DNA of 64,000 bases from NCBI GenBank assembly GCA_000092065.1, contig CP000583.1. One strand, 5' to 3'. Each line of letters starts with the position of its first letter. Positions within the stretch are counted from its first letter, which is position 1. Shown piece by piece: positions 1 through 64,000 of the stretch. The notes beneath the pieces were generated by a model that was not told the DNA's origin, searched no databases, and was given only the letters and a program-made list of their open reading frames with translations. Source of the DNA: Ostreococcus lucimarinus. Lineage: Eukaryota. The position numbers and the translations under genes were made by a program.

Positions 1-1514
1 TTGATGGAGAGCGTTTGCAAGGAACCGTCTGCATTGTTCTTGATCGCCTGCGCCAGAGCGAAAGCGCCCTTGTCCTTGATTTCGTTGTAACCGAGGTCGA
101 GGTTGGTCAATACTTCGTTGACGACGCCGAGCGACTGCGCGAGCGCCGCAACGCCGTCGTCGCCAAGGTCGTTGCCGCGCAAATCCAACACCGCGAGCGA
201 GCTCGAGTACTTGATCGCATCCGCGAATGCGAAGCCGCCTTCCTTGCCAATTTTACACCAGCCCATACGCATGGTATTTAATTTACCATGAAATTTCACC
301 GTCTCTGCGAGAGCCTTGCCACCGGGGACACCGATCGGGTTGTACCCGAGTTCGAGCGTCACCAAGGATTCGTTGTCTCGCAACGCTTCAGCAAGCTTCT
401 CGGCGCCGAAAGCGCCGATGTTGTTCCCACCGATATCAAGAAGCTCTATCTTCTTGTTATCTTTGAGCGATTCGGCGACAGCGGCGCAGCCGTCGTTTGC
501 GAGCTCGTTCATGTACAGGTTGAGATGCGTCAACGCGTCGTCGTCCTTGAGATAATCGCGAAGCGCCGGTCCTGCTTCGGGGCCGATGGAGTTGTTGCCG
601 AGGTCCAAGTTGTTAATTTTATCTTTGCGCGCCGCCAGTCCCTCACAGAGCTTGATGCAACCTTCGTTGCCTATGTCGTTTCCGTTCAATTGGAGAGAGC
701 GCAACCCAGTGTTCTCCTTGAACGCGGCGCCGAGCGCCGCGGCGCCGAGAGTGCCGACGTAGTTGCCGCTCAGAGCGAGCAACTCCACCGTGCTATTCTG
801 CGCAAACGCCTGAGCGAGCGCGCCTGAACCTTCGTAATCGACCATATTGTTGTTCATCTCGAGGGAAGTGATGGTGGTGTTCGTCTTGAGCGCCTCGGCG
901 ATTGCCCTGGCGCCTTCGTCGCCGATCGAGCACGCGTTCAAGTTGATGGTTGTAATCTTTTCATCCGTCTTGAGATAGTCCGCCAACACCTTCGCACCTT
1001 CGTCGCCCAGCGAGTTACTCGCGAGCGACAACATCGTCAGCGTGTCGTTACACTTCAGCGCCTCGCAAAGCGCCGTGACGCCCTCGACGCCGATGCCGTT
1101 CGCGCTCATGTCCACGCACGTAGCCACGTTATTGTACGCGAACGCTTCGGCGATGAAGCACGTACCTTCGTCACCGAGATTCTTACCACTCGCGTCGACT
1201 GTTTGCACCCGTCGCAGTTCGTCCATGACGTCGCGAAGCATGCGCTTGGCTTCGCGCGTGATGATCTTCTTCTGTTGTTGCTGCTGCTTCGGCGCCACGG
1301 ACACCGGCCCGTCCATACCGTCCTCTCCAACTCCACTCGCGACCGGGACGTCATCGCTCGTCGCGCCCATGGACGGCATACCGCCATCGAACGCGCCGCG
1401 GTCCCCAGGCGACGATGCCTTCCCCCCGCCGCCCTTCAACTTCGTCCACGCAAAGTACCCGACGACGGCGAGCGCCGCGCCCGCCGCGCCGACGACGGTC
1501 ATATCCACCTCCAT
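1..1514 (-). CDS. Leucine-rich-repeat (ribonuclease-inhibitor-like LRR) protein with an N-terminal hydrophobic anchor. Partial: the C-terminus continues beyond the window start.
   Basis: My own minus-strand translation, since the ORF track omits it (no stop inside the window). It reads MEVDMTVVGAAGAALAVVGYFAWTKLKGGGG..., then QKKIITREAKRMLRDVMDELRRVQTVDASGKNLGDEGTCFIAEAFAYNNVATCVDMSANGIGVEGVTALCEALKCNDTLTMLSLASNSLGDEGAKVLADYLKTDE..., then ...LALSGNYVGTLGAAALGAAFKENTGLRSLQLNGNDIGNEGCIKLCEGLAARKDKINNLDL. The repeated LxxLxLxxNxIGxxGaxxLaxaL units are typical of RNI-type LRRs. Three checkpoints (near 779, 1274, 1502) share one frame. Plus-strand ORFs 15..281, 288..827 and 1042..1542 are antisense shadows of this gene. 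The start is the ATG at 1514 or 1502, and the frame stays open further upstream. Confidence 0.6.
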   Translation of the reverse strand, partial: MEVDMTVVGAAGAALAVVGYFAWTKLKGGGGKASSPGDRGAFDGGMPSMGATSDDVPVASGVGEDGMDGPVSVAPKQQQQQKKIITREAKRMLRDVMDELRRVQTVDASGKNLGDEGTCFIAEAFAYNNVATCVDMSANGIGVEGVTALCEALKCNDTLTMLSLASNSLGDEGAKVLADYLKTDEKITTINLNACSIGDEGARAIAEALKTNTTITSLEMNNNMVDYEGSGALAQAFAQNSTVELLALSGNYVGTLGAAALGAAFKENTGLRSLQLNGNDIGNEGCIKLCEGLAARKDKINNLDLGNNSIGPEAGPALRDYLKDDDALTHLNLYMNELANDGCAAVAESLKDNKKIELLDIGGNNIGAFGAEKLAEALRDNESLVTLELGYNPIGVPGGKALAETVKFHGKLNTMRMGWCKIGKEGGFAFADAIKYSSSLAVLDLRGNDLGDDGVAALAQSLGVVNEVLTNLDLGYNEIKDKGAFALAQAIKNNADGSLQTLSI

Positions 1515-2182
1515 CGCCGTCCCCGCACCGCCGCTTCGCTGACCGACCGTCGCCTTCTTCTTTTTCGCGCCCGATCGCTTCTTTTTCCCTCCCGCGGATT
1601 TCGTCTTCTTCCCGCTCGCGCTCGCGCCGCTCGCCGCGCTCGGCGCCAGCGCGTTCGCGTCCGCCGGCGCCGACGTCTCTCGCCCCATCTCGCCCTCGCC
1701 CGTCGCCTCCGTCGCCGTCGCGCCATCACCGACGTCCGCGTCGCCCGACGACGCGTCCGCGTCGCGCGCGACGTCCGTCGTCGCGCTCGCGTCCCCGCTC
1801 GCATTCGTCGTCCCCGAGGTTTCCGCGCCGTCTCTTCCGTCACTGTTCGCGCCGTTCGCGCCCGCCGTCGCGCGCGCCGCCGCGCATCGACGCGCGATCG
1901 CGCGTCCGACCGGTCGCGCGCGCGCGCGCGCGTCGAGCGCCGCGCGCGACGCGACGCGACGCGCGCATTTCGCCGAGGAAAACCTCGCGGTCGACGGGGA
2001 CGTCGCCATCGCGACGCGTCCGCGCGTCCGCGCGTCCGCGCGCGTCGACGATCGCGCGCGCGGTGGCCTCGCGCTTCGTGCGCGCGCGATTCGAGCGCGA
2101 TTCGAGCGTCGCCGTCGTCGCGCGGCGCGACGATGAGTGCGGGACGGCGCGTCGGCGTCGACACAAATCGTCTCGCGCGCGA

Positions 2183-3616
2183 ATGGCGCGCGGACGCGCG
2201 CGCGTCGATCGCCGCGCGCTGGCGCTCGCGGTGTGCGTCGCGGCGTCGAGCGTCGCGCGCGGGCGCGCGGCGGTCGACGCGCGCGCGGCGGCGTCGAGAT
2301 GGTTGGACGACGCCATCGCGCGGGGCGGTGTCGACCTCATCGACGGCGCGCGCGTCGCGGACGAACGCGCGGGGAGCGATCGACTCGGACTCGCGCTGAC
2401 GCACGCGCCGGTAGAACGCATGGAGGCGTACGCGCGCGTGCGGTGGAACGAGACGCTGCATCCGTCGAGGTACGACGCGACGGCGCCGGGCGGATTGGGC
2501 TCGGCGTTGGCGTCGATGCGGAGCGAGCACGGGAACGACGATAAGATGGCGCTGATCGTGTGCTTATTGTATGAGCGGTATGAATTGGGCGATCGAAGCG
2601 CGTTCGCGGAATATTTCAGGACGATGCCGGGGGAATTCGATACGCCGACGCACTGGAGCGACGACACGGCGAAGGAGTTGCGCGGGAGCGATACGTACGA
2701 GGTGGACATCGTGGATGAGTACAAGTTGTTGAATACGGTGTGGAACGCGCTACGCGTGCGAGTGTTTGACGTTTACACGGATGTTTTCGTCGGGAAAGCG
2801 GCGAGATCGTTGTACGCGTTGCGGTGGGCGTGGACGGTGGCGCACGCGCGAGCGACGCGGGTGAGCGGCAAGGATGGGTTGGCGCTCGTTCCGGTGATTG
2901 ATATGATTCGAGAGTGCGGCAAAGATGTTGATGCTGATAAAACTGACATCGTCGATGACGAGGGATTCGCGGTGTACGATCCACACGCGGATGAGGTGGT
3001 GGTGTACGCGAAGCGAGACTACGCTCCGGGCGAAGAACTTTGCGAGCGATTCGGCGGCTGGAACAATGGCGAGTCGGTGCAGCATCTCGGGTACTTACCA
3101 GACGTGCATACAAACTCAACGCGTAATTGTGTGTTGATGGTTCTCACGCCAGAGAAGAAAAGAAACGAAGAGAAGGTTCGCAAGGCTGGTTTTGACGTCC
3201 CCTGGCGCGTTTGCGTACCGTCTGCGGCGAGCGAGTCGTCTTTGGACATGCTCTCGGCGTATGCCGAGCTCGCGAGTGGTCGTGCCGTGGAGATCGGTGG
3301 CGATGGTGTGCCTAAGAATGTTCGTCGTGACGGTGTACGAGATGTCCTACTAGCGCGTCTCAAACGCTACCCGACTTCGCTCGAGCAAGACGACGCCGCG
3401 CTCTCGACGATGCGTGATTCCATGCGAGAATTCGCCGCCGCACTCGAGCGAGATGACATGCAACTTCTCGAGCGCGAGCGCGTTCGAGAAAAACTCAGAG
3501 ACATGCGTCGGAGCGCGCTGGCAGTGGAACTTCGCGTGCGCGAAAAGACCATCCTCAACGCTCTCATAGATAGAGTAGCGCCCGCCGCGGATGAACTCGT
3601 CAAGGATGAGCTGTAG
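2183..3616 (+). CDS. SET-domain protein-lysine methyltransferase of the Rubisco LSMT / SETD3-like family, with a C-terminal Rubisco-LSMT-type substrate-binding domain
   Basis: This is the C-terminal part of ORF 1415..3616. Its SET core reads LVPVIDMIRECG...VYAKRDYAPGEELCERFGGWNNGESVQHLGY, followed by a helical C-terminal domain. The first ~770 nt of the ORF are RS/PR-rich low complexity that overlaps the divergent LRR gene. I therefore start at the in-frame ATG at 2183 (MARGRARVDRRALALAVCVAAS..., a transit-peptide-like leader). An earlier start cannot be excluded. Confidence 0.65.
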   Translation: MARGRARVDRRALALAVCVAASSVARGRAAVDARAAASRWLDDAIARGGVDLIDGARVADERAGSDRLGLALTHAPVERMEAYARVRWNETLHPSRYDATAPGGLGSALASMRSEHGNDDKMALIVCLLYERYELGDRSAFAEYFRTMPGEFDTPTHWSDDTAKELRGSDTYEVDIVDEYKLLNTVWNALRVRVFDVYTDVFVGKAARSLYALRWAWTVAHARATRVSGKDGLALVPVIDMIRECGKDVDADKTDIVDDEGFAVYDPHADEVVVYAKRDYAPGEELCERFGGWNNGESVQHLGYLPDVHTNSTRNCVLMVLTPEKKRNEEKVRKAGFDVPWRVCVPSAASESSLDMLSAYAELASGRAVEIGGDGVPKNVRRDGVRDVLLARLKRYPTSLEQDDAALSTMRDSMREFAAALERDDMQLLERERVREKLRDMRRSALAVELRVREKTILNALIDRVAPAADELVKDEL

Positions 3617-3623
3617 CTCTGAT

Positions 3624-3628
3624 GTAAA
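3624..3628 (+). terminator. TGTAA poly(A)-signal motif 8 nt after the stop codon of the SET gene
   Basis: The sequence gagctgTAGctctgaTGTAAacg. TGTAA is the green-algal polyadenylation motif, and the same placement recurs after several genes in this window. Confidence 0.4.
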
Positions 3629-3947
3629 CGAAGGAAGTTCAAATAGATTGATCGCCGCTTGTTTGTTGTTACAAAACGTTGATAAATCGCAAACGGTGTG
3701 GTCGAGCGGATGAGATGGCGTAGACATCAGGCCGCCAAAAATAATAATGTTTTCATGTTCAAGAGAAGTGTGACTGATGACACACTTCTTTGGAAAATGG
3801 GTAGAAAATACAAAATGTGAACAGTTGGATAAATGAGAAAGACTTCAAGCGATCGTGAGTGCCTTTCGGGACAAAATAAATGTTGAAATCGGGTGCTGTG
3901 GAAGCCATGACACATATGGTACAAAAGCGCTGAGGTGGAAAAGTCTC

Positions 3948-4898
3948 TCACTTCTTGGACACTTGGCAAAGCTTTTGGATGTACTGCACGCTGGTGACAT
4001 TATGATCAGCGACGGATCGTGTACCAAACTCGACGATGCCATCGTCCAATGGGACACCGATGACGGTTCGAATGTTGGCTTGCTCGGCTTGACGCTTGCG
4101 TTGGAAGCTCCACGCCGGCAACTGGCGAATGTCTTCGTGCCACTCGTAGTTTCCGGTGTAGCCAATCCTTCCTGGCATCCCAAAACCCATACTGAAGCGC
4201 TTAAACATCGTGAATGACGTGTCCACGAATAAACTTATCCCGCTCGCGTCTGGTATGCACACTCGAGACACGCACGTGAGCGACTTCTTGTCTTCGTCAA
4301 ACTCCCAAAACAACCCATAGTCGAAGCCCTTGGCTTCGCACACGAATCGCATACGCATCTCCATCGAGCTCGTACTCGCACAGCGTTCAAGTGGATTGAC
4401 CAAAGGTCCGTCGCGATGAAACATCGACATCGCTTCGTCGAGCAACCGATCGATTTGTTGCCTTGACCCGCTCCTCGTCAAATCCGCGCTCGCCATCGTT
4501 TGCGCGCTCGTCTGAGACTCTCGCGCGCTATTCATGAAATCCGTCATGCTTTCCACGCGTTTATTATTCGCCGCATCCATTCGGTTATCGTCATCTTCCA
4601 AGCTTCCATCCTCACTCTCAAACGACCCAAACGTCCCCGTCGTCTCGAGCGCGCTGTCCGGCGACACGTGCCTTCGCTCCGAAGACGCGTCCGTCTTCGC
4701 CGCGAGCGCACTCTTCTGCCCTCCTCGCGCCTCATTCCCTCTCACGCGCGTGTCATCACTCGAACGAACCGAAAGACTCTGCAGCATCGCCCCCGGATGA
4801 CTCACCAGCGGGTGTTCTTGCGCGTCCCTCTCGCGCGCTCGAGGACCAATGTCCAACGTGGCGCTCGTTCGTCGAGTCAGCTCGTCCCTCGACGCCAT
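3948..4898 (-). CDS. Protein with a C-terminal bHLH-MYC_N-like (GAF-fold) domain and no recognisable bHLH
   Basis: ORF 3948..4967 on the minus strand. The listed start at 4967 is a GTG, and the first real ATG is at 4898 (MASRDELTRR...). The C-terminal region reads GFDYGLFWEF...FGMPGRIGYTGNYEWHEDIRQLPAWSFQRKRQAEQANIRTVIGVPLDDGIVEFGTRS. It parallels the plant MYC2/TT8 N-terminal domain motifs (YAIFWQ ... AGLAGKAFATGNAVWV ... [20 protein letters not shown]). Confidence 0.5.
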   Translation of the reverse strand: MASRDELTRRTSATLDIGPRARERDAQEHPLVSHPGAMLQSLSVRSSDDTRVRGNEARGGQKSALAAKTDASSERRHVSPDSALETTGTFGSFESEDGSLEDDDNRMDAANNKRVESMTDFMNSARESQTSAQTMASADLTRSGSRQQIDRLLDEAMSMFHRDGPLVNPLERCASTSSMEMRMRFVCEAKGFDYGLFWEFDEDKKSLTCVSRVCIPDASGISLFVDTSFTMFKRFSMGFGMPGRIGYTGNYEWHEDIRQLPAWSFQRKRQAEQANIRTVIGVPLDDGIVEFGTRSVADHNVTSVQYIQKLCQVSKK

Positions 4899-5476
4899 CT
4901 CGCGCTCGATCACCGCCTGAACGCTTGCGATCGCTCGCGCGATATCCAAGCCACCGATCACGATCACTCGATCGACGCAGTTCGCGTCGCGCGCGCGCGC
5001 ACCGTCGACGGCTCGCGATCGCCCTCGCGGGTGTTTCGCGGGACGTCACGCGGGATTCGACGATTCTCGCGCTTCACGCTGCGATCGACGCGTTCGAGCG
5101 CGCGCGAAGCGTCACGCGCGGTCGATGGAAAGTCGTGCGCTCGTCGCGCGCGCGTGGGCGGCGGACGGGCGTCGCGCGCGCGCGCGCGGCGGTGTCGCGT
5201 CACGCGCGGGTGTCGGGGACAGCGCGGCGATAACGTTCGTGCGATAAACAAATTTGATGCCTGTTTGGGCATTTGTAATACGGTGTTTGTCGCGCGTCGA
5301 AATACCCGAAAAAGTGCACTTTTTGCACTTTTTGCCCGAGTCTTATCTCTTCGTCGACGACGGCGACGCGCGACGACGACGCGCGACGGCGACGCGCGAC
5401 GAAGGGAGAGGAATCGGGCGCTGGTGATGAGATGATTCTAAGTCAAAGAGTGATTATCGCAACGACGCGGGATGGT

Positions 5477-8400
5477 CTACGCGACGATGTCGCCGGGCAA
5501 GCCGAGCTTTTCGACGAGCTTGGGGACGACGGCGCCGTCGTCTTTGTCCACCTCGCCGCGAAGATCGGCGAGTTTGACGCCGGAAGCTTTCAATAACGCG
5601 GGCATTTTGTCGGTGTCGTCGCCGGCGAGCGCTTGCACGCGGGCGAGAACGTGAGCGAAGATGGTGAGGGCGAAACCTTCGGCTAAGATGTACCCGGGGT
5701 CTTCCCCCTCCGGCGTGGCTTTACGAAGGGCATCGGCGAGGGAGGCGAGCGTGCAAGAGCCATCGATAACTGGTCCAGCGAGAGAGGCGGCGATGTGGTC
5801 ACCAGCCTTGGGCAAGTCGCACATGACATCTTCGATGTTGTTGAAGAGCGGCGCAAAACCTTCAATCAACTGAGCGCCAGACATCGGGCCGTCAGAGGCG
5901 GCGAGCGCGCGAACGAGCCCGTACGCAGCCTCCCAGTCCATGTCGCGACGCTCAAAGCTCGTCGTCAAGAAGTATTCGATGAACGCAACGATGCGTCGCG
6001 GGTCCCACGTTGCGATGACCTTAACGGCTTCGCTGGTGTCCTTATCGTCATAAAAGTACTCCGTCGTCTTCTTGCGCTCAGCAATGAAAGCTGCGTCGTC
6101 GACCATGGCCTTCTCCTCCGTCGCCACCTTTGGCACAGGTACCGCCGCAGGCTTAGACTCAGCCGCTGAAAGTGTGCCTCGCGGCTGCGGAATGCTCGAT
6201 CGAGCGTCCATCTCGCGTGCGCCGCCGCCGCCTCTGACATCACCTCCCCCACGCTCGCGCTCGTCGCGCACGCCACTACCACCCGCACCACGTCGATCGC
6301 CACCGCCGAATGCACCTCGCGATTCGGTGCGTTGGAATCCGCCTGATCGATCGTCGCCACCTCGTGGCGCGCCACGGCTCGGGGGACGATCAAAGTCGCC
6401 GCCTCGGCGACTGTCGCTTCGCGGCATGGCACCAAATGAACCAGTGCGCTCGGGGCGACCGCCGGCACGGCGCGTTTGCTCCATGGCTGCGCGTTGTGCG
6501 TCGCGGTGAACGTCTTCAATCTTCTTCGGGCCTTCTTCCTTGCGACGCTCGCGCCACCCCTTGGCGCGAGTGTCCATGACGTCTTGCAACATGAATCGAT
6601 GACGAGAAGACATCTCTTCAGATTTGCTCAACACTTCCATGCGGCGGAAGTACGCATCCATGTACGCCTTGGCTTTTTGGTGATCAAGTTGACCGCCAAC
6701 AGTAGTCATGAGCTTACACAAAGCCTCCACGTCTTCCTCGTTCGGAGTCTTTTCGCCCTCGCCTAGAAGCTTCATGATGCACGTATGCATAATGCGTTCG
6801 GTGAGCATTGACTTTTTGAATAATTCACCGATGAAACGAATGTTACCGAGCATGCGTCTGCGCGCCTGGAGAAGTCTGTCCTCTCTCTTCAGTTGCTTGC
6901 GTCGCTCTTCGAGCGCAAGCTCCTCCTCAGTCTTCGGCTTTGGCGGTTCATCGATTTCACCATCCTCGAGCTCCTTCTCAGTCTCGGACTTTTCTTCACC
7001 CTCTTCACCCTCTTTCTTGTCGTCGTCTTCATCGTCACCCGCTTCAGCCTTGGCGATGGCTTTGTCGCCAGATTCGAACTCTTCTTGGCACTTGTTAAGA
7101 AGTACGCGCTTGAACGTGATAGCTTGTTGTCCCTCCGGCGCAGCGGGATCTAAGAATTCTACGCCCTCGCTCAAGAAGCGATCAGAAAGCACGCGACACA
7201 ACTCGGCGTACAAAGAAGAGAAGGTGGGCTCTTGAAGCGCCTTTTCGAACAATTGTCCGATGAGTCCGACCAAAGTGATGGCTTCGGTGATGCCGACGTC
7301 GAGAAGCTTCTCGAGAAGCTTCTCAAAGTTATCAGGTGTAAGCTTGTTGAGAATCGCCTTGAACGAACGCTGACGTTTCTGTTCTTCATCGTCCACGGTA
7401 CCAATGACGTACTTGTTATCTGTCTTGTGCAACTTCGGGAGCTCGCCTGCTGGGATGCGATATTGCGACTGGTTGTATCCGCCGCCACCGCGACGATCGC
7501 CGCGACGACCACCTTCGCCCGCGGGCAACTGTCGATGCGCCCACTTATCATCTCCTTTTTTACCGTCGTAACCACCGCCACCGCGGCTTCCACCGCCTCG
7601 ACGACCGCCGCCACCGCCGCGACCGCCACCGAACGATTGCACTCCCGGCGGACAAATGAAACCAGGCACGGGCCAGTAGTCAATGTCATCAGGAACGGTC
7701 CAATTCGCTGGCGTTGTTTGTGCGATCGGGGCATCGCGCATGGCTTTGAGCTCATCCACAGTGTACTTGCCATCGGCAGGTTTCGCCGCGAGGGTGAAGT
7801 CTGTAATCGGCGGCGGCAAGCGCGAGCGCTTCACGTCGGCGGCGGATCCAACGTCAGAGCCAGCGTCGGAGCCGATGCTCGAGACAGATTCCGACGTCGC
7901 GAGCTGCACCCCAGCCACGGCTTCGGCGAGCTCCTCGACGACTTTGTGCTTGGGCGGTTCGGGCGCCTTGGGCGCTTCCTCTTGCTTGGGAGGCTGCGGC
8001 TTGGGCGCTTCGGGAGCCTTGCGCAAAATGTCCGCCGCCGTCGGCGCCACGGGTTTCACCGGCGCCGGCGCGGGTGCCGGCACTTCCGCGGCTTTCGGTG
8101 CGACCGGTTCGGGCGCGGGCGCGGGCGCGGGCGGCGCCGCGGGCTTGGCCGCCATCGCCGCAAAGTTGATCGGCGGCGGCACCGCCGGCGCGGACGCGGC
8201 CGGCGCGACTGGCGCCGCCGGCGCCGCCGGCGCCGGCGATGCGACACCCGCAGGCGCCGCCGCTGCGACAGCAGCGGGCGACGCGCTCGCCGCGGGAGGC
8301 GTCGACGACACCGGCTTCTCAACCTTGACCTCTTGCTTCGTCTTCGGGTTAACAATCTTGATCGCCTTGCTCGCCACCTTTGTCGGCGGCGTCGACGGCG

Positions 8401-8827
8401 TCGACGGCGGTTTGATCCCCGGCGGCTTCGCGTACGCCGGCATTCCCATCGGTGGCATTCCCATCATCATCCCCGGATGAAACGGCGCTCCTCCCTGCAC
8501 GAACATCTGCCCCGGAGCCATCCCCGGCGCGCCCGGCTTCCCGCCCGGCGGCATCATCCCCATCATCGGTCCTCCCGGCATCGGTCGACCCCCCGGCGGC
8601 ATCCCCGGCATCCCCATTCCCGGTCCTCCCACCCCGGGCTTTCCTCCCCCGCCCTTCGCCATGTTCATCGTCCCGAACATGAACTGTTGCGGCGGCATGC
8701 CGCTCCCCGCCGCGCTCGCGATGACCTTCTTCTCCTCCTCCGTTCCCTTCGCCCCCCCCCCGCTCGCGTTCCCGCGCGGTTGCGGCACTCCCGGCGCCTG
8801 ATTACGATTCGGCATCGCGCCCGACAT
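5477..8827 (-). CDS. EIF4G: Eukaryotic translation initiation factor 4G (MIF4G, MA3 and W2 domains)
   Basis: A 1116-aa ORF with a real ATG. The N-terminus is Gly/Pro/Met-rich, and a long A/P-rich linker follows. The MIF4G core reads KAILNKLTPDNFEKLLEKLLDVGITEAITLVGLIGQLFEKALQEPTFSSLYAELCRVL. A glutamate-rich segment, an MA3-like region and a C-terminal W2-like region then follow. Plus-strand ORF 7232..9604 is its antisense shadow. Confidence 0.9.
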   Translation of the reverse strand: MSGAMPNRNQAPGVPQPRGNASGGGAKGTEEEKKVIASAAGSGMPPQQFMFGTMNMAKGGGGKPGVGGPGMGMPGMPPGGRPMPGGPMMGMMPPGGKPGAPGMAPGQMFVQGGAPFHPGMMMGMPPMGMPAYAKPPGIKPPSTPSTPPTKVASKAIKIVNPKTKQEVKVEKPVSSTPPAASASPAAVAAAAPAGVASPAPAAPAAPVAPAASAPAVPPPINFAAMAAKPAAPPAPAPAPEPVAPKAAEVPAPAPAPVKPVAPTAADILRKAPEAPKPQPPKQEEAPKAPEPPKHKVVEELAEAVAGVQLATSESVSSIGSDAGSDVGSAADVKRSRLPPPITDFTLAAKPADGKYTVDELKAMRDAPIAQTTPANWTVPDDIDYWPVPGFICPPGVQSFGGGRGGGGGRRGGGSRGGGGYDGKKGDDKWAHRQLPAGEGGRRGDRRGGGGYNQSQYRIPAGELPKLHKTDNKYVIGTVDDEEQKRQRSFKAILNKLTPDNFEKLLEKLLDVGITEAITLVGLIGQLFEKALQEPTFSSLYAELCRVLSDRFLSEGVEFLDPAAPEGQQAITFKRVLLNKCQEEFESGDKAIAKAEAGDDEDDDKKEGEEGEEKSETEKELEDGEIDEPPKPKTEEELALEERRKQLKREDRLLQARRRMLGNIRFIGELFKKSMLTERIMHTCIMKLLGEGEKTPNEEDVEALCKLMTTVGGQLDHQKAKAYMDAYFRRMEVLSKSEEMSSRHRFMLQDVMDTRAKGWRERRKEEGPKKIEDVHRDAQRAAMEQTRRAGGRPERTGSFGAMPRSDSRRGGDFDRPPSRGAPRGGDDRSGGFQRTESRGAFGGGDRRGAGGSGVRDERERGGGDVRGGGGAREMDARSSIPQPRGTLSAAESKPAAVPVPKVATEEKAMVDDAAFIAERKKTTEYFYDDKDTSEAVKVIATWDPRRIVAFIEYFLTTSFERRDMDWEAAYGLVRALAASDGPMSGAQLIEGFAPLFNNIEDVMCDLPKAGDHIAASLAGPVIDGSCTLASLADALRKATPEGEDPGYILAEGFALTIFAHVLARVQALAGDDTDKMPALLKASGVKLADLRGEVDKDDGAVVPKLVEKLGLPGDIVA

Positions 8828-9363
8828 CTCTCGAGTCGTCCCTCGCGTCTCCGCGCCCTCCGCGCGCGTCGCGCGCGCCGATCGATCGCCGACGCTCGCC
8901 TCGCCGCCGCCGATCGACGCGCCGCGCGCCGTCGCTCGCCGTCGCTCGCGGTCGCTCGCGTCCGCCGAGTCGTCGCGCGCTCGGATCGTCGTCGACCGAT
9001 CGGCGCTCGCGTCGAAGTCGGACGTGCGCGAGACGCGCCGTCGTTCTGCCGTCGCCGCGCCGCGCGCGCGTCGCCTCGTCGTCGGGCGAGGTCAAAACGC
9101 TCGGTGATTAGGGTCACGCGCGCACATGGCCTCGCGCGCGTCGAGACTACGGCGTCGCGCGTCCTCGTGCGTTTATCTCGATCGACGCGCGCCGTCGATC
9201 GCGGTCGCGCGATCGATCGACGCCTCGAGGGTCGACGCGCGCGCGCGATCGAGGTTCGATCGCGGGTTCGATCGACGCGGGCGCGCGCGGGGCGTCGCGC
9301 GGCGCGGCGCGGCGCGGCGCGGCGCGCGAGACGACGACGCGCGACGACGCGAGGCGACGCGGG

Positions 9364-10419
9364 ATGGACGCGCGCGCGACGTCGAGGGCGTCGGCGTGGA
9401 CGCGCGCGCGCGAGACGCGCGCGAGGGGCGAGCGACGCGCGGCGAGCGGCGACGGCGCGCGCGCGCGGGCGAACGCGCGGCGGCGAGCGACGCGCGCGAC
9501 GCGCGCGCGAGGGGCGGAGCACGCGCTGGACGCGCTGTACCTGGGCGGACGCGCCGAGCGGGACGCGCGCGAGCTCGTGCTGCGGATCGGGGAGAGCGAG
9601 GTGAGGCTGGAGACTGGGAAGATTGGGTTGCAGGCGAACGGCGCGGTGTTCGCGAGCGAGGGGGAGACGGTGCTGTACAACACGGCGTGCGCGTCGAGGG
9701 AGTGCACGGGAGATGGGTCGTTCGTGCCGCTGACGGTGAATTACGCGGAGCGGTTCTCGGCGGCGGGGAGGACGTCGGGAGGGTATAAGAAGCGAGACGG
9801 GGGGTTAAGAGAAAACGAGACGCTCAAGGCGCGATTGGTCGATCGGCCGATACGACCGATGATGTACAAGGGATGGGGATACGAAACGCAGGTTTTGCAG
9901 TGGTTGATGAGTTTTGACGCCGAGCGATCGACGGATGCGCTGGCGATCACGGCGGCGTCGGCGGCGTTGGCGGTGAGCGACATTCCGCTGAAGAAGCCCG
10001 TCGTGGGCGTTCGAGTGGGTCTGATGCCTGGCTCGGATGAACCGGTGGTGAATCCGACGTCGGAACAAATGAAACAATCGAGATTGGACTTGGTGCTCGC
10101 CGGCACGGACGAGGCGGTGCTCATGATTGAGGGCTTTTGCGACTTTTTGACCACGGATGAAATGTTGCGAGCGATTGAAAAGGGCCAAGAGGCGGTGGCC
10201 AAGGCGTGCAAGGAAATTGACGCTTGGGCCGCAACTGTCGCGCCGCAGAAGATGATGCAAAAACTCATCGTGCAGCCCGAGGGCGTGGACGAGGCTGTCG
10301 CTGCGCTCGTGGAGGATGAATTGAAGCAAGCCATCGTCGTTCCGATCAAGCAAGAGCGAGGGGCGATGATTGGCGCCGCCCGCGAACGCGCAGTGGAAGC
10401 TCTTCAAGATGAATTCCAG
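9364..10419 (+). CDS. PNP: Polynucleotide phosphorylase (PNPase), exon 1: transit-peptide-like leader, RNase PH domain 1 and the helical domain
   Basis: ORF 9364..10488 reads LVLRIGESEVRLETGKIGLQANGAVFASEGETVLYNTACASRE...FVPLTVNYAERFSAAGRTSGGYKKRDGGLRENETLKARLVDRPIRPMMYKGW. The conserved sequence ends at ...AVEALQDEFQ, and the next bases are GTACGT (cag|gtacgtcag at 10419/10420). The read-through tail VRQWLRIRCL... is intronic. Confidence 0.85.
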
Positions 10420-10720
10420 GTACGTCAGTGGTTGCGCATACGCTGTCTCGCGCGAATCGGCGCTATTTCTCGCGCGAAACCTCGATAAGTCCCGCGCTCT
10501 ACCGAATAGTCGCAGCCGTTTCTCTCGAGAACTTGTTGGTTGCGGCTCAACTGCGAGCGCGTAAAGAAACGTGAATGCTTCGAACGGGCGCCCAGCCCAC
10601 CTTGGTGTCGCAGCCGAGTACTTCTGGATCCGCCCTTTGCACGCATTGCAAATTCTTGACGACGCCGCGAGCGAGACGGAACCGACTGACTTATGTACAC
10701 TTTTTCACACATCGTCGCAG
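10420..10720 (+). other. Spliceosomal intron 1 of the PNPase gene (301 nt; GTACGT donor, CTGAC branch point, ...tcgtcgcag acceptor)
   Basis: Exon 1 ends in phase 0 after Q (cag). The acceptor cag|gcttccgcc restores the frame at [10 protein letters not shown] of ORF 10571..11365, whose listed start is a GTG artefact. The branch-point-like CTGAC lies about 35 nt upstream of the acceptor. Confidence 0.75.
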
Positions 10721-11229
10721 GCTTCCGCCGTAATCAACGCGTGCGGCAAAATTGAGTCACGCGCCCTTCGCGACGTGATCCGAACCAAAGGTCGTCGTCA
10801 AGATGGTCGCACGACGTCGATGATTCGTCCGATTGCGTGCGAGGCGGGTATACTTCCTCGAACGCATGGCAGCTCGTTATTTACTCGCGGCGAAACGCAA
10901 GCCATCGGCGTCGCGACTCTCGGCGGTAGTCAGGATGCTCAGCGTCAAGACGACGTCGAAGCGGGCGAAGACAAACGCTTCATGTTGCACTACTTCTTCC
11001 CTCCGTCATCTGTTGGCGAAACTGGTCGCACGGGTGGCGCATCCCGACGTGAGATTGGTCACGGAAACTTGGCTGAACGCGCGCTCATGCCCATCCTTCC
11101 ATCGGAGGAGGACTTCCCTTTCGTGTGCAAACTGGAAAGCACAATCACGGAAAGTAACGGTTCCTCGTCAATGGCCACTGTCTGCGCGGGCACGCTCGCT
11201 TTGCTCGATGCCGGTGTTCCTATTAAAAG
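10721..11229 (+). CDS. PNP: PNPase exon 2 (RNase PH domain 2)
   Basis: It reads [69 protein letters not shown]...[19 protein letters not shown]. This matches the bacterial PNPase second RNase PH domain ([23 protein letters not shown] and LLDAGVPIK). The exon ends in phase 2 (AG) before GTGCGG. Confidence 0.8.
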
Positions 11230-11531
11230 GTGCGGGTTTGGCGACATAGTCGTCGCGGAAATATTTTTCGAAAAAGCCAGGTCCTTAAGAACGCTCTTCG
11301 TTGCGCCGCTTTTGTGGTGTATGGAGAGAGATCGAGTCATAACTTGGCGACATTCAGATGCATAGCGACGCGTTTTGCGTCGTTTATTTGCTGCTGCGCT
11401 AGCGGTTGAACCGTGGAACGGACGATTCTTCAACTGTCCCGCGCTGTATTCAAACGCCGCGCGGAAATTTGTTTCTCGCGTCGCGCTCGCTCTCTCAGTC
11501 ACTGACCTTTTTTTATATTTTCAATTCGCAG
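11230..11531 (+). other. Spliceosomal intron 2 of the PNPase gene (302 nt; GTGCGG donor, CTGAC branch point, ...caattcgcag acceptor)
   Basis: The donor reads aaaag|gtgcgggttt. The acceptor ttcgcag|gaaagtcgcgggtatcgccATGGGC gives the codon AG+G = R, followed by KVAGIAMGLIL. This reproduces the universally conserved PNPase motif VAGIAMGL that follows PIK. Confidence 0.7.
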
Positions 11532-12438
11532 GAAAGTCGCGGGTATCGCCATGGGCTTAATTTTGGGTTCTGAAGCCGCGGGCGGTGGCGATGAGCTCGA
11601 GCCCATCGTTCTCACCGATATCTTGGGCTCTGAAGACGCGCTCGGCGACATGGATTTTAAAGTTGCAGGCGACAAGGACGGTATCACCGCGTTCCAGATG
11701 GATATCAAGGTCGAAGGTATCACGATCGATGTCATGAAAACCGCGCTCGAAGAGGCGCAAAAGGGACTCGTGCACATCCTCGGCGAGATGGAAAAATGTG
11801 ACCCTGCGCCCGCGGGCGCCACGAGCAAGTATGCCCCGCGCATCGCTTCCATCGCGGTGCCGGAGAAGTACTTTGGCAAAGTCATCGGTAAGGGTGGGGA
11901 GACCATTCGTTCCATCATGGAGAAGACTGGTGCTGAGAACATCGATGTTAACAAAGAAAAGGAGATGGTGTTTGTCACTGGTGGCGCTGACGCGGACCTC
12001 GATGCGGCGATTCGGATGATCGAGGGCATGATTGTTGAACCAGAGGTGGGTAAAATTTATCGCGGCTGCGTCGTGAAGAAGGTTGTTGAATTCGGCTGCT
12101 TTGTTGAATATTTGCCGGGTCTCGAAGGACTTGTCCATATCAGTGAGCTCGACGTTTCACGCGTGCCAAACGTCTCCGACGTGACGTCCGAAGGAGCGGT
12201 GATGGATGTCAAGATTATCGCGGTCGATAATCGTGGTAAAACCAGTCTGAGTCGCAAAGAAGTTTTATTGGAGGAAAACCCAGAACTCGCCGCGGCCGGT
12301 TCTATGTCCGACGACAGCGCGAATGAAAGGAACGGTGGTGGCGGCGGACGAGGTGGTGGCGGACGCGGGGGTCGCGGTGGTCGTGCAGGACCGAAACGTG
12401 ATTCGGGCGGCCCCAAGCGCGACTCGGGCGGGTTCTAA
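11532..12438 (+). CDS. PNP: PNPase exon 3 (end of PH domain 2, KH domain, S1 domain and a C-terminal RGG-rich tail)
   Basis: ORF 11551..12438, extended 19 nt upstream to the acceptor. It reads ...SEDALGDMDFKVAGDKDGITAFQMDIKVEGI, then a KH motif (VIGKGGETIRSIMEKTG) and an S1 motif (GKIYRGCVVKKVVEFGCFVEYLPGLEGLVHISEL), then GGGGRGGGGRGGRGGRAG and the stop at 12436-12438. Confidence 0.85.
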
Positions 12439-12504
12439 TTTTTCTGATTTTTCGCGCATTTTTATCGGCATTACTAGATGTAGAGCTAGGCTATTGCGAT
12501 TGAC

Positions 12505-15033
12505 TTAAAGCTTAAAGCGCTCCTCGCTAGCAGATCCCCGAGTAGACCCCCGAGTTCCTTCACGAAACACCTTCTTCGGCGTCGAATTTTTCACCGACTT
12601 GGCTTTGGGCTTCCCCTTTTCGTCTTTGAAGGCGTGGTCCGCGTGTCGATGCGCGTCCAGGCGCTCGATGAGATCAGCTTTGCGTCCCTTTGTCGGTAGC
12701 CCATGGCATTTCAACTCCAGCTTGAGTTCCCCCACTTGCTTCTTTTCCCACGCTCGCCGCGGATCCACCGCCTCGTCTTCTGCTTCCTCTGGGTCGGCGT
12801 TCATCGTAGCGTCGGCGTTCGTGTCGTCGTCTTCATCTTCGTCTTCATCTTCGTCTTCATCTTCGTCTGGTTCGGACTCTGATTCAGGCTCTGAGCCAGC
12901 GTTCGAATCAGACGAATCTGATACATCCGCTTCTCGGCTTCGCTTCTTCCCCGACGACGGACTCCGTGCTGCTGGTGTTTCTTCGGAACGCCTCTCTTTT
13001 CGTGGCAAATTTTCTTGACATCCATTCGTATCATCACCTTTTCGCCCTTCCAGAGCCGAGATATCGATATGTCGAAACTTTGGCTTGATTTCGTCCTCTT
13101 CGCTTTCACGCTTTATCTCCACGCCCTCCTTCGGAGCTTCTGAGCCATCCTCCACGTTTGCATCGGCATCCGCGTCGGTATCAGCTTTGGCTTTGAATTT
13201 AGCGTGTTGCTGTTTGGCGTTATTTTGCCTATCCAGGACTCCAAGCGCGGCGGCGAGGCGCGATCCTGAGCCTGCCGCCGCACGAGCCGCGCCACCTCTC
13301 TCCGCGATGCCAAGCGCCGCTTCCTTCGCTTGCATGTCCATTAAGGGCTTCAATAAATCACCTGCATTCGGCGGATAAAACAAACGCTCAGCTTTTTTGC
13401 GATGGTGTTCGGCACGCAGCAAGACATCCGACTCGGTGGCGGCGTCGTCAGATTCGTTTTCATCCTTTGACGTGATGGAATCGCCTTCAGATGAATCCTT
13501 CGTCGGGCGAAGTGCTCCATGCGCGGCCGTTTCTTGCAGATGCTTTCGTGCCTTTATGGCAAACTTTCCATAGTCCATATGCCAACGAAGTCTCAGAGTT
13601 TCCAACATGCTTTGCACCGTGCCGAGGACGCCTCCAGTACCTCCCGCCTCGTGCTGCTCGATCCCCGATCCGAAGTCCACGTCTGTGCCGTACGGCATGA
13701 ACGGAGTGACGGCCAGAATGTGCGACTGCGCTTCAGCCTCCCATACGACAGTTCTATCGTCTACGATGACCGTGAGTTCGGCGGGAAAGTGAGCGCCGCA
13801 CGTCGTGCGCAAAGATTTCATCTCGTCCACGCCGACGGACTTGACTCTGTGCTCGAGTTGTGCGGGTTCAAACACCGCCCCGTGCGGATCTAAAATCCTA
13901 CAAACCTCCCGCGCGTAGTTATTGGAAGCTTTTGTACAAACAAAAACTTCAGCGCGCTTTGATTGACGACCGTCGGATCCGGCCAAGTACTTTCGCATCT
14001 CCTCCCAACCCGGACGCACGTGCACGAGCATCGCCGTGGCGGGGTTTGCCGGGTTGATCACCGTGAACACGAGCATCGCGCCCTTGATGTGCGGACTCGG
14101 AATTCGAATAATGTTTCGCAATCTTTGCATACCGTTGGGCAAGCTCTCGATCTCTGGAATCGTCACCGATCGTCTGTTGTTGTGCGTCACCGCGCCTTCG
14201 GAACAATACTGGTACAGCATCGCTCTATCGGTTTGCAAGCGCCGCAGCGCTTGCTCGCACGCAATCTTATCCTGCTTCACCTCTTCAATCATCACCGTCG
14301 AAACCCTCGGATTCGTCACGTCGAACTTCATCAGGCTCACCATTTTCAACCGCGTCGCCTCGATGCGTCGATCCAACATGTGCAGCGTCGTCGACTGCAC
14401 GAGCGTCTCGTCCAAATCAAACACCACCACCAAGCGATTATGTTTCAACAACGGTTGCGCGTACGCCGGCGCCATCTCATCCGTTTTAAACGCCACAAAC
14501 CGCGTCGTCGCGGACGCTCCTCCGTCCGCCCGCCTCTCATCTCCCGTCCCCTCGCCTCCGTCCTCTTCGCCTTCGCGCGTCGCCTCCGGCACCGCCACCA
14601 AGTGCAGTTCCCCGCTCGTCCTCCCCTCCCCATCCTTCATCTGCACCACCGCGCTCTTATTCTCCCGCGTCATCTCCGCGTGTAACTCCTCGATCGCTCG
14701 TCTCTCCTCCTCCTCGCACGTCGCGCACGGCGCGCATCGAAACGACGGCGCGCCCCCGCTCGAGCGCGCGAGAAAGTGCAGCGCCGCGAGCGGATCGAAC
14801 GCGTCTCGAGATTCCCAGAACCCAACGATCGCCATCTCCCCCCCCGCGCCGCGCAATTCTTCCAGCAGCGTCTCGTTCGCCGTTCGCTTCGCGCCCGCGT
14901 TCGCTTCGCGCGCGTCGCCGTCGTCGTTCGCGCGCGGATCCTCCGCGACGCCCTCGAGCGCGTCGCACGCGAGCCTGAGCCCCGTCTGACGCTCGCGCTT
15001 CACCACGCTCGCCGTGAGCGCGACCGGCGGCAT
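12505..15033 (-). CDS. FCP1-homology (CTD-phosphatase-like, HAD DxDxT) domain protein with a C-terminal SAP DNA-binding motif
   Basis: An 842-aa ORF with a real ATG at 15033. The phosphatase motif reads LVVVFDLDETLVQSTTLHML within an FCP1/NIF-like domain. Acidic and serine-rich linkers follow. The C-terminal SAP-like helix pair reads WEKKQVGELKLELKCHGLPTKGRKADLIERLDAH. The true start could be a downstream Met. Confidence 0.65.
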   Translation of the reverse strand: MPPVALTASVVKRERQTGLRLACDALEGVAEDPRANDDGDAREANAGAKRTANETLLEELRGAGGEMAIVGFWESRDAFDPLAALHFLARSSGGAPSFRCAPCATCEEEERRAIEELHAEMTRENKSAVVQMKDGEGRTSGELHLVAVPEATREGEEDGGEGTGDERRADGGASATTRFVAFKTDEMAPAYAQPLLKHNRLVVVFDLDETLVQSTTLHMLDRRIEATRLKMVSLMKFDVTNPRVSTVMIEEVKQDKIACEQALRRLQTDRAMLYQYCSEGAVTHNNRRSVTIPEIESLPNGMQRLRNIIRIPSPHIKGAMLVFTVINPANPATAMLVHVRPGWEEMRKYLAGSDGRQSKRAEVFVCTKASNNYAREVCRILDPHGAVFEPAQLEHRVKSVGVDEMKSLRTTCGAHFPAELTVIVDDRTVVWEAEAQSHILAVTPFMPYGTDVDFGSGIEQHEAGGTGGVLGTVQSMLETLRLRWHMDYGKFAIKARKHLQETAAHGALRPTKDSSEGDSITSKDENESDDAATESDVLLRAEHHRKKAERLFYPPNAGDLLKPLMDMQAKEAALGIAERGGAARAAAGSGSRLAAALGVLDRQNNAKQQHAKFKAKADTDADADANVEDGSEAPKEGVEIKRESEEDEIKPKFRHIDISALEGRKGDDTNGCQENLPRKERRSEETPAARSPSSGKKRSREADVSDSSDSNAGSEPESESEPDEDEDEDEDEDEDDDTNADATMNADPEEAEDEAVDPRRAWEKKQVGELKLELKCHGLPTKGRKADLIERLDAHRHADHAFKDEKGKPKAKSVKNSTPKKVFREGTRGSTRGSASEERFKL

Positions 15034-15180
15034 CGTCGCCGTCGTCCGCGTCCGCGCGCGGCGCGCGGGCGTCGCGCGGCGCGACGCGAGGCGGCGAATG
15101 CCGCCGACGCGCGCGCGACGACGCGGTCGAGCGCGGCGTCAGAGCGCCGCGCGCGGACGCCGCGCGCGGGCGAGGCGGCG

Positions 15181-15426
15181 ATGGCGGCGCGCGCGGCGGC
15201 GCGCGCGGCGGCGCGCGACGGCGCGACGCGCGACGCGCGCGCGCGCGCGGGACGCGCGCGGGAACGGCGCGCGTCCGCGAGGCGAACGCCGATGGTTCGC
15301 GCGACGACGCGGGACGAGCGCGCGCGCGTGTACATCGAGCACACGGATGCGTACGGCGTGGTGTTTTACGCGAATTACTTCGCGTTCGCGTCGAACGCGG
15401 CGGAGGCGCTCGGGAGAGTCGCGGCG

Positions 15427-15458
<32 letters not shown>

Positions 15459-16191
15459 GAACGCCGGCGGTTTCGATTTCGGGCGCGCGTTTCGATGCGC
15501 GAGGATCGAGCATTGTAAGTACGCGCGCGCGGCGACTCTGGGAGACGCCATCGCGGTTCGGTCGGAGGTGGTGCGCGCGGACGAACGGAGCGCGACGTTG
15601 AGGCAAGAAATCGTTTCGGCGAACGACGACGCCGACGAGACGGTGTTTCTCAGCGCGGAAATAACGTACGCGGGCGCGGGCGCGGAAACGGACGATAGTG
15701 TGGGTGTCGGCGACACCGCGGGCGATGAGACGTTCGCGGCGCCGTGGGAGATGGAAGACGGGAGATGCGCGTCGACGGCGGTGAGGATGTATCGAGGCGA
15801 ACGCTCCGCCGCCCAACGCTCGCACGTCGACATCTTGCGATTCTTCGAACGCGCTCGAACCGACGCCATCGGTGGTTCGGACGCGCTGAGTGCGCTGCAG
15901 GACGATGGCGTTGTCGTCGTCGTGTCGCGTTTGCAGGCGTATTTCCCGCGCGGCGACGGTTCCCAATCGAAATCTTCGTCATCTGTTATCCCGGTGTACG
16001 ACGTCAAATCAACCGTCGAACTCAAGCGTCGCGGTATCCAAGTCGTGTTTCACCAAGCCATGTTTGCCGACGACGGCGCGTGCGTCGGATACGGCGATGT
16101 CACGTGCACGTGCTTGGACGCGAAGACTATGCGTCCGATGCCGTGCCCGCCGGCGCTCGTTGACACGTTCGCGCCGTTCTGCATCGCGTGA
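15181..16191 (+). CDS. Tandem hotdog-fold (4HBT-type) acyl thioesterase, acyl-lipid/acyl-ACP thioesterase-like, with a poly-Gly insert
   Basis: The listed start of ORF 14776..16191 is a GTG. The first ATG beyond the divergent neighbour is at 15181 (MAARAAARAAARDG..., a transit-peptide-like leader). The alternative ATG is at 15292 (MVRATTRDERARVYIEHTDAYGVVFYANYFAFASNAAEALG). The first hotdog domain carries a (GGC)n-encoded G10 run at about 15424..15455. The second hotdog-like half reads YRGERSAAQRSHVDILRFFERARTDAIGG...VVFHQAMFADDGACVGYGDVTC. Confidence 0.55.
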
Positions 16192-16351
16192 GCCCTAGCG
16201 CTAGCCCGCTCGACGCGACGAAGCAGCGATCGATGTAAAATCATCCGTTCTCTAGTTTCTTATTCGCCGCGCGCCGATCTTCGCGTCGCGGCCGATTTCT
16301 CTCCGCTCTCGACGCGCCGCCGCCGCACTCGCCGCCGCGCGCGCGCCGTCG

Positions 16352-17359
16352 ATGCCGGACATCGTCCGCATCGGCGGCACCGACCTCGTGCGCACGCGTG
16401 AGGCGAACGGCGAGTTCACGTACCGCCCCGTGGACGCGCAAACCGGCGCCGTGGTGGACGCCGCGACGTTTGAGGCGCGGAAGAAGGCGCAGAGGCAAGC
16501 GCAGCTCGCGAACGATCCTCGAGCGAACGAGCGCGCGGCGAACGAATGGGCGGCGCAGACGCGCGCGGCGATCGCGCGCACGCGCGTCGATGAATCGCGA
16601 CGGCTGAAGCGGGAAGACGCGCAGCGAAGGGAGCGGGAGAGCGGAACGACGGGACCGAGACGGCGCGCGAGAGAGCTCGGCGCGTCGGCGAAACCGTCGA
16701 AAGTGCTCACAGATTTGCGAGAGGAGATGCGCATCGCGGAAGCGACGGGATTGAAGAAGAAAAATCCAGGGTCGTATTCGTTTCTCAAAGCGGCGCTGGA
16801 CGTGGAGGAGGGGAAGCACGCGCGCGCGGTGGAGGCTGCGAGGAAGCGCGACTACGCGAAGGCTCGGTCGAGGAAAGGGGTGAAGGGAGACGCGGGATTA
16901 GACGCGGAGTTGAGCTCGGGAGACGAGGACAATGCGCCGAGAATTCGCGGGTCGTTGGCGGATTTGGATGATCCAGATTATCGCCGCGACGCGCGACCGA
17001 CGACGGCGAAGGCGCCGACGCCGATGCCGACAAAGGCGACAAAGGCGAAAGGCCTGTGCAGACGGTGCAAATTGCCAGGTCATCTTGCGCGCGATTGCAT
17101 GACGGACGAAAAGGATCTTCCAACCGCGAACAAGAGCGTCGTCGACGCGGTGGCGAGCGAAATTGAGCGTTTGGACGTCACGGGCGACGTCGCGCCTAAG
17201 GCGGCGAATATCCCGAAGCCTAGGAGCGCGAAGCATGGCGCGAGCAAGAACGACGACGCGAACGACCCCGATTACGCACGAGAACCGGTGTCGAAGAAAA
17301 CGAGCGGGCGTGGAGGAAGAGGCGGCCGAGGTGGACAACAAAGGCTCGTGGTCACGTGA
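16352..17359 (+). CDS. CCHC zinc-knuckle protein with a C-terminal RGG box (putative RNA-binding protein)
   Basis: A 335-aa ORF with a real ATG. It is lysine/arginine/glutamate-rich, with the single knuckle CRRCKLPGHLARDC and a terminal GRGGRGGRGGQQ. The codon usage contains ordinary AT-ending codons, unlike the shadow ORFs. Confidence 0.5.
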   Translation: MPDIVRIGGTDLVRTREANGEFTYRPVDAQTGAVVDAATFEARKKAQRQAQLANDPRANERAANEWAAQTRAAIARTRVDESRRLKREDAQRRERESGTTGPRRRARELGASAKPSKVLTDLREEMRIAEATGLKKKNPGSYSFLKAALDVEEGKHARAVEAARKRDYAKARSRKGVKGDAGLDAELSSGDEDNAPRIRGSLADLDDPDYRRDARPTTAKAPTPMPTKATKAKGLCRRCKLPGHLARDCMTDEKDLPTANKSVVDAVASEIERLDVTGDVAPKAANIPKPRSAKHGASKNDDANDPDYAREPVSKKTSGRGGRGGRGGQQRLVVT

Positions 17360-17379
17360 TTTTATTTTACAACATGGAT

Positions 17380-18948
17380 TCACGCACTCAAGTTGAGCGT
17401 GCGTTCAACGGCGTCGTTCCAACGCGCGTAGTTCGTTTCGCGAGCTTCGATGGATAGTTTCGGGACGAACTCTGTGATGTCCCGATCACCATCACCTTCG
17501 CTGACGTTCGCGAAAACGTCTTCCTCTGTCATCAACCCGGCGCCGATGGCTGCGGCGTACGCCGCGCCTCGAGCCGTCGTCTCCACATCCGAGGGACGAA
17601 TGACATTCAAACCGATGCAATCGGCTTGAATTTGCATGAGAAGATTATTTGCACTCGCGCCGCCGTCAACTTTAAGCGCACTCAGCGAATGCGAGGTCGA
17701 TTCAGCCATGTCTTGACGCATGGCGTCGAGAACGTCTCTCGATTGAAACGCGATGGCGTCTAGCGCGGCTCGCGCGATGTGTCCTTTGTTGACGTACTGC
17801 GTCAGCCCCACAATCACACCACGCGCGTCTTCGCGCCATCTTGGCGCAAAAAGACCGCTAAATGCGGGGACAAACGATACACCAGCGGCATCTTCCACGG
17901 TGCCGGCGAGACTTTCGATATCGCTCGCCGTTTTAATCAACCCGAGATTATCGCGTAACCAGTGCACGACCGCGCCCGCGATTGCGACAGAACCCTCCAA
18001 AGCATACTTTGGGGTTTTGTCTCGTCCTCCGAGCTGCCACGCCATAGTCGTGAGCAGCCCGTGCTTCGAGCGCACGATGGTTGAACCCGTATTGAGAATC
18101 ATGAAGCAACCGGTGCCGTACGTATTCTTCGCCTGACCAACGTCGCATCTCTGTCCGAGCGTGGCCGATTGCTGATCACCGATGCATCCCGTAATTTTGA
18201 TCCCTCCTAAACCCTCGATGCTCGCATCGATCTCGCCAAAATCCTCGGCGCACGATTTGATCTCCGGCAGCGCGTCCATCGGCACGCCGAGCGTCTCGCA
18301 CGTCGCCGCGTCCCACGTCAAATCATCCAATCGCATCAGCAGCGTTCGCGACGCGTTCGAAACATCCGTAATGTGCGCTTTCCCGCCGGTGAGTTTATAC
18401 ACCAACCAACTCTCGATCGTTCCAAAGCACAAATCTTTTTCGCGCGCCGCCTCGCGCACGCCCTCGTCGTTTTCCAACAACCACCGCATCTTCATCGCGC
18501 TAAAATACGTGCTCACCGGCAACCCACACGTCGCGACGAACGCGTTCTTATCCCCATCGCACGCCTCTCTCACCACCGCATCGCACGTCTCCCGCGTGCG
18601 CGAGTCCAACCACACCACCGCGTTCGCCAGCGCCGTCCCGTCGCTTCGCCGCCACGCGCACGTCGTCTCTCGCTGATTCGTGATCCCCACGCACGCCAGA
18701 TCGCTCGCCGTCACGCCCGCCGATCGCAGCGCCTCCCTCGCGCACGTCAGCGCGCGCTCAAAGATCTCCTCCGCGTCGTGCTCGCACCATCCCGGCGCCG
18801 GATACCGTTGCGCGTGCTCCCGCTGCGCCGACGCGATCTTCACGTACGTCCTCGCGTCCCGCGGCGCCGTCGTCTCGTACACGACGAACCGCGTGGACGT
18901 CGTCCCCTGATCCAGCGCGCCGACGCACGTCGCGCGCCGACGCGCCAT
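17380..18948 (-). CDS. GK: Glycerol kinase (FGGY carbohydrate kinase family)
   Basis: ORF 17380..19143 contains ALDQGTTSTRFVVY...GWCEHDAEEIF...ACVGITNQRETT...YFSAMKMRWLLEN...GLTQYVNKGHIARAALDAIAFQSRDVLDAM...LKVDGGASANNLLMQIQADCIGLNVIRP. The listed start is a GTG. Real ATGs are at 19140, which gives a 64-aa R-rich extension, and at 18948 (MARRRATCVGALDQGTT), which aligns with the bacterial GlpK N-terminus. Confidence 0.88.
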   Translation of the reverse strand: MARRRATCVGALDQGTTSTRFVVYETTAPRDARTYVKIASAQREHAQRYPAPGWCEHDAEEIFERALTCAREALRSAGVTASDLACVGITNQRETTCAWRRSDGTALANAVVWLDSRTRETCDAVVREACDGDKNAFVATCGLPVSTYFSAMKMRWLLENDEGVREAAREKDLCFGTIESWLVYKLTGGKAHITDVSNASRTLLMRLDDLTWDAATCETLGVPMDALPEIKSCAEDFGEIDASIEGLGGIKITGCIGDQQSATLGQRCDVGQAKNTYGTGCFMILNTGSTIVRSKHGLLTTMAWQLGGRDKTPKYALEGSVAIAGAVVHWLRDNLGLIKTASDIESLAGTVEDAAGVSFVPAFSGLFAPRWREDARGVIVGLTQYVNKGHIARAALDAIAFQSRDVLDAMRQDMAESTSHSLSALKVDGGASANNLLMQIQADCIGLNVIRPSDVETTARGAAYAAAIGAGLMTEEDVFANVSEGDGDRDITEFVPKLSIEARETNYARWNDAVERTLNLSA

Positions 18949-19457
18949 CGCGGCGTCGCGCGATGTCGATCGTCGCGCGCCGCGCGCGCGACCGCGCCGT
19001 CGATCGCGCGATCGCGCGTCGATCGACGGTCGAGGGTTCGTTGACGCCGCGCGAAGCTCGACGCGTCGATCGAGGTCGGTCGCTCCGATCGATCGCGGTG
19101 CGCGGCGGCTCGCGCGCGGACGCGGCGTCGCGCGACACATCACGGCGACGACGCGCGCGATGGCGACGCAATTCGCGCGCGCGAGCGCGCTCGAGACGTG
19201 CGTGTGACGCGCGACCGCGCGACGCGCGCGCGCGTAACGCGCGACCGCGCGCGCGTCGGAGGCGTCGCGCGCGGATAAAGCCCTGCGATGACGATGACGA
19301 TGGCGCGGCGCGACGACGACGACGACGAAGACGACGACGCGAGACTGACGAGGGCGCGAACGACGACGACGATGGCGACAGACGCACGACGCTTCGATCG
19401 AACCGCGGACGACGAAGCGTGGAGACGCGAGCGAGCAAGGTGGAGAGGAACCCGCGG

Positions 19458-20666
19458 ATGGCGCAACTGAAGGCTGGGTACTTGTTTCCGGAGATCGCGC
19501 GCATTCGCAACGCGCACTTGGAGAAGAATCCGGACGCGAAGATCATCTCTCTTGGGATCGGTGACACGACGGAACCGATTCCTAAGCCGATCACGGATGG
19601 GATGGTGGCCGCGGCGGCGGCGTTGGGCACGAAGGAAGGGTACTCGGCGAAGGGCGGGTACGGACCCGAGGCGGGTCAAATGGAATTGCGCAAGACTATC
19701 GCGGAAAAGCTCTACAAGGGGACGCCGATCACGTACGAAGACGTGTTCGCGTCTGATGGGTCCAAGTGCGATATCTCGCGCATGTTGCAAATGTTTGGCA
19801 GTGGACGTAAGATTGCGGTGCAAGACCCGTCGTACCCGGCGTACGTCGATTCCTCCGTCATCATGGGTCACTCCACGGGCTTCAACGACGCGGTCAAGCA
19901 GTACGAAAACATTACGTACATGCCGTGCGGCGCTGAGAATGATTTCTTTCCGGACTTGTCCGCGGCTAAGAGCGCGGAACTCATCTTCTTCTGCTCCCCG
20001 AATAACCCGACGGGCGCCGCGGCGACGCGCGCGCAGCTCACCGAGCTCGTGAACCAAGCTTTGGAGAGTGGATCCATCATCATCTACGACGCGGCGTATT
20101 CCGCGTTTGTCGGTAACCCGGACTGCCCGAAGACTATTTACGAAATTCCGGGCGCTGAGAAGTGCGCGATCGAGACGTGCTCGTTCTCCAAGTACGCCGG
20201 TTTCACCGGTTTGCGTCTCGGCTGGACCGTCTTCCCGGAGGCGCTCAAGTTTTCCGACGGCTCCTCCGTGCGTCAAGATTGGACCCGTATGATGGGTACG
20301 TCCTTCAACGGTGCGTCTACTGTCGCGCAAGGTGCCGGTCTCGCGTGCCTCACCGACGCCGGTTTGGCCGCCATGGGTGATATGGTTGCGTTTTACAAGG
20401 AAAACGCCGCCATCCTCAAGCGCACGTGGGAAGAAATGGGCTACAAAGTGTACGGTGGTACCGATGCGCCTTACGTGTGGGTTTCTTTCGAAGGCCGCGA
20501 CTCATGGGAAGTCTTCACGGAAATCCTCGACAAGACGGACATCGTCACCACCCCAGGCGCCGGTTTCGGCCCCGCCGGGAACGGCTACGTGCGCTGCAGC
20601 GCGTTCGGCAGCCGCGAGAACATCAACGAAGCCGCGCGTCGTCTCAAAGAGTCTTTCTCGAAGTAA
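19458..20666 (+). CDS. DAPL: LL-diaminopimelate aminotransferase (DapL / AGD2-type, PLP-dependent)
   Basis: ORF 18963..20666. From the ATG at 19458 it reads MAQLKAGYLFPEIARIRNAHLEKNPDAKIISLGIGDTTEPIP...SKCDISRMLQMFG...FFCSPNNPTGAAATRAQLTELV...SFSKYAGFTGLRLGWTVFP...GSRENINEAARRLKE. This is near-collinear with plant and chlamydial LL-DAP-AT (VERNPRMAQLKAGYLFPEI against the plant ...MEKLQAGYLFPEI). The upstream in-frame ATG at 18963 would overlap the divergent GK gene and encodes D-rich low complexity. A plastid leader, if present, is unresolved. Confidence 0.88.
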   Translation: MAQLKAGYLFPEIARIRNAHLEKNPDAKIISLGIGDTTEPIPKPITDGMVAAAAALGTKEGYSAKGGYGPEAGQMELRKTIAEKLYKGTPITYEDVFASDGSKCDISRMLQMFGSGRKIAVQDPSYPAYVDSSVIMGHSTGFNDAVKQYENITYMPCGAENDFFPDLSAAKSAELIFFCSPNNPTGAAATRAQLTELVNQALESGSIIIYDAAYSAFVGNPDCPKTIYEIPGAEKCAIETCSFSKYAGFTGLRLGWTVFPEALKFSDGSSVRQDWTRMMGTSFNGASTVAQGAGLACLTDAGLAAMGDMVAFYKENAAILKRTWEEMGYKVYGGTDAPYVWVSFEGRDSWEVFTEILDKTDIVTTPGAGFGPAGNGYVRCSAFGSRENINEAARRLKESFSK

Positions 20667-20967
20667 ATGCGCGGGCGTTGAGTAGGCACCGTTTTAATAA
20701 TAATCGTCACGCTAATTGGTACAGGAAGGTTTAGGAAGGAAGGAAGATTGGATAAATAAAAATGTCACGTTGTATAGAATTACATTCCGACTGGCGCTTT
20801 GAAGAGCCTTCGCGAGGCGTTGTGTACAGCGTTCGCTCTTCGCCGCGGGTTCGGGAAGCCAAAACAATCCTTCTCTAAATTTTTGCTTGCCGCAGTTTGA
20901 AAAAATGTCCAAATGAATGAAAATTTGGCCTTTGCTGACGACGTCCTGAAGGGCTGACGATGGAAAC

Positions 20968-22485
20968 TCATCGCCGGCTCTCCGCCGCCGCTTTGGCCTT
21001 GGCCTGTTTGGCCGCGAGCTCTCGCACCTTGGCGAGAAGCTCTTGTGGGATCTCTCGCTTCTTGTCGCCCACGGTCTTCACAGACTGTTGCGGCAACATT
21101 GCGATGCGTAAGAGGTTGCGCCACTTATCCTTGAGATCCACCGCCGTGCGGTGTTCGATGGCGGTGAAACCGAGCTTTTTGATATCTGCCCACTTACCGC
21201 CGCCGCACTGCGCGACGCCGCGCACGAGCGCTTCGGCTTCTTCGAGTGCCCAAGGATTGTGATGCTTACTACGACGACCGGTGCCATTCTCGCCGGGTTT
21301 ACCTCTACCGGCGGGTTTGCCAGCGGCGCGACCGGATCCTTTCTTGCCGATGTCGCCGTCGTTGGATTCGGCATCGCTCACGCTCTTCGCCTTTTTGTGC
21401 GCACTCTTCGGGAGTGTGGCTTCGGCGGAGCGCTTTCCCTTGGCGCCCTTACCGCCTCGTCCTTTCGCCGCGACGCCACGTCTGGGGCTCTCGTGTTCGT
21501 CCATAGCGTCGTCGTCGTACAACGAGCGCGCAGACTTGACTTGGCGCTTGCCCGCGGCGCGCTTGGGCGATGCTTGCGGCTTGAAGCGAGATGCGCCCAC
21601 GTTCATGAGGGTGTCCTCGCCGGAAAGCGGCGAGCTGAATCGGCTCGACGGCGGCGTGAAGTCGTCGCCATTTCTGAACGCTTCGAGTCGCTTAAGGATC
21701 CACTGTCTATTGTTTGAGTTGGTGTCCTTGCCGAAGAGAGCGCGATACTGCCCGCGCAGAGAGGCGATGGATTCAACCTCGGTGTGCCCTGGAACACCGA
21801 AATCGATCACAGCTGGGACGTGCGCATACGCGCCGTGCGCGCCACCACCCGAAGCCCACTCGGGCTCGTGATCATTCGGCGCGACGAGACCGCACAAATT
21901 GCCGTTGCTCATCCAAGACGAGAGCGGCGGCGCGTTGTGCTCGACGAAAATTTCAGCGCCTTCGTCATCGATGAGACCGATGGCGCCGTCCATAATCGGT
22001 GCGCCGAATTCACACAGCAAGTTCTCCGCGGCTTCATCCAGGGTGACGTCGAACGGGGAGTACGACCGGTTCGACGCGGCGTCGCCGCTCAAGTAGGCCA
22101 CGCTCTGCGTCGACGCCTTGTCGTCGTCGTCGCTTCCACCTGACGCCGTGAGCATGCCCAAATTCCCCATCGACCCACTTCCCGTTCCAAGCATTGCCCC
22201 ATACCCGTGTTCCAACAACGCTCCACGCTCCGCCGCCGCGCGTCTCTGCGCCTTCGTCGCGCTCAAAATTTCCCGCTCCGCCGCCTTCAGCACCGGATCC
22301 GCGTCGAACGGCCCCGCCTCCGACACGAATCCCGCCATTTGTTGATCTACCGCATCGGTATCCCCATTCACATCGGGTCGATTCACGAATCTATACCCGC
22401 GCACCGCTCCCGGCGCGCCGTCCCGTCGCAGCGCCGCGCGCGTCGCATGACACCCGGGTGTTTGGGATGGCGCCATGGTCGCCAT
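20968..22485 (-). CDS. Myb/SANT (telobox / TRF-like) DNA-binding-domain protein
   Basis: ORF 20968..22875. The listed start is a TTG and the first real ATG is at 22485 (MATMAPSQ). The C-terminal single Myb reads HHNPWALEEAEALVRGVAQCGGGKWADIKKLGFTAIEHRTAVDLKDKWRNLLRIA. A lysine-rich tail follows. Confidence 0.55.
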   Translation of the reverse strand: MATMAPSQTPGCHATRAALRRDGAPGAVRGYRFVNRPDVNGDTDAVDQQMAGFVSEAGPFDADPVLKAAEREILSATKAQRRAAAERGALLEHGYGAMLGTGSGSMGNLGMLTASGGSDDDDKASTQSVAYLSGDAASNRSYSPFDVTLDEAAENLLCEFGAPIMDGAIGLIDDEGAEIFVEHNAPPLSSWMSNGNLCGLVAPNDHEPEWASGGGAHGAYAHVPAVIDFGVPGHTEVESIASLRGQYRALFGKDTNSNNRQWILKRLEAFRNGDDFTPPSSRFSSPLSGEDTLMNVGASRFKPQASPKRAAGKRQVKSARSLYDDDAMDEHESPRRGVAAKGRGGKGAKGKRSAEATLPKSAHKKAKSVSDAESNDGDIGKKGSGRAAGKPAGRGKPGENGTGRRSKHHNPWALEEAEALVRGVAQCGGGKWADIKKLGFTAIEHRTAVDLKDKWRNLLRIAMLPQQSVKTVGDKKREIPQELLAKVRELAAKQAKAKAAAESRR

Positions 22486-23095
22486 CCCGCGCGCGCGATT
22501 AATCCCTCCGCGCGTCCGCTCGCGCGCCTCCACCGCGTCCGCTCGCGCGCCGAATCGACCGATCCGTTTTCTTTCCTCGACTCCCGCGCGTCCTCGTCCC
22601 CGTTCGCGCGTCGCGCGCGTCACGAACGACCAGTCACGCGCGTCCGAGGCGATCGCTCGACGTCGCGCGGCCGTCGGCGTCGCGATTCCGTCACCGAAAG
22701 CGCGTCGCCTCGTCGCGCGCGTCGCGCGCGGGCGTTCGTCCGCGCGCGCGAAATCCGCGCGAGTTTTCCACGCGCGGCGTCGCGCGGCGCGAGCGTCGTG
22801 CGAGCGCGCGCGTGCGGCGCGCGTCGGCGTGTCGCGGCGCCGCCGCCGCGCGCGAGAGCGGCGGCGCGTTTCCAACCGGAACGCGCGCGCGCGCGCGATG
22901 GCGCTGTCGGGGCCTCGAACGCGATGCGCGACGCGGTTTTTCGTGATCGGTCCCTAGATCTGTACCTTGTCACTGTTTACTCATACCCGAAAGTCGGATC
23001 ATTTTCTTATCGGGTGACGTCTGACGACGAGCCGTGACGTCTGACGCGGCGACTTTCGTGCGCCGACTTTCGTGTTTTCGCAGATCGCGCTCTGG

Positions 23096-23653
23096 ATGCG
23101 TCGACTACGAGTGTTCGGACGAGTGTTCGGACGTTCGGACGTTCGGACGTTCGGACGTTCGGACGCCCGCGTCGGTCGCCGCGCCGGCGTCGTCGCCATC
23201 GCGCGACGCCGCGCTCTCTTCCGCGCGCGCGCGGAGACGGCGCCGCGCGACCGATCGGCGATGTCGCGCGCGATGCGCGGCGCGGTGCGCGACGCCCTGC
23301 GACGATCGCTCGCGGAGCAGGCGCCGCACTCGCTGCGCGTGCACATGAGCAACAAGTACGTGTACGCGCAGATCGTGCGCGCGCTCGACGGCCACGTCGT
23401 CGCGAGCGCGTCGACGATCGAGCGCGCGTTCCCGTTCGCGGAGAGCGACGCGAGCGCGAGCGCGACGACGCGCGAGATGCGGTCGAGGAGCGATAAGCGG
23501 GCGGCGGCGGCGGTGGGCGACGCGCTCGCGCGCAGGGCCAAGGCGGCGAACGTCGACGCGGTGAAGTGGACGCGACCGTACGGCAAGCGGTTTCACGGGA
23601 AGATCGCGTCGTTGATGGAGGCGCTGAAGAGCGGTGGGGTGGGATTGTTGTAG
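23096..23653 (+). CDS. Bacterial-type ribosomal protein uL18 (organellar, probably mitochondrial), with an arginine-rich presequence
   Basis: ORF 23072..23653 (the listed start is a GTG). The first ATG is at 23096 (MRRLRVFGRVFGRSDVRTFGRSDARVGRRAG...), a presequence-like leader. The mature-like core from the ATG at 23261 reads MSRAMRGAVRDALRRSLAEQAPHSLRVHMSNKYVYAQIVRALDGHVVASAST...AVGDALARRAKAANVDAVKWTRPYGKRFHGKIASLMEALKSGG, and is collinear with bacterial L18. The leader is encoded by a (GTTCGGAC)n octamer repeat, so the start at 23261 remains possible. Confidence 0.6.
   Translation: MRRLRVFGRVFGRSDVRTFGRSDARVGRRAGVVAIARRRALFRARAETAPRDRSAMSRAMRGAVRDALRRSLAEQAPHSLRVHMSNKYVYAQIVRALDGHVVASASTIERAFPFAESDASASATTREMRSRSDKRAAAAVGDALARRAKAANVDAVKWTRPYGKRFHGKIASLMEALKSGGVGLL
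23109..23164. repeat. Tandem repeat: two copies of GAGTGTTCGGAC followed by four copies of GTTCGGAC
   Basis: Read directly from the sequence: gagtgttcggac gagtgttcggac gttcggac gttcggac gttcggac gttcggac. It lies within the putative 5' leader of the uL18 gene. Confidence 0.85.
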
Positions 23654-23840
23654 CTTTGTAGTGCGATGTGCGTTTGTATTCGTTCGCGTCGACGCGCGCG
23701 AGAGACGCGAAATCACTCGACGCGCGAGAGGCGCGTCGACGCCGCATTCGTCGTCGCCTCGGGACGCGTGAAGCGCGCGCGCGCGCCGTCGATCGCGCGT
23801 TTGAGCGTTTTCGTTCGTCTCTCGTCCCGCGCGCGACGCG

Positions 23841-24653
23841 ATGGGGTCTTCCGACGACGAGAAACCTCGCGCCGCCGAGCGCGAGGCGAAGAAGGAGAAG
23901 AAGGAAAAGAAGGAAAAGAAGGAGAAGAAGTCTTCCGATGGCGGCGACGAGGGCGACGAGAAGAGACCGACGGCGACGCCGGTTGAGATTCACACGCTGT
24001 TTTTCGGACAGATGCCGTTCGATACGAAGTCTTCGGACATCATGCCTTGGTTGAAGGCGAATTTGACCAGACACGGGTGCGGATTCGATATTAAGGACAT
24101 ACGCATGGCGGGAGGGGACGGCACGGGGACGCCGGGAAAGGCGAAAAAGTTTAAAGGGTACGCGTTCGTTGATTTTACGACGAATAAAGCGGCGAAGAAG
24201 GCGATGAAATTGCATCAGACGTTGTTTCGCGGACGGCCGGTGACGGTGGAGCGGTGCGCGCGCAAGGAGTACGCGGCGCCAAAGTCGGAGAAACGGAAGC
24301 GCGCGGCGGAGGGTGGGGGCGAAGGCGCGGATGGAGAGCCTGAAAAGAAGATGTTGAAGACACTGGTGGAACCGGATGCGGTGAAGGCCATGGTGGCGGA
24401 GGCTGCGGAGAACAGCGAGGGCACGCTCGCCGCGAACGACTGCGACGAAAAAGTCTTGTCCTTCTTGGGCTTGCTCCCCTCGGACGTGTGTCAAAAGGCG
24501 GTGAATGAGATCAAAAAGGTTTGCATGAAGGGTAACCAAGCGAAGAATAAGGGGGCGTACTTCATGGGGATCATTCGCAAGGTGAGCAAGACGTCGTGGG
24601 AGGAACGCGCGAAAGCCGACGCGGCGAAGGCAAAAGGCGCCGCCGAGTCTTAG
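23841..24653 (+). CDS. RRM-domain RNA-binding protein with a lysine/glutamate-rich N-terminus
   Basis: A 270-aa ORF with a real ATG. The N-terminus KKEKKEKKEKKEKK is encoded by a GAAGAAGGA-type repeat. The RRM reads LFFGQMPFDTKSSDIMPWLK...KFKGYAFVDFTTNKAAKKAMKLHQTLFRGRPVTVERC. Confidence 0.65.
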   Translation: MGSSDDEKPRAAEREAKKEKKEKKEKKEKKSSDGGDEGDEKRPTATPVEIHTLFFGQMPFDTKSSDIMPWLKANLTRHGCGFDIKDIRMAGGDGTGTPGKAKKFKGYAFVDFTTNKAAKKAMKLHQTLFRGRPVTVERCARKEYAAPKSEKRKRAAEGGGEGADGEPEKKMLKTLVEPDAVKAMVAEAAENSEGTLAANDCDEKVLSFLGLLPSDVCQKAVNEIKKVCMKGNQAKNKGAYFMGIIRKVSKTSWEERAKADAAKAKGAAES

Positions 24654-24779
24654 AAGAAAAGAGAATTGTGATATGCAATATGTAGTTTGTGTGTAGTCAT
24701 TGAACTTGCGTTTGATCGGCGTGTGCTATATGGTACAACATACTGTGCGAGATGTTTTTATTGGGACGTCTCCGCGACT

Positions 24780-27512
24780 TTAAGCCGGAGCCGCGAAGCC
24801 GAGAACCTTGTCCGCCAAGTCGGCCGGAGCGTACACGGCGACGGTGCGCGAGGGCAAGTACGCCAAGAACGAGGCCGGGCGACCGTTGAAGGCGTAATCT
24901 TCGGCGACAAATTCGGGCGCCGTGTACGTCCACAAGTTGGAGTAACCACCAAATTCGGGGTTGTCCGAGCTCAGCACGAGCTTGTAATTCGTCTTTTCCT
25001 TGCATCCGATGCGGTAGTCGCTAAACGACTGCGTCGGGTTCCAGTTGAACACAAACACCAAGTCACCGCGCTCGAACACGACAACTTTATCCGCGTCGCT
25101 CTTGCACGACGTGTACTGGTGGCTAGACGCGAGGTACTTGAAAGCGCCGGCGACCTTGTTCATCTGCGCGTCGAACGCGTTGAGGTACTTGTAGCGCAAG
25201 TGGTCCATGTCGGCCAAGTCGAATCGTCGGCGGCACAAATGGTACGAGTTGCCGTTACCCGGGATGAATTCACCCGTCGACGCCTCGACGCGATCATCGC
25301 GCGGGAAATCGATCCACTCCGGGTGGCCGAATTCGTTACCCATAAAGTTCAAGTAACCTTCGCCACCGAGACCCATCGTGAATTGGCGAATCATCTTGTG
25401 CAAGGCAATGCCGCGCGACACGACGGGGCTGTCGGGTACCAGCGTGGACATGTTGGTGTACATTTCTGCATCCATCAACCAGAAAGCGGTAGTCTTATCG
25501 CCAACGAGCGCTTGATCGTGAGATTCGGCGTAAGAGATGCACTTTTCGCCGTAGCGACGGTTCTCCATGGTGAACACCAAGTTACCCATGTCCCAGTTTT
25601 CATCCGAACCCCACTCGCTCAAGACCTCGATCCACTTGTCCGCGATGGCCATTTGGAGGCGATAGTCGAAACCGACACCGCCTTCGCTGACCGGGCGGCA
25701 AAGCGTCGGCATGCCGCTCACGTCTTCCGCGATCGTCGTCATCTTGCCTTCGTAGAGAGTGTGAAGCATGTCGTTGGCGAGCATGAGGTACACCATGGCG
25801 TCGACGTCAGTGGCCATGCCAAAGTACTCTTCATAGTTACCCGTGAAGGCGACTTGAAGACCGTGATGCTTGTACATCATGGACGTCACGCCATCGAAAC
25901 GGAAACCATCAAACTTGAATTCTTCGATCCAGTAGCGAAGGTTCGAGAGCAAGTAGCGCACGACTTCCCATTCGCCGTAGTTGAAGCATCGGGAATCCCA
26001 CATCCAATGATAACCTTCCGGACCAGAGTGGAAGTACTGACCGTTGCTACCGTCGAACATGTTGATGCCGTCGATGGAGTTGGACGACGCGTGAGAGTGC
26101 ACCAAATCCATGAGCACGGTGAGGCCCATGGAGTGCGCCTTGTCGACCAAGTACTTCAATTCATCGGGCGTACCGCATCGAGAAGACACGCCGAAGAAAT
26201 TGGTGACGTGGTAGCCGAAAGATGCGTAGTACGCGTGCTCTTGAACAGCCATCAATTGTACGGCGTTGTAACCGAGGTCTTTGATGCGCGGCAAGACATC
26301 GTCGGCGAACTCGACGTAAGAGTTGATCTTCGGCTCGGTGGAAGACATCCCGACGTGCGCTTCGTAAATGCGAAGCTCTTCGGGGGCATCCGGTCGCTCG
26401 TACTTGAACTTGTACTGCTCTTCTTCCGGGGGATCGTAGTAGATGCCGTTGAACGGAATTTCGCCTTGCGCCTGCACCGCGTACTTGATCCAAGCCGGGA
26501 TGCGGTCGACGGGTTCGCCGTTGGGAATTTGAAGATGAATCTTCACGCGAGAGCCGTGCGGGATGGCCGGAGAACCGTCCGCGTTGTTCGGAAGGAACAC
26601 TTCGAACACGCCGTAATCGTTCTTGGTCATCCACTTGCCATTCTCGCCGAGATCCCAACCGTTGAAGTCGCCGCGAAGGCACGCGGCCGACGCGTTCGGC
26701 GCCCACTCTCTGTAAGTAATGCCCTCCGCGGTGCGCGTGAAACCCATCTTTTCATAGCCTCGGCTGAACTTTTCGATGCCACCTTCGTGATCTTCGATCG
26801 CTTGGCGCAAGTTCTTGAACTTTTCGAAACGATGACCGAGGTGTCCCTTGTGGTGTTCCAACATCGAGTCGAGCGCGCAGACGGCGAAACCATCGCCCTC
26901 AATCGGCGGCATCTTGAATCCCTCCAAACGATCCGCCTTTTCCGTGAACGCACCGACGGTCACCGGCGCAGACACCGGTTGCGGCGTCGGTTCCGGCTTC
27001 GCCGCCGCCGCCTCCGGCTCCGGCTTCGCCGCCGCCGGTTCCTCCACCGCCACCGCCGCCGCCGCCATCCCCGTCGCCGCCGCCGCCTCCTCGGCGTCCA
27101 ACTCCGCCTTCAATCTCTCGTTTTCCAACCGCAGCGCCTCCACCGCCGCCGTCACCGCGTCCAAATCAAACCCGTCTCCGCTCGCCTTGACCGTCGCGCG
27201 TCCTCTCGCCTGCGAACGAATAATCGCGATCGATTCGTCAGTCCTCCCGCCGCGCGCGCGCGTCCGACCCCATCCACCGTCCCGTCGTCGCCGCGTCGCT
27301 CGCGCGTCGATCTCTTCGTCGCCGCGCGTCGATCGTCGCGTCGTCGCGTCGTCGCGCGTCCGATCGCGTCCGTCATCCGTTATCCACTTCGCGCGTCGCG
27401 CGCGCGCCGCTCGACGCACCGTGACGCGTCGCGTCGCGCGCGCGCGCGAGACTCTCGTCGCGGGCCGCGCGAAGCGCGCGCTCGGCGCGGTCGCGCGCGC
27501 GCTCGGCGCCAT
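24780..27512 (-). CDS. SBE: Starch (1,4-alpha-glucan) branching enzyme, GH13, with a plastid transit-like leader
   Basis: A 910-aa ORF with a real ATG at 27512. The catalytic region reads [10 protein letters not shown]...[63 protein letters not shown]...[19 protein letters not shown]...[22 protein letters not shown]. Plus-strand ORF 24687..27968 is its antisense shadow. Confidence 0.9.
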
Positions 27513-27699
27513 GTCGAGTCGTCGCGCGTCGGTGTGCGCCGACGACGCGCGCGCGCGAAGGAGAGGCGCAGATGCGTCGACGCGCGATCGACGTTTGTGA
27601 TATATTATACGTGTCGTATGTCCGAGTTATGTTTTTATCTCTCGCGCGACGCATCGACGGCCCGGCGCGCGGCGTCGACGACGGAGCGCGACGCGCGCG

Positions 27700-30093
27700 A
27701 TGTGGACGCTCGAGTGCGCGACGGCGGCGGGCGCGCGCGATGCCGCGACGCTCGAGACGCTGAACGCGCACGTCGGGCGACAGGTGTGGACGCACGTCGA
27801 CGCGAACGAGGGAGACGACGAGGCGGGCGAGACGACGACGACGACGACGACGACGACGGGCGAGGGAAACGCCGCGCGACGACGGTGGACGAAGGAAGAG
27901 ATAAAGAGGGGACGCGCGGCGCAAGACGCGATGCGGGCGGCGTACGCGAAGACGCGGCACGAGCGTAAACACAGCGAAGACGCGTTTCTGCGCGCGCAGT
28001 ACGACGCGAGGCGAAGCGCGCGAGGCTTGGAGACGAAGACGAAGACGCCGAGCGCGATGGAGATTTCGAGAGGGGAAAAAGAGGGGAAGGGCGTCGACGG
28101 GGAGGTGGTGCGGCGAGCGATGCGAGCGGGGATCGAGTATTATCGAGGGATACAGGACGAGGACGGACACTGGGCGAGCGACTACGGCGGGCCGATGTTT
28201 TTGATGCCGGGGTTGATCATCGCGGCGAACGTCATGGAAAAATCGGAGGAGATCATCGGTGAAGCGCGAGGGCGGGAGATGCTGAGATACCTGGAGAATC
28301 ACTTGAACGAGGATGGGGGCGTTGGGTTGCACATCGAAGGTCACAGTACAATGTTTGGGACGGTTTTGACGTACGTGGCGATGCGGTTGCTCGGCAAGGC
28401 GGCGGATTCGCCCGAGTGCGCGAAAACGCGCAAGTGGATCATCGATCGCGGTGGCGCGACGCAGGTACCGTCGTGGGGGAAGTTTTGGCTCGCCGTGCTG
28501 GGGGTGTACGAGTGGCACGGGTTGAATCCGATTCCGCCCGAGTGTTGGTTGTTGCCGTATTGGCTCCCCATGCATCCGGGTCGATTCTGGTGCCACTGTC
28601 GCATGGTGTACTTGCCGATGAGTTACCTGTACGGCATCCGGGCCACGGGTAAACCGACGGCGTTGACCGCGGCGTTGAAATCGGAGTTATACGCCGAGGC
28701 ATCGTACGACTCAATCAACTGGAACACTGCGAGAAACGCGTGCGCGAAGGAGGACTTGTACTACCCGCACCCGTGGATTCAAGACGTCGTCTGGTCGACG
28801 CTCATGAAGGTCGAGCCGTTCTTGATGAATTCTCGCGTGCGCAAGGCGGCGTGCGAAGATGCGATGCGGCAGATTCATTACGAGGACGAAAACACGCGCT
28901 ACGTGGACATTGGGCCGGTGAATAAAGTCTTCAATATGTTGTCATGCTGGTTTGAAGATCCCGATTCAGAGGCGGTGAAGAAGCACATTCCACGCATCGC
29001 CGACTACCTCTGGGTCGCCGAGGACGGGATGAAAATGCAAGGATACAACGGAAGTCAGCTGTGGGACTGCGCGTTTTCCGTTCAAGCGATCGTAGCGACG
29101 GGTTTAGCGGACGAATATGGCGAGTGCTTACGTCGCGCGCACGACTACATCGAAAAGAGTCAAGTACGAGACGACTGCCCTGATGTCGAAAAGTGGTATC
29201 GTCACATTTCCAAGGGTGCGTGGCCGTTCAGCACACGCGATCACGGTTGGCCGATCTCCGATTGCTCCTCCGAAGGCTTGAAGGCGGCTTTGACGCTGGC
29301 GTCGATGGACGAGAAACTCGTCGGCGAGGCGATTCCCGTCGACCGACTCGCGGATTGCGTGAACGTCATCCTATCCTATCAAAATCGCGGCAGTGGTGGC
29401 TGGGCTACGTACGAAAATACTCGATCGACGAAGTGGGTCGAGCTCTTGAACCCAGCGGAGACGTTCGGGGACATCATGATCGATTACCCGTACGTTGAGT
29501 GCTCGAGCGCGAGTTTGCAGGCGCTGTGCAAATTTTCTGAGCGCTATCCGGACATTCGCGCCAAGGATATCGCGCATGCCAAGAAGACTGGCCGAAAGTT
29601 TTTGAAAAGTATTCAACGCGCCGATGGAAGCTGGTACGGATCGTGGGCGGTGTGCTTCACGTACGGAACGTGGTTCGGCGTCCTGGGATTGATCGCCACG
29701 GGGTCGACGTACGAGACGTGCCCATCGCTTCGTAAAGCAGTCGAGTTCTTGCTCTCGAAACAGCAAGAAAATGGTGGATGGAGCGAGAGCTATTTATCGT
29801 GCGAGAAAAAGGCGTACCACGAGCTTCGCGACAAGGATGGTAAGCCGAAGCCGCACTTGGTAAACACGGGATGGGCGATGCTTGCGCTCATCGCCAGCGG
29901 TCAACAAAACCGCGACGCGACGCCATTACATCGCGCCGCACGATGCATGCTCTCACAACAATATGAGAACGGCGATTTCCCGCAGCAAAGCATCATGGGT
30001 GTCTTCAACGCCAACTGCATGATTTCCTACAGTTGCTACCGAAGCATTTTCACACTCTGGGCGCTCGGCGAGTACTGCAACAAAGTTCTGTAA
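27700..30093 (+). CDS. CAS1: Oxidosqualene cyclase, most likely cycloartenol synthase
   Basis: A 797-aa ORF with a real ATG. The N-terminus MWTLECATAAG...LETLNAHVGRQVWTHVD matches the plant CAS1 N-terminus (MWKLKIAEGG...NNHVGRQ.WEFD). QW-type repeats are present, along with the catalytic region GWPISDCSSEGL (the DCTAE equivalent) and the C-terminal NGDFPQQSIMGVFNANCMISYSCYRSIFTLWALGEY. A (ACG)9-encoded T9 run lies at about 27832..27858. Confidence 0.88.
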   Translation: MWTLECATAAGARDAATLETLNAHVGRQVWTHVDANEGDDEAGETTTTTTTTTGEGNAARRRWTKEEIKRGRAAQDAMRAAYAKTRHERKHSEDAFLRAQYDARRSARGLETKTKTPSAMEISRGEKEGKGVDGEVVRRAMRAGIEYYRGIQDEDGHWASDYGGPMFLMPGLIIAANVMEKSEEIIGEARGREMLRYLENHLNEDGGVGLHIEGHSTMFGTVLTYVAMRLLGKAADSPECAKTRKWIIDRGGATQVPSWGKFWLAVLGVYEWHGLNPIPPECWLLPYWLPMHPGRFWCHCRMVYLPMSYLYGIRATGKPTALTAALKSELYAEASYDSINWNTARNACAKEDLYYPHPWIQDVVWSTLMKVEPFLMNSRVRKAACEDAMRQIHYEDENTRYVDIGPVNKVFNMLSCWFEDPDSEAVKKHIPRIADYLWVAEDGMKMQGYNGSQLWDCAFSVQAIVATGLADEYGECLRRAHDYIEKSQVRDDCPDVEKWYRHISKGAWPFSTRDHGWPISDCSSEGLKAALTLASMDEKLVGEAIPVDRLADCVNVILSYQNRGSGGWATYENTRSTKWVELLNPAETFGDIMIDYPYVECSSASLQALCKFSERYPDIRAKDIAHAKKTGRKFLKSIQRADGSWYGSWAVCFTYGTWFGVLGLIATGSTYETCPSLRKAVEFLLSKQQENGGWSESYLSCEKKAYHELRDKDGKPKPHLVNTGWAMLALIASGQQNRDATPLHRAARCMLSQQYENGDFPQQSIMGVFNANCMISYSCYRSIFTLWALGEYCNKVL
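30089..30093 (+). terminator. TGTAA poly(A)-signal motif overlapping the CAS1 stop codon (cTGTAAaag)
   Basis: The TAA stop at 30091-30093 is the last three bases of TGTAA. Confidence 0.4.
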
Positions 30094-30278
30094 AAGAAAT
30101 ACCTTTGAACTCGACAGCACGAGACAAACTCGTCCCAGGGAGCGGGTCGTGTGCGCACACACAAAATCGCGTGGACCTGGAGCAGCGCCCGCGTCGTCTC
30201 GCAGTAAACATTTCTTGAAACAAATACGCATTGAATTAATAATCACTTCCTGAAATCCATAAATACAACGCTGAAAAG

Positions 30279-30830
30279 CTACAGGTACCACAACACGCGC
30301 TTATCCGCCTTCAAAACCCCGTACACCGCCAACACGTCGTCCCCGCTCTCCATCTCCAGCGTCACGTTTGCGCTCACGTACTTCCCCTTCGAGCTCGGCC
30401 TCGCCGTCACGTTCTCCGGATGTATGTACCTCCCACCCAGCGCCTCCGAAATCATCTCTCGAACGCTATCGACGAACGTTCCGTCGTCCAAGCCGATGGC
30501 TTGAAACTTTCGCGCGCACGGGTACTCGTTGACGCGCGCGTCCAGCGCCTTCCACTTCGCGTCATTCTCATCGTCCTCGTTCGACGCCATCACCGTGGGC
30601 GTCCGCGCCTCGCTCGGCGTCGAGCGAGCATCGCGCGTTTTACGCAGCTCGCGCATGGTGTCGAGGAGCGAGGCATCGAGCGGCGTCGCGCGCTCTGGGT
30701 CGTCACCGCTCGAGGCGTCACCGCTCGCGGGGGAAGACGACGCGAATGCGACGCGCGCGCGCTGCGACGCGGGACGTGCGATGCGCCGGGTGACGTAGGT
30801 GTGTATACACTGCGCGCGCGCGAGGAGCAT
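30279..30830 (-). CDS. DUF493 / YbeD (UPF0250) family protein, probably organelle-targeted
   Basis: ORF 30279..30881. The listed start is a GTG and the first ATG is at 30830 (MLLARAQCIH...). The C-terminal domain reads EYPCARKFQAIGLDDGTFVDSVREMISEALG..YIHPENVTARPSSKGKYVSANVTLEMESGDDVLAVYGVLKADKRVLWYL. It matches the YbeD signature (FP..FKVIG ... PSSKG.Y.SV.V). Confidence 0.55.
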   Translation of the reverse strand: MLLARAQCIHTYVTRRIARPASQRARVAFASSSPASGDASSGDDPERATPLDASLLDTMRELRKTRDARSTPSEARTPTVMASNEDDENDAKWKALDARVNEYPCARKFQAIGLDDGTFVDSVREMISEALGGRYIHPENVTARPSSKGKYVSANVTLEMESGDDVLAVYGVLKADKRVLWYL

Positions 30831-30933
30831 GGCGCTAGCGATGGCGAGAGGCGCGAAGTGCGGAGGTTTCAACGTTTGCACGCTTACAGGCGAGAAGGGC
30901 TCGCCGTCGCGCGACGAGTAATGTTACACATGA

Positions 30934-33900
30934 TTAGCGTTTGGCGCGCGCGGCGCGTGATTTTGCCTTAGTTTTGTTCGCCTCGCGACTCGCCGCGGCG
31001 GTAGGGCGGAGCTCACCGCGCGCGAGCTCAGTTTTAACCTCGAGCGAGCCGCGGGAGATGCCGTGCGCTCGGCCATTCGCATCCGGTAATTTCGAGAGCC
31101 AACTCGCGAGTTCGCTCGAGGACGTGCGCCCGTTCGCTAGGTCGCGATAACGCGATAGAAGCTCGGGGACCACACTCGCGGGCTCGTCCACGAGCTCGAC
31201 GCGGAAGTGGCAAATGCCGGCGTCGATGAATGTTTTCAGGTACTCCGCGCCCGTTTGCGCCTGAGCGTTGAAGACGGTGTTTCGGCACCCCATGTCTGCG
31301 AGGACAAGATGGTCGGCACCGCGGTCGTCTCGCAAGTGCAAGTGCTTGCTCTCGCATGGATGGCCACAATCTTTGTACGAGTTTCCGTCGGACATGAATC
31401 GACAGAACACGCAGTGTTCGGTATGGAAGATTGGCAAATGCTGATGGACGATGACTTCGAGCTTGGACGCGCCCGCGGGACCGAGGGCGACTGCGAGCGC
31501 GCGTTGCTGCTCGGCGTTCAAGTCATGCGTTGGCGTCAAGCGCTCGAGTCCTGACCTCAGAAAGACGTCCGCACCGATTGCGTTGGCGGCGTTTAATGAA
31601 AAGTCACCACGAAGCGGTGGAATGACGACATCGGCGTCCGAGCGCCCGAGTTCGAGCAGTGTCTGTAATAAACCCGCCGATCGCACGAGCAGGGCGTCGG
31701 CGCCTAGATTGAGATAGTATCGCCACAGTTGCTCTTCTTCTGGCTTCAGCACGCGCGGCGTGGCGACCACGGCTGTTTTCCCCGCGGCTTGAACGAGACG
31801 AACCGTTTTTTGCAATCCGTGAACTTCTAAAAAGTCCAAAGCGATTTCGTCCACGCCATCGACAGTCACCGCAGCTTCGGCTTGCGCGCGCGTGCGACAG
31901 AGCACAGAGATGGACGGCAACCCGCTCGTAGGATTCACGCGCGGTTCTTTGCTCGCTCCTTTATCGCGTTGATCGATGATATCGCCCCACCATGCGTTGC
32001 CGACGAGTTCGTCGACGACTTCGCGCACCGCCATACCTTCGGCTCGATTCGGGCCACCGTCTCGCCGCGCTCGCAGGAGCGACTCGACTGCGTCCCGCCG
32101 CGCAGCTTTGATCTCGCCCGGTGATATGTAAAGTCCGTCCGTAGCCTGCGCGTCGACGTCTGCGATACCTCGAAGGGTGGAGACATCCACACTTGCCACC
32201 ACGAGCGGCGTTCCGCCGAGTTCGCCGATGGCTTTCTTCAACGAATTTTCGTCGAGCGCCTTGTTTTGACTCTTCTCCAACACAGAACCAGTGCGAGCTT
32301 CTCCGAATCGTCCGGCATCATCGATGATTTTGATGACTAGCGGTTCACCGATCGCACCACTCGCGACGACGGTGCACGGATCTCGACGACCGTCGCGACT
32401 CGGCTCGGCCTCCGCGGGAACCATCTTCGCGAGCTTGGCCTCGAGCGTCGGGTCGGATGTTCTCCACACTAGCTGTCCAACCTCGACCCGGTTGAAATCG
32501 ATTTGGTTCGCACCGAACGTAACGGTGTACTCGCCCGCGGTGATGCGGTCGTCGTCTTTACCGCCCACGAGCGCTCGATTGCGATCAAAAATTTCGTAGA
32601 CGCGACCGCCCTCCTCCTTCTCTTGCGGCTCGCCTCGATCGATGACGACGCCATCGCCGCGCTTCATCGCCGCGCCGTCGCTCGTGCGTACGACTATCTC
32701 ACCGTTCGAGCGTCTGCCGTCCGGCTTGATCACGCGCACGATTTCTCCGAGCAAGACGCCGCGATGCCTTGGGGCTCGTCCGCGAACGAGATTTTGATGC
32801 CGCGGTCCCTCCAGGAAACCGCGCGTCAATCCATCGAAATCCGCGTCTTGGCCGCGCGCGAACACTTGCGTGAGTTCCAGTCGCTGCTCTTTCGAGAGCA
32901 ATTCGGAGCGCTTCACGTCGCGTCCGCTCTGCATGGCGTCCCACGCCAAGTCCACCGCGCGGCGATACGCCTGCGTGGCGATGGCGACGTACTCTGGACC
33001 TTTCAATCGTCCTTCGATTTTAAAGCACCCCACGCCGGATTCGATGAGCTCGGGCACGAGCTCGACCGCCATTAAATCTTGCGGTGACAACAAATATTTT
33101 ACATCCCCCATCTCGCGCAGCTCGCCGTCGACGACCAATCCGTACGGCATTCGACACGCCTGCGCGCACTGACCGCGATTCGCCGACCGACCGCCCCAGG
33201 CTTCGCTCGAAAAGCACTGTCCACTGTAGCTCACGCACATCGCCCCGTGCACGAACGCCTCGACCTCGACGTCCGGACAGCTCGCTTTCACCGCGGCGAT
33301 GTCCGTCACGCTCAACTCTCGACCGACGACGACGCGCTTGCACCCGAGCTCTCGCGCGAAGCGCGCGCCCTCCGCGCTCGTCACGCTCATCTGCGTCGAC
33401 CCGTGTATGGGCAAATTCGGCGCCGTCTTCCGAATCAACCGCGTCACCCCCACGTCCTGCACGATCACCGCGTCCACGCCCGCGCGCGCCACGCCTCGAA
33501 TCAGCGTTTCCGCCAACCGCAACTCCTCGTCGAACACCAACACGTTCATCGTCACGTACGCTCGCCGCCCGCGCGACTTCACGTACGCCATCACCTCATC
33601 CAGCTCATCCAGCGTAAAATTACTCGCCCGCGCGCGCGCGTTCAGCGCGTCGAGCCCAAAGTACACGCAATCCGCGCCGGTCTCGATCGCCGCGCGCAAC
33701 TGCGGCCATCCGCCCGCCGGCGCGAGCACCTCCGGCTTCGCGCGCGCCGCCGCCGCCGCCGTCCCCTCCTCGCGCGCGGCGTCCTCGCGCGCGGCGTCGC
33801 GCCACGACGTCGACGACGATAACTCGCGCGACTCTCTCAGGTATCGCGCGCCCTTGCGCGCGCCCTCGGCGCGCGCGCGCGGCGTCGTCAACGTTCGCGC

Positions 33901-33990
33901 GCCGTCGCGGCGGCGGCGCGCGTTCGCGCCTCGCGTCGCGCGTCGCGCGCGCGGCGCGCCGCCGACGCGCGGCGACGCGTCCGCGAGCAT
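30934..33990 (-). CDS. Large peptidase-U32-family protein with two tandem U32 (collagenase / RlhA / TrhP-like) domains and a transit-like leader
   Basis: A 1018-aa ORF with a real ATG at 33990. The first domain reads KPEVLAPAGGWPQLRAAIETGADCVYFGLDALNARARASNFTLDELDEVMAYVKSRGRRAYVTMNVLVFDEELRLAETLIRGVARAGVDAVIVQDVGV...HGSTQMSVTS...FVHGAMCVSYSGQCFSSEAWGGRSANRGQCAQACRMPY. The second domain reads ...EIALDFLEVHGLQKTVRLVQAAGKTAVVATPRVLKPEEEQ...HQHLPIFHTEHCVFCRFMSDGNSYKDCGHPCESKHLHLRDDRGADHLVLADMGCRNTVFNAQAQ. Plus-strand ORFs in 33084..34216 are its shadows. Confidence 0.72.
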   Translation of the reverse strand: MLADASPRVGGAPRARRATRGANARRRRDGARTLTTPRARAEGARKGARYLRESRELSSSTSWRDAAREDAAREEGTAAAAARAKPEVLAPAGGWPQLRAAIETGADCVYFGLDALNARARASNFTLDELDEVMAYVKSRGRRAYVTMNVLVFDEELRLAETLIRGVARAGVDAVIVQDVGVTRLIRKTAPNLPIHGSTQMSVTSAEGARFARELGCKRVVVGRELSVTDIAAVKASCPDVEVEAFVHGAMCVSYSGQCFSSEAWGGRSANRGQCAQACRMPYGLVVDGELREMGDVKYLLSPQDLMAVELVPELIESGVGCFKIEGRLKGPEYVAIATQAYRRAVDLAWDAMQSGRDVKRSELLSKEQRLELTQVFARGQDADFDGLTRGFLEGPRHQNLVRGRAPRHRGVLLGEIVRVIKPDGRRSNGEIVVRTSDGAAMKRGDGVVIDRGEPQEKEEGGRVYEIFDRNRALVGGKDDDRITAGEYTVTFGANQIDFNRVEVGQLVWRTSDPTLEAKLAKMVPAEAEPSRDGRRDPCTVVASGAIGEPLVIKIIDDAGRFGEARTGSVLEKSQNKALDENSLKKAIGELGGTPLVVASVDVSTLRGIADVDAQATDGLYISPGEIKAARRDAVESLLRARRDGGPNRAEGMAVREVVDELVGNAWWGDIIDQRDKGASKEPRVNPTSGLPSISVLCRTRAQAEAAVTVDGVDEIALDFLEVHGLQKTVRLVQAAGKTAVVATPRVLKPEEEQLWRYYLNLGADALLVRSAGLLQTLLELGRSDADVVIPPLRGDFSLNAANAIGADVFLRSGLERLTPTHDLNAEQQRALAVALGPAGASKLEVIVHQHLPIFHTEHCVFCRFMSDGNSYKDCGHPCESKHLHLRDDRGADHLVLADMGCRNTVFNAQAQTGAEYLKTFIDAGICHFRVELVDEPASVVPELLSRYRDLANGRTSSSELASWLSKLPDANGRAHGISRGSLEVKTELARGELRPTAAASREANKTKAKSRAARAKR

Positions 33991-34426
33991 CGCGGCGACG
34001 CGCGCGCGACGTCCTCGCGGCGCGCGCGCGTCGACGGCGCGCGACGCGTCGATGTGGCGTCACTTCGCGGCATGCGCGCGGTGCTCGCGCACGCGCGCGA
34101 CGCGACGCGCGCGCGGCGCGACGTCGCCGCGCACGTGCACGTGCGGGTGCGTCGCCGCGATCGACGCGCGGACGCGCGCGCCGGACGCGCGACGCGCGCG
34201 ACGCGAGAGTGACTGACGACGCGACGGCTCGGCGTCGGCGCAGGATTCGACGACGACCGGCGCGGGGGCGCTCGTGGTCGACGCGCTCGTCGATGGACAC
34301 GCGCGGGACGTTCGCGCGGGCGACGCGGCGTCGCGAGCGGTCGTGCGCGCGCGATGGACGCGAGGGCGGGCGCGCGGGACGCCGACGGCGGATGTGGACT
34401 TGGCGGCGACGCGAGGCGAACGCGCG

Positions 34427-35260
34427 ATGACGGATGCGATTCTAGCCGTCGTCGAGCGCGAACGGACGGTGGTGACGACGCGAGACGCGACGCGGGACGC
34501 GACGGCGACGACGACGGGGCGCGGGCGGCGGAGCGGGGCGTTCGGGTACAAGCCGGACGCGGAGGCGAACGCGACGGTGGTTTTGGACTGCGCGAGCAAG
34601 ATACGACGCGCGTACGGCGAAAAGGCGCTGATTCGCGTCGTGCGCGCGCTGCGGCGACACAGAAACGTGTGCTTGGTGGTGACTTTGGGGGTCGGGACGG
34701 CGACGGCGCGCGAGACGTGCGAGGCGGAGGCGTCGTGCGTGGCGACGTGCGAGCCGGCGGAGGGCGACGACGACGGGTCGCGGGCTCGTTTAGACGTAGA
34801 AATCAGACGCGCGTGCGGACGGCGGCGTCGCGAGCGCGAGCGCGTGATCATTAGAGACGACGATTCTCTCGAGTTCGCGCCGTGCGAGGCGGAATCCGTG
34901 GAAGATGCGGTGGCGCGCGCGCTGCGCGTCGGCGACGACGACGCCGAGACGCGCGCCGCGAGGCGTCTCCAAGCCGTCGTCCCGTTCAATCTCGGCGTCA
35001 GTCTCACCGCGGAAGAGCGCGAGGCCAAGCGCAACGTGAAGCTCTCCTACGAGCACCAAGGCGTGCGCGGCGTCGAGGCGTACGACACGGGTGATTTTTT
35101 AGCCTACCTCCCGCCCGACGCCGGCGGCCGCGGCGTCGCCCTCGGCGTCGCCAAGCCCGGTCGCGGTCACATCTATTACGAGCGCGACGCCGCGGACGAA
35201 GACTTAGACGACGACGATCTTCACGTCGACACCGACGACGAGCTCGAGGAGGATTATTAA
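34427..35260 (+). CDS. Hypothetical protein with an acidic C-terminus. A weak Elongator Elp5/Elp6-like (RecA-fold) resemblance is unverified.
   Basis: ORF 34274..35260. The listed start is a GTG and the first ATG is at 34427 (MTDAILAVVERERTVVTTRD...). The central and C-terminal parts read ...VVLDCASKIRRAYGEKALIRVVRALRRHRNVCLVVTLGVG...LQAVVPFNLGVSLTAEEREAKRNVKLSYEHQ...HIYYERDAADEDLDDDDLHVDTDDELEEDY. The gene is supported only by ORF length, its AT-containing codons and its position between annotated neighbours. Confidence 0.4.
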   Translation: MTDAILAVVERERTVVTTRDATRDATATTTGRGRRSGAFGYKPDAEANATVVLDCASKIRRAYGEKALIRVVRALRRHRNVCLVVTLGVGTATARETCEAEASCVATCEPAEGDDDGSRARLDVEIRRACGRRRRERERVIIRDDDSLEFAPCEAESVEDAVARALRVGDDDAETRAARRLQAVVPFNLGVSLTAEEREAKRNVKLSYEHQGVRGVEAYDTGDFLAYLPPDAGGRGVALGVAKPGRGHIYYERDAADEDLDDDDLHVDTDDELEEDY

Positions 35261-35601
35261 CGCACCCGCGCCCTCGTCTCTCGCTCTCGCGCTCCCTTCG
35301 CCCCTCGCGCGCTCGGCGTCCGCTCGGAAAGAGCCCATAACTCGCGAGACGCCACCGTCGTTTCGGCGCGCGGCCGACTTTCGCGAAGTCAAGGCGTCGT
35401 AAATCCCCAGCAAAGGCAGTATGGTAATTTTTGCCCGCGCGCGCGCGCGCGCGTCTTCGACCCCCCCGAACCGCCGAACCGACGCGCGGCGTCGCTCGAC
35501 GACACGAAGCGTCGCGAAGGGTCGACTCGACCCTCGCCGCACACCGCGCCGCGCCGCGCCGGCCCGCGCGCGCGCGAGGGCGACGCGAGACGAAACGCGG
35601 C

Positions 35602-37032
35602 ATGGGCGACGGATCCGACGCCGCGCGCGGTCGCGTCGCGCGCGCGTCGCGCCCCGTCGCGCTGTACGCGCTCGCGTGCGGCGCGCTGACGCTCGCGACG
35701 TCGACGTGCGCGTCCGCGGCGACGCGCGCGGCGGGCGCGCCGCGCGGCGCGGCGTTCGCGCTCGCGCACGCGCTCGCGCTCGGACGACTGAGCGGCGCGC
35801 TCGCCGAGCGATGGCCGCCGACGCCGGCGCTCACGGCGCAGACGCTCGCGGGGACGCTGCTGCGAAACGTCCCGGGCGCGCGCGAAGCGATCGGCGGCGC
35901 GGTGCACCGCGACGCGTCGACGCTGGCGAGAGCGTTCGCGCTGGGATTGATATTGGCGCGCGCGGGGCTGGCGCTGGACGCGGCGACGGCGCGACGACGC
36001 GCGCGGGAGGTGGCGACGCTGGCGACGATTCCGGGGACGCTGGAGATGCTGGCGACGACGGCGCTGGGCGCGGCGTTCTTCGAGCTACCGATCGCGACGG
36101 CGTTCGCGCTGGGATTTTTGATGTGCGGGATATCGCTGGCGGTGGTGATTCCGCCGGCGGTGGCGATGAAGCGGACGGGGCTGGGCGTGGAGGCGGGCGT
36201 GCCGGATCTCGTCGTCGCCGCGAGCTCGTTTGACGGAATTCTGTGCATAGTCGGCTTCGGCGTGTGCGGCGGCGTCGTGGCGGCGTCGGGGGGGGGCGGG
36301 GCGAGCGCGATGGCGTGGAAGGTGCCGACGCAACTCGTCGTCGGCGCGCTCGGGGGAGTCGGCGCGGCGGAGTTCGCGACGAGGTCGGGATTGTTGTCCG
36401 CGCCGGGGAATCGCGCGAGCGCGACGTCGGACGCGTCGATGATTTTGTCCGTGGTTTTGTTGATTTTGTTCGCGGCGAAACGGTTGGAAGTGAACGGCGG
36501 AGGAGCGCTGGCGAGCATCGCGTTTTGCGTCGCCGTCTCGAGCGCGTGGAAATCGCGCGGGATGGAGGACGCGCTCAAGGAAACGACGGCGTTTATGAAC
36601 GCGCTGTGGGCCGAGTTCGCGGCGCCGCTTTTGTTCGTCATCATCGGATGCACGCTCGATTTGCACGCGATGACGGGCGACGTCGCGGCGAAGGCGATCG
36701 GAATCATAGCTCTCGGGGGAATTGTGCGAGCGCTCGGTGTCTTTTTGAGTACGGCTGCGAGCGAGTCGATGAATCTTCGCGAGCGAGCGTTCATCGCTCT
36801 CGCATGGACACCCAAGGCGACGATTCAGGCGGCTTTGGCGAACGTGGTTTACGACCAAGCGGTCACCGCTCATGGCGTCGGCTCGCCCGAGGCGCTCGAT
36901 GGCGAAAAGCTTTTACAAACCGCGCTGTTGTCGATTTTAATCACGGCGCCCTTGGGCGCCTGGTGCATCGCCTACTTCGCCCCGCGGCTTTTGAAGCAAG
37001 AGACGAAGCCCGTCGCCATCGCTGTAGCATAG
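35602..37032 (+). CDS. Sodium/proton antiporter of the NHA / SLC9B (CPA2) type; multi-pass membrane protein
   Basis: ORF 35431..37032. The ATG at 35602 (MGDGSDAARG...) precedes about 12 hydrophobic segments. The diagnostic stretch is ATIPGTLEMLATTALGAAFFELPIATAFALGFLMCGISLAVVIPPAVAMKRTGLGVEAGVPDLVVAASSFDGILCIVGFG, to be compared with the NHA2 motif TIPGL.E...A.SFDDILAITGF. Minus-strand ORFs 35004..36815 and 36085..36873 are its shadows. Confidence 0.65.
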   Translation: MGDGSDAARGRVARASRPVALYALACGALTLATSTCASAATRAAGAPRGAAFALAHALALGRLSGALAERWPPTPALTAQTLAGTLLRNVPGAREAIGGAVHRDASTLARAFALGLILARAGLALDAATARRRAREVATLATIPGTLEMLATTALGAAFFELPIATAFALGFLMCGISLAVVIPPAVAMKRTGLGVEAGVPDLVVAASSFDGILCIVGFGVCGGVVAASGGGGASAMAWKVPTQLVVGALGGVGAAEFATRSGLLSAPGNRASATSDASMILSVVLLILFAAKRLEVNGGGALASIAFCVAVSSAWKSRGMEDALKETTAFMNALWAEFAAPLLFVIIGCTLDLHAMTGDVAAKAIGIIALGGIVRALGVFLSTAASESMNLRERAFIALAWTPKATIQAALANVVYDQAVTAHGVGSPEALDGEKLLQTALLSILITAPLGAWCIAYFAPRLLKQETKPVAIAVA

Positions 37033-37087
37033 TAGGATTAGCAAACGACGTTGCAACAATTCATCATAATTAAAATCTCTTCGCGTA

Positions 37088-38482
37088 TTAAATGTCGATC
37101 GACTCCTTCGTAAAAGCCGGCATTTCGAAGGCGGAGGCGAACGCCTCGACTTCGTCGCGCATGGCGGCCACCTTGGGGTTGTTATCGAGACCTTTCTTCC
37201 AGTCTTTGAGCATCTTTCCATGGCTCTTTTGCACTTCTAAGCACAAATCGGCGGCGCGGGAGAGGAATTCGGCGATTTGCACAAAGTCCGACTCCACGAG
37301 ACCGCGAGACGTCATCGCAGGGGCGCCGATGCGCACGCCACCCGGAGAAAGCGCACTTGCGTCGCCGAACACCGCATTCTTGTTCAAAGTAATGTGCAAA
37401 AGATCGCACAGGTATTCCATCTTGCTCCCAGTCAAACCGAGCGGGCGCAAATCCCAAAGCACCAAGTGGTTATCCGTACCGCCAGTGACGAGGTTGTAGC
37501 CCTTGGACACCAACGTTTCGCCCAACGCTCTGGCGTTCGCCTTAACTTGCTTGATGTACGTCTTGAACTCAGGGGTTTGCGCATACTTGAGCGCGACCGC
37601 CAACGCGCCGATTTGGTGGTTGTGCGGACCGCCTTGCAGCGCTGGAAAGACGGCCATGTTGATGCGCGATTCGTAGTTGTAATCCTTGCCCGTCTTCGCG
37701 TTGACGCCGCGGCGGAAGAAAATCATCCCCGAACGCGGACCGCGAAGAGACTTGTGCGTCGTCGTCGTCACGATGTCACAGTATTCGAACGGTTGTGCTT
37801 GTTCTTCCGCGGCAACCAAACCGGAGATGTGCGCCATATCCATCATCAACATCGCCCCGCACTTGTCGGCAATTTCCCGGAAACGTGCGTAATCCCAATC
37901 TCTCGCGTACGCCGAACCACCGCAAACGATCATCTTCGGTCGGAAATCCATCGCCTTTTCTTCGAGCTTATCGTAATCGATGTACCCAGTCTTCGGGTCC
38001 ACCTTGTACGGCAAAGATTCAAAGAAAATTGACGTCGCCGAAATCTTCTTCCCGTTTGAGTTGTAATATCCGTGCGTCAGGTGTCCACCGCTCGGCAGAT
38101 CCAATCCCATGATTCGATCGTGCGGGTTCAACAACGCCGTGTACACCGCCATATTCGCCGGCGATCCACTGTACGGCTGCACGTTCACCCCCCATTCCTT
38201 CTCGTCCAGGCGATACGCCGCCAACGCTCGCCTCTGGCACAGCGTCTCCACTCGATCGATCACCTCGTTCCCACCGTAATACCTCGCCCCCGGCAACCCT
38301 TCCGAGTATTTATTCGTCAACGCGCTTCCCAGCGCTTCCATCACCGGCGCGGACGTGAAATTCTCGCTCGCGATGAGCTCGATGCCACCGATTTGCCGGC
38401 GCTTTTCGAGTTGAATCAGATCGTACATCTCCTTGTCCGCGCTCTTCAGCGGCGCGAGCGCTTCGGGGAAGACGCGATTCAT
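37088..38482 (-). CDS. SHMT: Serine hydroxymethyltransferase
   Basis: ORF 37088..38506. The listed start is a TTG and the first ATG is at 38482 ([53 protein letters not shown]...). The protein also contains the PLP-binding stretch [19 protein letters not shown] and a C-terminus typical of eukaryotic SHMT. Confidence 0.92.
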
Positions 38483-38694
38483 GGCGGGCGATGATCGCGA
38501 TGTCAAGCGACGGCGCGCGCGGCGGGAGTCGCGACGCGGGAGTCGCGCGTCGGTGTGACGCGCCGTCGCGGCGCGCGTGTGATTTTAGTAAAAACCCGCG
38601 TGTGGTAAAATCACACTCGCGCGCGCGCCGACGACGAAAGTTTCGCGACGGTTCGGTTGGAAGTTCGATCGTCGCACGCGCGAGCGCGCGCGAC

Positions 38695-38757
38695 GCGAAC
38701 GACGCGAGCGACGCGAGAGCGCGACGCGAGCGACGCGAGCGACGCGAGGGACGCGAG
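38695..38757. repeat. Imperfect tandem repeat of GACGCGAGC-type units immediately upstream of the ATG at 38758
   Basis: The sequence gacgcgaacgacgcgagcgacgcgagagcgcgacgcgagcgacgcgagcgacgcgagggacgcgag. It lies in the 250-bp divergent SHMT/oxidase intergenic region. Confidence 0.7.
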
Positions 38758-40434
38758 ATGCCGACGCGCGCGGTCGCGGTGGTGCTCGCGGCGACGCTGG
38801 CGGCGCGAGGCGCGCGCGGGGAACACCCTCGGGACGCGAGCAACTGGCAAGGAAAGCACGCGTGCGACGCGGCGGGCAGAGCGGCGAAGCCGCGGTCGGT
38901 GCGCGACGTGTCGGAGGCGGTGTACGCGTCGACGGATGCGCGCGCGAACGGTGCGGGGCACTCGTGGCATTCGGGATTGTTTTGCGCCGCGAACGGCGGG
39001 ACGCGCGTGGACGTGAGCGAGACGCGGGCGGTGCGCGCGGCGGAGCGTTTCGCGCTGGACGAAGGGGCGATGGCGGCGCGCGCGGACGCGGGGATGCTGA
39101 CGAGAGATTTGCTCGATGGGCTCGCGAGACGTGGGTACACGCTGCCGGCGTTTCCGTGGTTCATAGACCAGACGATCGGGGGGGCGATCGCGACGGCGAG
39201 TCACGGGAGCTCGCTCAGAGCGGGATCGCTCTCGTCGCAGATGGTGGCGTGCACGCTTGTCAAGGCAGATGGTTCCGTGGAGCATTTCTCCGAGGGCACG
39301 ACGCCCGCGCCGTTGTTCGACGCGCTGCGCGCGAACATCGGGCGGTTGGGTGTCGTCGTTGACGTCACGCTGCGCGTGGTGAAGAACACGCGAATCACTC
39401 GTAGAAACGAGGACGTGAGTCCCGAGGCGTTCGTCAACGAGATGCGGCGCGTGCAGGACGCGGTGCGAGCGTGCGAGCGCGATTACGCTGGCAACTTTGA
39501 CGCGCAGTGGTCGTGCGCGATGAACAAGCCAGAGGTGCGTGCGCTCGATGAAACCCAGTTTTTCTGGTACATTCCCCTCGGTGAAATGAGTCGCGTGCAC
39601 TTCGAGCGCGAGGAGCCGATGCCTTCGTTTCCTCGATACGACGAGCGAGGGTCGAAGGAGCTTTCCTCGATTTGGTATGGTTCGTTGAGCGGCAATGATT
39701 TGATTCGTGACTCGCCTCGCCGTGTTCGCGATATCACATCTCCTGTGACGCTGATGAGCGCCGACTCGATGGCGGAATCCTGGGCGAGACAATGGAAGCG
39801 CGCGACTCTCGCGAACATCGCCAATAACACAGAAGAACAACGAGATAATTTTTTATCGATGACTGAGCGCCAGTACGAGTTACATCAGCGATACGGGTAC
39901 GAGCAACTTGAAGTCGCGGTGCCGTTAACGAAGGCTGGCGATTGCATGCGCGCGTTCAAGGAGGCCTTGTACGACGACCGGCAGTTGAATTTAGGATTTC
40001 GCTCGCAGGCGTTACTTCGGTTCATCAAACCCGAAAGCGCGTGGCTGTCGCCCGCACATGGGCGACTTGGGTCCTTGTACATCAACATTGAAGATTTCAT
40101 CAAGTATTCCCGCTTGATCGATCGATATGGAAATCCACGCTTTGACGCCGCAGTTAAAATTTTACGCGGGGACTCGTGCGAAGGGAGATTGCACTGGGGG
40201 AAGTTTGGCTTCCCGGAACGCCGAGGGTGCTTTGACGGTGCCAAGGAGTATGGTGTTGCGTTTTGTCACTTCGGCTGTCACGTGCATCGTTTGGATCCCA
40301 CGGGAAAGTTTGCTGGAGATTCAGACGTCTTGCGCTTCGACGGCGTTGATTTCGTACACTGCTGCGGCGATGACGGATTGTTCAAAGAAAGCTCGACGTG
40401 TCGGTGCGCGCTAACGGATCGTCAATCATGCTAG
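38758..40434 (+). CDS. FAD-linked oxidase of the L-gulonolactone / D-arabinono-1,4-lactone oxidase type (VAO-fold FAD-binding domain plus ALO C-terminal domain with an HWGK motif); signal-peptide-like N-terminus
   Basis: ORF 38491..40434. From the ATG at 38758 it reads MPTRAVAVVLAATLAARGARG, a hydrophobic leader. The FAD-binding domain reads ...AGHSWHSGLFCAANGGTRVDV...AFPWFIDQTIGGAIATASHGSSLRAGSLSSQMVACTLVKADGSVE. The C-terminus reads ...GRLHWGKFGFPERRGCFDGAKEYG. The upstream in-frame ATG at 38491 would abut the divergent SHMT start. Confidence 0.68.
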   Translation: MPTRAVAVVLAATLAARGARGEHPRDASNWQGKHACDAAGRAAKPRSVRDVSEAVYASTDARANGAGHSWHSGLFCAANGGTRVDVSETRAVRAAERFALDEGAMAARADAGMLTRDLLDGLARRGYTLPAFPWFIDQTIGGAIATASHGSSLRAGSLSSQMVACTLVKADGSVEHFSEGTTPAPLFDALRANIGRLGVVVDVTLRVVKNTRITRRNEDVSPEAFVNEMRRVQDAVRACERDYAGNFDAQWSCAMNKPEVRALDETQFFWYIPLGEMSRVHFEREEPMPSFPRYDERGSKELSSIWYGSLSGNDLIRDSPRRVRDITSPVTLMSADSMAESWARQWKRATLANIANNTEEQRDNFLSMTERQYELHQRYGYEQLEVAVPLTKAGDCMRAFKEALYDDRQLNLGFRSQALLRFIKPESAWLSPAHGRLGSLYINIEDFIKYSRLIDRYGNPRFDAAVKILRGDSCEGRLHWGKFGFPERRGCFDGAKEYGVAFCHFGCHVHRLDPTGKFAGDSDVLRFDGVDFVHCCGDDGLFKESSTCRCALTDRQSC

Positions 40435-40488
40435 ATATTTGCTAACGTTTCTATGACATGATTTTACTACAGTAATTCCAGTACTCCT

Positions 40489-43400
40489 CTAACGACACAC
40501 GCTCAGCACGCCGTCGCATCTCAAAGTTGCGAATAAACGAGAACTCGACAAGAGCTGGATCGCGCAAAACGGCGTTTGCTCGCCGTACACGGAAAGTGGT
40601 GAAAATCTCGCGACCTTCTCGTTACCTGACGATGTCAAAGCAAACACGCCTATCGTCGCACCGCTCACACTGAATACATCACCCTTGGTGCTCACAGCGA
40701 TGTCTCGAACCTCGTGTTGATGACCTCGAAACGTGCGCACTCGGCCGTCGAAGCGTTTCTTAGCGTCGCCGCGGGTGTCGATCATGCGCACATCCCAAAG
40801 AGCCACAGTCATATCGTCTGAAGCGGTGAGAATTTCGTAAGATTTACTCGATGGCGAGACGATTTTGTTGACGCCACCGTCGTGCGCCTTGACGTCGAAT
40901 ACCACGCCCGACGTTCGTAAATCGAACCCACACATGTATCCGAATCGATTGCTTGCGTACACCAAGCCATCCGTTGATGCATGCAACGCTTCCACCTCGG
41001 TGGCCGATGCGGCGTCGTCATTTGGACACTTGAATTGTCGAAATATTTTACCCGCCCCTGCATCTGCGATGAGGACTCCGCCGTTGGTCGTGCCGCCAGC
41101 AACGTAAGGCGAACCGCGAGCGCCGTCATAGACGCACATCGACTCGAATCCTCCCGCATCTCGCGAGTAAAACTGCCAGATGTGATCGCTATTCGTGTTC
41201 CAGACATGCATGTATCCTTTGTCGTCGCACGAACACGCCCTGGACACGTCACCTTCGTGGTCGTTGACAAAATCGAGAAACATGCTCGCCCTCACCGTAG
41301 CTTCGTGACCTGTGTAGGCTGACATCGCACCGCTCGAGTTTTCGCCCTCCGGACCGCTCGTACGCCACACACGAACGACGTTGTCGCCACGGGACGTCAC
41401 GCCGTTGGTAAGAAAGAGACGTTCATCAGCACTCACAGAAAGCGTTTGCGCCGACGGTCGAGCTATTCGACTGTGAACGCGCCACGACGTCAACGCCGCC
41501 ACATGTAGGCGCCATGGATCGTCGTCGACCGCTCCGGCATTCGCGAGCACGCTCGACATCGTTATCGTTTCAGTTTCATCATCTTCTTCGTGGTCTGACA
41601 CATCGCGTGGAAGCCAACCCCAAGCGCCAGCATTGTTCCTGTCGTTGCTCGAACGCTGATGCCACTCATCGAGGTGGTCGAGGACTGACGGCGCCGACGC
41701 AGTCGAGGCTTTGAAAATAAAAGCTTCAGACTGCGGACCAAGAGACTTCGCTAACGACGCTAAGATGTCGGCTACGAGAACGTGCGCTCCGGACGAAGTG
41801 TCGTCTCGATTGCTCTTTAATGCTTTGCGCAGAACGTCGACGATCCTTCGCAGCGCCACGGGCAACGGCGACGATTTTGCGATGAACGTCAACCCACACG
41901 TCACACGTGCTACTTCTTCTGCGCTGCAGAATTTGGGTTGCAAACATGCGATCAAGACTGGAATGAAAATGCGGTTGAACGTCGCCGCGCCCGTCGCTTT
42001 GCGAAGCGCGCGGAGGACAGCCATATCAAACAACTCGCGCTTCAATGTCGGGCCCTCGGCGTTTAAACAAGCGCTCGGCGCACTCACGGCGCGAAGAACA
42101 AGCGGTACTATCATGTCAATGACGTCCCGACGAGAGGCAACGCCGCACGCTGTCACCACTAAAGAAGACAAACACATCGCCACTTCCATCTCATCTTTCG
42201 CGGCGAGCGGTTTGCCCCCAACGTACGATTCGACTTCCGGGCATATATCGCCTAGGACGAGGTGTGCAACAGTCGGCGAAACTCCCTTGAGCGCGTCATC
42301 AGCGATCATAATCCTTGCCGCGCGCGATTCATGTGCGGTGCGCAAATTTCCAAGGACCATTGCCGCACTGCGGATATCTGTTGAAAACAACACCGAGTCG
42401 CGCACCGCGGAGGCGGCGATTGGCTTCGGCGAGTCCATTAATAGTTTTACCACATCTCGCGCTTCAACAGGCATGCGGTTCAGCCAATATTTCAGAGACT
42501 TGAAAAGCACTTGTGTGCGGTCGATATCATCGAATAAACCGTCACTGATCGACTTCATCGGTGATTTGTTAAAGAGGCCACTCACCGACGACGGCGTGTC
42601 GTCACTGTGCGCGGGACACGGCGCACCGGCGTATATGGCTCCCAATACGCGCCCGAGCGCTCGTAGATCTTTTTCTTGGACATTTCGTAGCGACGGTTCG
42701 GTAATCTTAATGATTGTTTCGACCGCATCGCACAGGTCATCCTCAGTGTTCACTGCTGGAACCGCGCGCGGAATTTCGCCAGCGCTTCGCTTTGGATGCG
42801 GCGCGTGAAAGATACAAAATCGTCCGCTCGATTTGAGCTTGCTCTTTTCGTCATCTCGCACCATGACATTCTTTGCGATAAATGCCGCCCTACCGTATGT
42901 GGCGTAACCAAAAGTCAAATCGATCCATGTGTGTAGATTATCGCTCACCGCTTTCGATTCGAGAGCTTCGCGATGAATTTTGATGAAGTAGTCTGCCGAA
43001 CCTTCGCCAACCTGAGACCAGGATGGCAAGGACAAATCGCGCATATCTTCGTGAATGGACGTGAACACGTTCGGGTTGAGGTAAAAGTCAATCGGTGCCT
43101 CGTCTGGCGACATTTCAAAAAGCCGCGCAATATCCTTGGGATATTCGTCGGCGACAAAGTTCGCTCGAACGACGCGCGCGAGCGTCGAGCGAGGCGTCCT
43201 TCGCGCCAATGCAATGCATGCGCCGAGTTCACTGAGACAATCGTCGCTCACGTGATGCGGCGGCGTCGTGTTTCGGTACGTAAAATCCAACTGTTCGTCC
43301 CCCTTGGTCAGACGCCATTTCGTTTTGCTCAAATCTCGCGCGCCGCGGAGAGAATCCGTCGAGGCGTCGAATGGAAACTCTTTAAAGTCTATCACCCACG

Positions 43401-44205
43401 GCGCGACGGCGTAATACGCGCGATCCTTCCCGCGACGTGCAAGCTCATTCAACTTGGCGATGTACTCCAAGTTGCTTATCGCTCCCACGCGCCAAGCCGA
43501 CGTGAGATGTCGCGCGCTCGTCTCGACGGTTTGCCTTTGCTTCAGGCTCGCCGCCATCACTTCGATTTCTCGACAAGGTCCGACCTCACCATCGCGTGCG
43601 TGCGGCGAATTATGCATTCCGGACAATTGTACGAACGGCACGCCCACCGCATCGCCGCTCAGCGTGGACAAGCACACGCAGTCGACGCTCAAATTCCCGT
43701 GCGCCAAGTTCTTTTCGTGCGCGTGCGCCAACGCTCGACACAGCTGAAACGCCGCCAAAGACGCCTTCGCCGCGTCGTTCGCGAACGGATTCCCCCCCGA
43801 CCTCAAACACGCTCCGAGTGTGTACTCATAAAAAGGCTCCACCGAGCACACGACGCCATCACCGACGATCACCGCGCACGCCGGCGCGACGTTTGGATGC
43901 GACGATCGAAACGCGCTCGCGCTCGCCCCTCGCCGCGCGCTCATCGCCGCGAAAGCCCTCTCCAGCGCCGACCGCACCGCGTCACAAAACGCATTCACAT
44001 CGCCGCTCGCGTTCGCGATTTCGACGCCGAGCGCGCGCGCGATCTCGCACCGTCGTCGCGTCTCCGCCGTCGTCGCGACGCGCGCCGCGATTCTCAACCG
44101 CGCGCCTCGCGCGTCCTCCAGCACCCCCTCGCCCGCGTCGTCGTCCGCGAATCGCGCGACGACGCCCTCGGGCGCGCATCGCGAGATGACTTCCGACGCG
44201 CGCAT
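40489..44205 (-). CDS. BEACH-domain and WD40-repeat protein with an N-terminal kinase-like region (WDR81 / BEACH-family-like)
   Basis: A 1238-aa ORF with a real ATG at 44205. The BEACH core reads ISNLEYIAKLNELARRGKDRAYYAVAPWVIDF...DLTFGY. The N-terminal segment LCRALAHAHEKNLAHGNLSVDCVCLS is protein-kinase-like. The C-terminal third carries WD40-like repeats (...GHEATVRASMFLD..., ...FRGHQHEVRDIAVS...). Plus-strand ORFs 41711..42808 and 42973..44412 are its shadows. Confidence 0.8.
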   Translation of the reverse strand: MRASEVISRCAPEGVVARFADDDAGEGVLEDARGARLRIAARVATTAETRRRCEIARALGVEIANASGDVNAFCDAVRSALERAFAAMSARRGASASAFRSSHPNVAPACAVIVGDGVVCSVEPFYEYTLGACLRSGGNPFANDAAKASLAAFQLCRALAHAHEKNLAHGNLSVDCVCLSTLSGDAVGVPFVQLSGMHNSPHARDGEVGPCREIEVMAASLKQRQTVETSARHLTSAWRVGAISNLEYIAKLNELARRGKDRAYYAVAPWVIDFKEFPFDASTDSLRGARDLSKTKWRLTKGDEQLDFTYRNTTPPHHVSDDCLSELGACIALARRTPRSTLARVVRANFVADEYPKDIARLFEMSPDEAPIDFYLNPNVFTSIHEDMRDLSLPSWSQVGEGSADYFIKIHREALESKAVSDNLHTWIDLTFGYATYGRAAFIAKNVMVRDDEKSKLKSSGRFCIFHAPHPKRSAGEIPRAVPAVNTEDDLCDAVETIIKITEPSLRNVQEKDLRALGRVLGAIYAGAPCPAHSDDTPSSVSGLFNKSPMKSISDGLFDDIDRTQVLFKSLKYWLNRMPVEARDVVKLLMDSPKPIAASAVRDSVLFSTDIRSAAMVLGNLRTAHESRAARIMIADDALKGVSPTVAHLVLGDICPEVESYVGGKPLAAKDEMEVAMCLSSLVVTACGVASRRDVIDMIVPLVLRAVSAPSACLNAEGPTLKRELFDMAVLRALRKATGAATFNRIFIPVLIACLQPKFCSAEEVARVTCGLTFIAKSSPLPVALRRIVDVLRKALKSNRDDTSSGAHVLVADILASLAKSLGPQSEAFIFKASTASAPSVLDHLDEWHQRSSNDRNNAGAWGWLPRDVSDHEEDDETETITMSSVLANAGAVDDDPWRLHVAALTSWRVHSRIARPSAQTLSVSADERLFLTNGVTSRGDNVVRVWRTSGPEGENSSGAMSAYTGHEATVRASMFLDFVNDHEGDVSRACSCDDKGYMHVWNTNSDHIWQFYSRDAGGFESMCVYDGARGSPYVAGGTTNGGVLIADAGAGKIFRQFKCPNDDAASATEVEALHASTDGLVYASNRFGYMCGFDLRTSGVVFDVKAHDGGVNKIVSPSSKSYEILTASDDMTVALWDVRMIDTRGDAKKRFDGRVRTFRGHQHEVRDIAVSTKGDVFSVSGATIGVFALTSSGNEKVARFSPLSVYGEQTPFCAIQLLSSSRLFATLRCDGVLSVCR

Positions 44206-44637
44206 CGCCCGCGTCGTCGTCCTCGTCGTCGTCGCGCGCGCGTCCGCGTCACCGCCGCGCCAGCGACATCAGCGCCTCCCACAGCGCGTACGCGCACAGC
44301 GCGCCGATCAAACACAGCGGCACCGCCTGCGCGCTCGCGCACGCGCGCTTCCGTCGGACGTCGTCCACGAGCGCGGTCTCGTCGTCGACGAACGTCGCCC
44401 GCGGCATTGTGACGCCGCGCGCGGCAGTTTCCGACGCGGAATCGCCTCGACGCGACGCCGTGCGCGCGCCGAACGCGTCGCGCGCGACGCGAACGAACGG
44501 AACGCGCGCGCGCGCGTCGCGCGCGAGCGCGCGAGCGCGCGACGACGCGGCGAGGACGCGGCGACGTGGGAAGAAGTCGAGTTCGTTAGTAGGGGATCGA
44601 ATCGGACGCGGGAAGAAGTCGACGCGAGGACGACGCC

Positions 44638-45783
44638 ATGCGGCGACGGGAAGGCGCGGGACGACGGCAGAGTGAACTCGCGGAAGAGATCCGACGGCGG
44701 TCGAGCGATCTGCTGAAGAGCGCGAAGAAACGACCGAAGGCGGTGATGCGGCGCGCGGTGACGGGGAACGCGGATACGCGAGTGCGCGACTACGTCAAGA
44801 TTCCGCGCGTGATACGACAGATCGATAAGGTGTCGTTTTGCGCGGGTGTGTATGGGTTGATGATGACGGAATACATCGCGACGCGCGCGCCGGAGAAGTT
44901 TTGGTTGTTTTACGCGGTGGCGATGCCGGGGGTGTTTTTGGCGAGAGCGGTGTATTATCGAATGATTCGTTGGCAATACTTTTTGTACGATTTCTGTTAC
45001 TTTGCCAACGCCTCGGCGATGATGTTTCTGTGGCGATGGAAGAAGAGCGCGACGGTGTTTCGGTGCATCTTCGCGTTCGCGAACGGGCCGGTGTTGTTGG
45101 CGATTCCGTTATGGAGAAACTCGTTGGTGTTTCACAGCGTGGACAAGGTGTCGAGCATTTTCGTGCACGCGATGCCGTGCTTGATGACTTGGTGCGGTCG
45201 GTGGTACGGGTTTGGGAACGATGTGAATAGGCTGAGTGTGCGAGAGTTGGGCGCGGACGTGAGCGTTCTCACGGGATGTTTGGATCTCATGGTGTACCCG
45301 ATGTTCGCGTACTTGTTTTGGCAGGCGCTGTATTTGGCAAAGACGGAACTCATCGACAGAGTGAAGTTAGTGAGCGATCCGGCGCTCATGACTTCGCTGC
45401 GTTGGCTTGCGAGCGATCGAAACTCATCGGCGAATAAATACGCGTTGAAGATGATGCGCGGCATCGGATTGTTCGGCGCGGACGAGTTCTTCGACGCTGA
45501 ATCCATCAAGACGAAATTCGTCTTCGTCATGCTCCAGCTCGGGTACACCATCGTCACCTTCATCCCCATCCCGCTCTGTTACTCGAATTACTACGCCCAT
45601 ACCGCTCTCATGTGGGCCGCGTTCGGGTCATCGGTGTACAACGGCGCGGTGTATTACATCGACGTCTTTTCGCGCCGCTACGTCGAACGTCTCGCCATGG
45701 CGGAAGAATTAGAACGAGACTCACAAAGTCCCGGACTCTCCGAGTCCGAAATCGATCGATTGATGATGACCCCGATAGATTGA
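44638..45783 (+). CDS. Multi-pass membrane protein, probably of the GPC1/DUF2838 family (glycerophosphocholine acyltransferase-like)
   Basis: A 381-aa ORF with a real ATG. It has about 8 hydrophobic segments and Trp/Tyr/Phe-rich loops (WQYFLYDFCYFANASAMMFLWRWK...NSLVFHSVDKVSSIFVHAMPCLMTWCGRWYGFG...MFAYLFWQALYL). The family assignment is from memory of the DUF2838 pattern (FHS.DK..S.FIH..P) and is tentative. Confidence 0.5.
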   Translation: MRRREGAGRRQSELAEEIRRRSSDLLKSAKKRPKAVMRRAVTGNADTRVRDYVKIPRVIRQIDKVSFCAGVYGLMMTEYIATRAPEKFWLFYAVAMPGVFLARAVYYRMIRWQYFLYDFCYFANASAMMFLWRWKKSATVFRCIFAFANGPVLLAIPLWRNSLVFHSVDKVSSIFVHAMPCLMTWCGRWYGFGNDVNRLSVRELGADVSVLTGCLDLMVYPMFAYLFWQALYLAKTELIDRVKLVSDPALMTSLRWLASDRNSSANKYALKMMRGIGLFGADEFFDAESIKTKFVFVMLQLGYTIVTFIPIPLCYSNYYAHTALMWAAFGSSVYNGAVYYIDVFSRRYVERLAMAEELERDSQSPGLSESEIDRLMMTPID

Positions 45784-46051
45784 TGCACGCGATCGATGAG
45801 ATGGTTTGTCGTAAAATTTGTCGTGAAAACGCGCGCGAAATCGTCGCGACGCCGCGCGCCCGACCCGACGCCGAGAAGCGCGTTCCCGCGCCCTCAGCCC
45901 TCGTCGAAGACTTCGCCCGCCTCGTCCGCCGTCGCGTCGCCCGCCGGCTCGCGCTCGCCCTCTCGCTCCCACCGTCCGGTTTATCGACTAGTACATCGCG
46001 TCTACGCATAACAACAATCGATTCGGTCGCGTCTACGCTCTCGCGCGCGCC

Positions 46052-46321
46052 CTAGCTCGGCGCGTTCCCTTGCGCCCCCAACATCTGCCCCACGATCGCC
46101 ACGCTCTCCCAGTACTTCGCCGCGCACCGATCCACGCACGAGTTCTCCCCCACGTTCAGTTCGCCGTCCTTGAACTTCTTATCGATGCACTTCTCGTAGC
46201 ACGCGCCCACGAGCTTGTTGAACAGCTCCACGCGGTACTCCATCTCTTGTCCAGCCATGGCGAACGCCGCGTCGCGCTGTTCGGGCGTCATCGTCGGCGC
46301 GCCCTGTCCCGTCTGCGACAT
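46052..46321 (-). CDS. TIM10: Mitochondrial import inner-membrane translocase small Tim (Tim10-type, twin CX3C)
   Basis: ORF 46052..46471, trimmed to the real ATG at 46321. It reads MSQTGQGAPTMTPEQRDAAFAMAGQEMEYRVELFNKLVGACYEKCIDKKFKDGELNVGENSCVDRCAAKYWESVAIVGQMLGAQGNAPS. The two CX3C motifs (CYEKC and CVDRC) and the DRC.AKY signature match Tim10. Confidence 0.75.
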   Translation of the reverse strand: MSQTGQGAPTMTPEQRDAAFAMAGQEMEYRVELFNKLVGACYEKCIDKKFKDGELNVGENSCVDRCAAKYWESVAIVGQMLGAQGNAPS

Positions 46322-46725
46322 CGCGGTTTCTCTCGCCGCTCTCGCGTCGCGTCGTTCGCGTCGCTCGCTCGATCCGGCGTCGTCCGTCGTCCGTCGCGGC
46401 GTCGTCTGGCGGTCGCGCCGCCGCCGCGGCGTCGCGGTGGTTCGTCGCGCGCGCGTCGACCCTCGCGTCACGGTTCGATTTTCGCGATCGAACCTCGACG
46501 CGTCGATCGCCGCGCGTCGAGCGCGTCGATCGCGCGCGCGACAAAGAGACGCGCTGACTGTTTGCCCACACGCGAGTTCGACGCGCGCGCGAGGGGACCG
46601 ACGCGGCGGCCCGCACTCGACGTCGCGCGCGCGTCGCGGCGACGAGCGCGCGGCGGGAGGCGCGGGAGACGCGTCCGCGAGACGCGCGTCGACGCGGCGA
46701 TTCGATCGACGCGCGCGCGGGCGCG

Positions 46726-48462
46726 ATGGCGAGCGCGCGCGCGGGACTCGGCGGTCGGTCGTTAGGCGGCGACGGCGACGCGCGACGCGCGACGCGCGCG
46801 CGCGCGCGGATGCGCGGCGCGAGGCGCGACGGGAGACGCAGCGCGCGCGTCGAGCGCGCGCGCGCGACGGGAGGGACGCGCGCGCGCGACGGCGCGATGG
46901 GGCGCGCGAGAGGGGGACGCGGGGAGGAGGCGCGAGAACGCGGCGACGTCGCGGCGCGCGCGAGAGCCGAACGACGCGATCGACGGGACGCGGTCGCGGC
47001 GAGCGGGAGCTCGAAGACGACGCGCGAGGATCGGGACGAGGGCGAGGAGGATCCGGACGAGGCGTGGGCGTTTGAGTTTCCGAAGTCGGCGAGCGACGTC
47101 ACGACGCTCTGGCGAGGCGCGCCGAGTCGGTATCGCGTGCTCTTCGTCACGGTGTTCGCGTTCATCGTGTGTAACATGGATAAGGTGAATATTTCGGTGG
47201 CGATCATTCCCATGGCGCGGGAGTTCGGGTGGACGAGCACGCAGGCGGGGTTCGTGCAGAGCGCGTTTTTTTACGGTTTCGCGGCGTCGCAGTTACCGGG
47301 CGGGTACTTGTCGACGAAATTCGGTGGTGCCAAGGTGTTGCCGATCGGGATGTTGATTTTGTCGTTGGCGACGATCGCGATTCCGATCGTCGGCGTGAAC
47401 GAGCAGAGCATTTTCCTGTCGCGCGTGCTCGTGGGTTTGGGCGAAGGCGTGGCGCCGAGCGCGGCGACGGATATCATCGCGAGAAGCGTCAGCGTGGGCG
47501 AGCGTTCGCGCGCCGTCGGGTTCGTGTTCAGTGGGTTCAACATAGGTTCGGTGCTTGGTTTGGGGGTGGCGCCACTATTGATAGAGGCGACGAATTGGAG
47601 GACGGTGTTCGCATTCTTCGGCTCGTGCGGTTTAGTTTGGAGTTTTTGGGCTTGGAAGCTGTACGGCGACGGCGGGATGGTTGACGAAAGTTACAAGGAC
47701 GACGGCGTCACGGGTTTGACGGGTAAGCGCATATTCACCGTCGACGCAAAGGCGATAGCGAGCGGGAAGAGCCCGGCGGAAGACCCTCCGGTGCCGTGGG
47801 GGGAGTTTATATCGAATCCGTCGGTGCGCGCGCTCATGTACGTGCACTTTTGCAACAACTGGGGCTTCTACGTCCTACTCGCTTGGCTTCCGACGTACTT
47901 TACCGACGAGCTCGGGGTGACACTGACGAACGCATCGCTGTTGACTCTGCTTCCGCCGCTCGCGAACGTCGCGATGGCGTCCGTCGCCGGTCCGACTGCG
48001 GACCGCCTCATCGGCAGCGGCATGGAGATCACGAAGGTGCGTAAAACGATGCAAGCAGTCGCCTTCATGGGACCGGCGCTCGCCATGGGCTCGGCCGCAT
48101 TGGTAGATCAGCCGGTGGCGACCGTGGGTCTGCTCACGCTCGGCCTTTCGCTAGGCGCGTTTTCGTACGCGGGTTTGTACTCAAACCATCAAGATTTGTC
48201 GCCCAAGTACGCGAGTATCCTGTTGGGCATGACAAACACGTGCGGCGCGCTTCCGGGCGTCATCGGCGTTCCGTTGACTGGGTACTTGATCAAAGAAACG
48301 GAAAATTGGGAGCTTAGCATGTTCGTTCCGGCGATGTTCTTCTACTTTACGGGAACGCTCGTATTCAGCAAGTACGGCAGCGGCGATCGACAAGCGTTCA
48401 CGGGACAACCTATGCCCGAACCAGGCGAGATTCCGCCATCGTGCGATGGCGGCGGACATTAA
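46726..48462 (+). CDS. MFS transporter of the SLC17 / plant ANTR-PHT4 (anion/phosphate transporter) type, with an R/A-rich leader
   Basis: A 578-aa ORF with a real ATG. The 12-TM core reads YRVLFVTVFAFIVCNMDKVNISVAIIPMAREFGWTSTQAGFVQSAFFYGFAASQLPGGYLSTKFGGAKVLPIGM...SRVLVGLGEGVAPSAATDIIA...WLPTYFTDELGVTLTNASLLTLLPP... The mature start is uncertain. Confidence 0.78.
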   Translation: MASARAGLGGRSLGGDGDARRATRARARMRGARRDGRRSARVERARATGGTRARDGAMGRARGGRGEEARERGDVAARARAERRDRRDAVAASGSSKTTREDRDEGEEDPDEAWAFEFPKSASDVTTLWRGAPSRYRVLFVTVFAFIVCNMDKVNISVAIIPMAREFGWTSTQAGFVQSAFFYGFAASQLPGGYLSTKFGGAKVLPIGMLILSLATIAIPIVGVNEQSIFLSRVLVGLGEGVAPSAATDIIARSVSVGERSRAVGFVFSGFNIGSVLGLGVAPLLIEATNWRTVFAFFGSCGLVWSFWAWKLYGDGGMVDESYKDDGVTGLTGKRIFTVDAKAIASGKSPAEDPPVPWGEFISNPSVRALMYVHFCNNWGFYVLLAWLPTYFTDELGVTLTNASLLTLLPPLANVAMASVAGPTADRLIGSGMEITKVRKTMQAVAFMGPALAMGSAALVDQPVATVGLLTLGLSLGAFSYAGLYSNHQDLSPKYASILLGMTNTCGALPGVIGVPLTGYLIKETENWELSMFVPAMFFYFTGTLVFSKYGSGDRQAFTGQPMPEPGEIPPSCDGGGH

Positions 48463-48526
48463 ACGTATGTACATATAGAAACACGCACGTATTATCACAA
48501 CAGCACAATCGACGATCGTCCAAAAA

Positions 48527-49039
48527 TCACGCCCAAAAATCATCGTCCTCCCCGGGGCCTAATCCGGCCTCGGCTCGCTCCACGAGCGCTCGATCGATGC
48601 CGAGCAAGATCTTACACCCTCGAGGCACCCCATAGCTACTGACTTTGTTGTCGTCGTCGTCCAAACGCTTACCGCAATAAAACAAAACTAGTGACTCCGG
48701 GCCGTCGAGCTTTTGCCGCGCCCCCGTGGTCATGTCCGCTCCAGAGCCCAACCCGCCCGCGCATAACGCGCGCGCCAATTCGCCAACCGTACCGCCATCG
48801 ACGTCAAACTCGCACCGGTAACGACATCCATCGAAAAACACGGCGACGTGTCTGTCGTCCGTTCGCGCGGCGACCGTCGGTACGCTCGGCAAGAGCGCGA
48901 ACCGCGGCGAATGCGCACTGGGTAGCTCCTCGAACACCGTCGCTTCGTCCTGCGGTAAGATCTCGCGTCCACCGCTCGCGTCGCACTGCCACGCGCCCTT
49001 TCCCAGCCCCACGTCCTTCCAATACTCCATGTCGTCCAT
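48527..49039 (-). CDS. Hypothetical protein with a C-terminal ubiquitin-like domain
   Basis: A 170-aa ORF with a real ATG at 49039 (MDDMEYWKDVGLGKGAWQCD...). The C-terminal part ...TVGELARAL...LVLFYCGKRLDDDDNKVSSYGVPRGCKILLG fits a ubiquitin-fold pattern. Confidence 0.4.
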   Translation of the reverse strand: MDDMEYWKDVGLGKGAWQCDASGGREILPQDEATVFEELPSAHSPRFALLPSVPTVAARTDDRHVAVFFDGCRYRCEFDVDGGTVGELARALCAGGLGSGADMTTGARQKLDGPESLVLFYCGKRLDDDDNKVSSYGVPRGCKILLGIDRALVERAEAGLGPGEDDDFWA

Positions 49040-49209
49040 CGCGGCGCGCGCGCGTCTCGCGACGACGAATCGCGACTTTTCAAGAGCCGTTTTCGGAGCG
49101 TTACGACGCGACGACGCGACGACATAACAACGCGCGCGCGGGCAGACAAACGCCCGCGAGCGCGCGCGATCGTCGACGCGGCCGCCGTGTCGTCGAACCG
49201 CGTCGAGCG

Positions 49210-50292
49210 ATGGCGATTCAGACGCCGCGCGCGACGTCGGCGTCGCGCGCGCGAACGACGTTCGCGATCGGGCGAATCTTAAACGTGCACGCGCTGTACG
49301 AGTGGTTCGTCGCGCTGTTCCTGCGCTTCGTCACTCCTGGATGCCCGCGAGGGTTACCGAAGCTCGATCACGTGCGCGCGGTGTCGCGGCGGGTGACCCG
49401 CGTGCTCGGGCTGAATCCGAGCGCGTTGACACTGCAGGGGACGAATACGTACCTCGTGGGCACGGGACGCGAACGCGTGTTGATCGATTGCGGCGAAGGA
49501 CGGCGTGGGTACGCGAAAAATGTGATCGAGGCGATGCGTGCGAGCGGGTGTGAGCGCTTGAAGTGCGTGTTGCTGACGCATTGGCATCCGGATCACGTCG
49601 GCGGGTTGCGCGGGCTTCGCAAAGCGTTGGGCGAAAACGTGCCGGCGTATAAACGAATTCGTACGAGTAAGGGGGAGTACGACGCGCGCGAGGGGATGGT
49701 GAGCCCGTATAATGTTCGGGCGTATGTAGATATACAAGATGGAGACGTCATCGCGGTGCCCGGAGCGACGCTTCGAGCAATATACACCCCGGGGCACACG
49801 ACGGATCACATGTGCTTCGCGTTTGAGGAGGAGGGGGCAGTTTTCGCAGGTGATTGCGTTTTAAACGGGTCCACGAGCGATTTCGAGGACTTAACGATGT
49901 ATTCATCATCACTCACGACGATCAAGGACGAGTTGGAGTCTTTCAAGCGACGCGGAGTGCAGGAGAATGGATCGAACAGACTGTACCCGTCGCACGGCGA
50001 CGTCATCGAGGACGGCGCAAAGAAAATCGACGCCTACATCAATCACCGCGTTAGTCGAGAGACAATCTTACTGAACACCCTTCGCGAGCATCGTGAGTAT
50101 GGGATGACGGCGTGGGAGCTCACGCGCGCGGTGTACGCATCCCTCGTCTCCTTCGTCGTTCTCTACACGTCGTGTGTGAAAATCACACGACAACACATCG
50201 AAAAGATGATCAACGACGGCGTCGTGCGCGAGCGACGAGAAAAGGGAACGCTATGGGGCGAAGTCGTGCGTTATCACGCCGTAGATTCCTAG
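49210..50292 (+). CDS. LACTB2: LACTB2-type metallo-beta-lactamase-fold protein (endoribonuclease LACTB2-like)
   Basis: ORF 48691..50292. Its first 173 codons are P/R-rich and overlap the divergent gene. From the ATG at 49210 it reads ...[40 protein letters not shown]...[20 protein letters not shown]...[54 protein letters not shown]...[33 protein letters not shown]. This is near-collinear with human LACTB2 ([25 protein letters not shown]...VVTHWHRDHSGG...YTPGHTDDHMAL). Confidence 0.85.
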   Translation: [360 protein letters not shown]

Positions 50293-50306
50293 TGTTGGGT
50301 TTCGTT

Positions 50307-50311
50307 TGTAA
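50307..50311 (+). terminator. TGTAA poly(A)-signal motif 15 nt after the LACTB2 stop
   Basis: The sequence TAGtgttgggtttcgttTGTAAcaac. Confidence 0.35.
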
Positions 50312-50321
50312 CAACACCTAA

Positions 50322-50360
50322 CTACGCTACGCTACGCTACGCTACGCTACGCTACGCTAC
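50322..50360. repeat. (CTACG)n pentanucleotide microsatellite, about 7 copies
   Basis: The sequence ctacgctacgctacgctacgctacgctacgctacgctac lies in the 59-bp gap between the convergent LACTB2 stop (50292) and SprT-like stop (50352), so it sits in both 3' UTRs. Confidence 0.85.
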
Positions 50361-51077
50361 AACGTCGCTCGAGTTCGCCGCTCGAGCCTCCTCCGCGACG
50401 GTCAAATCGTACATCTCAAACGCATCTAAAACCACCCCGCTCTCTTCATCCTTGAACACCGTACGATTTCCATTCACCGGCGCATCCCAGACGTTTCTCT
50501 CGAACAAAAGCTCCGGCAACACGTCTCGCCCTCGTCCGCGCAACGCTTCCTCGGCGTCGCATTTCGCCCACATCAACTGCACGCTCGGCCTGCTGTAAAA
50601 CGCCCCCGTCGTCGCCTTGCGCCACGCCTCCGGCACGTCCAACGCATCGCACGCATCCTTAAACGCTCTTCCGTGATCTACGCCCGCCACGCCTGCCACC
50701 GCGTGCGCGAGCTCGTGCCGCACGCACCCGACGACGTTCTCGAACGCCGGGTCCAGCATGACGTACTTGGATAAAAACACGTCTCCGCGTTCGCCTCCGT
50801 CGCGTTCATCGTCGTACAGGTAGGTGATGCCGACGTAACTCTTGCACTTGTGCCAGCCGACGCGAAAGCGCGCGGGATCGAGCTCGGCGCGCGCGATCTC
50901 CAGCGCGCAGAGCTCGTTGGTGAGCGGCCAACGAAGGCTCAAGTCGTAGGACGAGCGCGCCCACGCGCGTTCGATGTCCGCGAGCGAGCGCGCGGCGTCG
51001 GCGACGGTGGCGCGACGCGCGGCGTGTTTGCGCGGCGCGAGCGCGCGCGCGGGTCGAGGCGCGGTGGCGGCGCGCAT
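50352..51077 (-). CDS. SprT-like zinc metalloprotease-domain protein (HExxH)
   Basis: A 241-aa ORF with a real ATG at 51077. The metalloprotease motif reads ...GITYLYDDERDGGERGDVFLSKYVMLDPAFENVVGCVRHELAHAVAGVAGVDHGRAFKDACDALDVP. Confidence 0.5.
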   Translation of the reverse strand: MRAATAPRPARALAPRKHAARRATVADAARSLADIERAWARSSYDLSLRWPLTNELCALEIARAELDPARFRVGWHKCKSYVGITYLYDDERDGGERGDVFLSKYVMLDPAFENVVGCVRHELAHAVAGVAGVDHGRAFKDACDALDVPEAWRKATTGAFYSRPSVQLMWAKCDAEEALRGRGRDVLPELLFERNVWDAPVNGNRTVFKDEESGVVLDAFEMYDLTVAEEARAANSSDVVA

Positions 51078-51104
51078 GGCGGCGAGGCGCGCTGTGCGGG
51101 CGCC

Positions 51105-51146
51105 GACGAAGTACGACGAAGTACGACGAAGTACGACAAAGTACGA
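51105..51146. repeat. (GTACGACGAA)n decanucleotide tandem repeat, about 4 copies
   Basis: The sequence gacgaa gtacgacgaa gtacgacgaa gtacgacaaa gtacgaag, directly upstream (5') of the SprT-like ATG and downstream of the RPS20 3' end. Confidence 0.8.
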
Positions 51147-51310
51147 AGCCGTTCACGAAAGTGCGCGTCGTGCAGATTACAATAACCTCTCTCCTCTAAG
51201 AAGACGCACGAACGATGCCGTTCGCTCATTGTAACGAGCGATATCGTTCGCGCGCGCGATGCGCGGTGTCGTCGACGACGCAAACGTCTCGCGAGCGAGA
51301 GACGCGTCGC

Positions 51311-51688
51311 CTAGTTGTCGACGATCGTCACCTCAACCTCCACGCCCGGTTCGATGGAGATTGACGTGATTTGCTTCACCACGTCCGCCGGCGAGTGCAA
51401 GTCGATCAAACGCTTGTGGATGCGCATTTGAAAGCGATCCCAAGTGTTCGTACCTTCCCCGCACGGCGACTTGCGCACGGTGAGCTTCAAAACCTTCGTC
51501 GGCATGCGCACCGGGCCCTTCACCTTCAACCGCTTATCCTTCGCCCCGCGAATGAGATCCGCGCACACCTTCTCGAGGTTCTTCACGTTACGAGACGTGA
51601 GCGTGATGCGAATGCGGTGCATCTGCTGCGTCGACTCTTCAGTCTTCGCGGCGGGCGCCTTGTACGGCGCGGCGGCGGCGGCGGACAT
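51311..51688 (-). CDS. RPS20: 40S ribosomal protein S20 (uS10)
   Basis: ORF 51311..52027, trimmed to the ATG at 51688. It reads [125 protein letters not shown]. This is essentially collinear with animal, plant and fungal RPS20. The upstream part of the ORF is R/D-rich junk. Confidence 0.92.
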
Positions 51689-52284
51689 CTTCCTGCGCGT
51701 CCAGAAATCGCGTCCTACGTCAGTCATTATTCTCCCACTCGATTCCCATCGCGCGCGCGCCCTTCGTCCCATCGCGCGCGTCGTCGTCGTCCCATCCATC
51801 CATCCGCCCCGCGTTCTAGGGCTTTCGCCCCGATCGCGTCTCGCGCCGCCCCCCCTCGCGCGCGCGTCTCCCGCGTCTCCGCGCGCGTCGTCCTCGTCGT
51901 CGCGTTCGCACCTCTCGCGTTCTCGCGCGTTGGGTCCGAGTCGACGATCCGCTTCGGTGGATCTCGTCACTGAGACTGACGCGCGCGCCGTCGCGCGCGC
52001 GCGCGTCGCGCGCGCGTTGCGAATCACACCGCGCGCGGCGCCGATATCGCGTCGATCGCGCGTCCGTCGCGTCGATCGACGGTCGAGGGTTCGATTTTCG
52101 CTATCGAACCTTGACGCGTCGATCGACGCGTCGATCGCGCGATCGATCGCGCGTCGATCGCGTCGCCGTCGTTATCCAAAACGCCGATCTCGACGACGCG
52201 CGACGCGCGCGACGCGGCACACACCGACGCCGCGCGCCGCGCGACGACGTCGAACGAACGCAGGGCGGAGGAATCACGCGCACG

Positions 52285-53715
52285 ATGGCGTCGACGCACG
52301 CGTGCGCGTCGCGATTGACGGCGAGACGCGCGGGGAGTTTGAATGGTAAGGTTTTGCGGGCGCGCGCGACGGGCGGGGCGCGCGCGCGACGGGCGTGCGA
52401 GGCGAGGGCGGAGATCAAGGAGATCTTCATGCCGGCGCTGTCGTCGACGATGACGGAGGGGAAGATCGTGAGCTGGTTGATGGGCGAGGGGGACGCGATC
52501 GGGAAGGGGGACGCGGTCGTGGTCGTGGAGAGCGACAAGGCGGACATGGACGTGGAGTCGTTCGTGGATGGAATCATCGCGCACATCGCGGTCGGGGACG
52601 GGGAGGTGGCGACCGTGGGAGCGCCGATCGCGTACGTCGTCGATAGCGAGAGCGAGATCGAGGAGGCGAAGGCGAAGGCGGGCGGCGCGCCGGCGCCGGC
52701 GCCGGCCGCGCCGGCGGCCGCGGCGCCCGCGCCGGCGCCGGCGCCGGCGGCGCCCGCGCCGGCGGCGGCGGCGGCGGCGCCTGCACCGGCGGCGCCGGCG
52801 GCGCCGGCCGCGCCGGTGGCTTCCGGTCGCGTCGTCGCGACGCCGTACGCGAAGAAGCTCGCGAAGAAGCACAAGGTTGACCTCAAGACGCTCGCCGGTA
52901 CGGGCTTGAATGGCCGCATCACCGCGGTGGACATCGAGAACGCCGCGGGCTTGCCGCCGACGCCGAAGGCTGGCGCCGCGCCTGCCCCGGCAGCGGCCGC
53001 GGCCGCCGCACCGAAGAAGGCGGCCGCCGTCGCGCCTCCGGCGCCCGCCGGCACCGTCGTGCCGCTCTCGGGCATGCAAGCCGCCGTCGCGAAGAACATG
53101 TTGCCGTCTCTCTCAGTTCCGGTCTCCCGCATCGCGATGAGCATCTGCACCGACGAGTTCGACAAGTTGTACGCCACTCTCAAGCCGAAGGGTGTGACGA
53201 TGACCGCCTTGCTCACCAAGGCTGTCGGCGTCGCGCTCGCGCAGCACCCGATCATGTACTCCACCTACCACGACGGTAAGGGCATCGTGTACAACGACAA
53301 GGTGAACATCGCCGTCGCCGTTGCGCTCGATGATGGTTTGATCACGCCAGTCTTGAACGACACCGCCAACACCGATGTCTACCAACTCGGCCGCGAATGG
53401 AGCGGGCTCGTGAAGAAGGCGCGCAGCACTGGCTTGTCCCCGGCTGACTACGCCGGCGGTAACTTCACCATCTCCAACCTCGGCATGTTCGGCGTCGACC
53501 AATTCGACGCCATTCTCCCACCGAACCAAACCGCGATCCTGGCCGTCGGCTCTTCCAAGAAGACCGTCGTCCCGGTTGGTGGCATGATTGGCGTCAAGAG
53601 CTTCATGACGGTCAACATCGTCGCCGACCACCGTCACGTCAACGGTAACGTCGCGGCTGACTTCGGCAAGACTTTGCGCGAAGTGATCGAAAACCCTAGC
53701 AACCTGACGCTTTAA
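52285..53715 (+). CDS. Dihydrolipoamide acetyltransferase, E2 of the (plastid-type) pyruvate dehydrogenase complex
   Basis: ORF 52111..53715. The listed start is a TTG, and the ATG at 52285 begins MASTHACASRLTARRAGS.., a transit-like leader. The lipoyl domain reads EIFMPALSSTMTEGKIVSWLMGEGDAIGKGDAVVVVESDKADMDVESF. An A/P-rich linker follows. The E3-binding domain reads ATPYAKKLAKKHKVDLKTLAGTGLNGRITAVDIE. The catalytic domain reads ...LSGMQAAVAKNM...NIVADHRHVNGNVAADFGKTLREVIENP. Minus-strand ORFs 52024..53079 and 52101..53264 are its shadows. Confidence 0.9.
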   Translation: MASTHACASRLTARRAGSLNGKVLRARATGGARARRACEARAEIKEIFMPALSSTMTEGKIVSWLMGEGDAIGKGDAVVVVESDKADMDVESFVDGIIAHIAVGDGEVATVGAPIAYVVDSESEIEEAKAKAGGAPAPAPAAPAAAAPAPAPAPAAPAPAAAAAAPAPAAPAAPAAPVASGRVVATPYAKKLAKKHKVDLKTLAGTGLNGRITAVDIENAAGLPPTPKAGAAPAPAAAAAAAPKKAAAVAPPAPAGTVVPLSGMQAAVAKNMLPSLSVPVSRIAMSICTDEFDKLYATLKPKGVTMTALLTKAVGVALAQHPIMYSTYHDGKGIVYNDKVNIAVAVALDDGLITPVLNDTANTDVYQLGREWSGLVKKARSTGLSPADYAGGNFTISNLGMFGVDQFDAILPPNQTAILAVGSSKKTVVPVGGMIGVKSFMTVNIVADHRHVNGNVAADFGKTLREVIENPSNLTL

Positions 53716-53847
53716 GTCGAAACTTTGGTGTTAGTAGGGCGTAGCGAGGTGATTCATTAATACACAATTTCGTTTGTATTCAACTTTTTAGACGCGTTCA
53801 ATCAAATGCGGCACAATTTTCGCGGATTGCGAGCGACCCTAGTATAT

Positions 53848-54814
53848 TTAAAGCTGCGAGGACGACCAAGACTTGGCGACGGCATCGAGAAGGCGTTCGT
53901 GAAGTGCGCTAGATGCGGCGATGATACCGCGATCCAACCCTTCGATGTAACGCCCGCCGGCAAAATTGAGCGGCGCGCCACCAGCGTCAGACACCCGACC
54001 ACCCGCCTCCTCGACGAGAATCACGCCCGCGGCGTGATCCCAAATCTTTTCTCTGTACCCAGCCTTGGGAAACTTCATGAAAACGTCTGCATCGGCTCGC
54101 GCCACAGAGCCGTACTTGACTTGAGAATAAATGCGCAACGGTTTGCACTCGATACCGAGGTTGGTTGCCACCGCCGCCGTGAAACCCTGAGACGAGTTCG
54201 CCTTCATCACCGGCTCGGTGAATTTGGCTTTTTGGGGATCGAAAGCACCGCTGACCGTCACCTTACTCGGTTCAAAGTTTAGCTCCTCGTCAACAGGGAA
54301 CATGTATGACCCATGGCCGCGCACGGCGGTGAAAATACAGCCCTTGTACCAACCGAGCGAGTCGCCTGCGAGCATCTTTGACACCAACCTCGGCGAAAAG
54401 CCGTAACTGTAACTCGTCTCAAATTCCAATACGTCTCCTTGCTTGGGCATGTTCGGGCACCCCATGACCCCAACCTTCAAATCGCCTTCGTCCATCAGCG
54501 CCAGCGCGATGGCGTACTGATCACCTCGCACGAAACCGAGCGTCCCGTCCACCGGATCCAAAATCCAATGCTTGCCCTTTGCCCCGCCCGTACTCTTTCC
54601 TTTATTGATCGCGCTCACCACGTCTTGCGAGCTCAATTCCACGGCATCATCCCCAATGTGAGTCTTCAACGTCTTATTCACCAACGCCACGATCTTCGCC
54701 AGCGTCGCGGCGCCGCCTTCGCCGCCTTCGGTGAGCGCCTCGGCGTCCTCCTCGCCGACGAGCGTCATATCCGGAAAGTCTTGCGAGATTCGCCTGTTCG
54801 TCATCCGCGTCGCG
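53848..54814 (-). CDS. SAL1: 3'(2'),5'-bisphosphate nucleotidase / inositol monophosphatase family (SAL1/HAL2-like), exon 2
   Basis: ORF 53848..54804, extended 10 nt to the acceptor. It reads ...ISQDFPDMTLVGEEDAEAL...KGKHWILDPVDGTLGFVRGDQYAIALALMDEGDLKVGVMGCPNM...RIYSQVKYGSVARADADVFMKFPKAGYREKIWDHAAGVILVEEAGGRVSDAGGAPLNF...GIIAAS. Alone it lacks the conserved N-terminal ~50 residues of SAL1. Confidence 0.8.
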
Positions 54815-54907
54815 CTTTTCGTCAGTCTCCGCGCCCGATCGCGACTTAGAAATGTTTACGCGTCCATCGTCGCCGCGATCGCCATCGTCGCTCGCCATCG
54901 CGCGTAC
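54815..54907 (-). other. Spliceosomal intron of the SAL1-like gene (93 nt; GTACGC donor, CTGAC branch point 8 nt before the AAAAG acceptor)
   Basis: In minus-sense the intron reads GTACGCGCGATGG...GGAGACTGACGAAAAG. Exon 1 ends in phase 2 (TG) and exon 2 begins with C, giving a Cys codon and then ATRMTNRRISQDF. The phase-2 donor and acceptor pair was chosen by frame and by alignment to SAL1, and is not proven. Confidence 0.6.
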
Positions 54908-55230
54908 CACACGATTATTGCCTGCGCCGCGTAGTCGGCGAGCGTCACGAGCGATCGATCCTCCTTCGTCTCCGCCTGTTCGTCCATGCGCATCAGCTGC
55001 GCCTGCACCTCCTGACACAGCGTGCTCGCCAAACGAACGGCGTCGAGCGCGGTCTCGAGCTCGCGGGCGTAGGCGCCGCCGTCGATGCCGAGCGACGCCG
55101 CGGTGTCGGACGCCGACGCCGCCGCGCGCGAGCGACGGGAAAGCGTCGAGCGCGCGCGATCGCGCTGGATTCGGGACGCGCGCGCGGGCGCGTGGGTCGC
55201 GCGCGATGCGCGGGCGGCGGTGGTCGACAT
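54908..55230 (-). CDS. SAL1: SAL1-like bisphosphate nucleotidase, exon 1 (transit-like leader plus conserved N-terminal helix)
   Basis: ORF 54856..55230 with a real ATG at 55230. It reads ...YARELETALDAVRLASTLCQEVQAQLMRMDEQAETKEDRSLVTLADYAAQAIIV. This aligns to the plant SAL1 N-terminus (YEKELDAAKKAASLAARLCQKVQKALLQS...SPVTVADYGSQAVVSLVL). Confidence 0.65.
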
Positions 55231-55312
55231 CGGGGCCGACGAGCGAGCGCGCGCGGGCGTGTGCGGGGCGAGAAAGCAGGGGTAGGTTTGTCGCGCGCTT
55301 TATCGTACACGT

Positions 55313-55993
55313 CTACGCCGGTTGCTCGGAACGAGGCGGGCTCTCCTCGTCGAAGCACACCCTGATCGACACGCCCTTGGCGTCTAAATCCCACGCCATG
55401 GTGTAACACGCGGCCACTAAGGCGAGCACGGCGAGCCACTCGCAAAAACCTATGAGCGAATACGCCGTCCGGCTCTCGTCCTTGCCCACGAGCGCCGAGA
55501 GCGCGGTGAATCCGCCGACGCCCAATCCCGCGAACGCCAATCCCGCGACTTTCGCGCGCATGCTGAATCGACTCACCGCGTCTTCGTGTTTTCTCAACTG
55601 CGCGACGACGCACGCGAGCCATATCCACAGCGCGAACAAGAATCCAAACGCCGCCGTCACGTGCGCGCCGAACGATTCCCCATAGTTTATCGCCGCCGTC
55701 AGCGCCAAGCATATCGCCGCCACGTACCCCACTCGCGCGCTCCTTCGCCCGTGCGCGCGCCATCGCGCATCGCTCGTCGCGTATCGATCCAAATATACCT
55801 TCACGACCGCCACCATGAAGAACAGCACCCACGACGCGAATCCCAGCGCGAATTCGCTCACCGCGCTCTGCGGCGTCCCCGTGAACGTCTCGGAGATGAT
55901 CGGGAACACGTTCGTCGCGATCGCGCTCTGCGACGTCGCGAACGCGTAGGTGGTGACGATGCACGCCACCGTGCTCGCGCACGCGACGCGCAC
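55313..55993 (-). CDS. Hypothetical multi-pass membrane protein (5-6 hydrophobic segments); start unresolved
   Basis: A 226-aa ORF whose listed start is a GTG. The first in-frame ATG is at 55816, inside a hydrophobic segment. The N-terminus may lie on an upstream exon. Its composition (F/W/Y/I codons ending in A or T) is unlike the GC-rich shadow ORFs. It sits 82 bp downstream of the SAL1-like ATG on the same strand. Confidence 0.4.
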   Translation of the reverse strand: MRVACASTVACIVTTYAFATSQSAIATNVFPIISETFTGTPQSAVSEFALGFASWVLFFMVAVVKVYLDRYATSDARWRAHGRRSARVGYVAAICLALTAAINYGESFGAHVTAAFGFLFALWIWLACVVAQLRKHEDAVSRFSMRAKVAGLAFAGLGVGGFTALSALVGKDESRTAYSLIGFCEWLAVLALVAACYTMAWDLDAKGVSIRVCFDEESPPRSEQPA

Positions 55994-56614
55994 GAGCGCG
56001 CTCGCGGAGATCTGGTCGTCGAAAGTCGCGCTCGGTCAGCGCCTCGTCGTCGCCTCGTCGGCGCGCGTCCGCGCGTCGCGCGCGCGCGCCTCGACGCGTC
56101 GCGCCGCGGGGCGTCGCGGAGGGCGTCGCGTCGCGCGCGCCGTCGCACCTCGTCGCCGGACGCCGCGCCGGGCGCCATCGCGCGTCGTCGTCTGTCGCGC
56201 GCGTTTCGCGACGCACTGCGCGACGCGCGTCGGGCATGGAGCCGCGCGCGCGCGGCGCGGCGGCGCGGCGGGGGAAGGCCAAGGTGCGCCGCGACGAGAC
56301 GCGCGACGCGCGACGCGCGACGCGCGCGACGAGGGCGCGCGCGACTGATTTCGATTTGATTCGCGACGCAACAGCTCGACGCATTTCGCGCGCGGGAACG
56401 CGGCGACGCGCGCGCGGACGCGTCGAACGATGGACGACGGACGATTGACTTGGCGCGCGCGACGCGCGACGGCGCGCGCGACGCGCGAAGCTCGAGCGAC
56501 GGCGCGGTGGACGCGACGACGACGGCGACGGCGACGACGGCGGCGGCGGCGGCGCGCGCGACGGACGACGCGAGCGAAGACGCGAGCGAAGACGCGCGGG
56601 ATGAGTTCGAGGAA

Positions 56615-58165
56615 ATGCGAGGGGTGCTCGAGCGCGCGCGAGCGGAGGCGCGTCGGGCGCGAGAGGAGACGGCGATGGTGAAGGCGGAGCTCGCGGTGCT
56701 GAGGCGGAGCGCGAAGGAGGCGAAAATGTCGGCGGACGCGGCGAAGGGCGCGGCGGACGAAGCGAGCGGGAGTCGAGCGGTGTTGGAGGCGCGCGCGGTG
56801 GAGGCGGAAGAGGCGCGAGAGAGAGCGGAGAAGGCGCTCGATGCGGCGGAGACGGAGGCGAGGGAGGCGCGACTCGCGCTGGACGCGGCGCTCGCCGAGT
56901 CGGAGGAAGCGAGAGCGGCGCGGGCGGACGTAGAACGACGATTAGAGGTCGCCACCGCGCGAGCGACGGACGAGGAGCGAGAAAAGTCACGTTTCGATGA
57001 AATTATTCGCGAACGCGACGCGGCGCTGCGCGCGAGCGAGACCGCGAACGCGAGATCGCGAAGTTTAGAATCCGCGTTGGCGGAGTCGCGCGAGGAGCAG
57101 CTTCGCGCCGAGGAGGAAGCTATGCAGCTTCGGCGAGATTTAGACGAGAGCCGCGAGGAGCGACGACGCGCTCGCAGTGACGGCGCAATTTCGGCCGTGA
57201 ACGACGACGGGACGAGCGCGGGCGACGTGGACCGGCGAAGGGGGCAATTTGTCGCCGACGAGGACATCGCGGCGCAGCAGGAGGAAAAGTACGCCTTGCT
57301 CGCCGAGTTACAAACGGAACGTCGCCGTCGCATCGAAGTCGAGGCCGAGCTCGAGGACGTGATTAACACGCAAAATGATATGAATGCGCGCGCGGAAACC
57401 GCATCGCGCATCGCCGCGGTGGCGGAAGGCGAGGCGGACGATTACCGCGCGCGCGTATCGGAGACGGAAAAGGCGACGAGGGCGGCGAAACGTTCGGCGA
57501 CGGCGTTCGAGAGCCGCGCGGTGAAGGCGGAGAGCGCCATCGCTGCCGTCAAGCTCGTTATCGGCGAATCCGAAGACGCGAAGCACAGCGACGACGAGCT
57601 GCACCTCCGCGTCCGAGCGTACGTCGATCGCAAGACGCGGCGGGCGGACGCCGCGCTCGCCGACGCCCTGGAAGAGGCCCAACTTTTGCGCTCAAAGGCG
57701 AAACAGATGGGTGAATCCCGCGTCACCGACGCCGCGAGCGTCGACGACCGCGTGCTCAAACTCGCGGAAGTTCGCGACAAGCTCGTGGAAGAGATGAACG
57801 CCCAATCCGCCGAACTCGAACGCGCCGACGCCGAGATCGAGACCCGCGCCGACGCCGTCGCCGCCGCGCGCGACGAAATCACCGACCTCGAGCTCAAGCT
57901 CGCCTCTTCCAACGCTCAAAACGCGCGTCTGATCGAAATCATCGAGGAACAGGGCCGATGGTCCGCCGCCGAGCCGTCCTCGAGCGTCTCCGCGTCCTCC
58001 GCGGCGCGCGCCGCCGTCTCCGCCCCCGTCACCCCCGTCAAATTCGCGCCTCGTCGCGCCGACGTTCGCCGTCGAGACCTCGCCGCCGACGTCCTCGGCG
58101 ATCGCAAGGCGCTTCTCGCTCGCATCGAGGCGCGCTTGCTCGAGATTCACGCGCTCCAACGTTAA
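56615..58165 (+). CDS. Long coiled-coil protein (E/A/R/K-rich heptad-like repeats)
   Basis: ORF 56450..58165. The listed start is a TTG and the first in-frame ATG is at 56615 (MRGVLERARAEARRAREETAMVKAELAVLRRSAKEAKMSADAAKG...). An upstream out-of-frame ATG ORF lies at 56430..56681. Many GAA and AAG codons argue for real coding. Minus-strand ORFs 55858..57411 and 57442..57912 are shadows. Confidence 0.45.
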   Translation: MRGVLERARAEARRAREETAMVKAELAVLRRSAKEAKMSADAAKGAADEASGSRAVLEARAVEAEEARERAEKALDAAETEAREARLALDAALAESEEARAARADVERRLEVATARATDEEREKSRFDEIIRERDAALRASETANARSRSLESALAESREEQLRAEEEAMQLRRDLDESREERRRARSDGAISAVNDDGTSAGDVDRRRGQFVADEDIAAQQEEKYALLAELQTERRRRIEVEAELEDVINTQNDMNARAETASRIAAVAEGEADDYRARVSETEKATRAAKRSATAFESRAVKAESAIAAVKLVIGESEDAKHSDDELHLRVRAYVDRKTRRADAALADALEEAQLLRSKAKQMGESRVTDAASVDDRVLKLAEVRDKLVEEMNAQSAELERADAEIETRADAVAAARDEITDLELKLASSNAQNARLIEIIEEQGRWSAAEPSSSVSASSAARAAVSAPVTPVKFAPRRADVRRRDLAADVLGDRKALLARIEARLLEIHALQR

Positions 58166-58208
58166 TTCACGCGCGACCGACCGCCCACCAGCCGCCATTC
58201 GAGACGAT

Positions 58209-58511
58209 TCACCGCTCGCGCTCGAACGCGCGCTCGGCGTCCTCGTACGCCTCTCGCACGCGATCGCACACCGAGATGACGTCCAACAGCGCGTCCCGCA
58301 TCGCGCCCTGCGCCGTCGTCCCGTTCGCGCCCGTCGTCTGCACGCGCACGCGCGCCTCGCGCTTCATCGGATGCGGCACCGAGTACCCGCACAGCGCGAC
58401 GTCCGCGTTGCCGTTCAGCGCGTGTCGCAGCGCGTTCGCCAGCGTGTGGTCCTCGCCCGCGAGCGTGAAGGTGGCCTCGTTGGACGTCGCGGCGCGGCGC
58501 GGCGCCGTCAT
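58209..58511 (-). CDS. RNA polymerase Rpb11 / AC19-type dimerisation subunit
   Basis: A 100-aa ORF with a real ATG at 58511. It reads MTAPRRAATSNEATFTLAGEDHTLANALRHALNGNADVALCGYSVPHPMKREARVRVQTTGANGTTAQGAMRDALLDVISVCDRVREAYEDAERAFERER. The EDHTLGN...F.GY..PHP...IRIQT core motifs of the Rpb11/RPAC2 family are present. The N-terminus is about 20 aa shorter than typical, so an upstream exon is possible. Confidence 0.7.
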   Translation of the reverse strand: MTAPRRAATSNEATFTLAGEDHTLANALRHALNGNADVALCGYSVPHPMKREARVRVQTTGANGTTAQGAMRDALLDVISVCDRVREAYEDAERAFERER

Positions 58512-59022
58512 GGCGACGACGACGAGTGCGGGGGCGAGGGACGCGGTTCGAGGACGCGTCGTCTCGGCGACGCGAGGCGCGGGAGACGGGCGGCGACGCG
58601 CGGCGACGCGCGCGGGACGGCCGGGACGGATGCACGTGCCGAGCGACGCGTTTCAGGGACGGTCGCCGGAGATCGCGGCGAGGGACGCGCTCGGGAGGCT
58701 GTTCACGGCGGTGGCGGCGCGCGCGACGCTGGCGGAGACGCTCGAGCGCGAGGGCGCGGAGAGCGAGACGTATCTGGCGTTGAAAGCGTACGTGGACGCG
58801 CATCCGATCGGGAGGGACGGGAACGATTGGTTGCGGGGACTGATGGCGCGCGACGACGCGGGGAGTCGCGCGGCGGGGTTGCGCGTGTTGGAGGCGCGAG
58901 AGACGTACGCGAACGAGGTGTTTTCGTTCGAGGAGGTGCGGGAGATGGTGGAGAAGGCGGTGACGGAGGAAAACGATAAGTTGATGGCGGATTACGTGAA
59001 GAGAATGCTGCCGAAAATGTAA
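58510..59022 (+). CDS. RBCX: RbcX, Rubisco assembly chaperone (plastid-targeted)
   Basis: This is the C-terminal 170 codons of ORF 57958..59022, from the ATG at 58510 (MATTTSAGARDAVRG..., a transit-like leader). The core reads ARDALGRLFTAVAARATLAETLEREGAESETYLALKAYVDAHPIGRDGNDWLRGLMARDDAGSRAAGLRVLEARETYANEVFSFEEVREMVEKAVTEENDKLMADYV. This is collinear with plant RbcX (ALRNLFTFVALKIVLAQLEGYNPEAYNDLMDFMGQNPLGDGDKFLTDLMRRSSRHMNLALRILEVRSAY...NTRLMREYV). Confidence 0.7.
   Translation: MATTTSAGARDAVRGRVVSATRGAGDGRRRAATRAGRPGRMHVPSDAFQGRSPEIAARDALGRLFTAVAARATLAETLEREGAESETYLALKAYVDAHPIGRDGNDWLRGLMARDDAGSRAAGLRVLEARETYANEVFSFEEVREMVEKAVTEENDKLMADYVKRMLPKM
59018..59022 (+). terminator. TGTAA poly(A)-signal motif overlapping the RbcX stop codon (aaaaTGTAAgct)
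   Basis: The TAA stop at 59020-59022 is the 3' part of TGTAA. Confidence 0.4.
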
Positions 59023-59074
59023 GCTATGAGTACAGATTAATGAATATTACACTATGACTATGAATGCGTCGCGT

Positions 59075-62000
59075 TCAGCACAAGTAACCGCGACAGTTGT
59101 CGGCGCCGCAATAGCACGGCACTTTGCCGTCTTCGCTTTCGAATCTGTAGTTGTACGTCAGCTCTTCCCCGGGCCGAACGTCGGTTCGAGCGAAAAAGAT
59201 GATGTGATTCGCGTCGTCTACTTTGACGATTTTTGAGTACATGTTCGGGTTGCAGCTGTGATTGGTGAATCGCGCAAAGTTTCCTTGAAACGTGCAATCG
59301 ACGACGGTGTCGTCGTCTTGTTTTAAGAGGTAGCAATCCACTCCGTTATCTTCGTAAAAGGTTTCGCGAAGATCCGCGACGGTGCTTCGACACGTCTCGC
59401 CTTTGAACTGCGTGACGATGGAACCCGCCTTGTGGAAAACCTTGGCCACCAGTCCCCATCCGTGTATGTTGGATTTGGCGAACGTGAGTCTATCGGAGTA
59501 CGACGCCGTCATTTGTTCGAGCTTCTCTCGCATCGTGAGCCCATGCTGTTCGACGACTTTATCATCCGAAGCGCCGTTCACGCCCCTAGCCTTGCGCTCC
59601 GCTTGTACCGCCGCAAACTCTTCGGGCGTGTACTTTTTTGAAGCAATCAACTCGCGCTTGAAGGCGCCTCGCGACCCGCGCACGATGTACGGCGTAAGTC
59701 CGACGTACAGACGTTTTCCTGTCTTCGGCGGTGGTCCCGTAACCTTGGCGTTTTTGTCGTTTTTATTCAATCCAAGACGCTTGTACACGTTGGCTTGAAT
59801 TTCTTCGAGCTGCTTGCGGCTGAGATTTCTCTGGTGTCCGAGCGATTTGGCGGACAGGTCAACGGTTTTTTCGCGCCGGATTTCGCATCCCCACACCTCG
59901 AGCCATTTTCCAAGCGACATTACCGTTCGGTTATTGAGGACGACTCTGATGTGATGGCTCCACTTCTTCGGTCCTTTCACTCCAATGTGGGCTTCAAACC
60001 GCGACCTCTCGTGGTACACCGGCCCTTGGTCGCTATCGACGCACGCTCGACACAGACATTCGATTCGTCGCGTTTGTACGTGATATGTCCCAGATACACC
60101 TTTGCATACGACGCTCACCATCGCTGGCAAGTCATCGGGAACGTGCGTACGAACGGCGTCTTCGTCTTCCGATTCTTCGTCGTCTGAACCCTCCATGTAC
60201 GGAGCGTTATCACCAAGCGCGATGCGTCGATCGATCTCGTCGTCCTCAAACTCTTGAGGCACTGAACACACCGAAAATGCGGCTTCAGGATTTTTCTGAC
60301 ACGTCCACATGTCGGCATCATCGGCAGATAACTTCTCCGCAAAACTTTGAGGGACGCGCCGCCACTTCCCGCACGACGGGTTCTCGCACTGCACCCAAGC
60401 CTCTTTCTCACGAGGCTTTTTCGGCCGCCCGAGTTCCGCGATCTTGGCGCGGTCTGCGGGATTAGACGGTCGTTTTGCTGATGTAAATTGTGCGTTGGCG
60501 ATCGCCAGTTGCGTCTCAAGTTGTGTGTTTTTGCCAGAGCTTAATTTTGCGGCTTCAGGCAAAAACGACAAATCCGGTGCCTCGCCATCGACGAATTTCA
60601 AATTTTGCGCATCACGCGTAAACGATATCATCAAGTCTGTCCCATCGTCGAAAATGACTTTATACCGAATGCCAGTGCGCGTTATCGTGACGTCAATCAT
60701 CGTTCCGTCTTTCCAGTCCGGTGCGAGAATGGTACCGGTGTCGATTTGCACGCGGCGTCCAACGAGAGCTCTTGCTCGAGTCTCTTCGCCGCTCTTATCT
60801 TCCAACTTGTCGTCTTCAAATGTTCCCAGACCGAGACCGAGGAGTGCGTGCGTACGCGAAGCTTTGGGCCGTTGGGCTTTTGGTTTTGCCGACATCGACG
60901 CAACCTTGGCCGTTTTTCCAGTATTCGCGAGCACGACGATATTGTGATCGGTAAGCCAATCACCGAAAGCTTGCTCGCCACCGTTATCGTCGACGACGAC
61001 TCTGATTGACGTTTTCCATTTCTTGGTGTGCTTCATACCCGCGTGCTGCTCCCATCTGTTCGCTTCCCACAGAGTCGTCGCGTCAGAGTTCGTGGCTTCG
61101 GCCTCACGTCTGCACCGTCCGCAGAGACATTTGATCAACGTATCTGCTGGTCTAAATATTCCTCTAAACGTCTTGCAGTAAATGTTTACTTCGGGAATAT
61201 CCGGACGCGGAACGTTTCCTTCAGGTACGGGTAAGCCGCCGGGAAGTGCCGGGTACTTTGCTTCCGGCAACTTTGCTTGCAGCGCCAACGTCGCACTCTG
61301 AGGTGAGCTCTCGGAACGCTCTGATACGGTTTTACGTCTCTTTGATTCCGGAAACGTCGTTGAGGGATCTAATTTGGCATCGGCATCCTCCACGGCATCC
61401 TCGGCGTCTGTTTTACCGCCTTCGGCATTGTCGTCGTCGTCGTCGTCTGTTGGATCGGCGTCGTACTCAACGTCGAGATCTGTCGAGAGTTCTGCGTCGT
61501 CGTCGTCGTCGTCATCCTGCAATAAGTCTTCAGTAGTTTCCATGGTATCGACGCGTTGATGCGCGATGACGTCGTCTTTTGTATGCACCATGTCTGTATC
61601 AGCACGTTCCGTCATGTCGTCGTCGTCGTCGTCATCCTCGTCGTCGTCGTCGTCGTCGTTCTCGTCCTCGTCGTCCGCGTGCAAGACCCGTTTACGAACT
61701 CGATACTTCTTCGTTCCTGACCCGGGAGCGTCGGGATTTTCTTCGTTTTCGTCCTTGATGTCCGCCTCCGTCCTCGGATGACCAAGTTGCTCGTAACGAC
61801 GGAACTTTGCGCAGTTCATGAAGTCTGTCTCAGAGTCTGAGCTCAACTCTGGCTCATCAGCGAGCGTCGCGGATGCTTCTCGTCTCTCGCGCTCTTCTGT
61901 TTCCGCGCGCATCTCCGCCTTGGTACGTTTTCGTTCCTTATTGGCACCACACTCCAACAGCCGTCCCTCCTGGCCGATCTTCAAGCCCTCTGTGCCGGCG

Positions 62001-63865
62001 TAAATTTGTGCGCGCTCGACGTCGACACGACAGTGTCTATGACAGTACGACAGTAACTGTAATGGCGATTCATCATCGTCGCCATCGTCGTTGGCATCCA
62101 TGTACAAACCAGTCGCGCGCGCGCACAACGGATGATACGCGATGTAGCAACCCGGATGACAGCATTGGATTTTCGCGCCCATGCGTTGCTTACAGACCGT
62201 GCACAAGAGCGACCAGCGTTCTTTTTGAATGTTTGCGATGTTATCGATGGGCTCCATGCGCTCGATATCAAGCACGGTGGTCTCGGGTATCCATTGGCAG
62301 CACGCGCTGTGCGCCCAGAGCGAAGGAATCGTCGTCGGTTTGAGCGCACCGCCGGCGACGGGACACAAACAACACAAGGGTGTTTCGCTCACTGCACCAC
62401 CGGTGTGCTCGCACGAACGACACAGCCAACCGACGGTGTCGTCTGGTATGTCTGGAACACCGTAGCAAGACTGATGCACCGTCACCGCGCACGCCTCGCA
62501 CGTGATGAGCTGGTCAAAGTCGAAGTCGCGCTCATCGTCGCACACCGCACACCGATCGACGCTCCAACTCACTTGCACGATTTCGTAATCCAGCGAAGCA
62601 TTTTCATCGTCCTCGGTATGTTGATCCCTACGAGCGTTGAAATCATTGCCGTCCAAGAAACGTCCTATGGGCATCTTTGCCGGCTCAATCATTCTCAAAG
62701 ACGCCTTCCACTTTTTCGCTTGCCCCATGCCAGCGTGCTTTTCGAACTCAGTCGGCGTCATGTACTTGTTCGTTCCTGCGCAATCCGAGCATTGACACAT
62801 CACTTGATTCAAGCGCGTGTAATAGTCTGCGGCCACGCCGTTACAAATCACCGCAAGTGTCTCTGGCAACTCGTTCCCGTCGCGAAGCTTGGAAATATCA
62901 CCCGCCTTGGAGCGACGCGACGCCTTGCTCGCATCGGGGTTTCGTTCCGTCTTCACCCTCGCTGCGTGCGCGTCTGGGTTCAAGATTTTATCGTAACGCT
63001 TTCGCTGCTGGTCGTCGAGCTCGCCGCTCTCAAACATCTCCGTGATCATCTCTCTAAATCGCTCCGCCTCATCTCTGGCGAGCTCCTCGTATCTCTCGCG
63101 CTCTGACGCGTCAATCTCGCGCCACGCCGCACCCTGCTCGCGATAGACCGCGGCGAAATCTATGTTATCTTCGCCGTTTTCGTCTTTGTACTGTTGGAAG
63201 AAATCCGCGGCGAAGAGCTGCCACGAACTCTTCGGTCGTTTGGGCACGGTGTTTTGCTTCTTCGACACTGCGTGCGGCGATTTCATCGTCCCCGCTCGCA
63301 CCGAGGCTGAGGAAGAACCCTTTAGGAGTTTATCCAGCGTTGGCATGCGCCTCAGCAGCATTTTAGCCTCTTTCATCTCCTTTGAAGGTCGACCGACTCG
63401 AGGTTTGCTGAGAAGTTTTTCCAAGCGCTTGCGCTCTCGAATCTGCGCCTTGCGTTCAGCCTCGACGCGCGCTTGCTCCGCGAGTCTCGCCTCCGCGGCG
63501 ATCTGCTCGGGAGTTTTACTTCTACACACCGGACACGCGTACGGAATATCCTCATCCTCACCGTTTTGTTCTCTATCCAACACCTCCGCCGCCACGGCGT
63601 CGCATTCGCGATGAATCCACATCTCGCATCGATCGCACCCCACCATGGCGTCGCCCGCGCTCCAGTGCCACACTCGATCGCACACCGGACAGAACTGACC
63701 CTCTTTGTGCAACTTTCTGCACAGCGCGCAGAGCCCATTCGAGTTTTTCGATCGCAACGACTCGTCATCCGTCACGCCGCACGACGCGCACCGACGCGTC
63801 GCCAGCCGCTCCGCCGGCGCGCTGCACGGCAACCCGAACGAGTCCTGTAATCCCAGCACCCCCAC
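59075..63865 (-). CDS. Trithorax-group (MLL/ATX-like) histone-lysine N-methyltransferase: N-terminal PHD-like finger, HMG box, PHD and extended PHD, CW-type zinc finger, acidic repeats, C-terminal SET and post-SET
   Basis: A 1596-aa ORF. The SET and post-SET region reads KSNIHGWGLVAKVFHKAGSIVTQFKGETCRS...GNFARFTNHSCNPNMYSKIVKVDDANHIIFFARTDVRPGEELTYNYRF...VPCYCGADNCRGYLC. The HMG box reads PKRPKSSWQLFAADFFQQYKDE...YREQGAAWREIDASERERYEE. The PHD reads CAVCDDERDFDFDQLITCEACAVTVHQSCYGVPD...WLCRSCE. The CW finger reads WVQCENPSCGKWRRVP...DMWTCQ. (GAC/GTC)n-encoded D/E runs occur near 61440..61680. The listed start at 63865 is a GTG, and the first in-frame ATG (aa 74) cuts a zinc-finger motif, so the true N-terminus is upstream and unresolved. 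Confidence 0.82.
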   Translation of the reverse strand: MGVLGLQDSFGLPCSAPAERLATRRCASCGVTDDESLRSKNSNGLCALCRKLHKEGQFCPVCDRVWHWSAGDAMVGCDRCEMWIHRECDAVAAEVLDREQNGEDEDIPYACPVCRSKTPEQIAAEARLAEQARVEAERKAQIRERKRLEKLLSKPRVGRPSKEMKEAKMLLRRMPTLDKLLKGSSSASVRAGTMKSPHAVSKKQNTVPKRPKSSWQLFAADFFQQYKDENGEDNIDFAAVYREQGAAWREIDASERERYEELARDEAERFREMITEMFESGELDDQQRKRYDKILNPDAHAARVKTERNPDASKASRRSKAGDISKLRDGNELPETLAVICNGVAADYYTRLNQVMCQCSDCAGTNKYMTPTEFEKHAGMGQAKKWKASLRMIEPAKMPIGRFLDGNDFNARRDQHTEDDENASLDYEIVQVSWSVDRCAVCDDERDFDFDQLITCEACAVTVHQSCYGVPDIPDDTVGWLCRSCEHTGGAVSETPLCCLCPVAGGALKPTTIPSLWAHSACCQWIPETTVLDIERMEPIDNIANIQKERWSLLCTVCKQRMGAKIQCCHPGCYIAYHPLCARATGLYMDANDDGDDDESPLQLLSYCHRHCRVDVERAQIYAGTEGLKIGQEGRLLECGANKERKRTKAEMRAETEERERREASATLADEPELSSDSETDFMNCAKFRRYEQLGHPRTEADIKDENEENPDAPGSGTKKYRVRKRVLHADDEDENDDDDDDEDDDDDDDMTERADTDMVHTKDDVIAHQRVDTMETTEDLLQDDDDDDDAELSTDLDVEYDADPTDDDDDDNAEGGKTDAEDAVEDADAKLDPSTTFPESKRRKTVSERSESSPQSATLALQAKLPEAKYPALPGGLPVPEGNVPRPDIPEVNIYCKTFRGIFRPADTLIKCLCGRCRREAEATNSDATTLWEANRWEQHAGMKHTKKWKTSIRVVVDDNGGEQAFGDWLTDHNIVVLANTGKTAKVASMSAKPKAQRPKASRTHALLGLGLGTFEDDKLEDKSGEETRARALVGRRVQIDTGTILAPDWKDGTMIDVTITRTGIRYKVIFDDGTDLMISFTRDAQNLKFVDGEAPDLSFLPEAAKLSSGKNTQLETQLAIANAQFTSAKRPSNPADRAKIAELGRPKKPREKEAWVQCENPSCGKWRRVPQSFAEKLSADDADMWTCQKNPEAAFSVCSVPQEFEDDEIDRRIALGDNAPYMEGSDDEESEDEDAVRTHVPDDLPAMVSVVCKGVSGTYHVQTRRIECLCRACVDSDQGPVYHERSRFEAHIGVKGPKKWSHHIRVVLNNRTVMSLGKWLEVWGCEIRREKTVDLSAKSLGHQRNLSRKQLEEIQANVYKRLGLNKNDKNAKVTGPPPKTGKRLYVGLTPYIVRGSRGAFKRELIASKKYTPEEFAAVQAERKARGVNGASDDKVVEQHGLTMREKLEQMTASYSDRLTFAKSNIHGWGLVAKVFHKAGSIVTQFKGETCRSTVADLRETFYEDNGVDCYLLKQDDDTVVDCTFQGNFARFTNHSCNPNMYSKIVKVDDANHIIFFARTDVRPGEELTYNYRFESEDGKVPCYCGADNCRGYLC

Positions 63866-64000
63866 CTCGTCTTCGCGCTCGCCCTCGCGCGAGCCATCGT
63901 CGCCGTCGAGCCCCTTCCCGTCCCCCCCCCGATCGTCGGCTCTCCCTTCGCTCTCCGTCGCCCCGACGTCGTCCTCGTCCGCCGCCGCCGCCTCGCGCGC

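Follow-up and report, generated by a model that had tools for sequence, protein, structure and literature searches.

A nuclear PNPase gene of Ostreococcus lucimarinus with two spliceosomal introns, each of which very probably carries an H/ACA snoRNA

Within the 64,000-nt stretch of DNA that we analysed (the window), positions 9335-12438 of the plus strand are a nuclear gene for the organelle-type polynucleotide phosphorylase (PNPase) of Ostreococcus lucimarinus CCE9901. Our overall explanation, to which we give a probability of about 0.92, is that this gene is interrupted by two spliceosomal introns and that each of them contains a box H/ACA snoRNA. The initial annotation had joined three plus-strand open reading frames (ORFs 9364..10488, 10571..11365 and 11551..12438) into one PNPase gene split by two spliceosomal introns, and both transcripts and the identity of the product to a deposited protein bear this out. 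The ORFs were said to lie in three different frames, but the first and the third share one (11551 − 9364 = 2187 = 3 × 729) and only the second is shifted, so that two frames are used. The features of the locus are as follows.

9335..9363, plus strand: 5' UTR of the PNPase mRNA; transcript contigs have their 5' ends at 9335, 9340 and 9341.
9364..10419, plus strand: coding part of exon 1, codons 1-352; N-terminal extension, RNase PH domain 1 and start of the helical domain.
10420..10720, plus strand: intron 1, 301 nt, phase 0; donor GTACGTC, ACTGAC at 10685-10690, acceptor CGCAG.
10491..10655, plus strand: putative Ot-HAsno26 orthologue; H box AAAGAA at 10563-10568, AAA box and UUC tail at 10650-10655; ends placed from the O. 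tauri RNA ends.
10721..11229, plus strand: exon 2, from codon 353 into codon 522, of which it holds bases 1 and 2; remainder of the helical domain, then RNase PH domain 2.
11230..11531, plus strand: intron 2, 302 nt, phase 2; donor GTGCGGG, ACTGAC at 11501-11506, acceptor CGCAG.
11272..11470, plus strand: putative Ot-HAsno27 orthologue; 5' hairpin, ACAUUC at 11350-11355, short middle hairpin, 3' hairpin, AAA and UUU at 11465-11470.
11532..12438, plus strand: coding part of exon 3; end of RNase PH domain 2, KH, S1, Gly/Arg-rich tail and TAA stop at 12436-12438.

The splicing of both introns is documented by three independent transcript contigs taken from public sequencing runs, L004 (SRR23599298), L005 (DRR699222) and L006 (SRR23599309), which are 100% identical to the exons. 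All three are spliced at both sites: they contain the two predicted 40-nt exon-exon junctions and no intron 21-mers, and they lack exactly positions 10420-10720 and 11230-11531. The proposed junctions 10419/10721 and 11229/11532 were thus exact, and splicing reproduced the donors GTACGT (phase 0) and GTGCGG (phase 2) and the lengths of 301 and 302 nt. The absence of the introns and the clustered 5' ends suggest that the Logan runs behind these contigs are RNA-derived; the ends at 9335, 9340 and 9341 probably mark the transcription start. Intron 2 splits an Arg codon (AG|G), and stop codons occur in all frames inside both introns. The CTGAC branch motif that had been noticed in both introns is present as ACTGAC, with 31 nt (intron 1) and 26 nt (intron 2) from the branch A to the last intron base. 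In O. lucimarinus, the consensus for introns outside chromosome 2 combines a GTGCGTG-like donor and a CGCAG acceptor with ACTGAC placed 20-35 nt ahead of the AG (PMC2483917). The splice signals of both introns fit this consensus, and both are genuine, canonical U2-type spliceosomal introns of the O. lucimarinus non-chromosome-2 class.

Joining 9364-10419, 10721-11229 and 11532-12438 yields a coding sequence of 2472 nt with one terminal stop and a product of 823 aa, not the 770 aa first given. This protein is identical over 823/823 residues to XP_001416565.1/ABO94858.1 (UniRef100_A4RTW2, polyribonucleotide nucleotidyltransferase), and the deposited model therefore has the same exon boundaries. 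Since the gene model is already public, the gene-model correction that had been claimed holds for the naive ORF track, which splits the PNPase gene, and not for the public annotation, which needs no change. The Pfam families RNase_PH (twice), RNase_PH_C, PNPase, KH_1 and S1 all score above their cut-offs, and the domains follow one another in a single polypeptide in the order RNase PH - helical - RNase PH - KH - S1. The first ORF had been assigned RNase PH domain 1 plus the helical domain; the former does lie in exon 1, but the latter (Pfam PF03726, residues 308-383) straddles junction 1. No residues are lost at the junctions: the conserved protein stretch there aligns without gaps to Caulobacter PNPase 4aid, which matches residues 72-776 in a single unbroken alignment (E = 1e-170), and the spliced protein is collinear with an 83%-identical relative over both junctions. 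At its N-terminus the protein has an Arg/Ala-rich extension of ~70 aa, which may be an organellar targeting peptide, and its top named eukaryotic matches carry the annotation 'chloroplastic PNPase 1'.

The raw ORF pattern, taken by itself, would also be expected of a frameshifted pseudogene or of assembly errors. Such an origin is extremely improbable, given that the gene recurs together with its introns, at 99% identity, on an independent metagenome contig (L002), that what transcripts lose at GT-AG boundaries is precisely 301 and 302 nt, and that the protein has its full length and aligns collinearly with PNPases of solved structure. The three ORFs are instead the read-through image of a spliced gene, and the same effect carries a warning, as prokaryote-style gene calling on algal metagenomic contigs places intron read-through 'proteins' in large protein databases. 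Two examples of such 'proteins' are P0025 (459 aa) and P0158 (747 aa).

The introns had been treated as empty, but each of them holds a conserved H/ACA snoRNA candidate. In O. tauri, the H/ACA snoRNAs Ot-HAsno26 and Ot-HAsno27 were found experimentally in introns 1 and 2, respectively, of the PNPase gene ostta03g00780 (PMC7671301); both are uncapped, and they reach 347 and 59 TPM (PMC7671301 Table S3). Positions 10491-10655 of the window align over their whole length to the published Ot-HAsno26, with a hairpin-hinge-hairpin-tail layout, and positions 11272-11470 align over their whole length to the published Ot-HAsno27. On the grounds of the same host introns, order and strand and of alignable sequence, the two introns host orthologues of Ot-HAsno26 and Ot-HAsno27. 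This agrees with Table S5 of PMC7671301, which credits O. lucimarinus and O. mediterraneus with both snoRNAs. Before the cores were matched to the published snoRNAs, a poison exon, a small ORF and an antisense gene had been considered as the source of their conservation, and these candidates were then dropped.

The structure of the intron 1 snoRNA is backed by covariation. Compensatory changes affect 18 of the 47 pairs in its five-lineage consensus fold; in a control of the fold, 17 compensatory pairs were counted, compared with 6.0 ± 1.9 after shuffling and 0-3 when partners were slid. The H box AAAGAA fits ANANNA; other lineages have AUAUUA, AGAUCA or AGAGCA at this place. The pocket-to-box distance in the 5' hairpin is 15 nt. 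For the intron 2 snoRNA we obtained a fold z-score of −3.6 and a three-species fold of 58 pairs, 9 of them compensatory. Its 5' and 3' hairpins are supported and the extra short middle hairpin is atypical; the 5' hairpin has internal-loop strands that hardly vary among five lineages, and its pocket-to-box distance is 16 nt. The hinge box is ACAUUC, which departs from strict ANANNA, and O. tauri has ACAUUA. Both copies in the window carry AAA and not ACA three nt from the 3' end, placed by homology to the mapped O. tauri ends. Elsewhere this box is AAA in O. tauri sno26 and ACA, AUA or AGA in other lineages. In neither snoRNA did the minimum-energy fold place a pseudouridylation pocket of the 3' hairpin 14-16 nt away from the 3' box.

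These departures from the canonical boxes, together with the absence of a match to any Rfam 15 snoRNA family (positions 9000-12800 at E ≤ 10, and the whole window at gathering thresholds), would be consistent with ordinary introns whose conserved cores lack snoRNA function in O. lucimarinus and either regulate splicing or expression or are remnants, in decay, of the snoRNAs known from O. tauri. We consider this very unlikely. O. tauri Ot-HAsno26 likewise ends in AAAUUC and yet accumulates at the level given above, and the conservation of the cores equals or exceeds that of the coding exons while the intron flanks are unalignable: between the window and a genomic contig of another Ostreococcus species (L007), identity is 0.68-0.75 in exons, 0.80 and 0.70 in the two snoRNA segments and 0.28-0.44 in the intron flanks. 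Moreover, the stems are kept by compensatory changes in five lineages and the loop strands are nearly invariant, which argues for a structured guide RNA under selection and against a relic. The sole Rfam overlap was RtT on the minus strand (11315-11454), whose 27 bits fell short of the gathering score of 45 and which we took as chance. The Rfam 15 search of the whole 64 kb found no rRNA in the window.

The position of the introns is conserved well beyond O. lucimarinus. Comparison of L007 with an MMETSP transcript (L001) placed introns at the same positions and in the same phases, and overall we found introns at identical sites in four other lineages, which indicates that they are old and not recent. 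Three loci come from relatives with 63-69% GC, L043, L092 and L091 (a Tara scaffold), one of whose PNPases is ~61% identical to the window protein. The orthologous intron 1, at the same codon position, measures 330 nt in L007 and 437 nt in L043, and is also found in L091; the orthologous intron 2 measures 321 nt in L007, 435 nt in L092, where it is retained in the transcript, and 350 nt in L091. Our PNPase search of metagenome contigs returned almost only bacterial PNPases of 44-53% identity, L043 being the one useful locus.

This conservation bears on the initial suggestion that the introns be compared with Micromonas introner elements, the transposon-like, multi-copy spliceosomal introns known from that genus. 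Recent introner insertion would account for the near-equal intron lengths (301 and 302 nt), and the host belongs to the Mamiellales, the order in which introners were described (PMC4540971). However, the host is Ostreococcus lucimarinus and not Micromonas, and when each intron was compared by BLASTN with the 64-kb window and with the other intron, nothing beyond short, GC-rich chance matches emerged, which speaks against introners and repeats alike; the remark that the introns share no sequence with each other was accordingly upheld. A second Ostreococcus species has the introns at the same codon positions and in the same phases, and O. tauri and two GC-rich relatives at a greater distance have them as well; the conserved intron cores are snoRNAs. 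Since both introns are single-copy within the 64 kb and have orthologues in other species, they are not introner elements, and we give that origin next to no chance.

Homologues of both sno26 and sno27 lie in the same two introns of the GC-rich relatives (L043, L092 and L091). This is the only addition of our analysis to known facts, and a modest one. In a BLASTN survey of 2020, Bathycoccus and Micromonas were recorded as having neither snoRNA (PMC7671301). We lean slightly towards the view that the pairing of the PNPase gene with two snoRNAs is much older than the genus Ostreococcus. Should the GC-rich lineages prove to be Micromonas- or Mantoniella-like, both introns would have been kept by their snoRNA cargo while intron loss shaped the genomes of the Mamiellales. 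Over all that time, the modification of cytosolic rRNA would have been coupled at the level of transcription to the expression of an RNA-degrading enzyme of organelles.

Taken together, the PNPase gene works, in our reading, in the following way. The whole locus is transcribed as one pre-mRNA, from which the U2-type introns 10420-10720 and 11230-11531 are spliced out to give the mRNA for the 823-aa PNPase. Each removed intron carries one box H/ACA snoRNA orthologue (10491-10655 and 11272-11470). Intronic snoRNAs are usually released by debranching of the lariat followed by exonucleolytic trimming down to the assembled snoRNP, and the two snoRNAs would be freed by these same steps. Once free, they would guide pseudouridylation of 25S rRNA at the sites predicted in O. 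tauri, which are U772/U873 for Ot-HAsno26 and U2109/U2029 for Ot-HAsno27 (PMC7671301). Given their orthology with those of O. tauri, the O. lucimarinus snoRNAs probably accumulate and guide those modifications.

The snoRNA cargo would also explain why two introns of ~300 nt persist in a genome with a mean intron of ~188 nt; it probably accounts as well for their lengths, which are alike and exceed the average, and for their retention where introns are scarce. The locus would thereby be a clean example of longish introns that survive in one of the most compact eukaryotic genomes because they carry snoRNA genes. This reason for intron survival has already been published for O. tauri, and the GC-rich relatives add to it incrementally.

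Compared with known systems, the protein shows no difference from XP_001416565.1/ABO94858.1 of O. lucimarinus CCE9901. It shares the five-domain architecture of the solved PNPases (Caulobacter 4aid/4am3, E. coli 3cdi and human PNPT1 9njb; residues 72-776, E = 1e-170 to 1e-113), to which it adds the Arg/Ala-rich N-terminus and a Gly/Arg-rich C-terminal tail of ~50 aa; a further difference is that it is encoded in the nucleus, by a gene with introns. The Micromonas introner elements (PMC4540971, PMC3879977) are also spliceosomal introns of a few hundred nt in an alga of the Mamiellales, whereas the window introns are single-copy, mutually unrelated, ancient, positionally conserved and snoRNA-bearing. 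The closest system is that of Ot-HAsno26/27 in O. tauri, with which host gene, introns, order, strand and hairpin-hinge-hairpin-tail layout are all held in common. The sno26 end, AAAUUC, is the same in both species, while sno27 ends in AAAUUU in O. lucimarinus and in ACAUUUU in O. tauri; expression of the snoRNAs has been shown only in O. tauri.

The ORF list placed three plus-strand open reading frames exactly where the initial annotation had reported them, next to two minus-strand genes:

5477-8827, minus strand, MIF4G-domain gene, divergent from the PNPase gene
9364..10488, plus strand, ORF1
10571..11365, plus strand, ORF2
11551..12438, plus strand, ORF3
12505-15033, minus strand, NIF-phosphatase/SAP-domain gene, convergent with the PNPase gene

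Joining 9364-10419, 10721-11229 and 11532-12438 produced a 2472-nt reading frame with a single terminal stop, encoding 823 aa and not the 770 aa previously claimed. The spliced frame confirmed a phase 0 first intron of 301 nt and a phase 2 second intron of 302 nt, which splits an Arg codon (AG/G); both contain stop codons in all frames. While the ORFs had been described as lying in three frames, only ORF2 is shifted; ORF1 and ORF3 share one genomic frame because 301 + 302 = 603, a multiple of three. An exact-sequence look-up showed that the spliced product is letter for letter XP_001416565.1 / ABO94858.1 / UniRef100_A4RTW2 from O. lucimarinus CCE9901. The model is therefore the public one, and what had been offered as a gene-model correction amends the naive ORF track but not the deposited annotation. 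Bar two small slips, the initial observation and its interpretation are both correct.

Congruently with the deposited protein, transcripts, the check that the initial annotation had called for, supported splicing exactly at 10419/10721 and 11229/11532, as had been proposed. The 823-aa protein is read without interruption from three short contigs, each assembled from a different public run: L004 (SRR23599298), L005 (DRR699222) and L006 (SRR23599309). All three match the window exons at 100% identity, and their starts (9335, 9340 and 9341) differ by no more than six bases. Each includes the two 40-nt sequences predicted for the exon-exon junctions, and no 21-mer of either intron was found in them; from these properties we infer that the source runs are RNA-derived. 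A metagenome contig (L002) independently reproduces the introns and exons at 99% identity, which excludes an assembly error as the cause of the ORF pattern. The protein called on this contig (P0025, L002:242-1621, 459 aa) begins 5' of the true ATG and breaks off within intron 1.

The PNPase and NIF/SAP genes have their stop codons 67 nt apart (12439-12504 between them). L004, L005 and L006 all continue past PNPase onto the antisense strand of the NIF/SAP gene, L004 as far as 13550, which suggests either overlapping 3' ends or unstranded reads merged in assembly. Within that minus-strand gene, L004, an environmental transcript contig, lacks 12 nt (TCGTCTTCATCT) at 12827-12838, an in-frame length difference from the reference in an acidic Asp/Glu repeat, and carries two single-base differences at ~13022 and ~13146.

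The encoded protein contains two RNase_PH domains, RNase_PH_C, the PNPase helical domain, KH_1 and S1, all exceeding the curated Pfam cut-offs. Against solved structures, residues 72-776 aligned in a single stretch to Caulobacter PNPase 4aid (E = 1e-170), with no gap at junction 2 and with junction 1 inside the variable helical linker. No residue is lost or gained at either junction, judging by collinearity with a relative of 817 aa (P0001, 83% identical). The Arg/Ala-rich N-terminus is encoded by a GC-rich CG-repeat stretch (8800-9600), one of several of 72-75% GC (also ~15050-15320, ~18940-19270, ~33740-34210, ~46360-47050 and ~56030-56600) that lie at gene 5' ends and divergent intergenic regions and match one another at ~70-75% identity across the window.

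Next, we compared the splice signals with EST-confirmed O. lucimarinus introns outside chromosome 2 (Irimia and Roy, PMC2483917), in which the donor is GTGCGTG, the acceptor CGCAG, and the branch motif ACTGAC occurs in 87%, 20-35 nt from the AG. Intron 1 runs from GTACGT at 10420 (donor GTACGTC) to the CAG ending at 10720, and intron 2 from GTGCGG at 11230 (donor GTGCGGG) to the CAG ending at 11531. ACTGAC lies at 10685-10690 and 11501-11506, placing the branch A 31 and 26 nt from the respective intron ends, and CGCAG terminates both. The signals are thus typical for this genome and length is the exception: published values are a mean of 187-188 nt and, from a second survey, a mean of 168 nt and a median of 111 nt (PMC2367439, PMC2483917).

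The two introns had been said to share no obvious sequence; congruently, comparing them with each other and with the rest of the 64 kb returned only short GC-rich chance matches. In a related Ostreococcus, comparison of an MMETSP transcript contig (L001) with genomic metagenome contigs (L007-L010, 96-97% identical to L001) located introns of 330 nt (GTACGT...CAG) and 321 nt (GTGCGT...CAG) whose codon positions and phases agree with those in the window, and for that reason both introns are old and orthologous. Introner elements were ruled out by this conservation of position and phase and by the lack of another copy in the 64 kb.

Alignment of the orthologous introns revealed in each a central block at least as conserved as the exons, between unalignable flanks. 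Between the window and L007, identity was 0.72, 0.75 and 0.68 for exons 1, 2 and 3, 0.80 for 10491-10655 in intron 1, 0.70 for 11272-11470 in intron 2 (much higher in its first 90 nt) and 0.28-0.44 for the flanks. An H/ACA snoRNA was first predicted in intron 1 from this two-species alignment, on three grounds: a CGCGCUC/GAGCGCG stem with an ANANNA box after it, compensatory pairs closing a second hairpin, and, 3 nt before the end, an ANA box. Both blocks, which the initial annotation did not mention, are orthologues of the H/ACA snoRNAs Ot-HAsno26 and Ot-HAsno27, whose sequences they match in the supplementary FASTA of an O. tauri medium-size ncRNA transcriptome paper (PMC7671301); we refer to these predicted snoRNAs as sno26 and sno27.

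In sno26 two hairpins are separated by a hinge with AAAGAA (10563-10568), 15 nt from the top of the 5' pocket, and the predicted RNA ends in AAA plus UUC. Across four lineages, compensatory changes were seen at 17 of 46 pairs; shuffles gave 6.0 +/- 1.9 and a slid-partner control 0-3. With five lineages the count was 18/47. The fold of sno27 was better than 200/200 shuffles (z = -3.6), and the loop strands of its 5' hairpin are near-invariant across five lineages. It has an extra middle hairpin, a non-strict H box (ACAUUC) after the 5' hairpin, 16 nt from the pocket top, and an AAA plus UUU end. The 3' box is thus AAA in both, not the textbook ACA, as it also is in O. tauri sno26. In neither 3' hairpin could a pocket be located at the expected distance from the box. 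Neither snoRNA matched an Rfam family, and the window (1-64000) contained no Rfam family at gathering score and no tRNA gene; a match to the bacterial RtT family on the minus strand opposite sno27 (11315-11454; 27.3 bits, below the gathering score of 45; E = 0.025) was judged to be chance.

Homologues extend beyond Ostreococcus. For a GC-rich PNPase transcript (L003, 61% identical), a genomic fragment (L043) is interrupted at the phase-0 position of intron 1 by an intron of 437 nt, which carries a diverged sno26 homologue (H box AGAUCA and an ACA box). A 96%-identical transcript (L092, MMETSP) has intron 1 spliced and keeps a 435-nt intron 2 (L092:1628-2062, GTGAGA...CGCAG), which points to intron retention or pre-mRNA capture; inside lies a sno27 homologue whose basal stem shows a compensatory change. 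Both introns and both snoRNA homologues are present on a Tara scaffold of 63% GC (L091), where the called protein (P0158, L091:4001-6244, 747 aa) reads through intron 1 together with the snoRNA homologue inside it. Such read-through 'proteins' arise when genes on metagenome contigs of algae are called in prokaryote style, and these chimeras sit in a large protein collection, some labelled polyribonucleotide nucleotidyltransferase.

Finally, we compared both predicted RNAs with their published O. tauri counterparts (PMC7671301). Table S3 of that paper lists Ot-HAsno26 (164 nt, uncapped, H/ACA, rRNA target) in 'intron 1*' and Ot-HAsno27 (202 nt) in 'intron 2*' of ostta03g00780, 'PNPase, RNA processing'. 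They map to chromosome 3 at 136877-137042 and 137646-137849, reach ~347 and ~59 TPM, and have snoGPS-predicted 25S targets at U772/U873 and U2109/U2029, respectively. By BLASTN both were scored absent in Bathycoccus and Micromonas, and both were scored present in O. lucimarinus and O. mediterraneus (Table S5). The cargo of the introns was therefore already published, as the gene model was already public, and the finding is an ordinary one.

Follow-up and report, generated by a model that had tools for sequence, protein, structure and literature searches.

The gene described here encodes a protein that, judged by its sequence, is a long-form member of the RlhA subfamily of U32 proteins, with the layout U32-DUF3656-U32 and an N-terminal leader that is specific to eukaryotes. 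It lies on the minus strand of the window, the whole 64,000-nucleotide stretch of Ostreococcus lucimarinus DNA that we analysed. We consider it rather probable that the product is a nuclear-encoded, organelle-imported RlhA that hydroxylates C2501 of an organellar, most likely plastid, 23S rRNA in a prephenate- and [4Fe-4S]-dependent manner; substrate, cofactors, prephenate dependence and compartment are what we infer from the comparisons below, and the features of the gene and protein are given in Table 1.

Table 1. Features of the gene and its product, with positions in the window
Feature	Position	Strand	Description
Complete single-exon CDS, long-form RlhA-family protein	30934..33990	-	ORF listing; ATG start, 1018 aa and stop codon
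Eukaryote-specific N-terminal extension	33736..33990	-	aa 1-85, 26% Ala, 24% Arg; aa 1-47 presumptive cleavable organelle-targeting peptide
Eukaryote-only motif RKGARYL, local variant of the RKNPxLY of other algae	33838..33858	-	aa 45-51
Peptidase_U32 domain 1, RlhA1 type	32818..33510	-	aa 161-391, barrel from about aa 86; Pfam 258 bits
Cysteine motif 1, presumptive [4Fe-4S] site in domain 1	33154..33237	-	C252-X6-C259-X15-C275-X3-C279
DUF3656 module (PF12392), RlhA-specific middle domain	32065..32469	-	aa 508-642; Pfam 57.6 bits
Peptidase_U32 domain 2 (PF01136), divergent RlhA2-type barrel	31069..31710	-	aa 761-974; Pfam 48.4 bits, cutoff 22.4
Cysteine cluster 2, presumptive second Fe-S site	31285..31413	-	C860, C863, C875, C879, C902
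C-terminal tail	30937..31035	-	aa 986-1018; comparison of C-terminal extensions

Domain Architecture and Family Assignment

Pfam recognised a U32 domain in each half of the protein, in agreement with the two domains claimed by an earlier note on this DNA. The U32 C-terminal domain that the note had expected (PF16325) was absent, and the middle of the protein is occupied by DUF3656, which the note did not mention. Rather than a new "double U32", this layout is the known long form, RlhA1 plus RlhA2, of Kimura et al. [quoted passage not shown] The algal protein combines an RlhA1-type U32 domain, DUF3656, equivalents of E161, C169 and C176 together with the four-cysteine motif, and a second U32 domain.

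Comparison with the four U32 paralogs of E. coli led to the same assignment. In BLASTP searches with domain 1, E. coli RlhA scored 196 bits (42% identity), followed by TrhP (154 bits), UbiU (131 bits) and UbiV (30 bits), and a family profile for this domain ranked them likewise (270, 229, 180 and 16 bits, respectively). DUF3656 occurs in RlhA alone among these paralogs, and RlhA was the sole one matched by a profile of the middle module (aa 401-690; 67 bits, E = 7e-22); the alignment to E. coli RlhA extends through DUF3656 (aa 87-642 against 9-504, E = 1e-57). The profile of domain 2 was similarly weak towards all four paralogs (15-27 bits). We rejected the proposal that domain 2 is UbiV-like, as UbiV scored 21 bits against 25-27 bits for RlhA and TrhP, which amounts to no specific affinity.

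The cysteines of motif 1 are spaced according to the U32 Fe-S motif CX6CX15CX3/4C and align with C169, C176, C192 and C196 of RlhA. In an alignment of 98 sequences, which takes in E. coli RlhA, all four are invariant (98/98), and so are E244, H248 and Q258, the counterparts of RlhA E161, H165 and Q175. Mutants of E. coli RlhA have shown that C169 and C176 are essential for ho5C2501, and E161 nearly so. The columns of cluster 2 are conserved at 98% (C860), 62% (C863), 99% (C875), 100% (C879) and 99% (C902). Its residues C875 and C879 align with C611 and C614 of E. coli RlhA, in which the C-terminal cysteines C580 and C611 are essential, while a proposed match between C572 of that enzyme and C860 is a short motif and not statistically significant. 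The idea that the C-terminal tail of E. coli RlhA is a remnant of domain 2 was likewise set aside, since the two share two short Cys motifs only, without significance, and it is kept as a hint. The mature algal enzyme would bind two [4Fe-4S] clusters, one in each U32 barrel.

Outside the disordered leader, the AlphaFold2 (AF2) model is confident (pLDDT 84, pTM 0.87). A PDB sequence search with the protein returned no match, and the matches in the fold search were limited to TIM barrels and the generic U32 structure 5D88, with no RlhA, UbiU or TrhP structure among them.

N-Terminal Leader, C-Terminal Tail and Compartment

The R/A-rich leader reported in the earlier note was recovered and is specific to eukaryotes: 36-120 residues precede the core in all eukaryotic orthologs, against 3-14 in bacterial homologs. 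M1 is preceded by an in-frame stop 22 codons upstream, and the methionine that follows it, aa 134, is within the conserved core. Residues 1-47 are predicted to be disordered (AF2 pLDDT <50). Motifs of the RKNPxLY type occurred in 53 of the 68 proteins with an N-terminal extension of at least 30 residues and in none of the 113 with short N-termini; nor was such a motif found anywhere in 163 proteins of bacterial size. At the other end of the protein, the "...LRPTAA" of the tail recurs in the gammaproteobacterial clade, and only eukaryotes have the Lys/Arg-rich extension. Residues 998-1017 form a helix in the model, and a role of the tail in RNA binding would be speculative.

In three basal eukaryotic relatives the protein starts with a hydrophobic segment resembling a signal peptide (KD 2.5-2.9, compared with at most 1.47 in all others), which, as far as sequence can tell, agrees with the bipartite leaders known from complex plastids. 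A CAF1/PARN gene neighbouring the signal-peptide-bearing relatives has its best named match in Ectocarpus (36%). The gene is also carried by algae with secondary plastids, among them Bigelowiella, whose gene model is without a signal peptide and may be truncated. The R/A-rich leaders of Mamiellophyceae are compatible with plastid and with mitochondrial import alike.

Plants and algae house the shikimate/prephenate pathway in their plastids. We favour the plastid over the mitochondrion because of this plastidial prephenate, the retention of the gene in Bigelowiella, with its green secondary plastid, and the signal-peptide-like N-termini of the three relatives. That the same enzyme and chemistry operate in mitochondria, on the C2501 equivalent of the mitochondrial large-subunit rRNA, seems unlikely to us, given that prephenate is made in plastids and not in mitochondria, that signal-peptide-like N-termini are absent from mitochondrial proteins and that the named eukaryotic matches all come from photosynthetic lineages. 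The Arg/Ala-rich leader, with few acidic residues in its first 40 positions, would nevertheless suit a presequence, as would the short, basic N-termini of some orthologs, and C2501 is universally conserved (Kimura et al., 2017; PMC5727448). Similar proteins have been noted in deep-branching Alphaproteobacteria (Degli Esposti et al., 2023; PMC10411912), but there were no Alphaproteobacteria among the labelled close relatives of the algal protein. Following the plastid reading, the precursor would be imported, most likely into the chloroplast stroma, and would then lose its first 40 or so residues.

Proposed Reaction and Substrate

In the mechanism that we propose for the plastid-imported RlhA, the enzyme would bind the organellar large ribosomal subunit early in its assembly and hydroxylate C2501 of 23S rRNA (E. 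coli numbering) to 5-hydroxycytidine, taking the oxygen from prephenate. RlhA is known to bind 50S precursors and to depend on Fe-S cluster biogenesis and on prephenate, and prephenate has been shown to be the oxygen donor for UbiU/V; direct catalysis by E. coli RlhA has not yet been reconstituted. Our literature searches found no direct evidence that plastid or mitochondrial rRNA contains ho5C. The organellar RNA hydroxylation suggested in the earlier note remains the best reading and is narrowed here to RlhA-type modification of 23S rRNA C2501, and a TrhP-like role was dropped, as DUF3656 is present and Peptidase_U32_C is absent.

Alternatively, the protein might be a prephenate-dependent U32 hydroxylase acting on organellar tRNA U34, on a quinone or on another aromatic small molecule, with the fused barrels resembling the UbiU-UbiV heterodimer. 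TrhP (218 bits) and UbiU (172 bits) are indeed its best NCBIfam matches, the C-terminal domain of such fusions has been called UbiV-like (Degli Esposti et al., 2023; PMC10411912), and no long-form member has an experimentally assigned function. Both scores fall far under the respective cutoffs of 534 (NF011996) and 440 bits, however, and the first rank of TrhP is probably due to there being no RlhA model among the matches. We rejected membership of TrhP on this score and on the absence of PF16325, which is present in E. coli TrhP, and membership of UbiU/UbiV on the scores (for UbiV, 61.8 bits against a cutoff of 275) and on the differing architecture. Given also that DUF3656 is RlhA-specific, that domain 1 ranks RlhA above TrhP and TrhP above UbiU, and that domain 2 has no particular affinity for UbiV, a substrate other than 23S rRNA appears improbable. 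The genes scanned around the ORF included no ubiT-like neighbour.

[quoted passage not shown] The literature bears out the earlier statement that the U32 proteins characterised so far serve as hydroxylation factors and not as proteases.

Genomic Setting, Distribution and Origin

The DNA around the gene is clearly nuclear and eukaryotic. A domain scan of the adjoining ORFs identified a SET/PHD/HMG/SAND protein, a BEACH-WD40 protein, MIF4G and NIF/SAP proteins and an oxidosqualene-type cyclase, and an Rfam scan of the window gave no match, with no rRNA or tRNA found. Three independent marine metagenome contigs carry a 99%-identical gene with identical neighbours, and the public copy differs from the window protein by a one-residue indel and two substitutions. 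The protein aligns without interruption, end to end, with bacterial homologs of ~880 residues (about 90% of its length, about 50% identity). This identity to bacterial proteins is all that speaks for bacterial contamination or an assembly chimera, a reading that is already refuted by the gene order kept on the metagenome contigs and by the eukaryotic genes on both flanks; with orthologs in many sequenced green algal genomes and a leader and motif restricted to eukaryotes, its probability is negligible. A functional link to the downstream DUF493 gene was also considered and rejected, since the adjacency is limited to the same species and probably one 79%-identical relative and was not found in a 60%-identical relative or in 80 bacterial loci.

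Orthologs occur across Chlorophyta as well as in Bigelowiella. No land-plant ortholog was found among the top matches, so plastids in general can evidently do without the modification. In our phylogeny, which was built by neighbor joining (NJ) and not by maximum likelihood, the algal proteins group with ~880-residue proteins at 99% bootstrap; all labelled members of this group are sulfur-oxidising Gammaproteobacteria, and it also holds one unlabelled bacterial protein (P0117). The cyanobacterial sampling consists of Leptolyngbya, whose proteins are the only cyanobacterial long forms among the 600 GTDB matches listed; in the NJ tree they sit elsewhere, with Deinococcus and Chloroflexi, and no algae were found among their best 120 relatives. 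The cyanobacterial origin proposed in the earlier note is therefore not supported. The chlorophyte ancestor probably gained a bacterial gene instead, whose closest labelled relatives today are the sulfur-oxidising Gammaproteobacteria.

Significance

U32 hydroxylation factors are regarded in the literature as essentially prokaryotic. Bacterial rRNA has a single known hydroxylated nucleotide, ho5C2501, which is part of the peptidyl-transferase centre and responds to iron supply and to oxidative stress. If the RlhA conserved across Chlorophyta is indeed targeted to an organelle, the same nucleotide would be expected in an oxygen-evolving, iron-hungry compartment. If this is true, the mark could couple translation in plastids to the status of iron and of the shikimate pathway in iron-limited marine picophytoplankton. 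The gene would also be a clean case of a probable organellar translation factor without descent from the cyanobacteria recovered here. A bolder version, which we put forward only tentatively, is that the chloroplast ribosomes of green and some secondary algae carry ho5C2501 as the first organellar rRNA hydroxylation in eukaryotes, made by an O2-independent, prephenate/Fe-S-dependent enzyme that was acquired laterally from Proteobacteria and not from the cyanobacterial endosymbiont, and that has gained a eukaryote-only RKNPxLY module. The family, its chemistry and its occurrence in eukaryotes are already on record and the practical value is modest; an organelle-targeted algal RlhA would be a plausible extension of a known family.

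Comparison with Known Systems

TrhP (YegQ) and UbiU/UbiV resemble the algal protein in their U32 barrel, in their CX6CX15CX3C Fe-S motif and, presumably, in the prephenate chemistry. TrhP differs in having Peptidase_U32_C where the algal protein has DUF3656, while UbiU and UbiV each consist of a single domain, pair as a heterodimer and are encoded with ubiT.

E. coli RlhA (YdcP; PMC5727448) has the same succession of an RlhA1-type U32 domain and DUF3656, and its E161, H165, C169, Q175, C176, C192 and C196 are all kept in the algal protein. Identity drops from the 42% of domain 1 to about 29% overall. With 653 residues, the E. coli enzyme possesses a ~150-residue Cys-containing tail in place of a full second barrel, and it is without the leader, the RKNPxLY motif and the basic C-terminal tail.

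The composite U32-DUF3656-U32 proteins that Degli Esposti et al. (2023; PMC10411912) found to be most frequent in SAR and Chlorophyta are the same class of protein as the one described here. The earlier description of the topic as little explored in algae is fair, apart from these fusions having already been noted; they are treated there in one methods sentence, without an rRNA-hydroxylation assignment, targeting, the motif or a eukaryotic phylogeny.

The closest architectural parallel is provided by the long-form bacterial RlhA1+RlhA2 proteins (~830-890 residues) of the Deinococcus DR2130 family, Chromatiaceae, Thiosocius and Leptolyngbya, which match the algal protein end to end at 45-55% identity over about 90% of its length and have both Cys clusters in common with it. 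The same two-stretch Peptidase_U32 layout was seen in the Deinococcus, Chromatiaceae and Leptolyngbya homologs. The Deinococcus long form is 44-47% identical to the algal protein, and ho5C2501 has been chemically verified in D. radiodurans 23S rRNA (Kimura et al., 2017; PMC5727448), a correlation that, by analogy, would be in keeping with an RlhA function for the long form. In contrast to these bacterial proteins, with their short start and "...KPTAR(R)" end, the algal protein adds an 85-residue, motif-bearing leader and a basic tail.

An RlhA-type protein with two U32 domains

The open reading frame proposed in the earlier note was confirmed exactly, from its ATG. An in-frame stop codon lies 22 codons upstream of M1 and the second Met is residue 134, within the conserved core, therefore M1 is the sole plausible start. 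The same note had claimed two U32 domains, and Pfam detected both; it had missed DUF3656, and the U32 C-terminal domain (PF16325) that it expected is absent from the protein in the Pfam search. Kimura et al. (2017, PMC5727448) divided U32 motifs into 12 subfamilies, described the combination with DUF3656 as unique to the RlhA subfamily, and reported a second, C-terminal U32 motif (RlhA2a/b) in about half of RlhA1 proteins, which is exactly the layout observed here, and direct tests agree. The alignment with Escherichia coli RlhA spans aa 87-642, through DUF3656 (E = 1e-57). Domain 1 shares 42% identity with RlhA (196 bits, compared with 154 for TrhP and 131 for UbiU), and a domain 1 profile of 79 homologs scored RlhA at 270, TrhP at 229, UbiU at 180 and UbiV at 16 bits. 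Tested against the same four E. coli proteins, the profile of the middle module matched RlhA only (67 bits, E = 7e-22).

Two other identities were rejected on NCBIfam cutoffs: TrhP, the top match (218 bits, cutoff 534), and UbiU (172 bits, cutoff 440). No RlhA model was among the NCBIfam matches of the protein, which probably explains why TrhP leads the ranking.

Features of the protein, the window and related loci
Feature	Position	Strand	Description
Oxidosqualene/squalene-hopene-type cyclase	27700-30093	+	797 aa; convergent with DUF493 gene
DUF493 (YbeD-like) gene	30279-30830	-	183 aa from first ATG
RlhA-type gene	30934..33990	-	1018 aa
Peptidase_U32 domain 1	aa 161-391		Pfam 258 bits
DUF3656 (middle module)	aa 508-642		Pfam 57.6 bits
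Peptidase_U32 domain 2	aa 761-974		Pfam 48.4 bits, cutoff 22.4
GC maximum of window	34000-36000		GC 0.74; overlapping long ORFs on both strands, no Pfam matches
ORF	34274-35260	+	328 aa, 277 aa from its ATG; acidic tail
ORF	35431-37032	+	533 aa; membrane-protein-like in appearance
L-galactono-lactone dehydrogenase-like protein	38491-40434	+	FAD_binding_4 + ALO
Chromatin-type protein	59075-63646	-	1523 aa, single ORF; HMG box, SAND, PHD fingers, zf-CW, C-terminal SET
E. coli RlhA	L001 6782-8743		tail, residues 564-620
Leptolyngbya MAG long form	L004 3001-5502
Bacterial-type aconitase B	L087 1909-4813	-	Aconitase_B_N + Aconitase_2_N + Aconitase; two gene calls

Cysteine clusters and structure model

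Domain 1 carries C252-X6-C259-X15-C275-X3-C279, corresponding to the CX6CX15CX3/4C motif tied to [4Fe-4S] binding in U32 proteins (Pelosi et al., 2019). These cysteines, together with E244, H248 and Q258, are invariant in a 98-sequence alignment and are the counterparts of RlhA E161, H165, C169, Q175, C176, C192 and C196; E. coli RlhA cannot do without C169 and C176 in making ho5C2501, and E161 is nearly essential. The second cluster, in domain 2, is conserved (C860 98%, C875 99%, C879 100%, C902 99%), and C875 and C879 align with C611, itself essential, and C614 of E. coli RlhA.

The tail of E. coli RlhA contains the Cys motifs VPVMITKHC and C-RPCEMH, which resemble HLPIFHTEHC and CGxPCE of long-form domain 2, a match that is not statistically significant. 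These two short motifs, on which the idea rests, suggest that short-form RlhA may be a truncated long form and the E. coli tail a remnant of domain 2.

The AlphaFold2 model, computed from a 79-sequence alignment, was confident (mean pLDDT 84.3, pTM 0.87), and in it the three modules form a single compact body. Confidence was low at aa 1-47, aa 57-64, a short segment at 683-686 and aa 253-267, the cysteine loop that would hold a cluster. Among solved structures, 5D88 (Mk0906, a U32 protein) matched best and generic TIM barrels came next; those available for comparison included no RlhA, UbiU or TrhP.

A eukaryote-only leader and the likely compartment

Bacterial homologs have 3-14 residues ahead of the conserved KPE[LV][LM][AS]PAG, and all eukaryotic homologs compared have 36-120 additional N-terminal residues. 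In our protein this extension, correctly described before as R/A-rich, comprises 85 aa (26% Ala, 24% Arg). It contains a motif, [RK]KN[PAVS]x[LIM]Y, that occurs in 53 of 68 proteins with long N-terminal extensions; none of the 113 proteins whose N-termini are short has it, and the 163 bacterial-size proteins lack it along their whole length. The version in the window protein's clade is RKGARYL (aa 45-51). Because the motif is confined to long extensions, we read the extension as two parts: first a presumptive transit peptide, then a conserved module that the mature protein probably retains. At the C-terminus, ...KPTAA is common to our protein and the nearest bacterial clade, and a Lys/Arg-rich tail is added after it.

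Four circumstantial arguments make the plastid the favoured destination, with the mitochondrion a less likely one. RlhA requires prephenate, which plants and algae make in plastids. Bigelowiella, with a plastid derived from a green alga, has kept an ortholog. Strongly hydrophobic, signal-peptide-like N-termini are present in three basal eukaryotic relatives (P0047, P0053, P0069; maximum Kyte-Doolittle over 12 residues 2.5-2.9, versus at most 1.47 in all 35 others); this matches the bipartite-leader pattern of complex plastids. Finally, the P0047 contig bears eukaryotic genes (RING, CAF1/PARN, UBA), and the best named match of its CAF1/PARN is Ectocarpus (36%), which fits the SAR occurrence reported by Degli Esposti et al. 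(2023). An aconitase B gene of bacterial type also lies beside P0047.

Distribution and origin

Among the best 120 matches, named eukaryotic orthologs share 48-60% identity across about 90% of the length. They comprise green algae (Coccomyxa, Micractinium, Parachlorella, Volvox, Pleodorina, Chlamydomonas, Edaphochlamys, Ulva, Picochlorum and one pedinophyte) and the chlorarachniophyte Bigelowiella natans; land plants are missing, even though these matches reach bacterial proteins at 50% identity. The nearest bacterial proteins are ~875-890 aa long, and all labelled ones among the matches listed are gammaproteobacterial (Chromatiaceae, a gammaproteobacterial MAG, Thiosocius teredinicola, Sedimenticolaceae).

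In a neighbour-joining tree (L-INS-i alignment, 98 sequences, 829 columns, 300 bootstraps, E. coli RlhA root), the gamma-labelled clade had 100% bootstrap support and its grouping with the eukaryotes and one unlabelled sequence (P0117) 99%; eukaryote monophyly was recovered weakly (30%). Two Leptolyngbya sequences fell outside, with Deinococcus, Chloroflexi, Acidobacteria and Planctomycetes, and in a Leptolyngbya-seeded search the leading matches were a further Leptolyngbya (78%) followed by Deinococcus and Chloroflexi (~52%), with no alga in the best 120. The cyanobacterial origin suggested in the earlier note is thus unsupported, and the sequences give an indication of proteobacterial affinity, for a distance-based tree whose cyanobacteria are the matches listed from GTDB and which does not include Magnetococcales, where similar proteins have been mentioned (Degli Esposti et al., 2023, PMC10411912). 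The L004 protein and P0168, both Leptolyngbya, are the only cyanobacterial long-form RlhA among the matches listed; as they group with Deinococcus and Chloroflexi rather than algae, the gene looks sporadic in cyanobacteria and possibly laterally acquired.

Genomic setting

The window is eukaryotic nuclear DNA. Its further long ORFs encode SET/PHD/HMG/SAND/zf-CW, BEACH-WD40 and MIF4G proteins, a NIF/SAP phosphatase, SHMT, a starch-branching-type enzyme and an oxidosqualene-type cyclase, and an Rfam scan detected no RNA genes. A 99% identical copy of the U32 gene with the same neighbours occurs on three independent marine metagenome contigs, so it is no assembly artefact; the closest relatives are marine sequences (71-79% identity).

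Only 103 nt separate the U32 stop codon from the DUF493 gene, which lies downstream on the same strand and whose product has its own N-terminal leader (R/A/S-rich, MLLARAQCIHTYVTRRIARPASQRARVAFASSS...). Given this tight spacing, one may ask whether the two genes share a (bicistronic) transcript. Contigs of the same species keep the pair adjacent, and one 79% identical relative probably does too; the adjacency is missing from a 60% identical relative and from 80 bacterial loci. On the other side, the acidic-tailed ORF is transcribed divergently from the U32 gene, ~436 bp away. The cyclase and the ALO-type protein are each encoded by one uninterrupted ORF.

Comparison with known U32 proteins

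Homology predicts that the mature protein, with two [4Fe-4S] clusters bound, would associate with an early pre-50S particle and hydroxylate C2501, a nucleotide of the peptidyl-transferase centre, at C5, taking the hydroxyl group from prephenate. In the mechanism proposed for U32 proteins, the ring first undergoes two-electron oxidation, and hydroxide is then delivered as prephenate is decarboxylated. That long-form members perform this reaction is a correlative proposal, whose sole support is the occurrence of the long form in Deinococcus and of ho5C2501 in D. radiodurans. The literature searched contained no report of ho5C in organellar rRNA.

The family, its double-U32 long form and its hydroxylation role are already published. 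Mainstream U32 papers describe the family as essentially prokaryotic, and U32-DUF3656-U32 fusions in Chlorophyta and SAR occupy one sentence in Degli Esposti et al. (2023). New here are the specific RlhA assignment of the algal protein, the conserved leader with its RKNPxLY motif, the indication that its affinity is proteobacterial rather than cyanobacterial, and the circumstantial evidence of plastid targeting.

When all are scanned against a single Pfam library, E. coli RlhA consists of U32 and DUF3656, whereas the algal protein has two U32 domains and DUF3656. TrhP combines U32 with Peptidase_U32_C, which the algal protein lacks, and UbiU and UbiV consist of U32 alone. In contrast, the long forms of Deinococcus, Chromatiaceae and Leptolyngbya have the same composition as the algal protein.

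Follow-up and report, generated by a model that had tools for sequence, protein, structure and literature searches.

Overlapping transcription is reportedly found in the compacted genomes of microsporidia and nucleomorphs, as Williams et al. are said to have described in PNAS in 2005. In compacted eukaryotic genomes such as those of Ostreococcus, intergenic DNA has shrunk, the mRNAs of neighbouring genes overlap, cDNA assemblies concatenate, and promoter and UTR roles are pushed into adjacent coding sequence (PMC2367439; PMC4378021). Bidirectional transcript pairs are abundant in O. tauri, where 2288 were counted (PMC4035068), and overlapping UTRs cause its RNA-seq assemblies to concatenate (PMC4378021). 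An EST study of O. lucimarinus reported over-clustering, via overlapping opposite-strand units, in 8.9% of EST clusters, and discussed overlapping transcript 3' ends in its check for this effect (PMC2367439). Overlapping transcription units in compact Ostreococcus genomes are already known, and the AC19/RbcX locus of O. lucimarinus is an extreme new example of them and an annotation correction, not a new kind of biology. The EST study discusses overlaps at transcript 3' ends (PMC2367439), whereas at this locus the coding sequences of two divergent genes share part of their start codons, with no 5' intergenic DNA between them. The pair resembles bidirectional pairs that share one promoter in its divergent orientation, its very close starts and an arrangement conserved in the whole group examined; in classical cases, however, the bidirectional promoter occupies a non-coding spacer of tens to hundreds of bp, and the AC19/RbcX spacer measures -2 bp. 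No report of this head-to-head start-codon geometry was found in the literature searched, the coverage of which was incomplete. We consider it likely that the spacer of a conserved AC19/RbcX-II pair has collapsed, leaving two real initiator codons interlocked in CATG, with RbcX translated from 58510 and each mRNA starting inside the partner gene.

The gene pair and its overlapping ATGs

The window, the whole 64-kb stretch of DNA analysed, comes from O. lucimarinus CCE9901; the analysis took in this stretch and loci related to the AC19/RbcX pair. The features that concern us are the following.

56450-58165, plus strand: coiled-coil gene
58166-58208: tail-to-tail spacer of 43 bp between the coiled-coil gene and AC19
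58209-58511, minus strand: AC19/RPAC2, shared subunit of RNA polymerases I and III; complete single-exon CDS of 100 aa with stop TGA (XP_001416869 / A4RTY9)
58509-58512: CATG palindrome containing both initiator codons, with 58510-58511 shared; flanked by t at 58508 and g at 58513
58510-59022, plus strand: RbcX-II Rubisco assembly chaperone, proposed full-length precursor of 170 aa, from Pfam RbcX, solved relatives and comparative start evidence
58510-58629, plus strand: presequence of 40 codons, MATTTSAGARDAVRGRVVSATRGAGDGRRRAATRAGRPGR, with the conserved GRPGR at its end; putative chloroplast transit peptide
58630-59022, plus strand: 130-aa form of RbcX in the reference annotation (XP_001416578 / A4RTZ0) and from metagenome gene callers, corresponding to the mature RbcX domain
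59023-59074: tail-to-tail spacer of 52 bp, A+T-rich, between RbcX and the SET/PHD gene
59075-63865, minus strand: SET/PHD gene

The plus strand at 58503-58518 reads CGCCGTCATGGCGACG. The AC19 start codon occupies 58511 to 58509 on the minus strand and the RbcX-frame ATG 58510-58512 on the plus strand, from which the reading frame runs to the TAA at 59020-59022. Given these starts, nucleotides 58510-58511 belong to both initiator codons on opposite strands, a coding overlap of 2 nt. The original prediction, that opposite-strand ATGs overlap in tCATGg at 58509-58512 and leave zero intergenic DNA between the divergent genes, is borne out by the re-read letters and codon positions, and AC19/RbcX is confirmed as a head-to-head divergent pair whose coding sequences, with these starts, overlap at the initiator codons. 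CATG alone is unremarkable, with about one third or more of minus-strand starts in the G+C-rich DNA of the window preceding G; other CATG starts are found at SHMT (38480-38483) and in the relatives L010 and L022. What goes beyond chance is that the ATG at 58510 lies in the RbcX frame, is open, and is the sole possible ATG source of an N-terminal presequence encoded in 10/10 related lineages. At the junction, CATG is identical in all ten O. lucimarinus-type contigs and is also present in the sister lineage L024/L029.

The minus-strand product matches the O. lucimarinus protein XP_001416869 exactly, and its named homologs are RPAC2. It carries a complete Pfam RNA_pol_L_2 domain (PF13656; E 3.6e-24, profile positions 1-74 of 75, residues 12-87) and, like yeast Rpc19 and human POLR1D, has an Rpb11-like dimerisation domain with EDHTLxN and CGYSVPHP motifs. 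The gene had been called Rpb11/AC19-like, and of the two names only AC19/RPAC2 holds. A profile of ten Mamiellales AC19 orthologs scored solved RPAC2 chains at 92.4, 91.8 and 80.8 bits and the best Rpb11 chain at 66.4, and on this ranking an Rpb11 identity was rejected. The only in-frame ATG between the upstream stop (58653-58655) and the domain is that at 58511 to 58509.

The plus-strand product contains a Pfam RbcX domain (PF02341; E 3.4e-10, 40.6 bits against a cut-off of 27, residues 61-166 of the 170-aa form), and its best solved relatives are CrRbcX-IIa 5bs1 (7e-14) and AtRbcX1 (5e-11). It belongs with the RbcX-II proteins of green algae and plants (CrRbcX-IIa 5bs1; AtRbcX1 4gr2), being of the same Pfam family, nuclear-encoded and furnished with an N-terminal extension. 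The mature N-terminus, R-M-H-[VI]-P-x-D-[AS]-F, matches CrRbcX-IIa Arg33/Met34 residue for residue, with M41 aligned to Met34, the first residue of mature CrRbcX-IIa, and R40 immediately before it. The equivalent of CrRbcX-IIa R118 is R125, where GLRVLE aligns with LALRLME; this position is Ile in one close relative (P0002) and Leu in another (P0004). The window protein differs from CrRbcX-IIa in having a shorter segment between the first two conserved blocks.

The RbcX start codon

Translation of RbcX from the ATG at 58510 would give a 170-aa precursor in which a 40-residue transit peptide rich in Arg, Ala and Thr precedes the mature sequence R40-M41-HVPSDAF. The presequence comprises 10 R, 9 A, 7 G and 5 T and has a net charge of +8, a composition whose R/A/G-richness is equally expected from translating any DNA of 80% G+C. 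It aligns upstream of Met34 of mature CrRbcX-IIa, and distant relatives share, at protein level, the GRPGR that directly precedes the internal Met. The GC content of its 40 codons at positions 1, 2 and 3 is 0.78, 0.85 and 0.78, a periodicity check that is uninformative since Arg, Ala and Gly codons dominate. A nuclear-encoded Rubisco chaperone without a presequence could not reach the stroma, where the partner of RbcX is the plastid-encoded RbcL.

The strongest alternative is that the reference annotation is right: RbcX would begin at the ATG at 58630 and have 130 aa, the 118 bp of 58512-58629 would serve as non-coding bidirectional promoter and 5' UTR, and the ATG at 58510 would have arisen by chance where a CAT happens to precede G. 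XP_001416578 and all metagenome gene calls use this start, the whole RbcX domain lies from about residue 48 onward, CATG is common at gene starts, and the presequence has evolved about as fast as intergenic DNA. An environmental contig from another lineage (L023) has in addition a CGA>TGA stop inside the presequence; the change was seen in one contig and, if real, suggests that the internal start is sometimes enough. Against this start stand the need for a presequence to enter the stroma and the loss of R40, the equivalent of CrRbcX-IIa Arg33, which is present only if translation begins at 58510. A Chlamydomonas RbcX-IIa construct lacking only Arg33 was inactive in vitro, and a Chlamydomonas annotation had truncated RbcX-IIa at Met34, the same error as the cut at the internal Met in the public model of the window protein (PMC4549274). 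The sequence contexts also favour the upstream codon, that of 58510 (GTCATGG) being strong and that of 58630 (CGGATGC, with C at -3 and at +4) weak.

Comparison with relatives adds further weight against the internal start. In O. lucimarinus the only in-frame ATG between the AC19 start and 58630 is that at 58510, and each of the ten related lineages has retained an open ATG in frame, 25-53 codons ahead of the internal Met position. Such an upstream ATG is expected by chance at 0.05-0.28 per lineage, and the ATGs counted in frames 0, 1 and 2 number 15, 5 and 3; the product of the per-lineage probabilities overstates the significance because the lineages share ancestry. The internal Met itself is kept in nine of the ten; in O. 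tauri, whose protein is recorded at NCBI as 'Chaperonin-like RbcX' (157 aa), the position is GTG/Val, leaving no ATG there, and the gene's own ATG is preceded by an in-frame stop. In the sister lineage L024/L029 (~91% aa identity) the two ATGs still overlap by 2 nt in CATG, in frame, although the presequence there shares only ~50% nucleotide identity with that of O. lucimarinus and is 5 codons (15 nt) longer, so that the frame is held across a change in length. We regard a start at 58630 as unlikely and, from these comparisons, argue that the reference 130-aa model is truncated and that the true start probably lies upstream of 58630. The original prediction had inferred that a start at 58630 would remove the transit peptide, and XP_001416578, which begins there, indeed lacks this putative peptide.

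Spacer lengths in relatives and the AC19 N-terminus

The gene order Frag1, coiled-coil, AC19 (minus), RbcX (plus), SET-PHD (minus) is found in all loci where it is readable. Spacers between AC19 and RbcX in relatives measure 297, 220 and 198 bp in O. tauri strains, and 265, 92, 81, 78, 74, 68 or 11, 32, 13 and -2 bp elsewhere. Spacers graded from 297 down to 11-13 bp in one orthologous pair argue that the bidirectional arrangement is conserved and that its spacer has collapsed. The collapse of the spacer between AC19 and the nuclear-encoded RbcX-II would be complete in the O. lucimarinus lineage. Most other head-to-head pairs within the window lie 147-610 bp apart. A SHMT/GLDH-like head-to-head pair with a nominal 8-bp spacer was not counted as a second case; the first ATG of its plus-strand gene lies upstream of an A+T-rich inverted repeat resembling intergenic DNA.

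It has also been proposed that an upstream exon of one gene has been missed, such as one spliced to AC19 from beyond 58600, and that the overlap is an artefact of reading the last exon only. Introns occur in 20-25% of Ostreococcus transcripts (PMC2367439), and AC19 of yeast, fission yeast and human has 57, 25 and 38 residues before the domain, whereas the window protein has 11. The remark that its N-terminus is about 20 residues short is fair against these three proteins and fails against its own relatives: orthologs from ten Mamiellales lineages are 97-104 aa long, with the Met aligned and a similar N-terminus, and the tail of archaeal Rpo11 is equally short. The complete Pfam domain likewise speaks against a missing exon, as does the relative L018, where in-frame stops precede the ATG of AC19 by 15 nt and that of RbcX by 6 nt. 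In the O. tauri NCBI record AC19 and RbcX are simple single ORFs of 97 and 157 aa, and the 13-92 bp spacers of relatives have no room for an exon and an intron. A hidden exon is very improbable; AC19 appears to need none, its short N-terminus being common to all close relatives, and translation from the codon at 58511 to 58509 would yield the complete 100-aa protein. The original prediction had offered a choice between promoters lying inside each other's gene and an unseen upstream exon. The ortholog lengths, the complete domain, the L018 stops and the O. tauri single ORFs count against the exon, while the first option fits the evidence and would entail overlapping 5' UTRs.

Transcript 5' ends and what the overlap may mean

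Since there is no non-coding DNA between AC19 and RbcX, each mRNA would have to start inside the other gene under the interlocked-start reading. Applying the first-AUG rule then places the putative start sites as follows.

58372-58509, plus strand: interval in which the scanning model would place the transcription start and 5' UTR of RbcX, inside AC19 codons 1-47
58512-58800, minus strand: predicted interval for the transcription start and 5' UTR of AC19, within coding sequence of RbcX

On the plus strand the next ATG upstream of 58510 is at 58371, out of frame, and an in-frame one follows at 58276; on the minus strand there is no ATG between 58511 and 58803-58801. These ATG-free zones measure 138 nt (plus strand) and 289 nt (minus strand), lengths that a base-composition estimate does not clearly set above chance in DNA of 70-80% G+C; they serve as bounds only. 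Messenger RNAs starting within them would have complementary 5' ends and would share a bidirectional promoter built from coding sequence. AC19 codons 51-75 (58287-58361) show zero synonymous differences from two lineages, a result to be read with its small counts, a GC3 of 0.95 and the fact that the block is also the most conserved in the protein. Nothing specific on mapped start sites in Mamiellophyceae was found in the literature searched, of which coverage was incomplete. A loss of RNAi genes, such as O. tauri appears to have undergone (PMC9871001), is consistent with a tolerance of sense-antisense 5' overlaps.

The sole transcript evidence is an MMETSP cDNA contig with a 354-aa ORF, 352/354 identical to window positions 57958-59022 and running across both genes; the assembly therefore crosses CATG. 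We take this contig to be unstranded, and which mRNA crosses the junction is not readable from it. Neither the 170-aa nor the 354-aa product has an exact match on record in public assemblies. That RbcX is made from a longer read-through transcript starting deep inside or beyond AC19, from the ATG at 58276 (248 aa, also present in L024 and L009) or at 57958 (the 'complete' 354-aa MMETSP ORF, the frame being open antisense through AC19 to that point), is hardly credible, considering that an open frame is expected antisense to coding sequence with a GC3 of 0.95, that in-frame stops close the frame in other lineages (L021, L007, O. tauri, L018) at the AC19 start or just past it, that a transcript starting at 58277-58371 would meet the out-of-frame ATG at 58371 first, and that the 354-aa ORF reaches into the 3' end of the coiled-coil gene as well, as is typical of concatenated unstranded assemblies (PMC4378021).

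With RbcX starting at 58510, a bolder reading is that at least two Ostreococcus lineages have a stable, fully coding bidirectional promoter, with both core promoters and 5' UTRs held in the partner's codons, and that a regulatory consequence follows from the antisense 5' overlap, or from an RbcX leader that is very short. We think this rather unlikely as a whole. Within it, a Pol I/III subunit could possibly be coupled to a Rubisco chaperone by transcriptional interference. A second option is leaky scanning past the AUG at 58510 to that at 58630, which might yield both plastid-targeted and untargeted RbcX; a common T5M allele, from a C/T polymorphism at 58523, adds a second AUG 12 nt downstream and would, under this option, modulate such scanning.

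The consequences for annotation are more immediate. XP_001416578 / A4RTZ0 (130 aa) and the metagenome-derived copies examined lack the putative transit peptide and Arg40, so that predictions of localisation or attempts at expression may be misled. In ultra-compact eukaryotic genomes, one member of each such pair will be systematically cut short by gene finders that do not allow overlaps. The natural spacer series, from 297 to -2 bp in one orthologous pair, offers a compact system in which to ask where the lower size limit of a eukaryotic bidirectional promoter lies and whether its signals can lie wholly in coding DNA, a question that is testable because O. tauri is transformable.

Overlapping start codons and public gene models

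The start codons of two divergent genes interlock here, with 58510 and 58511 common to both ATGs within the palindrome CATG (58509-58512); the plus-strand letters of 58503-58518 are CGCCGTCATGGCGACG. The original prediction had placed overlapping initiators at these coordinates, and re-reading the window sequence proved it correct.

Reading frames of the AC19-RbcX pair
58511..58509 (ATG) to 58211..58209 (TGA), minus strand, AC19 ORF, 100 aa
58510-58512 (ATG) to 59020-59022 (TAA), plus strand, RbcX frame, 170 aa

The 100-aa AC19 is matched exactly by XP_001416869/A4RTY9 (O. lucimarinus CCE9901). RbcX is represented by XP_001416578/A4RTZ0, a 130-aa “predicted protein” begun at internal ATG 58630 (58630-59022), and metagenome gene calls for the O. 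lucimarinus lineage likewise start at 58630 in every call seen; the 170-aa form has no entry in public records. With RbcX annotated from 58630, the public view therefore shows a 118-bp gap between the genes, and the overlap is real only if RbcX starts at 58510. We consider it quite probable that both overlapping ATGs are true starts, with promoters and UTRs inside the coding sequence of the partner.

Identity and N-termini of RbcX and AC19

RbcX works in the stroma, on an RbcL that the plastid itself encodes, and nuclear-encoded RbcX therefore needs an import signal. The plus-strand gene encodes an RbcX-II (Pfam RbcX, 40.6 bits) whose best solved relatives are Chlamydomonas CrRbcX-IIa (5bs1) and plant AtRbcX1 (4gr2). 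Crystallised mature CrRbcX-IIa (residues 34-156) starts MHIPADSF, which aligns residue for residue with M41-HVPSDAF of the window protein, so the upstream part corresponds to the Chlamydomonas transit peptide. The earlier suggestion that a start at 58630 would remove the putative RbcX transit peptide is upheld. Bracher et al. (2015; PMC4549274) describe a Chlamydomonas annotation in which CrRbcX-IIa, too, began at residue 34 and so had lost this peptide. CrRbcX-IIa(34-189), which lacks only Arg33, is inactive, and Arg/Lys is conserved at that position (PMC4549274). Window R40, in GRPGR|M, stands where CrRbcX-IIa has Arg33 and is absent from any protein started at 58630. GRPGR before the internal Met is conserved at the protein level in distant relatives, and O. 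tauri RbcX (NCBI “Chaperonin-like RbcX”, 157 aa) has Val/GTG at the internal-Met position. Further along, window R125 (58882-58884) is the equivalent of CrRbcX-IIa R118, which is essential in vitro for assembly; this residue is Ile in the sister-lineage RbcX (P0002) and Leu in the L009-type protein (P0004).

All ten distinct lineages examined have an open in-frame ATG that precedes the mature N-terminus by 25-53 codons. Shuffled leaders yield one with a probability of 0.05-0.28 per lineage; the product, ~3e-8, overstates significance since the lineages are related, though the ATG positions differ among them. Leader ATGs in frames 0/1/2 number 15/5/3. In O. lucimarinus, 58510 is the only in-frame ATG between the AC19 start and 58630, and its context, GTCATGG, offers a -3 purine together with a +4 G, both of which are missing at 58630 (CGGATGC). 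Several independent observations thus agree on an RbcX start upstream of 58630.

Some evidence weighs on the other side. The presequence composition is what G+C-rich DNA gives anyway, and codon-position GC is uninformative. In L023, an environmental contig of the L021-type lineage, CGA>TGA occurs at presequence codon 12 and is absent from four sister contigs; either the sequencing or assembly is at fault here, or a rare allele is present that would force use of the internal Met. That Met is conserved in 9/10 lineages, and so some initiation at 58630 may occur through leaky scanning.

Position 58523 (RbcX codon 5, ACG) is a common C/T polymorphism, with ATG (T5M) in 4/10 O. lucimarinus-type contigs and the MMETSP strain. 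The T allele adds another in-frame ATG, 12 nt past 58510, from which the spacer to AC19 would measure 10 bp. As the site is a CpG, the mutation may have recurred; the sister lineage has AGG at this codon.

The minus-strand product had been labelled Rpb11/AC19-like, of which the AC19 half stands. Residues 12-87 match Pfam RNA_pol_L_2 (E 3.6e-24) over profile positions 1-74/75, so the domain is complete. Against an ortholog profile built from ten Mamiellales sequences, the three RPAC2/AC19 chains of known structure reach 92, 92, and 81 bits and no Rpb11 chain exceeds 66; named homologs of the 100-aa protein are RPAC2, and Rpb11 identity was rejected on these grounds. The N-terminus, previously thought short, is so relative to AC19 of yeast, S. 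pombe, and human, where the domain starts at residue 58, 26, and 39, but not relative to close orthologs (97-104 aa, Met aligned, N-terminus similar) or the equally short archaeal Rpo11. Counting from the in-frame stop upstream (58653-58655), the ATG at 58511 is the only one in frame before the domain begins; the Met that follows, residue 49, already lies within the domain. In the related locus L018 an in-frame stop precedes the AC19 ATG by 15 nt. A hidden upstream exon is therefore not needed.

Conservation of the overlap and the spacer series

Scanning metagenomes with the conserved N-terminus of mature RbcX as anchor brought up a sister lineage, L024/L029; its AC19 and mature RbcX, matching P0025 and P0002, are ~91% identical to the window proteins. 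It carries the same 2-nt CATG overlap and reads GCCGTCATGCGCGCG. Its presequence, MRAARSAATEAVGDARDARARTGRTRGGAGRARREARRRAGRPGR, has ~50% nucleotide identity to the window and is 5 codons longer, yet is in frame and open despite this divergence and contains no other candidate ATG. CATG is also kept in 10/10 O. lucimarinus-type contigs; the arrangement is therefore stable, and a one-strain assembly quirk is rejected.

The order Frag1/coiled-coil/AC19(-)/RbcX(+)/SET-PHD(-) is kept in every related locus that could be read, with graded distances between the two starts.

Spacer (bases between AC19 and RbcX start codons) in related loci
O. tauri, three strains: 297, 220, 198 bp
L016 type: 265 bp
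L021 type: 92 bp
L022: 81 bp
L010: 78 bp
L007: 74 bp
L030: 68 or 11 bp
L018: 32 bp; in-frame stops pin both starts
L009: 13 bp
O. lucimarinus and sister lineage: -2 bp

In O. tauri the spacer consists of an 11-bp unit, CGACCGGTGCT, repeated in tandem ~21 times (L015 2744-2977, chromosome 3), and its length varies among the three O. tauri-type records (L013, L014, L015). L009 has the same relative frame as the window, but CATC, with ATG 15 nt further on. In the DNA alignment the AC19 CAT is aligned throughout and the spacer is simply missing from O. lucimarinus. The AC19-RbcX pair is the extreme of a continuum made by spacer loss. Within the window, 12 head-to-head pairs are callable by GC3, most of them 147-610 bp apart.

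The start of SHMT (37088-38482, minus strand) also lies within CATG (38480-38483), and only 8 bp separate it from the first ATG in a divergent GLDH-like neighbour. An A+T-rich inverted repeat, TGTGATTTTA...TAAAATCACA (38570-38615), within the nominal N-terminus of that neighbour suggests that its real start is further downstream.

Proposed transcription and genomic setting

As there is no intergenic DNA, any 5' UTR would be antisense to the first codons of the partner. The RbcX start site would lie between the out-of-frame ATG 58371 and 58509, within AC19 codons 1-47, if 58510 is to be the first AUG. That of AC19 would fall within 58512-58800, inside RbcX, because going upstream on the minus strand no ATG occurs before 58803. 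With both sites inside the partner gene, the core promoters would consist of coding sequence. An MMETSP cDNA contig has a 354-aa “complete” ORF (P0066) identical at 352/354 positions to window 57958-59022 (plus strand), and the assembly therefore spans the 3' end of the coiled-coil gene, antisense AC19, and then RbcX. This “complete” protein in public collections is an artefact, produced by concatenated transcript assembly together with an antisense frame that stays open because the coding DNA is G+C-rich. Such concatenation in O. tauri has been assigned to overlapping UTRs (Blanc-Mathieu et al.; PMC4378021), and 8.9% of O. lucimarinus EST clusters show the same effect (Lanier et al.; PMC2367439). 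Together these provide indirect transcript support for the proposed arrangement. RNAi genes are apparently absent from O. tauri (PMC9871001), a loss that, if shared by O. lucimarinus, would lift one cost of complementary 5' ends.

AC19 codons 51-75 (58287-58361) show no synonymous changes against two lineages. In nucleotide sequence, this stretch and the first 40 codons of mature RbcX (58624-58743) match the sister lineage almost perfectly; identity is only ~50-55% in the presequence and across the 3' spacer. The conserved segments might mark embedded promoter or regulatory signals, however, strong codon bias accounts equally well for the low synonymous divergence of AC19.

Downstream, in 59030-64000, G+C is 0.50-0.57, an abrupt fall from ~0.71 where RbcX ends. 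GC3 is only 0.62 in the large SET/PHD/HMG/SAND/zf-CW chromatin gene there (59075-63865, minus strand, extending past the window edge) vs. 0.75-0.95 in its neighbours. UGUAA is the green-algal poly(A) signal. At the 52-bp A+T-rich convergent spacer, a plus-strand TGTAA (59018-59022) overlaps the RbcX stop codon and a second, on the minus strand (59047-59051), directly follows the SET gene stop; the two may be poly(A) signals of these convergent genes.

The reference O. lucimarinus RbcX model is very probably truncated at its N-terminus, without the putative transit peptide and Arg40. In free-living eukaryotes with the most compact genomes, transcription units that overlap are a known kind, as are bidirectional gene pairs (PMC2367439, PMC4378021, PMC4035068). 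Particular to AC19-RbcX is that divergent coding sequences are interlocked at their initiator codons and conserved so in two lineages.
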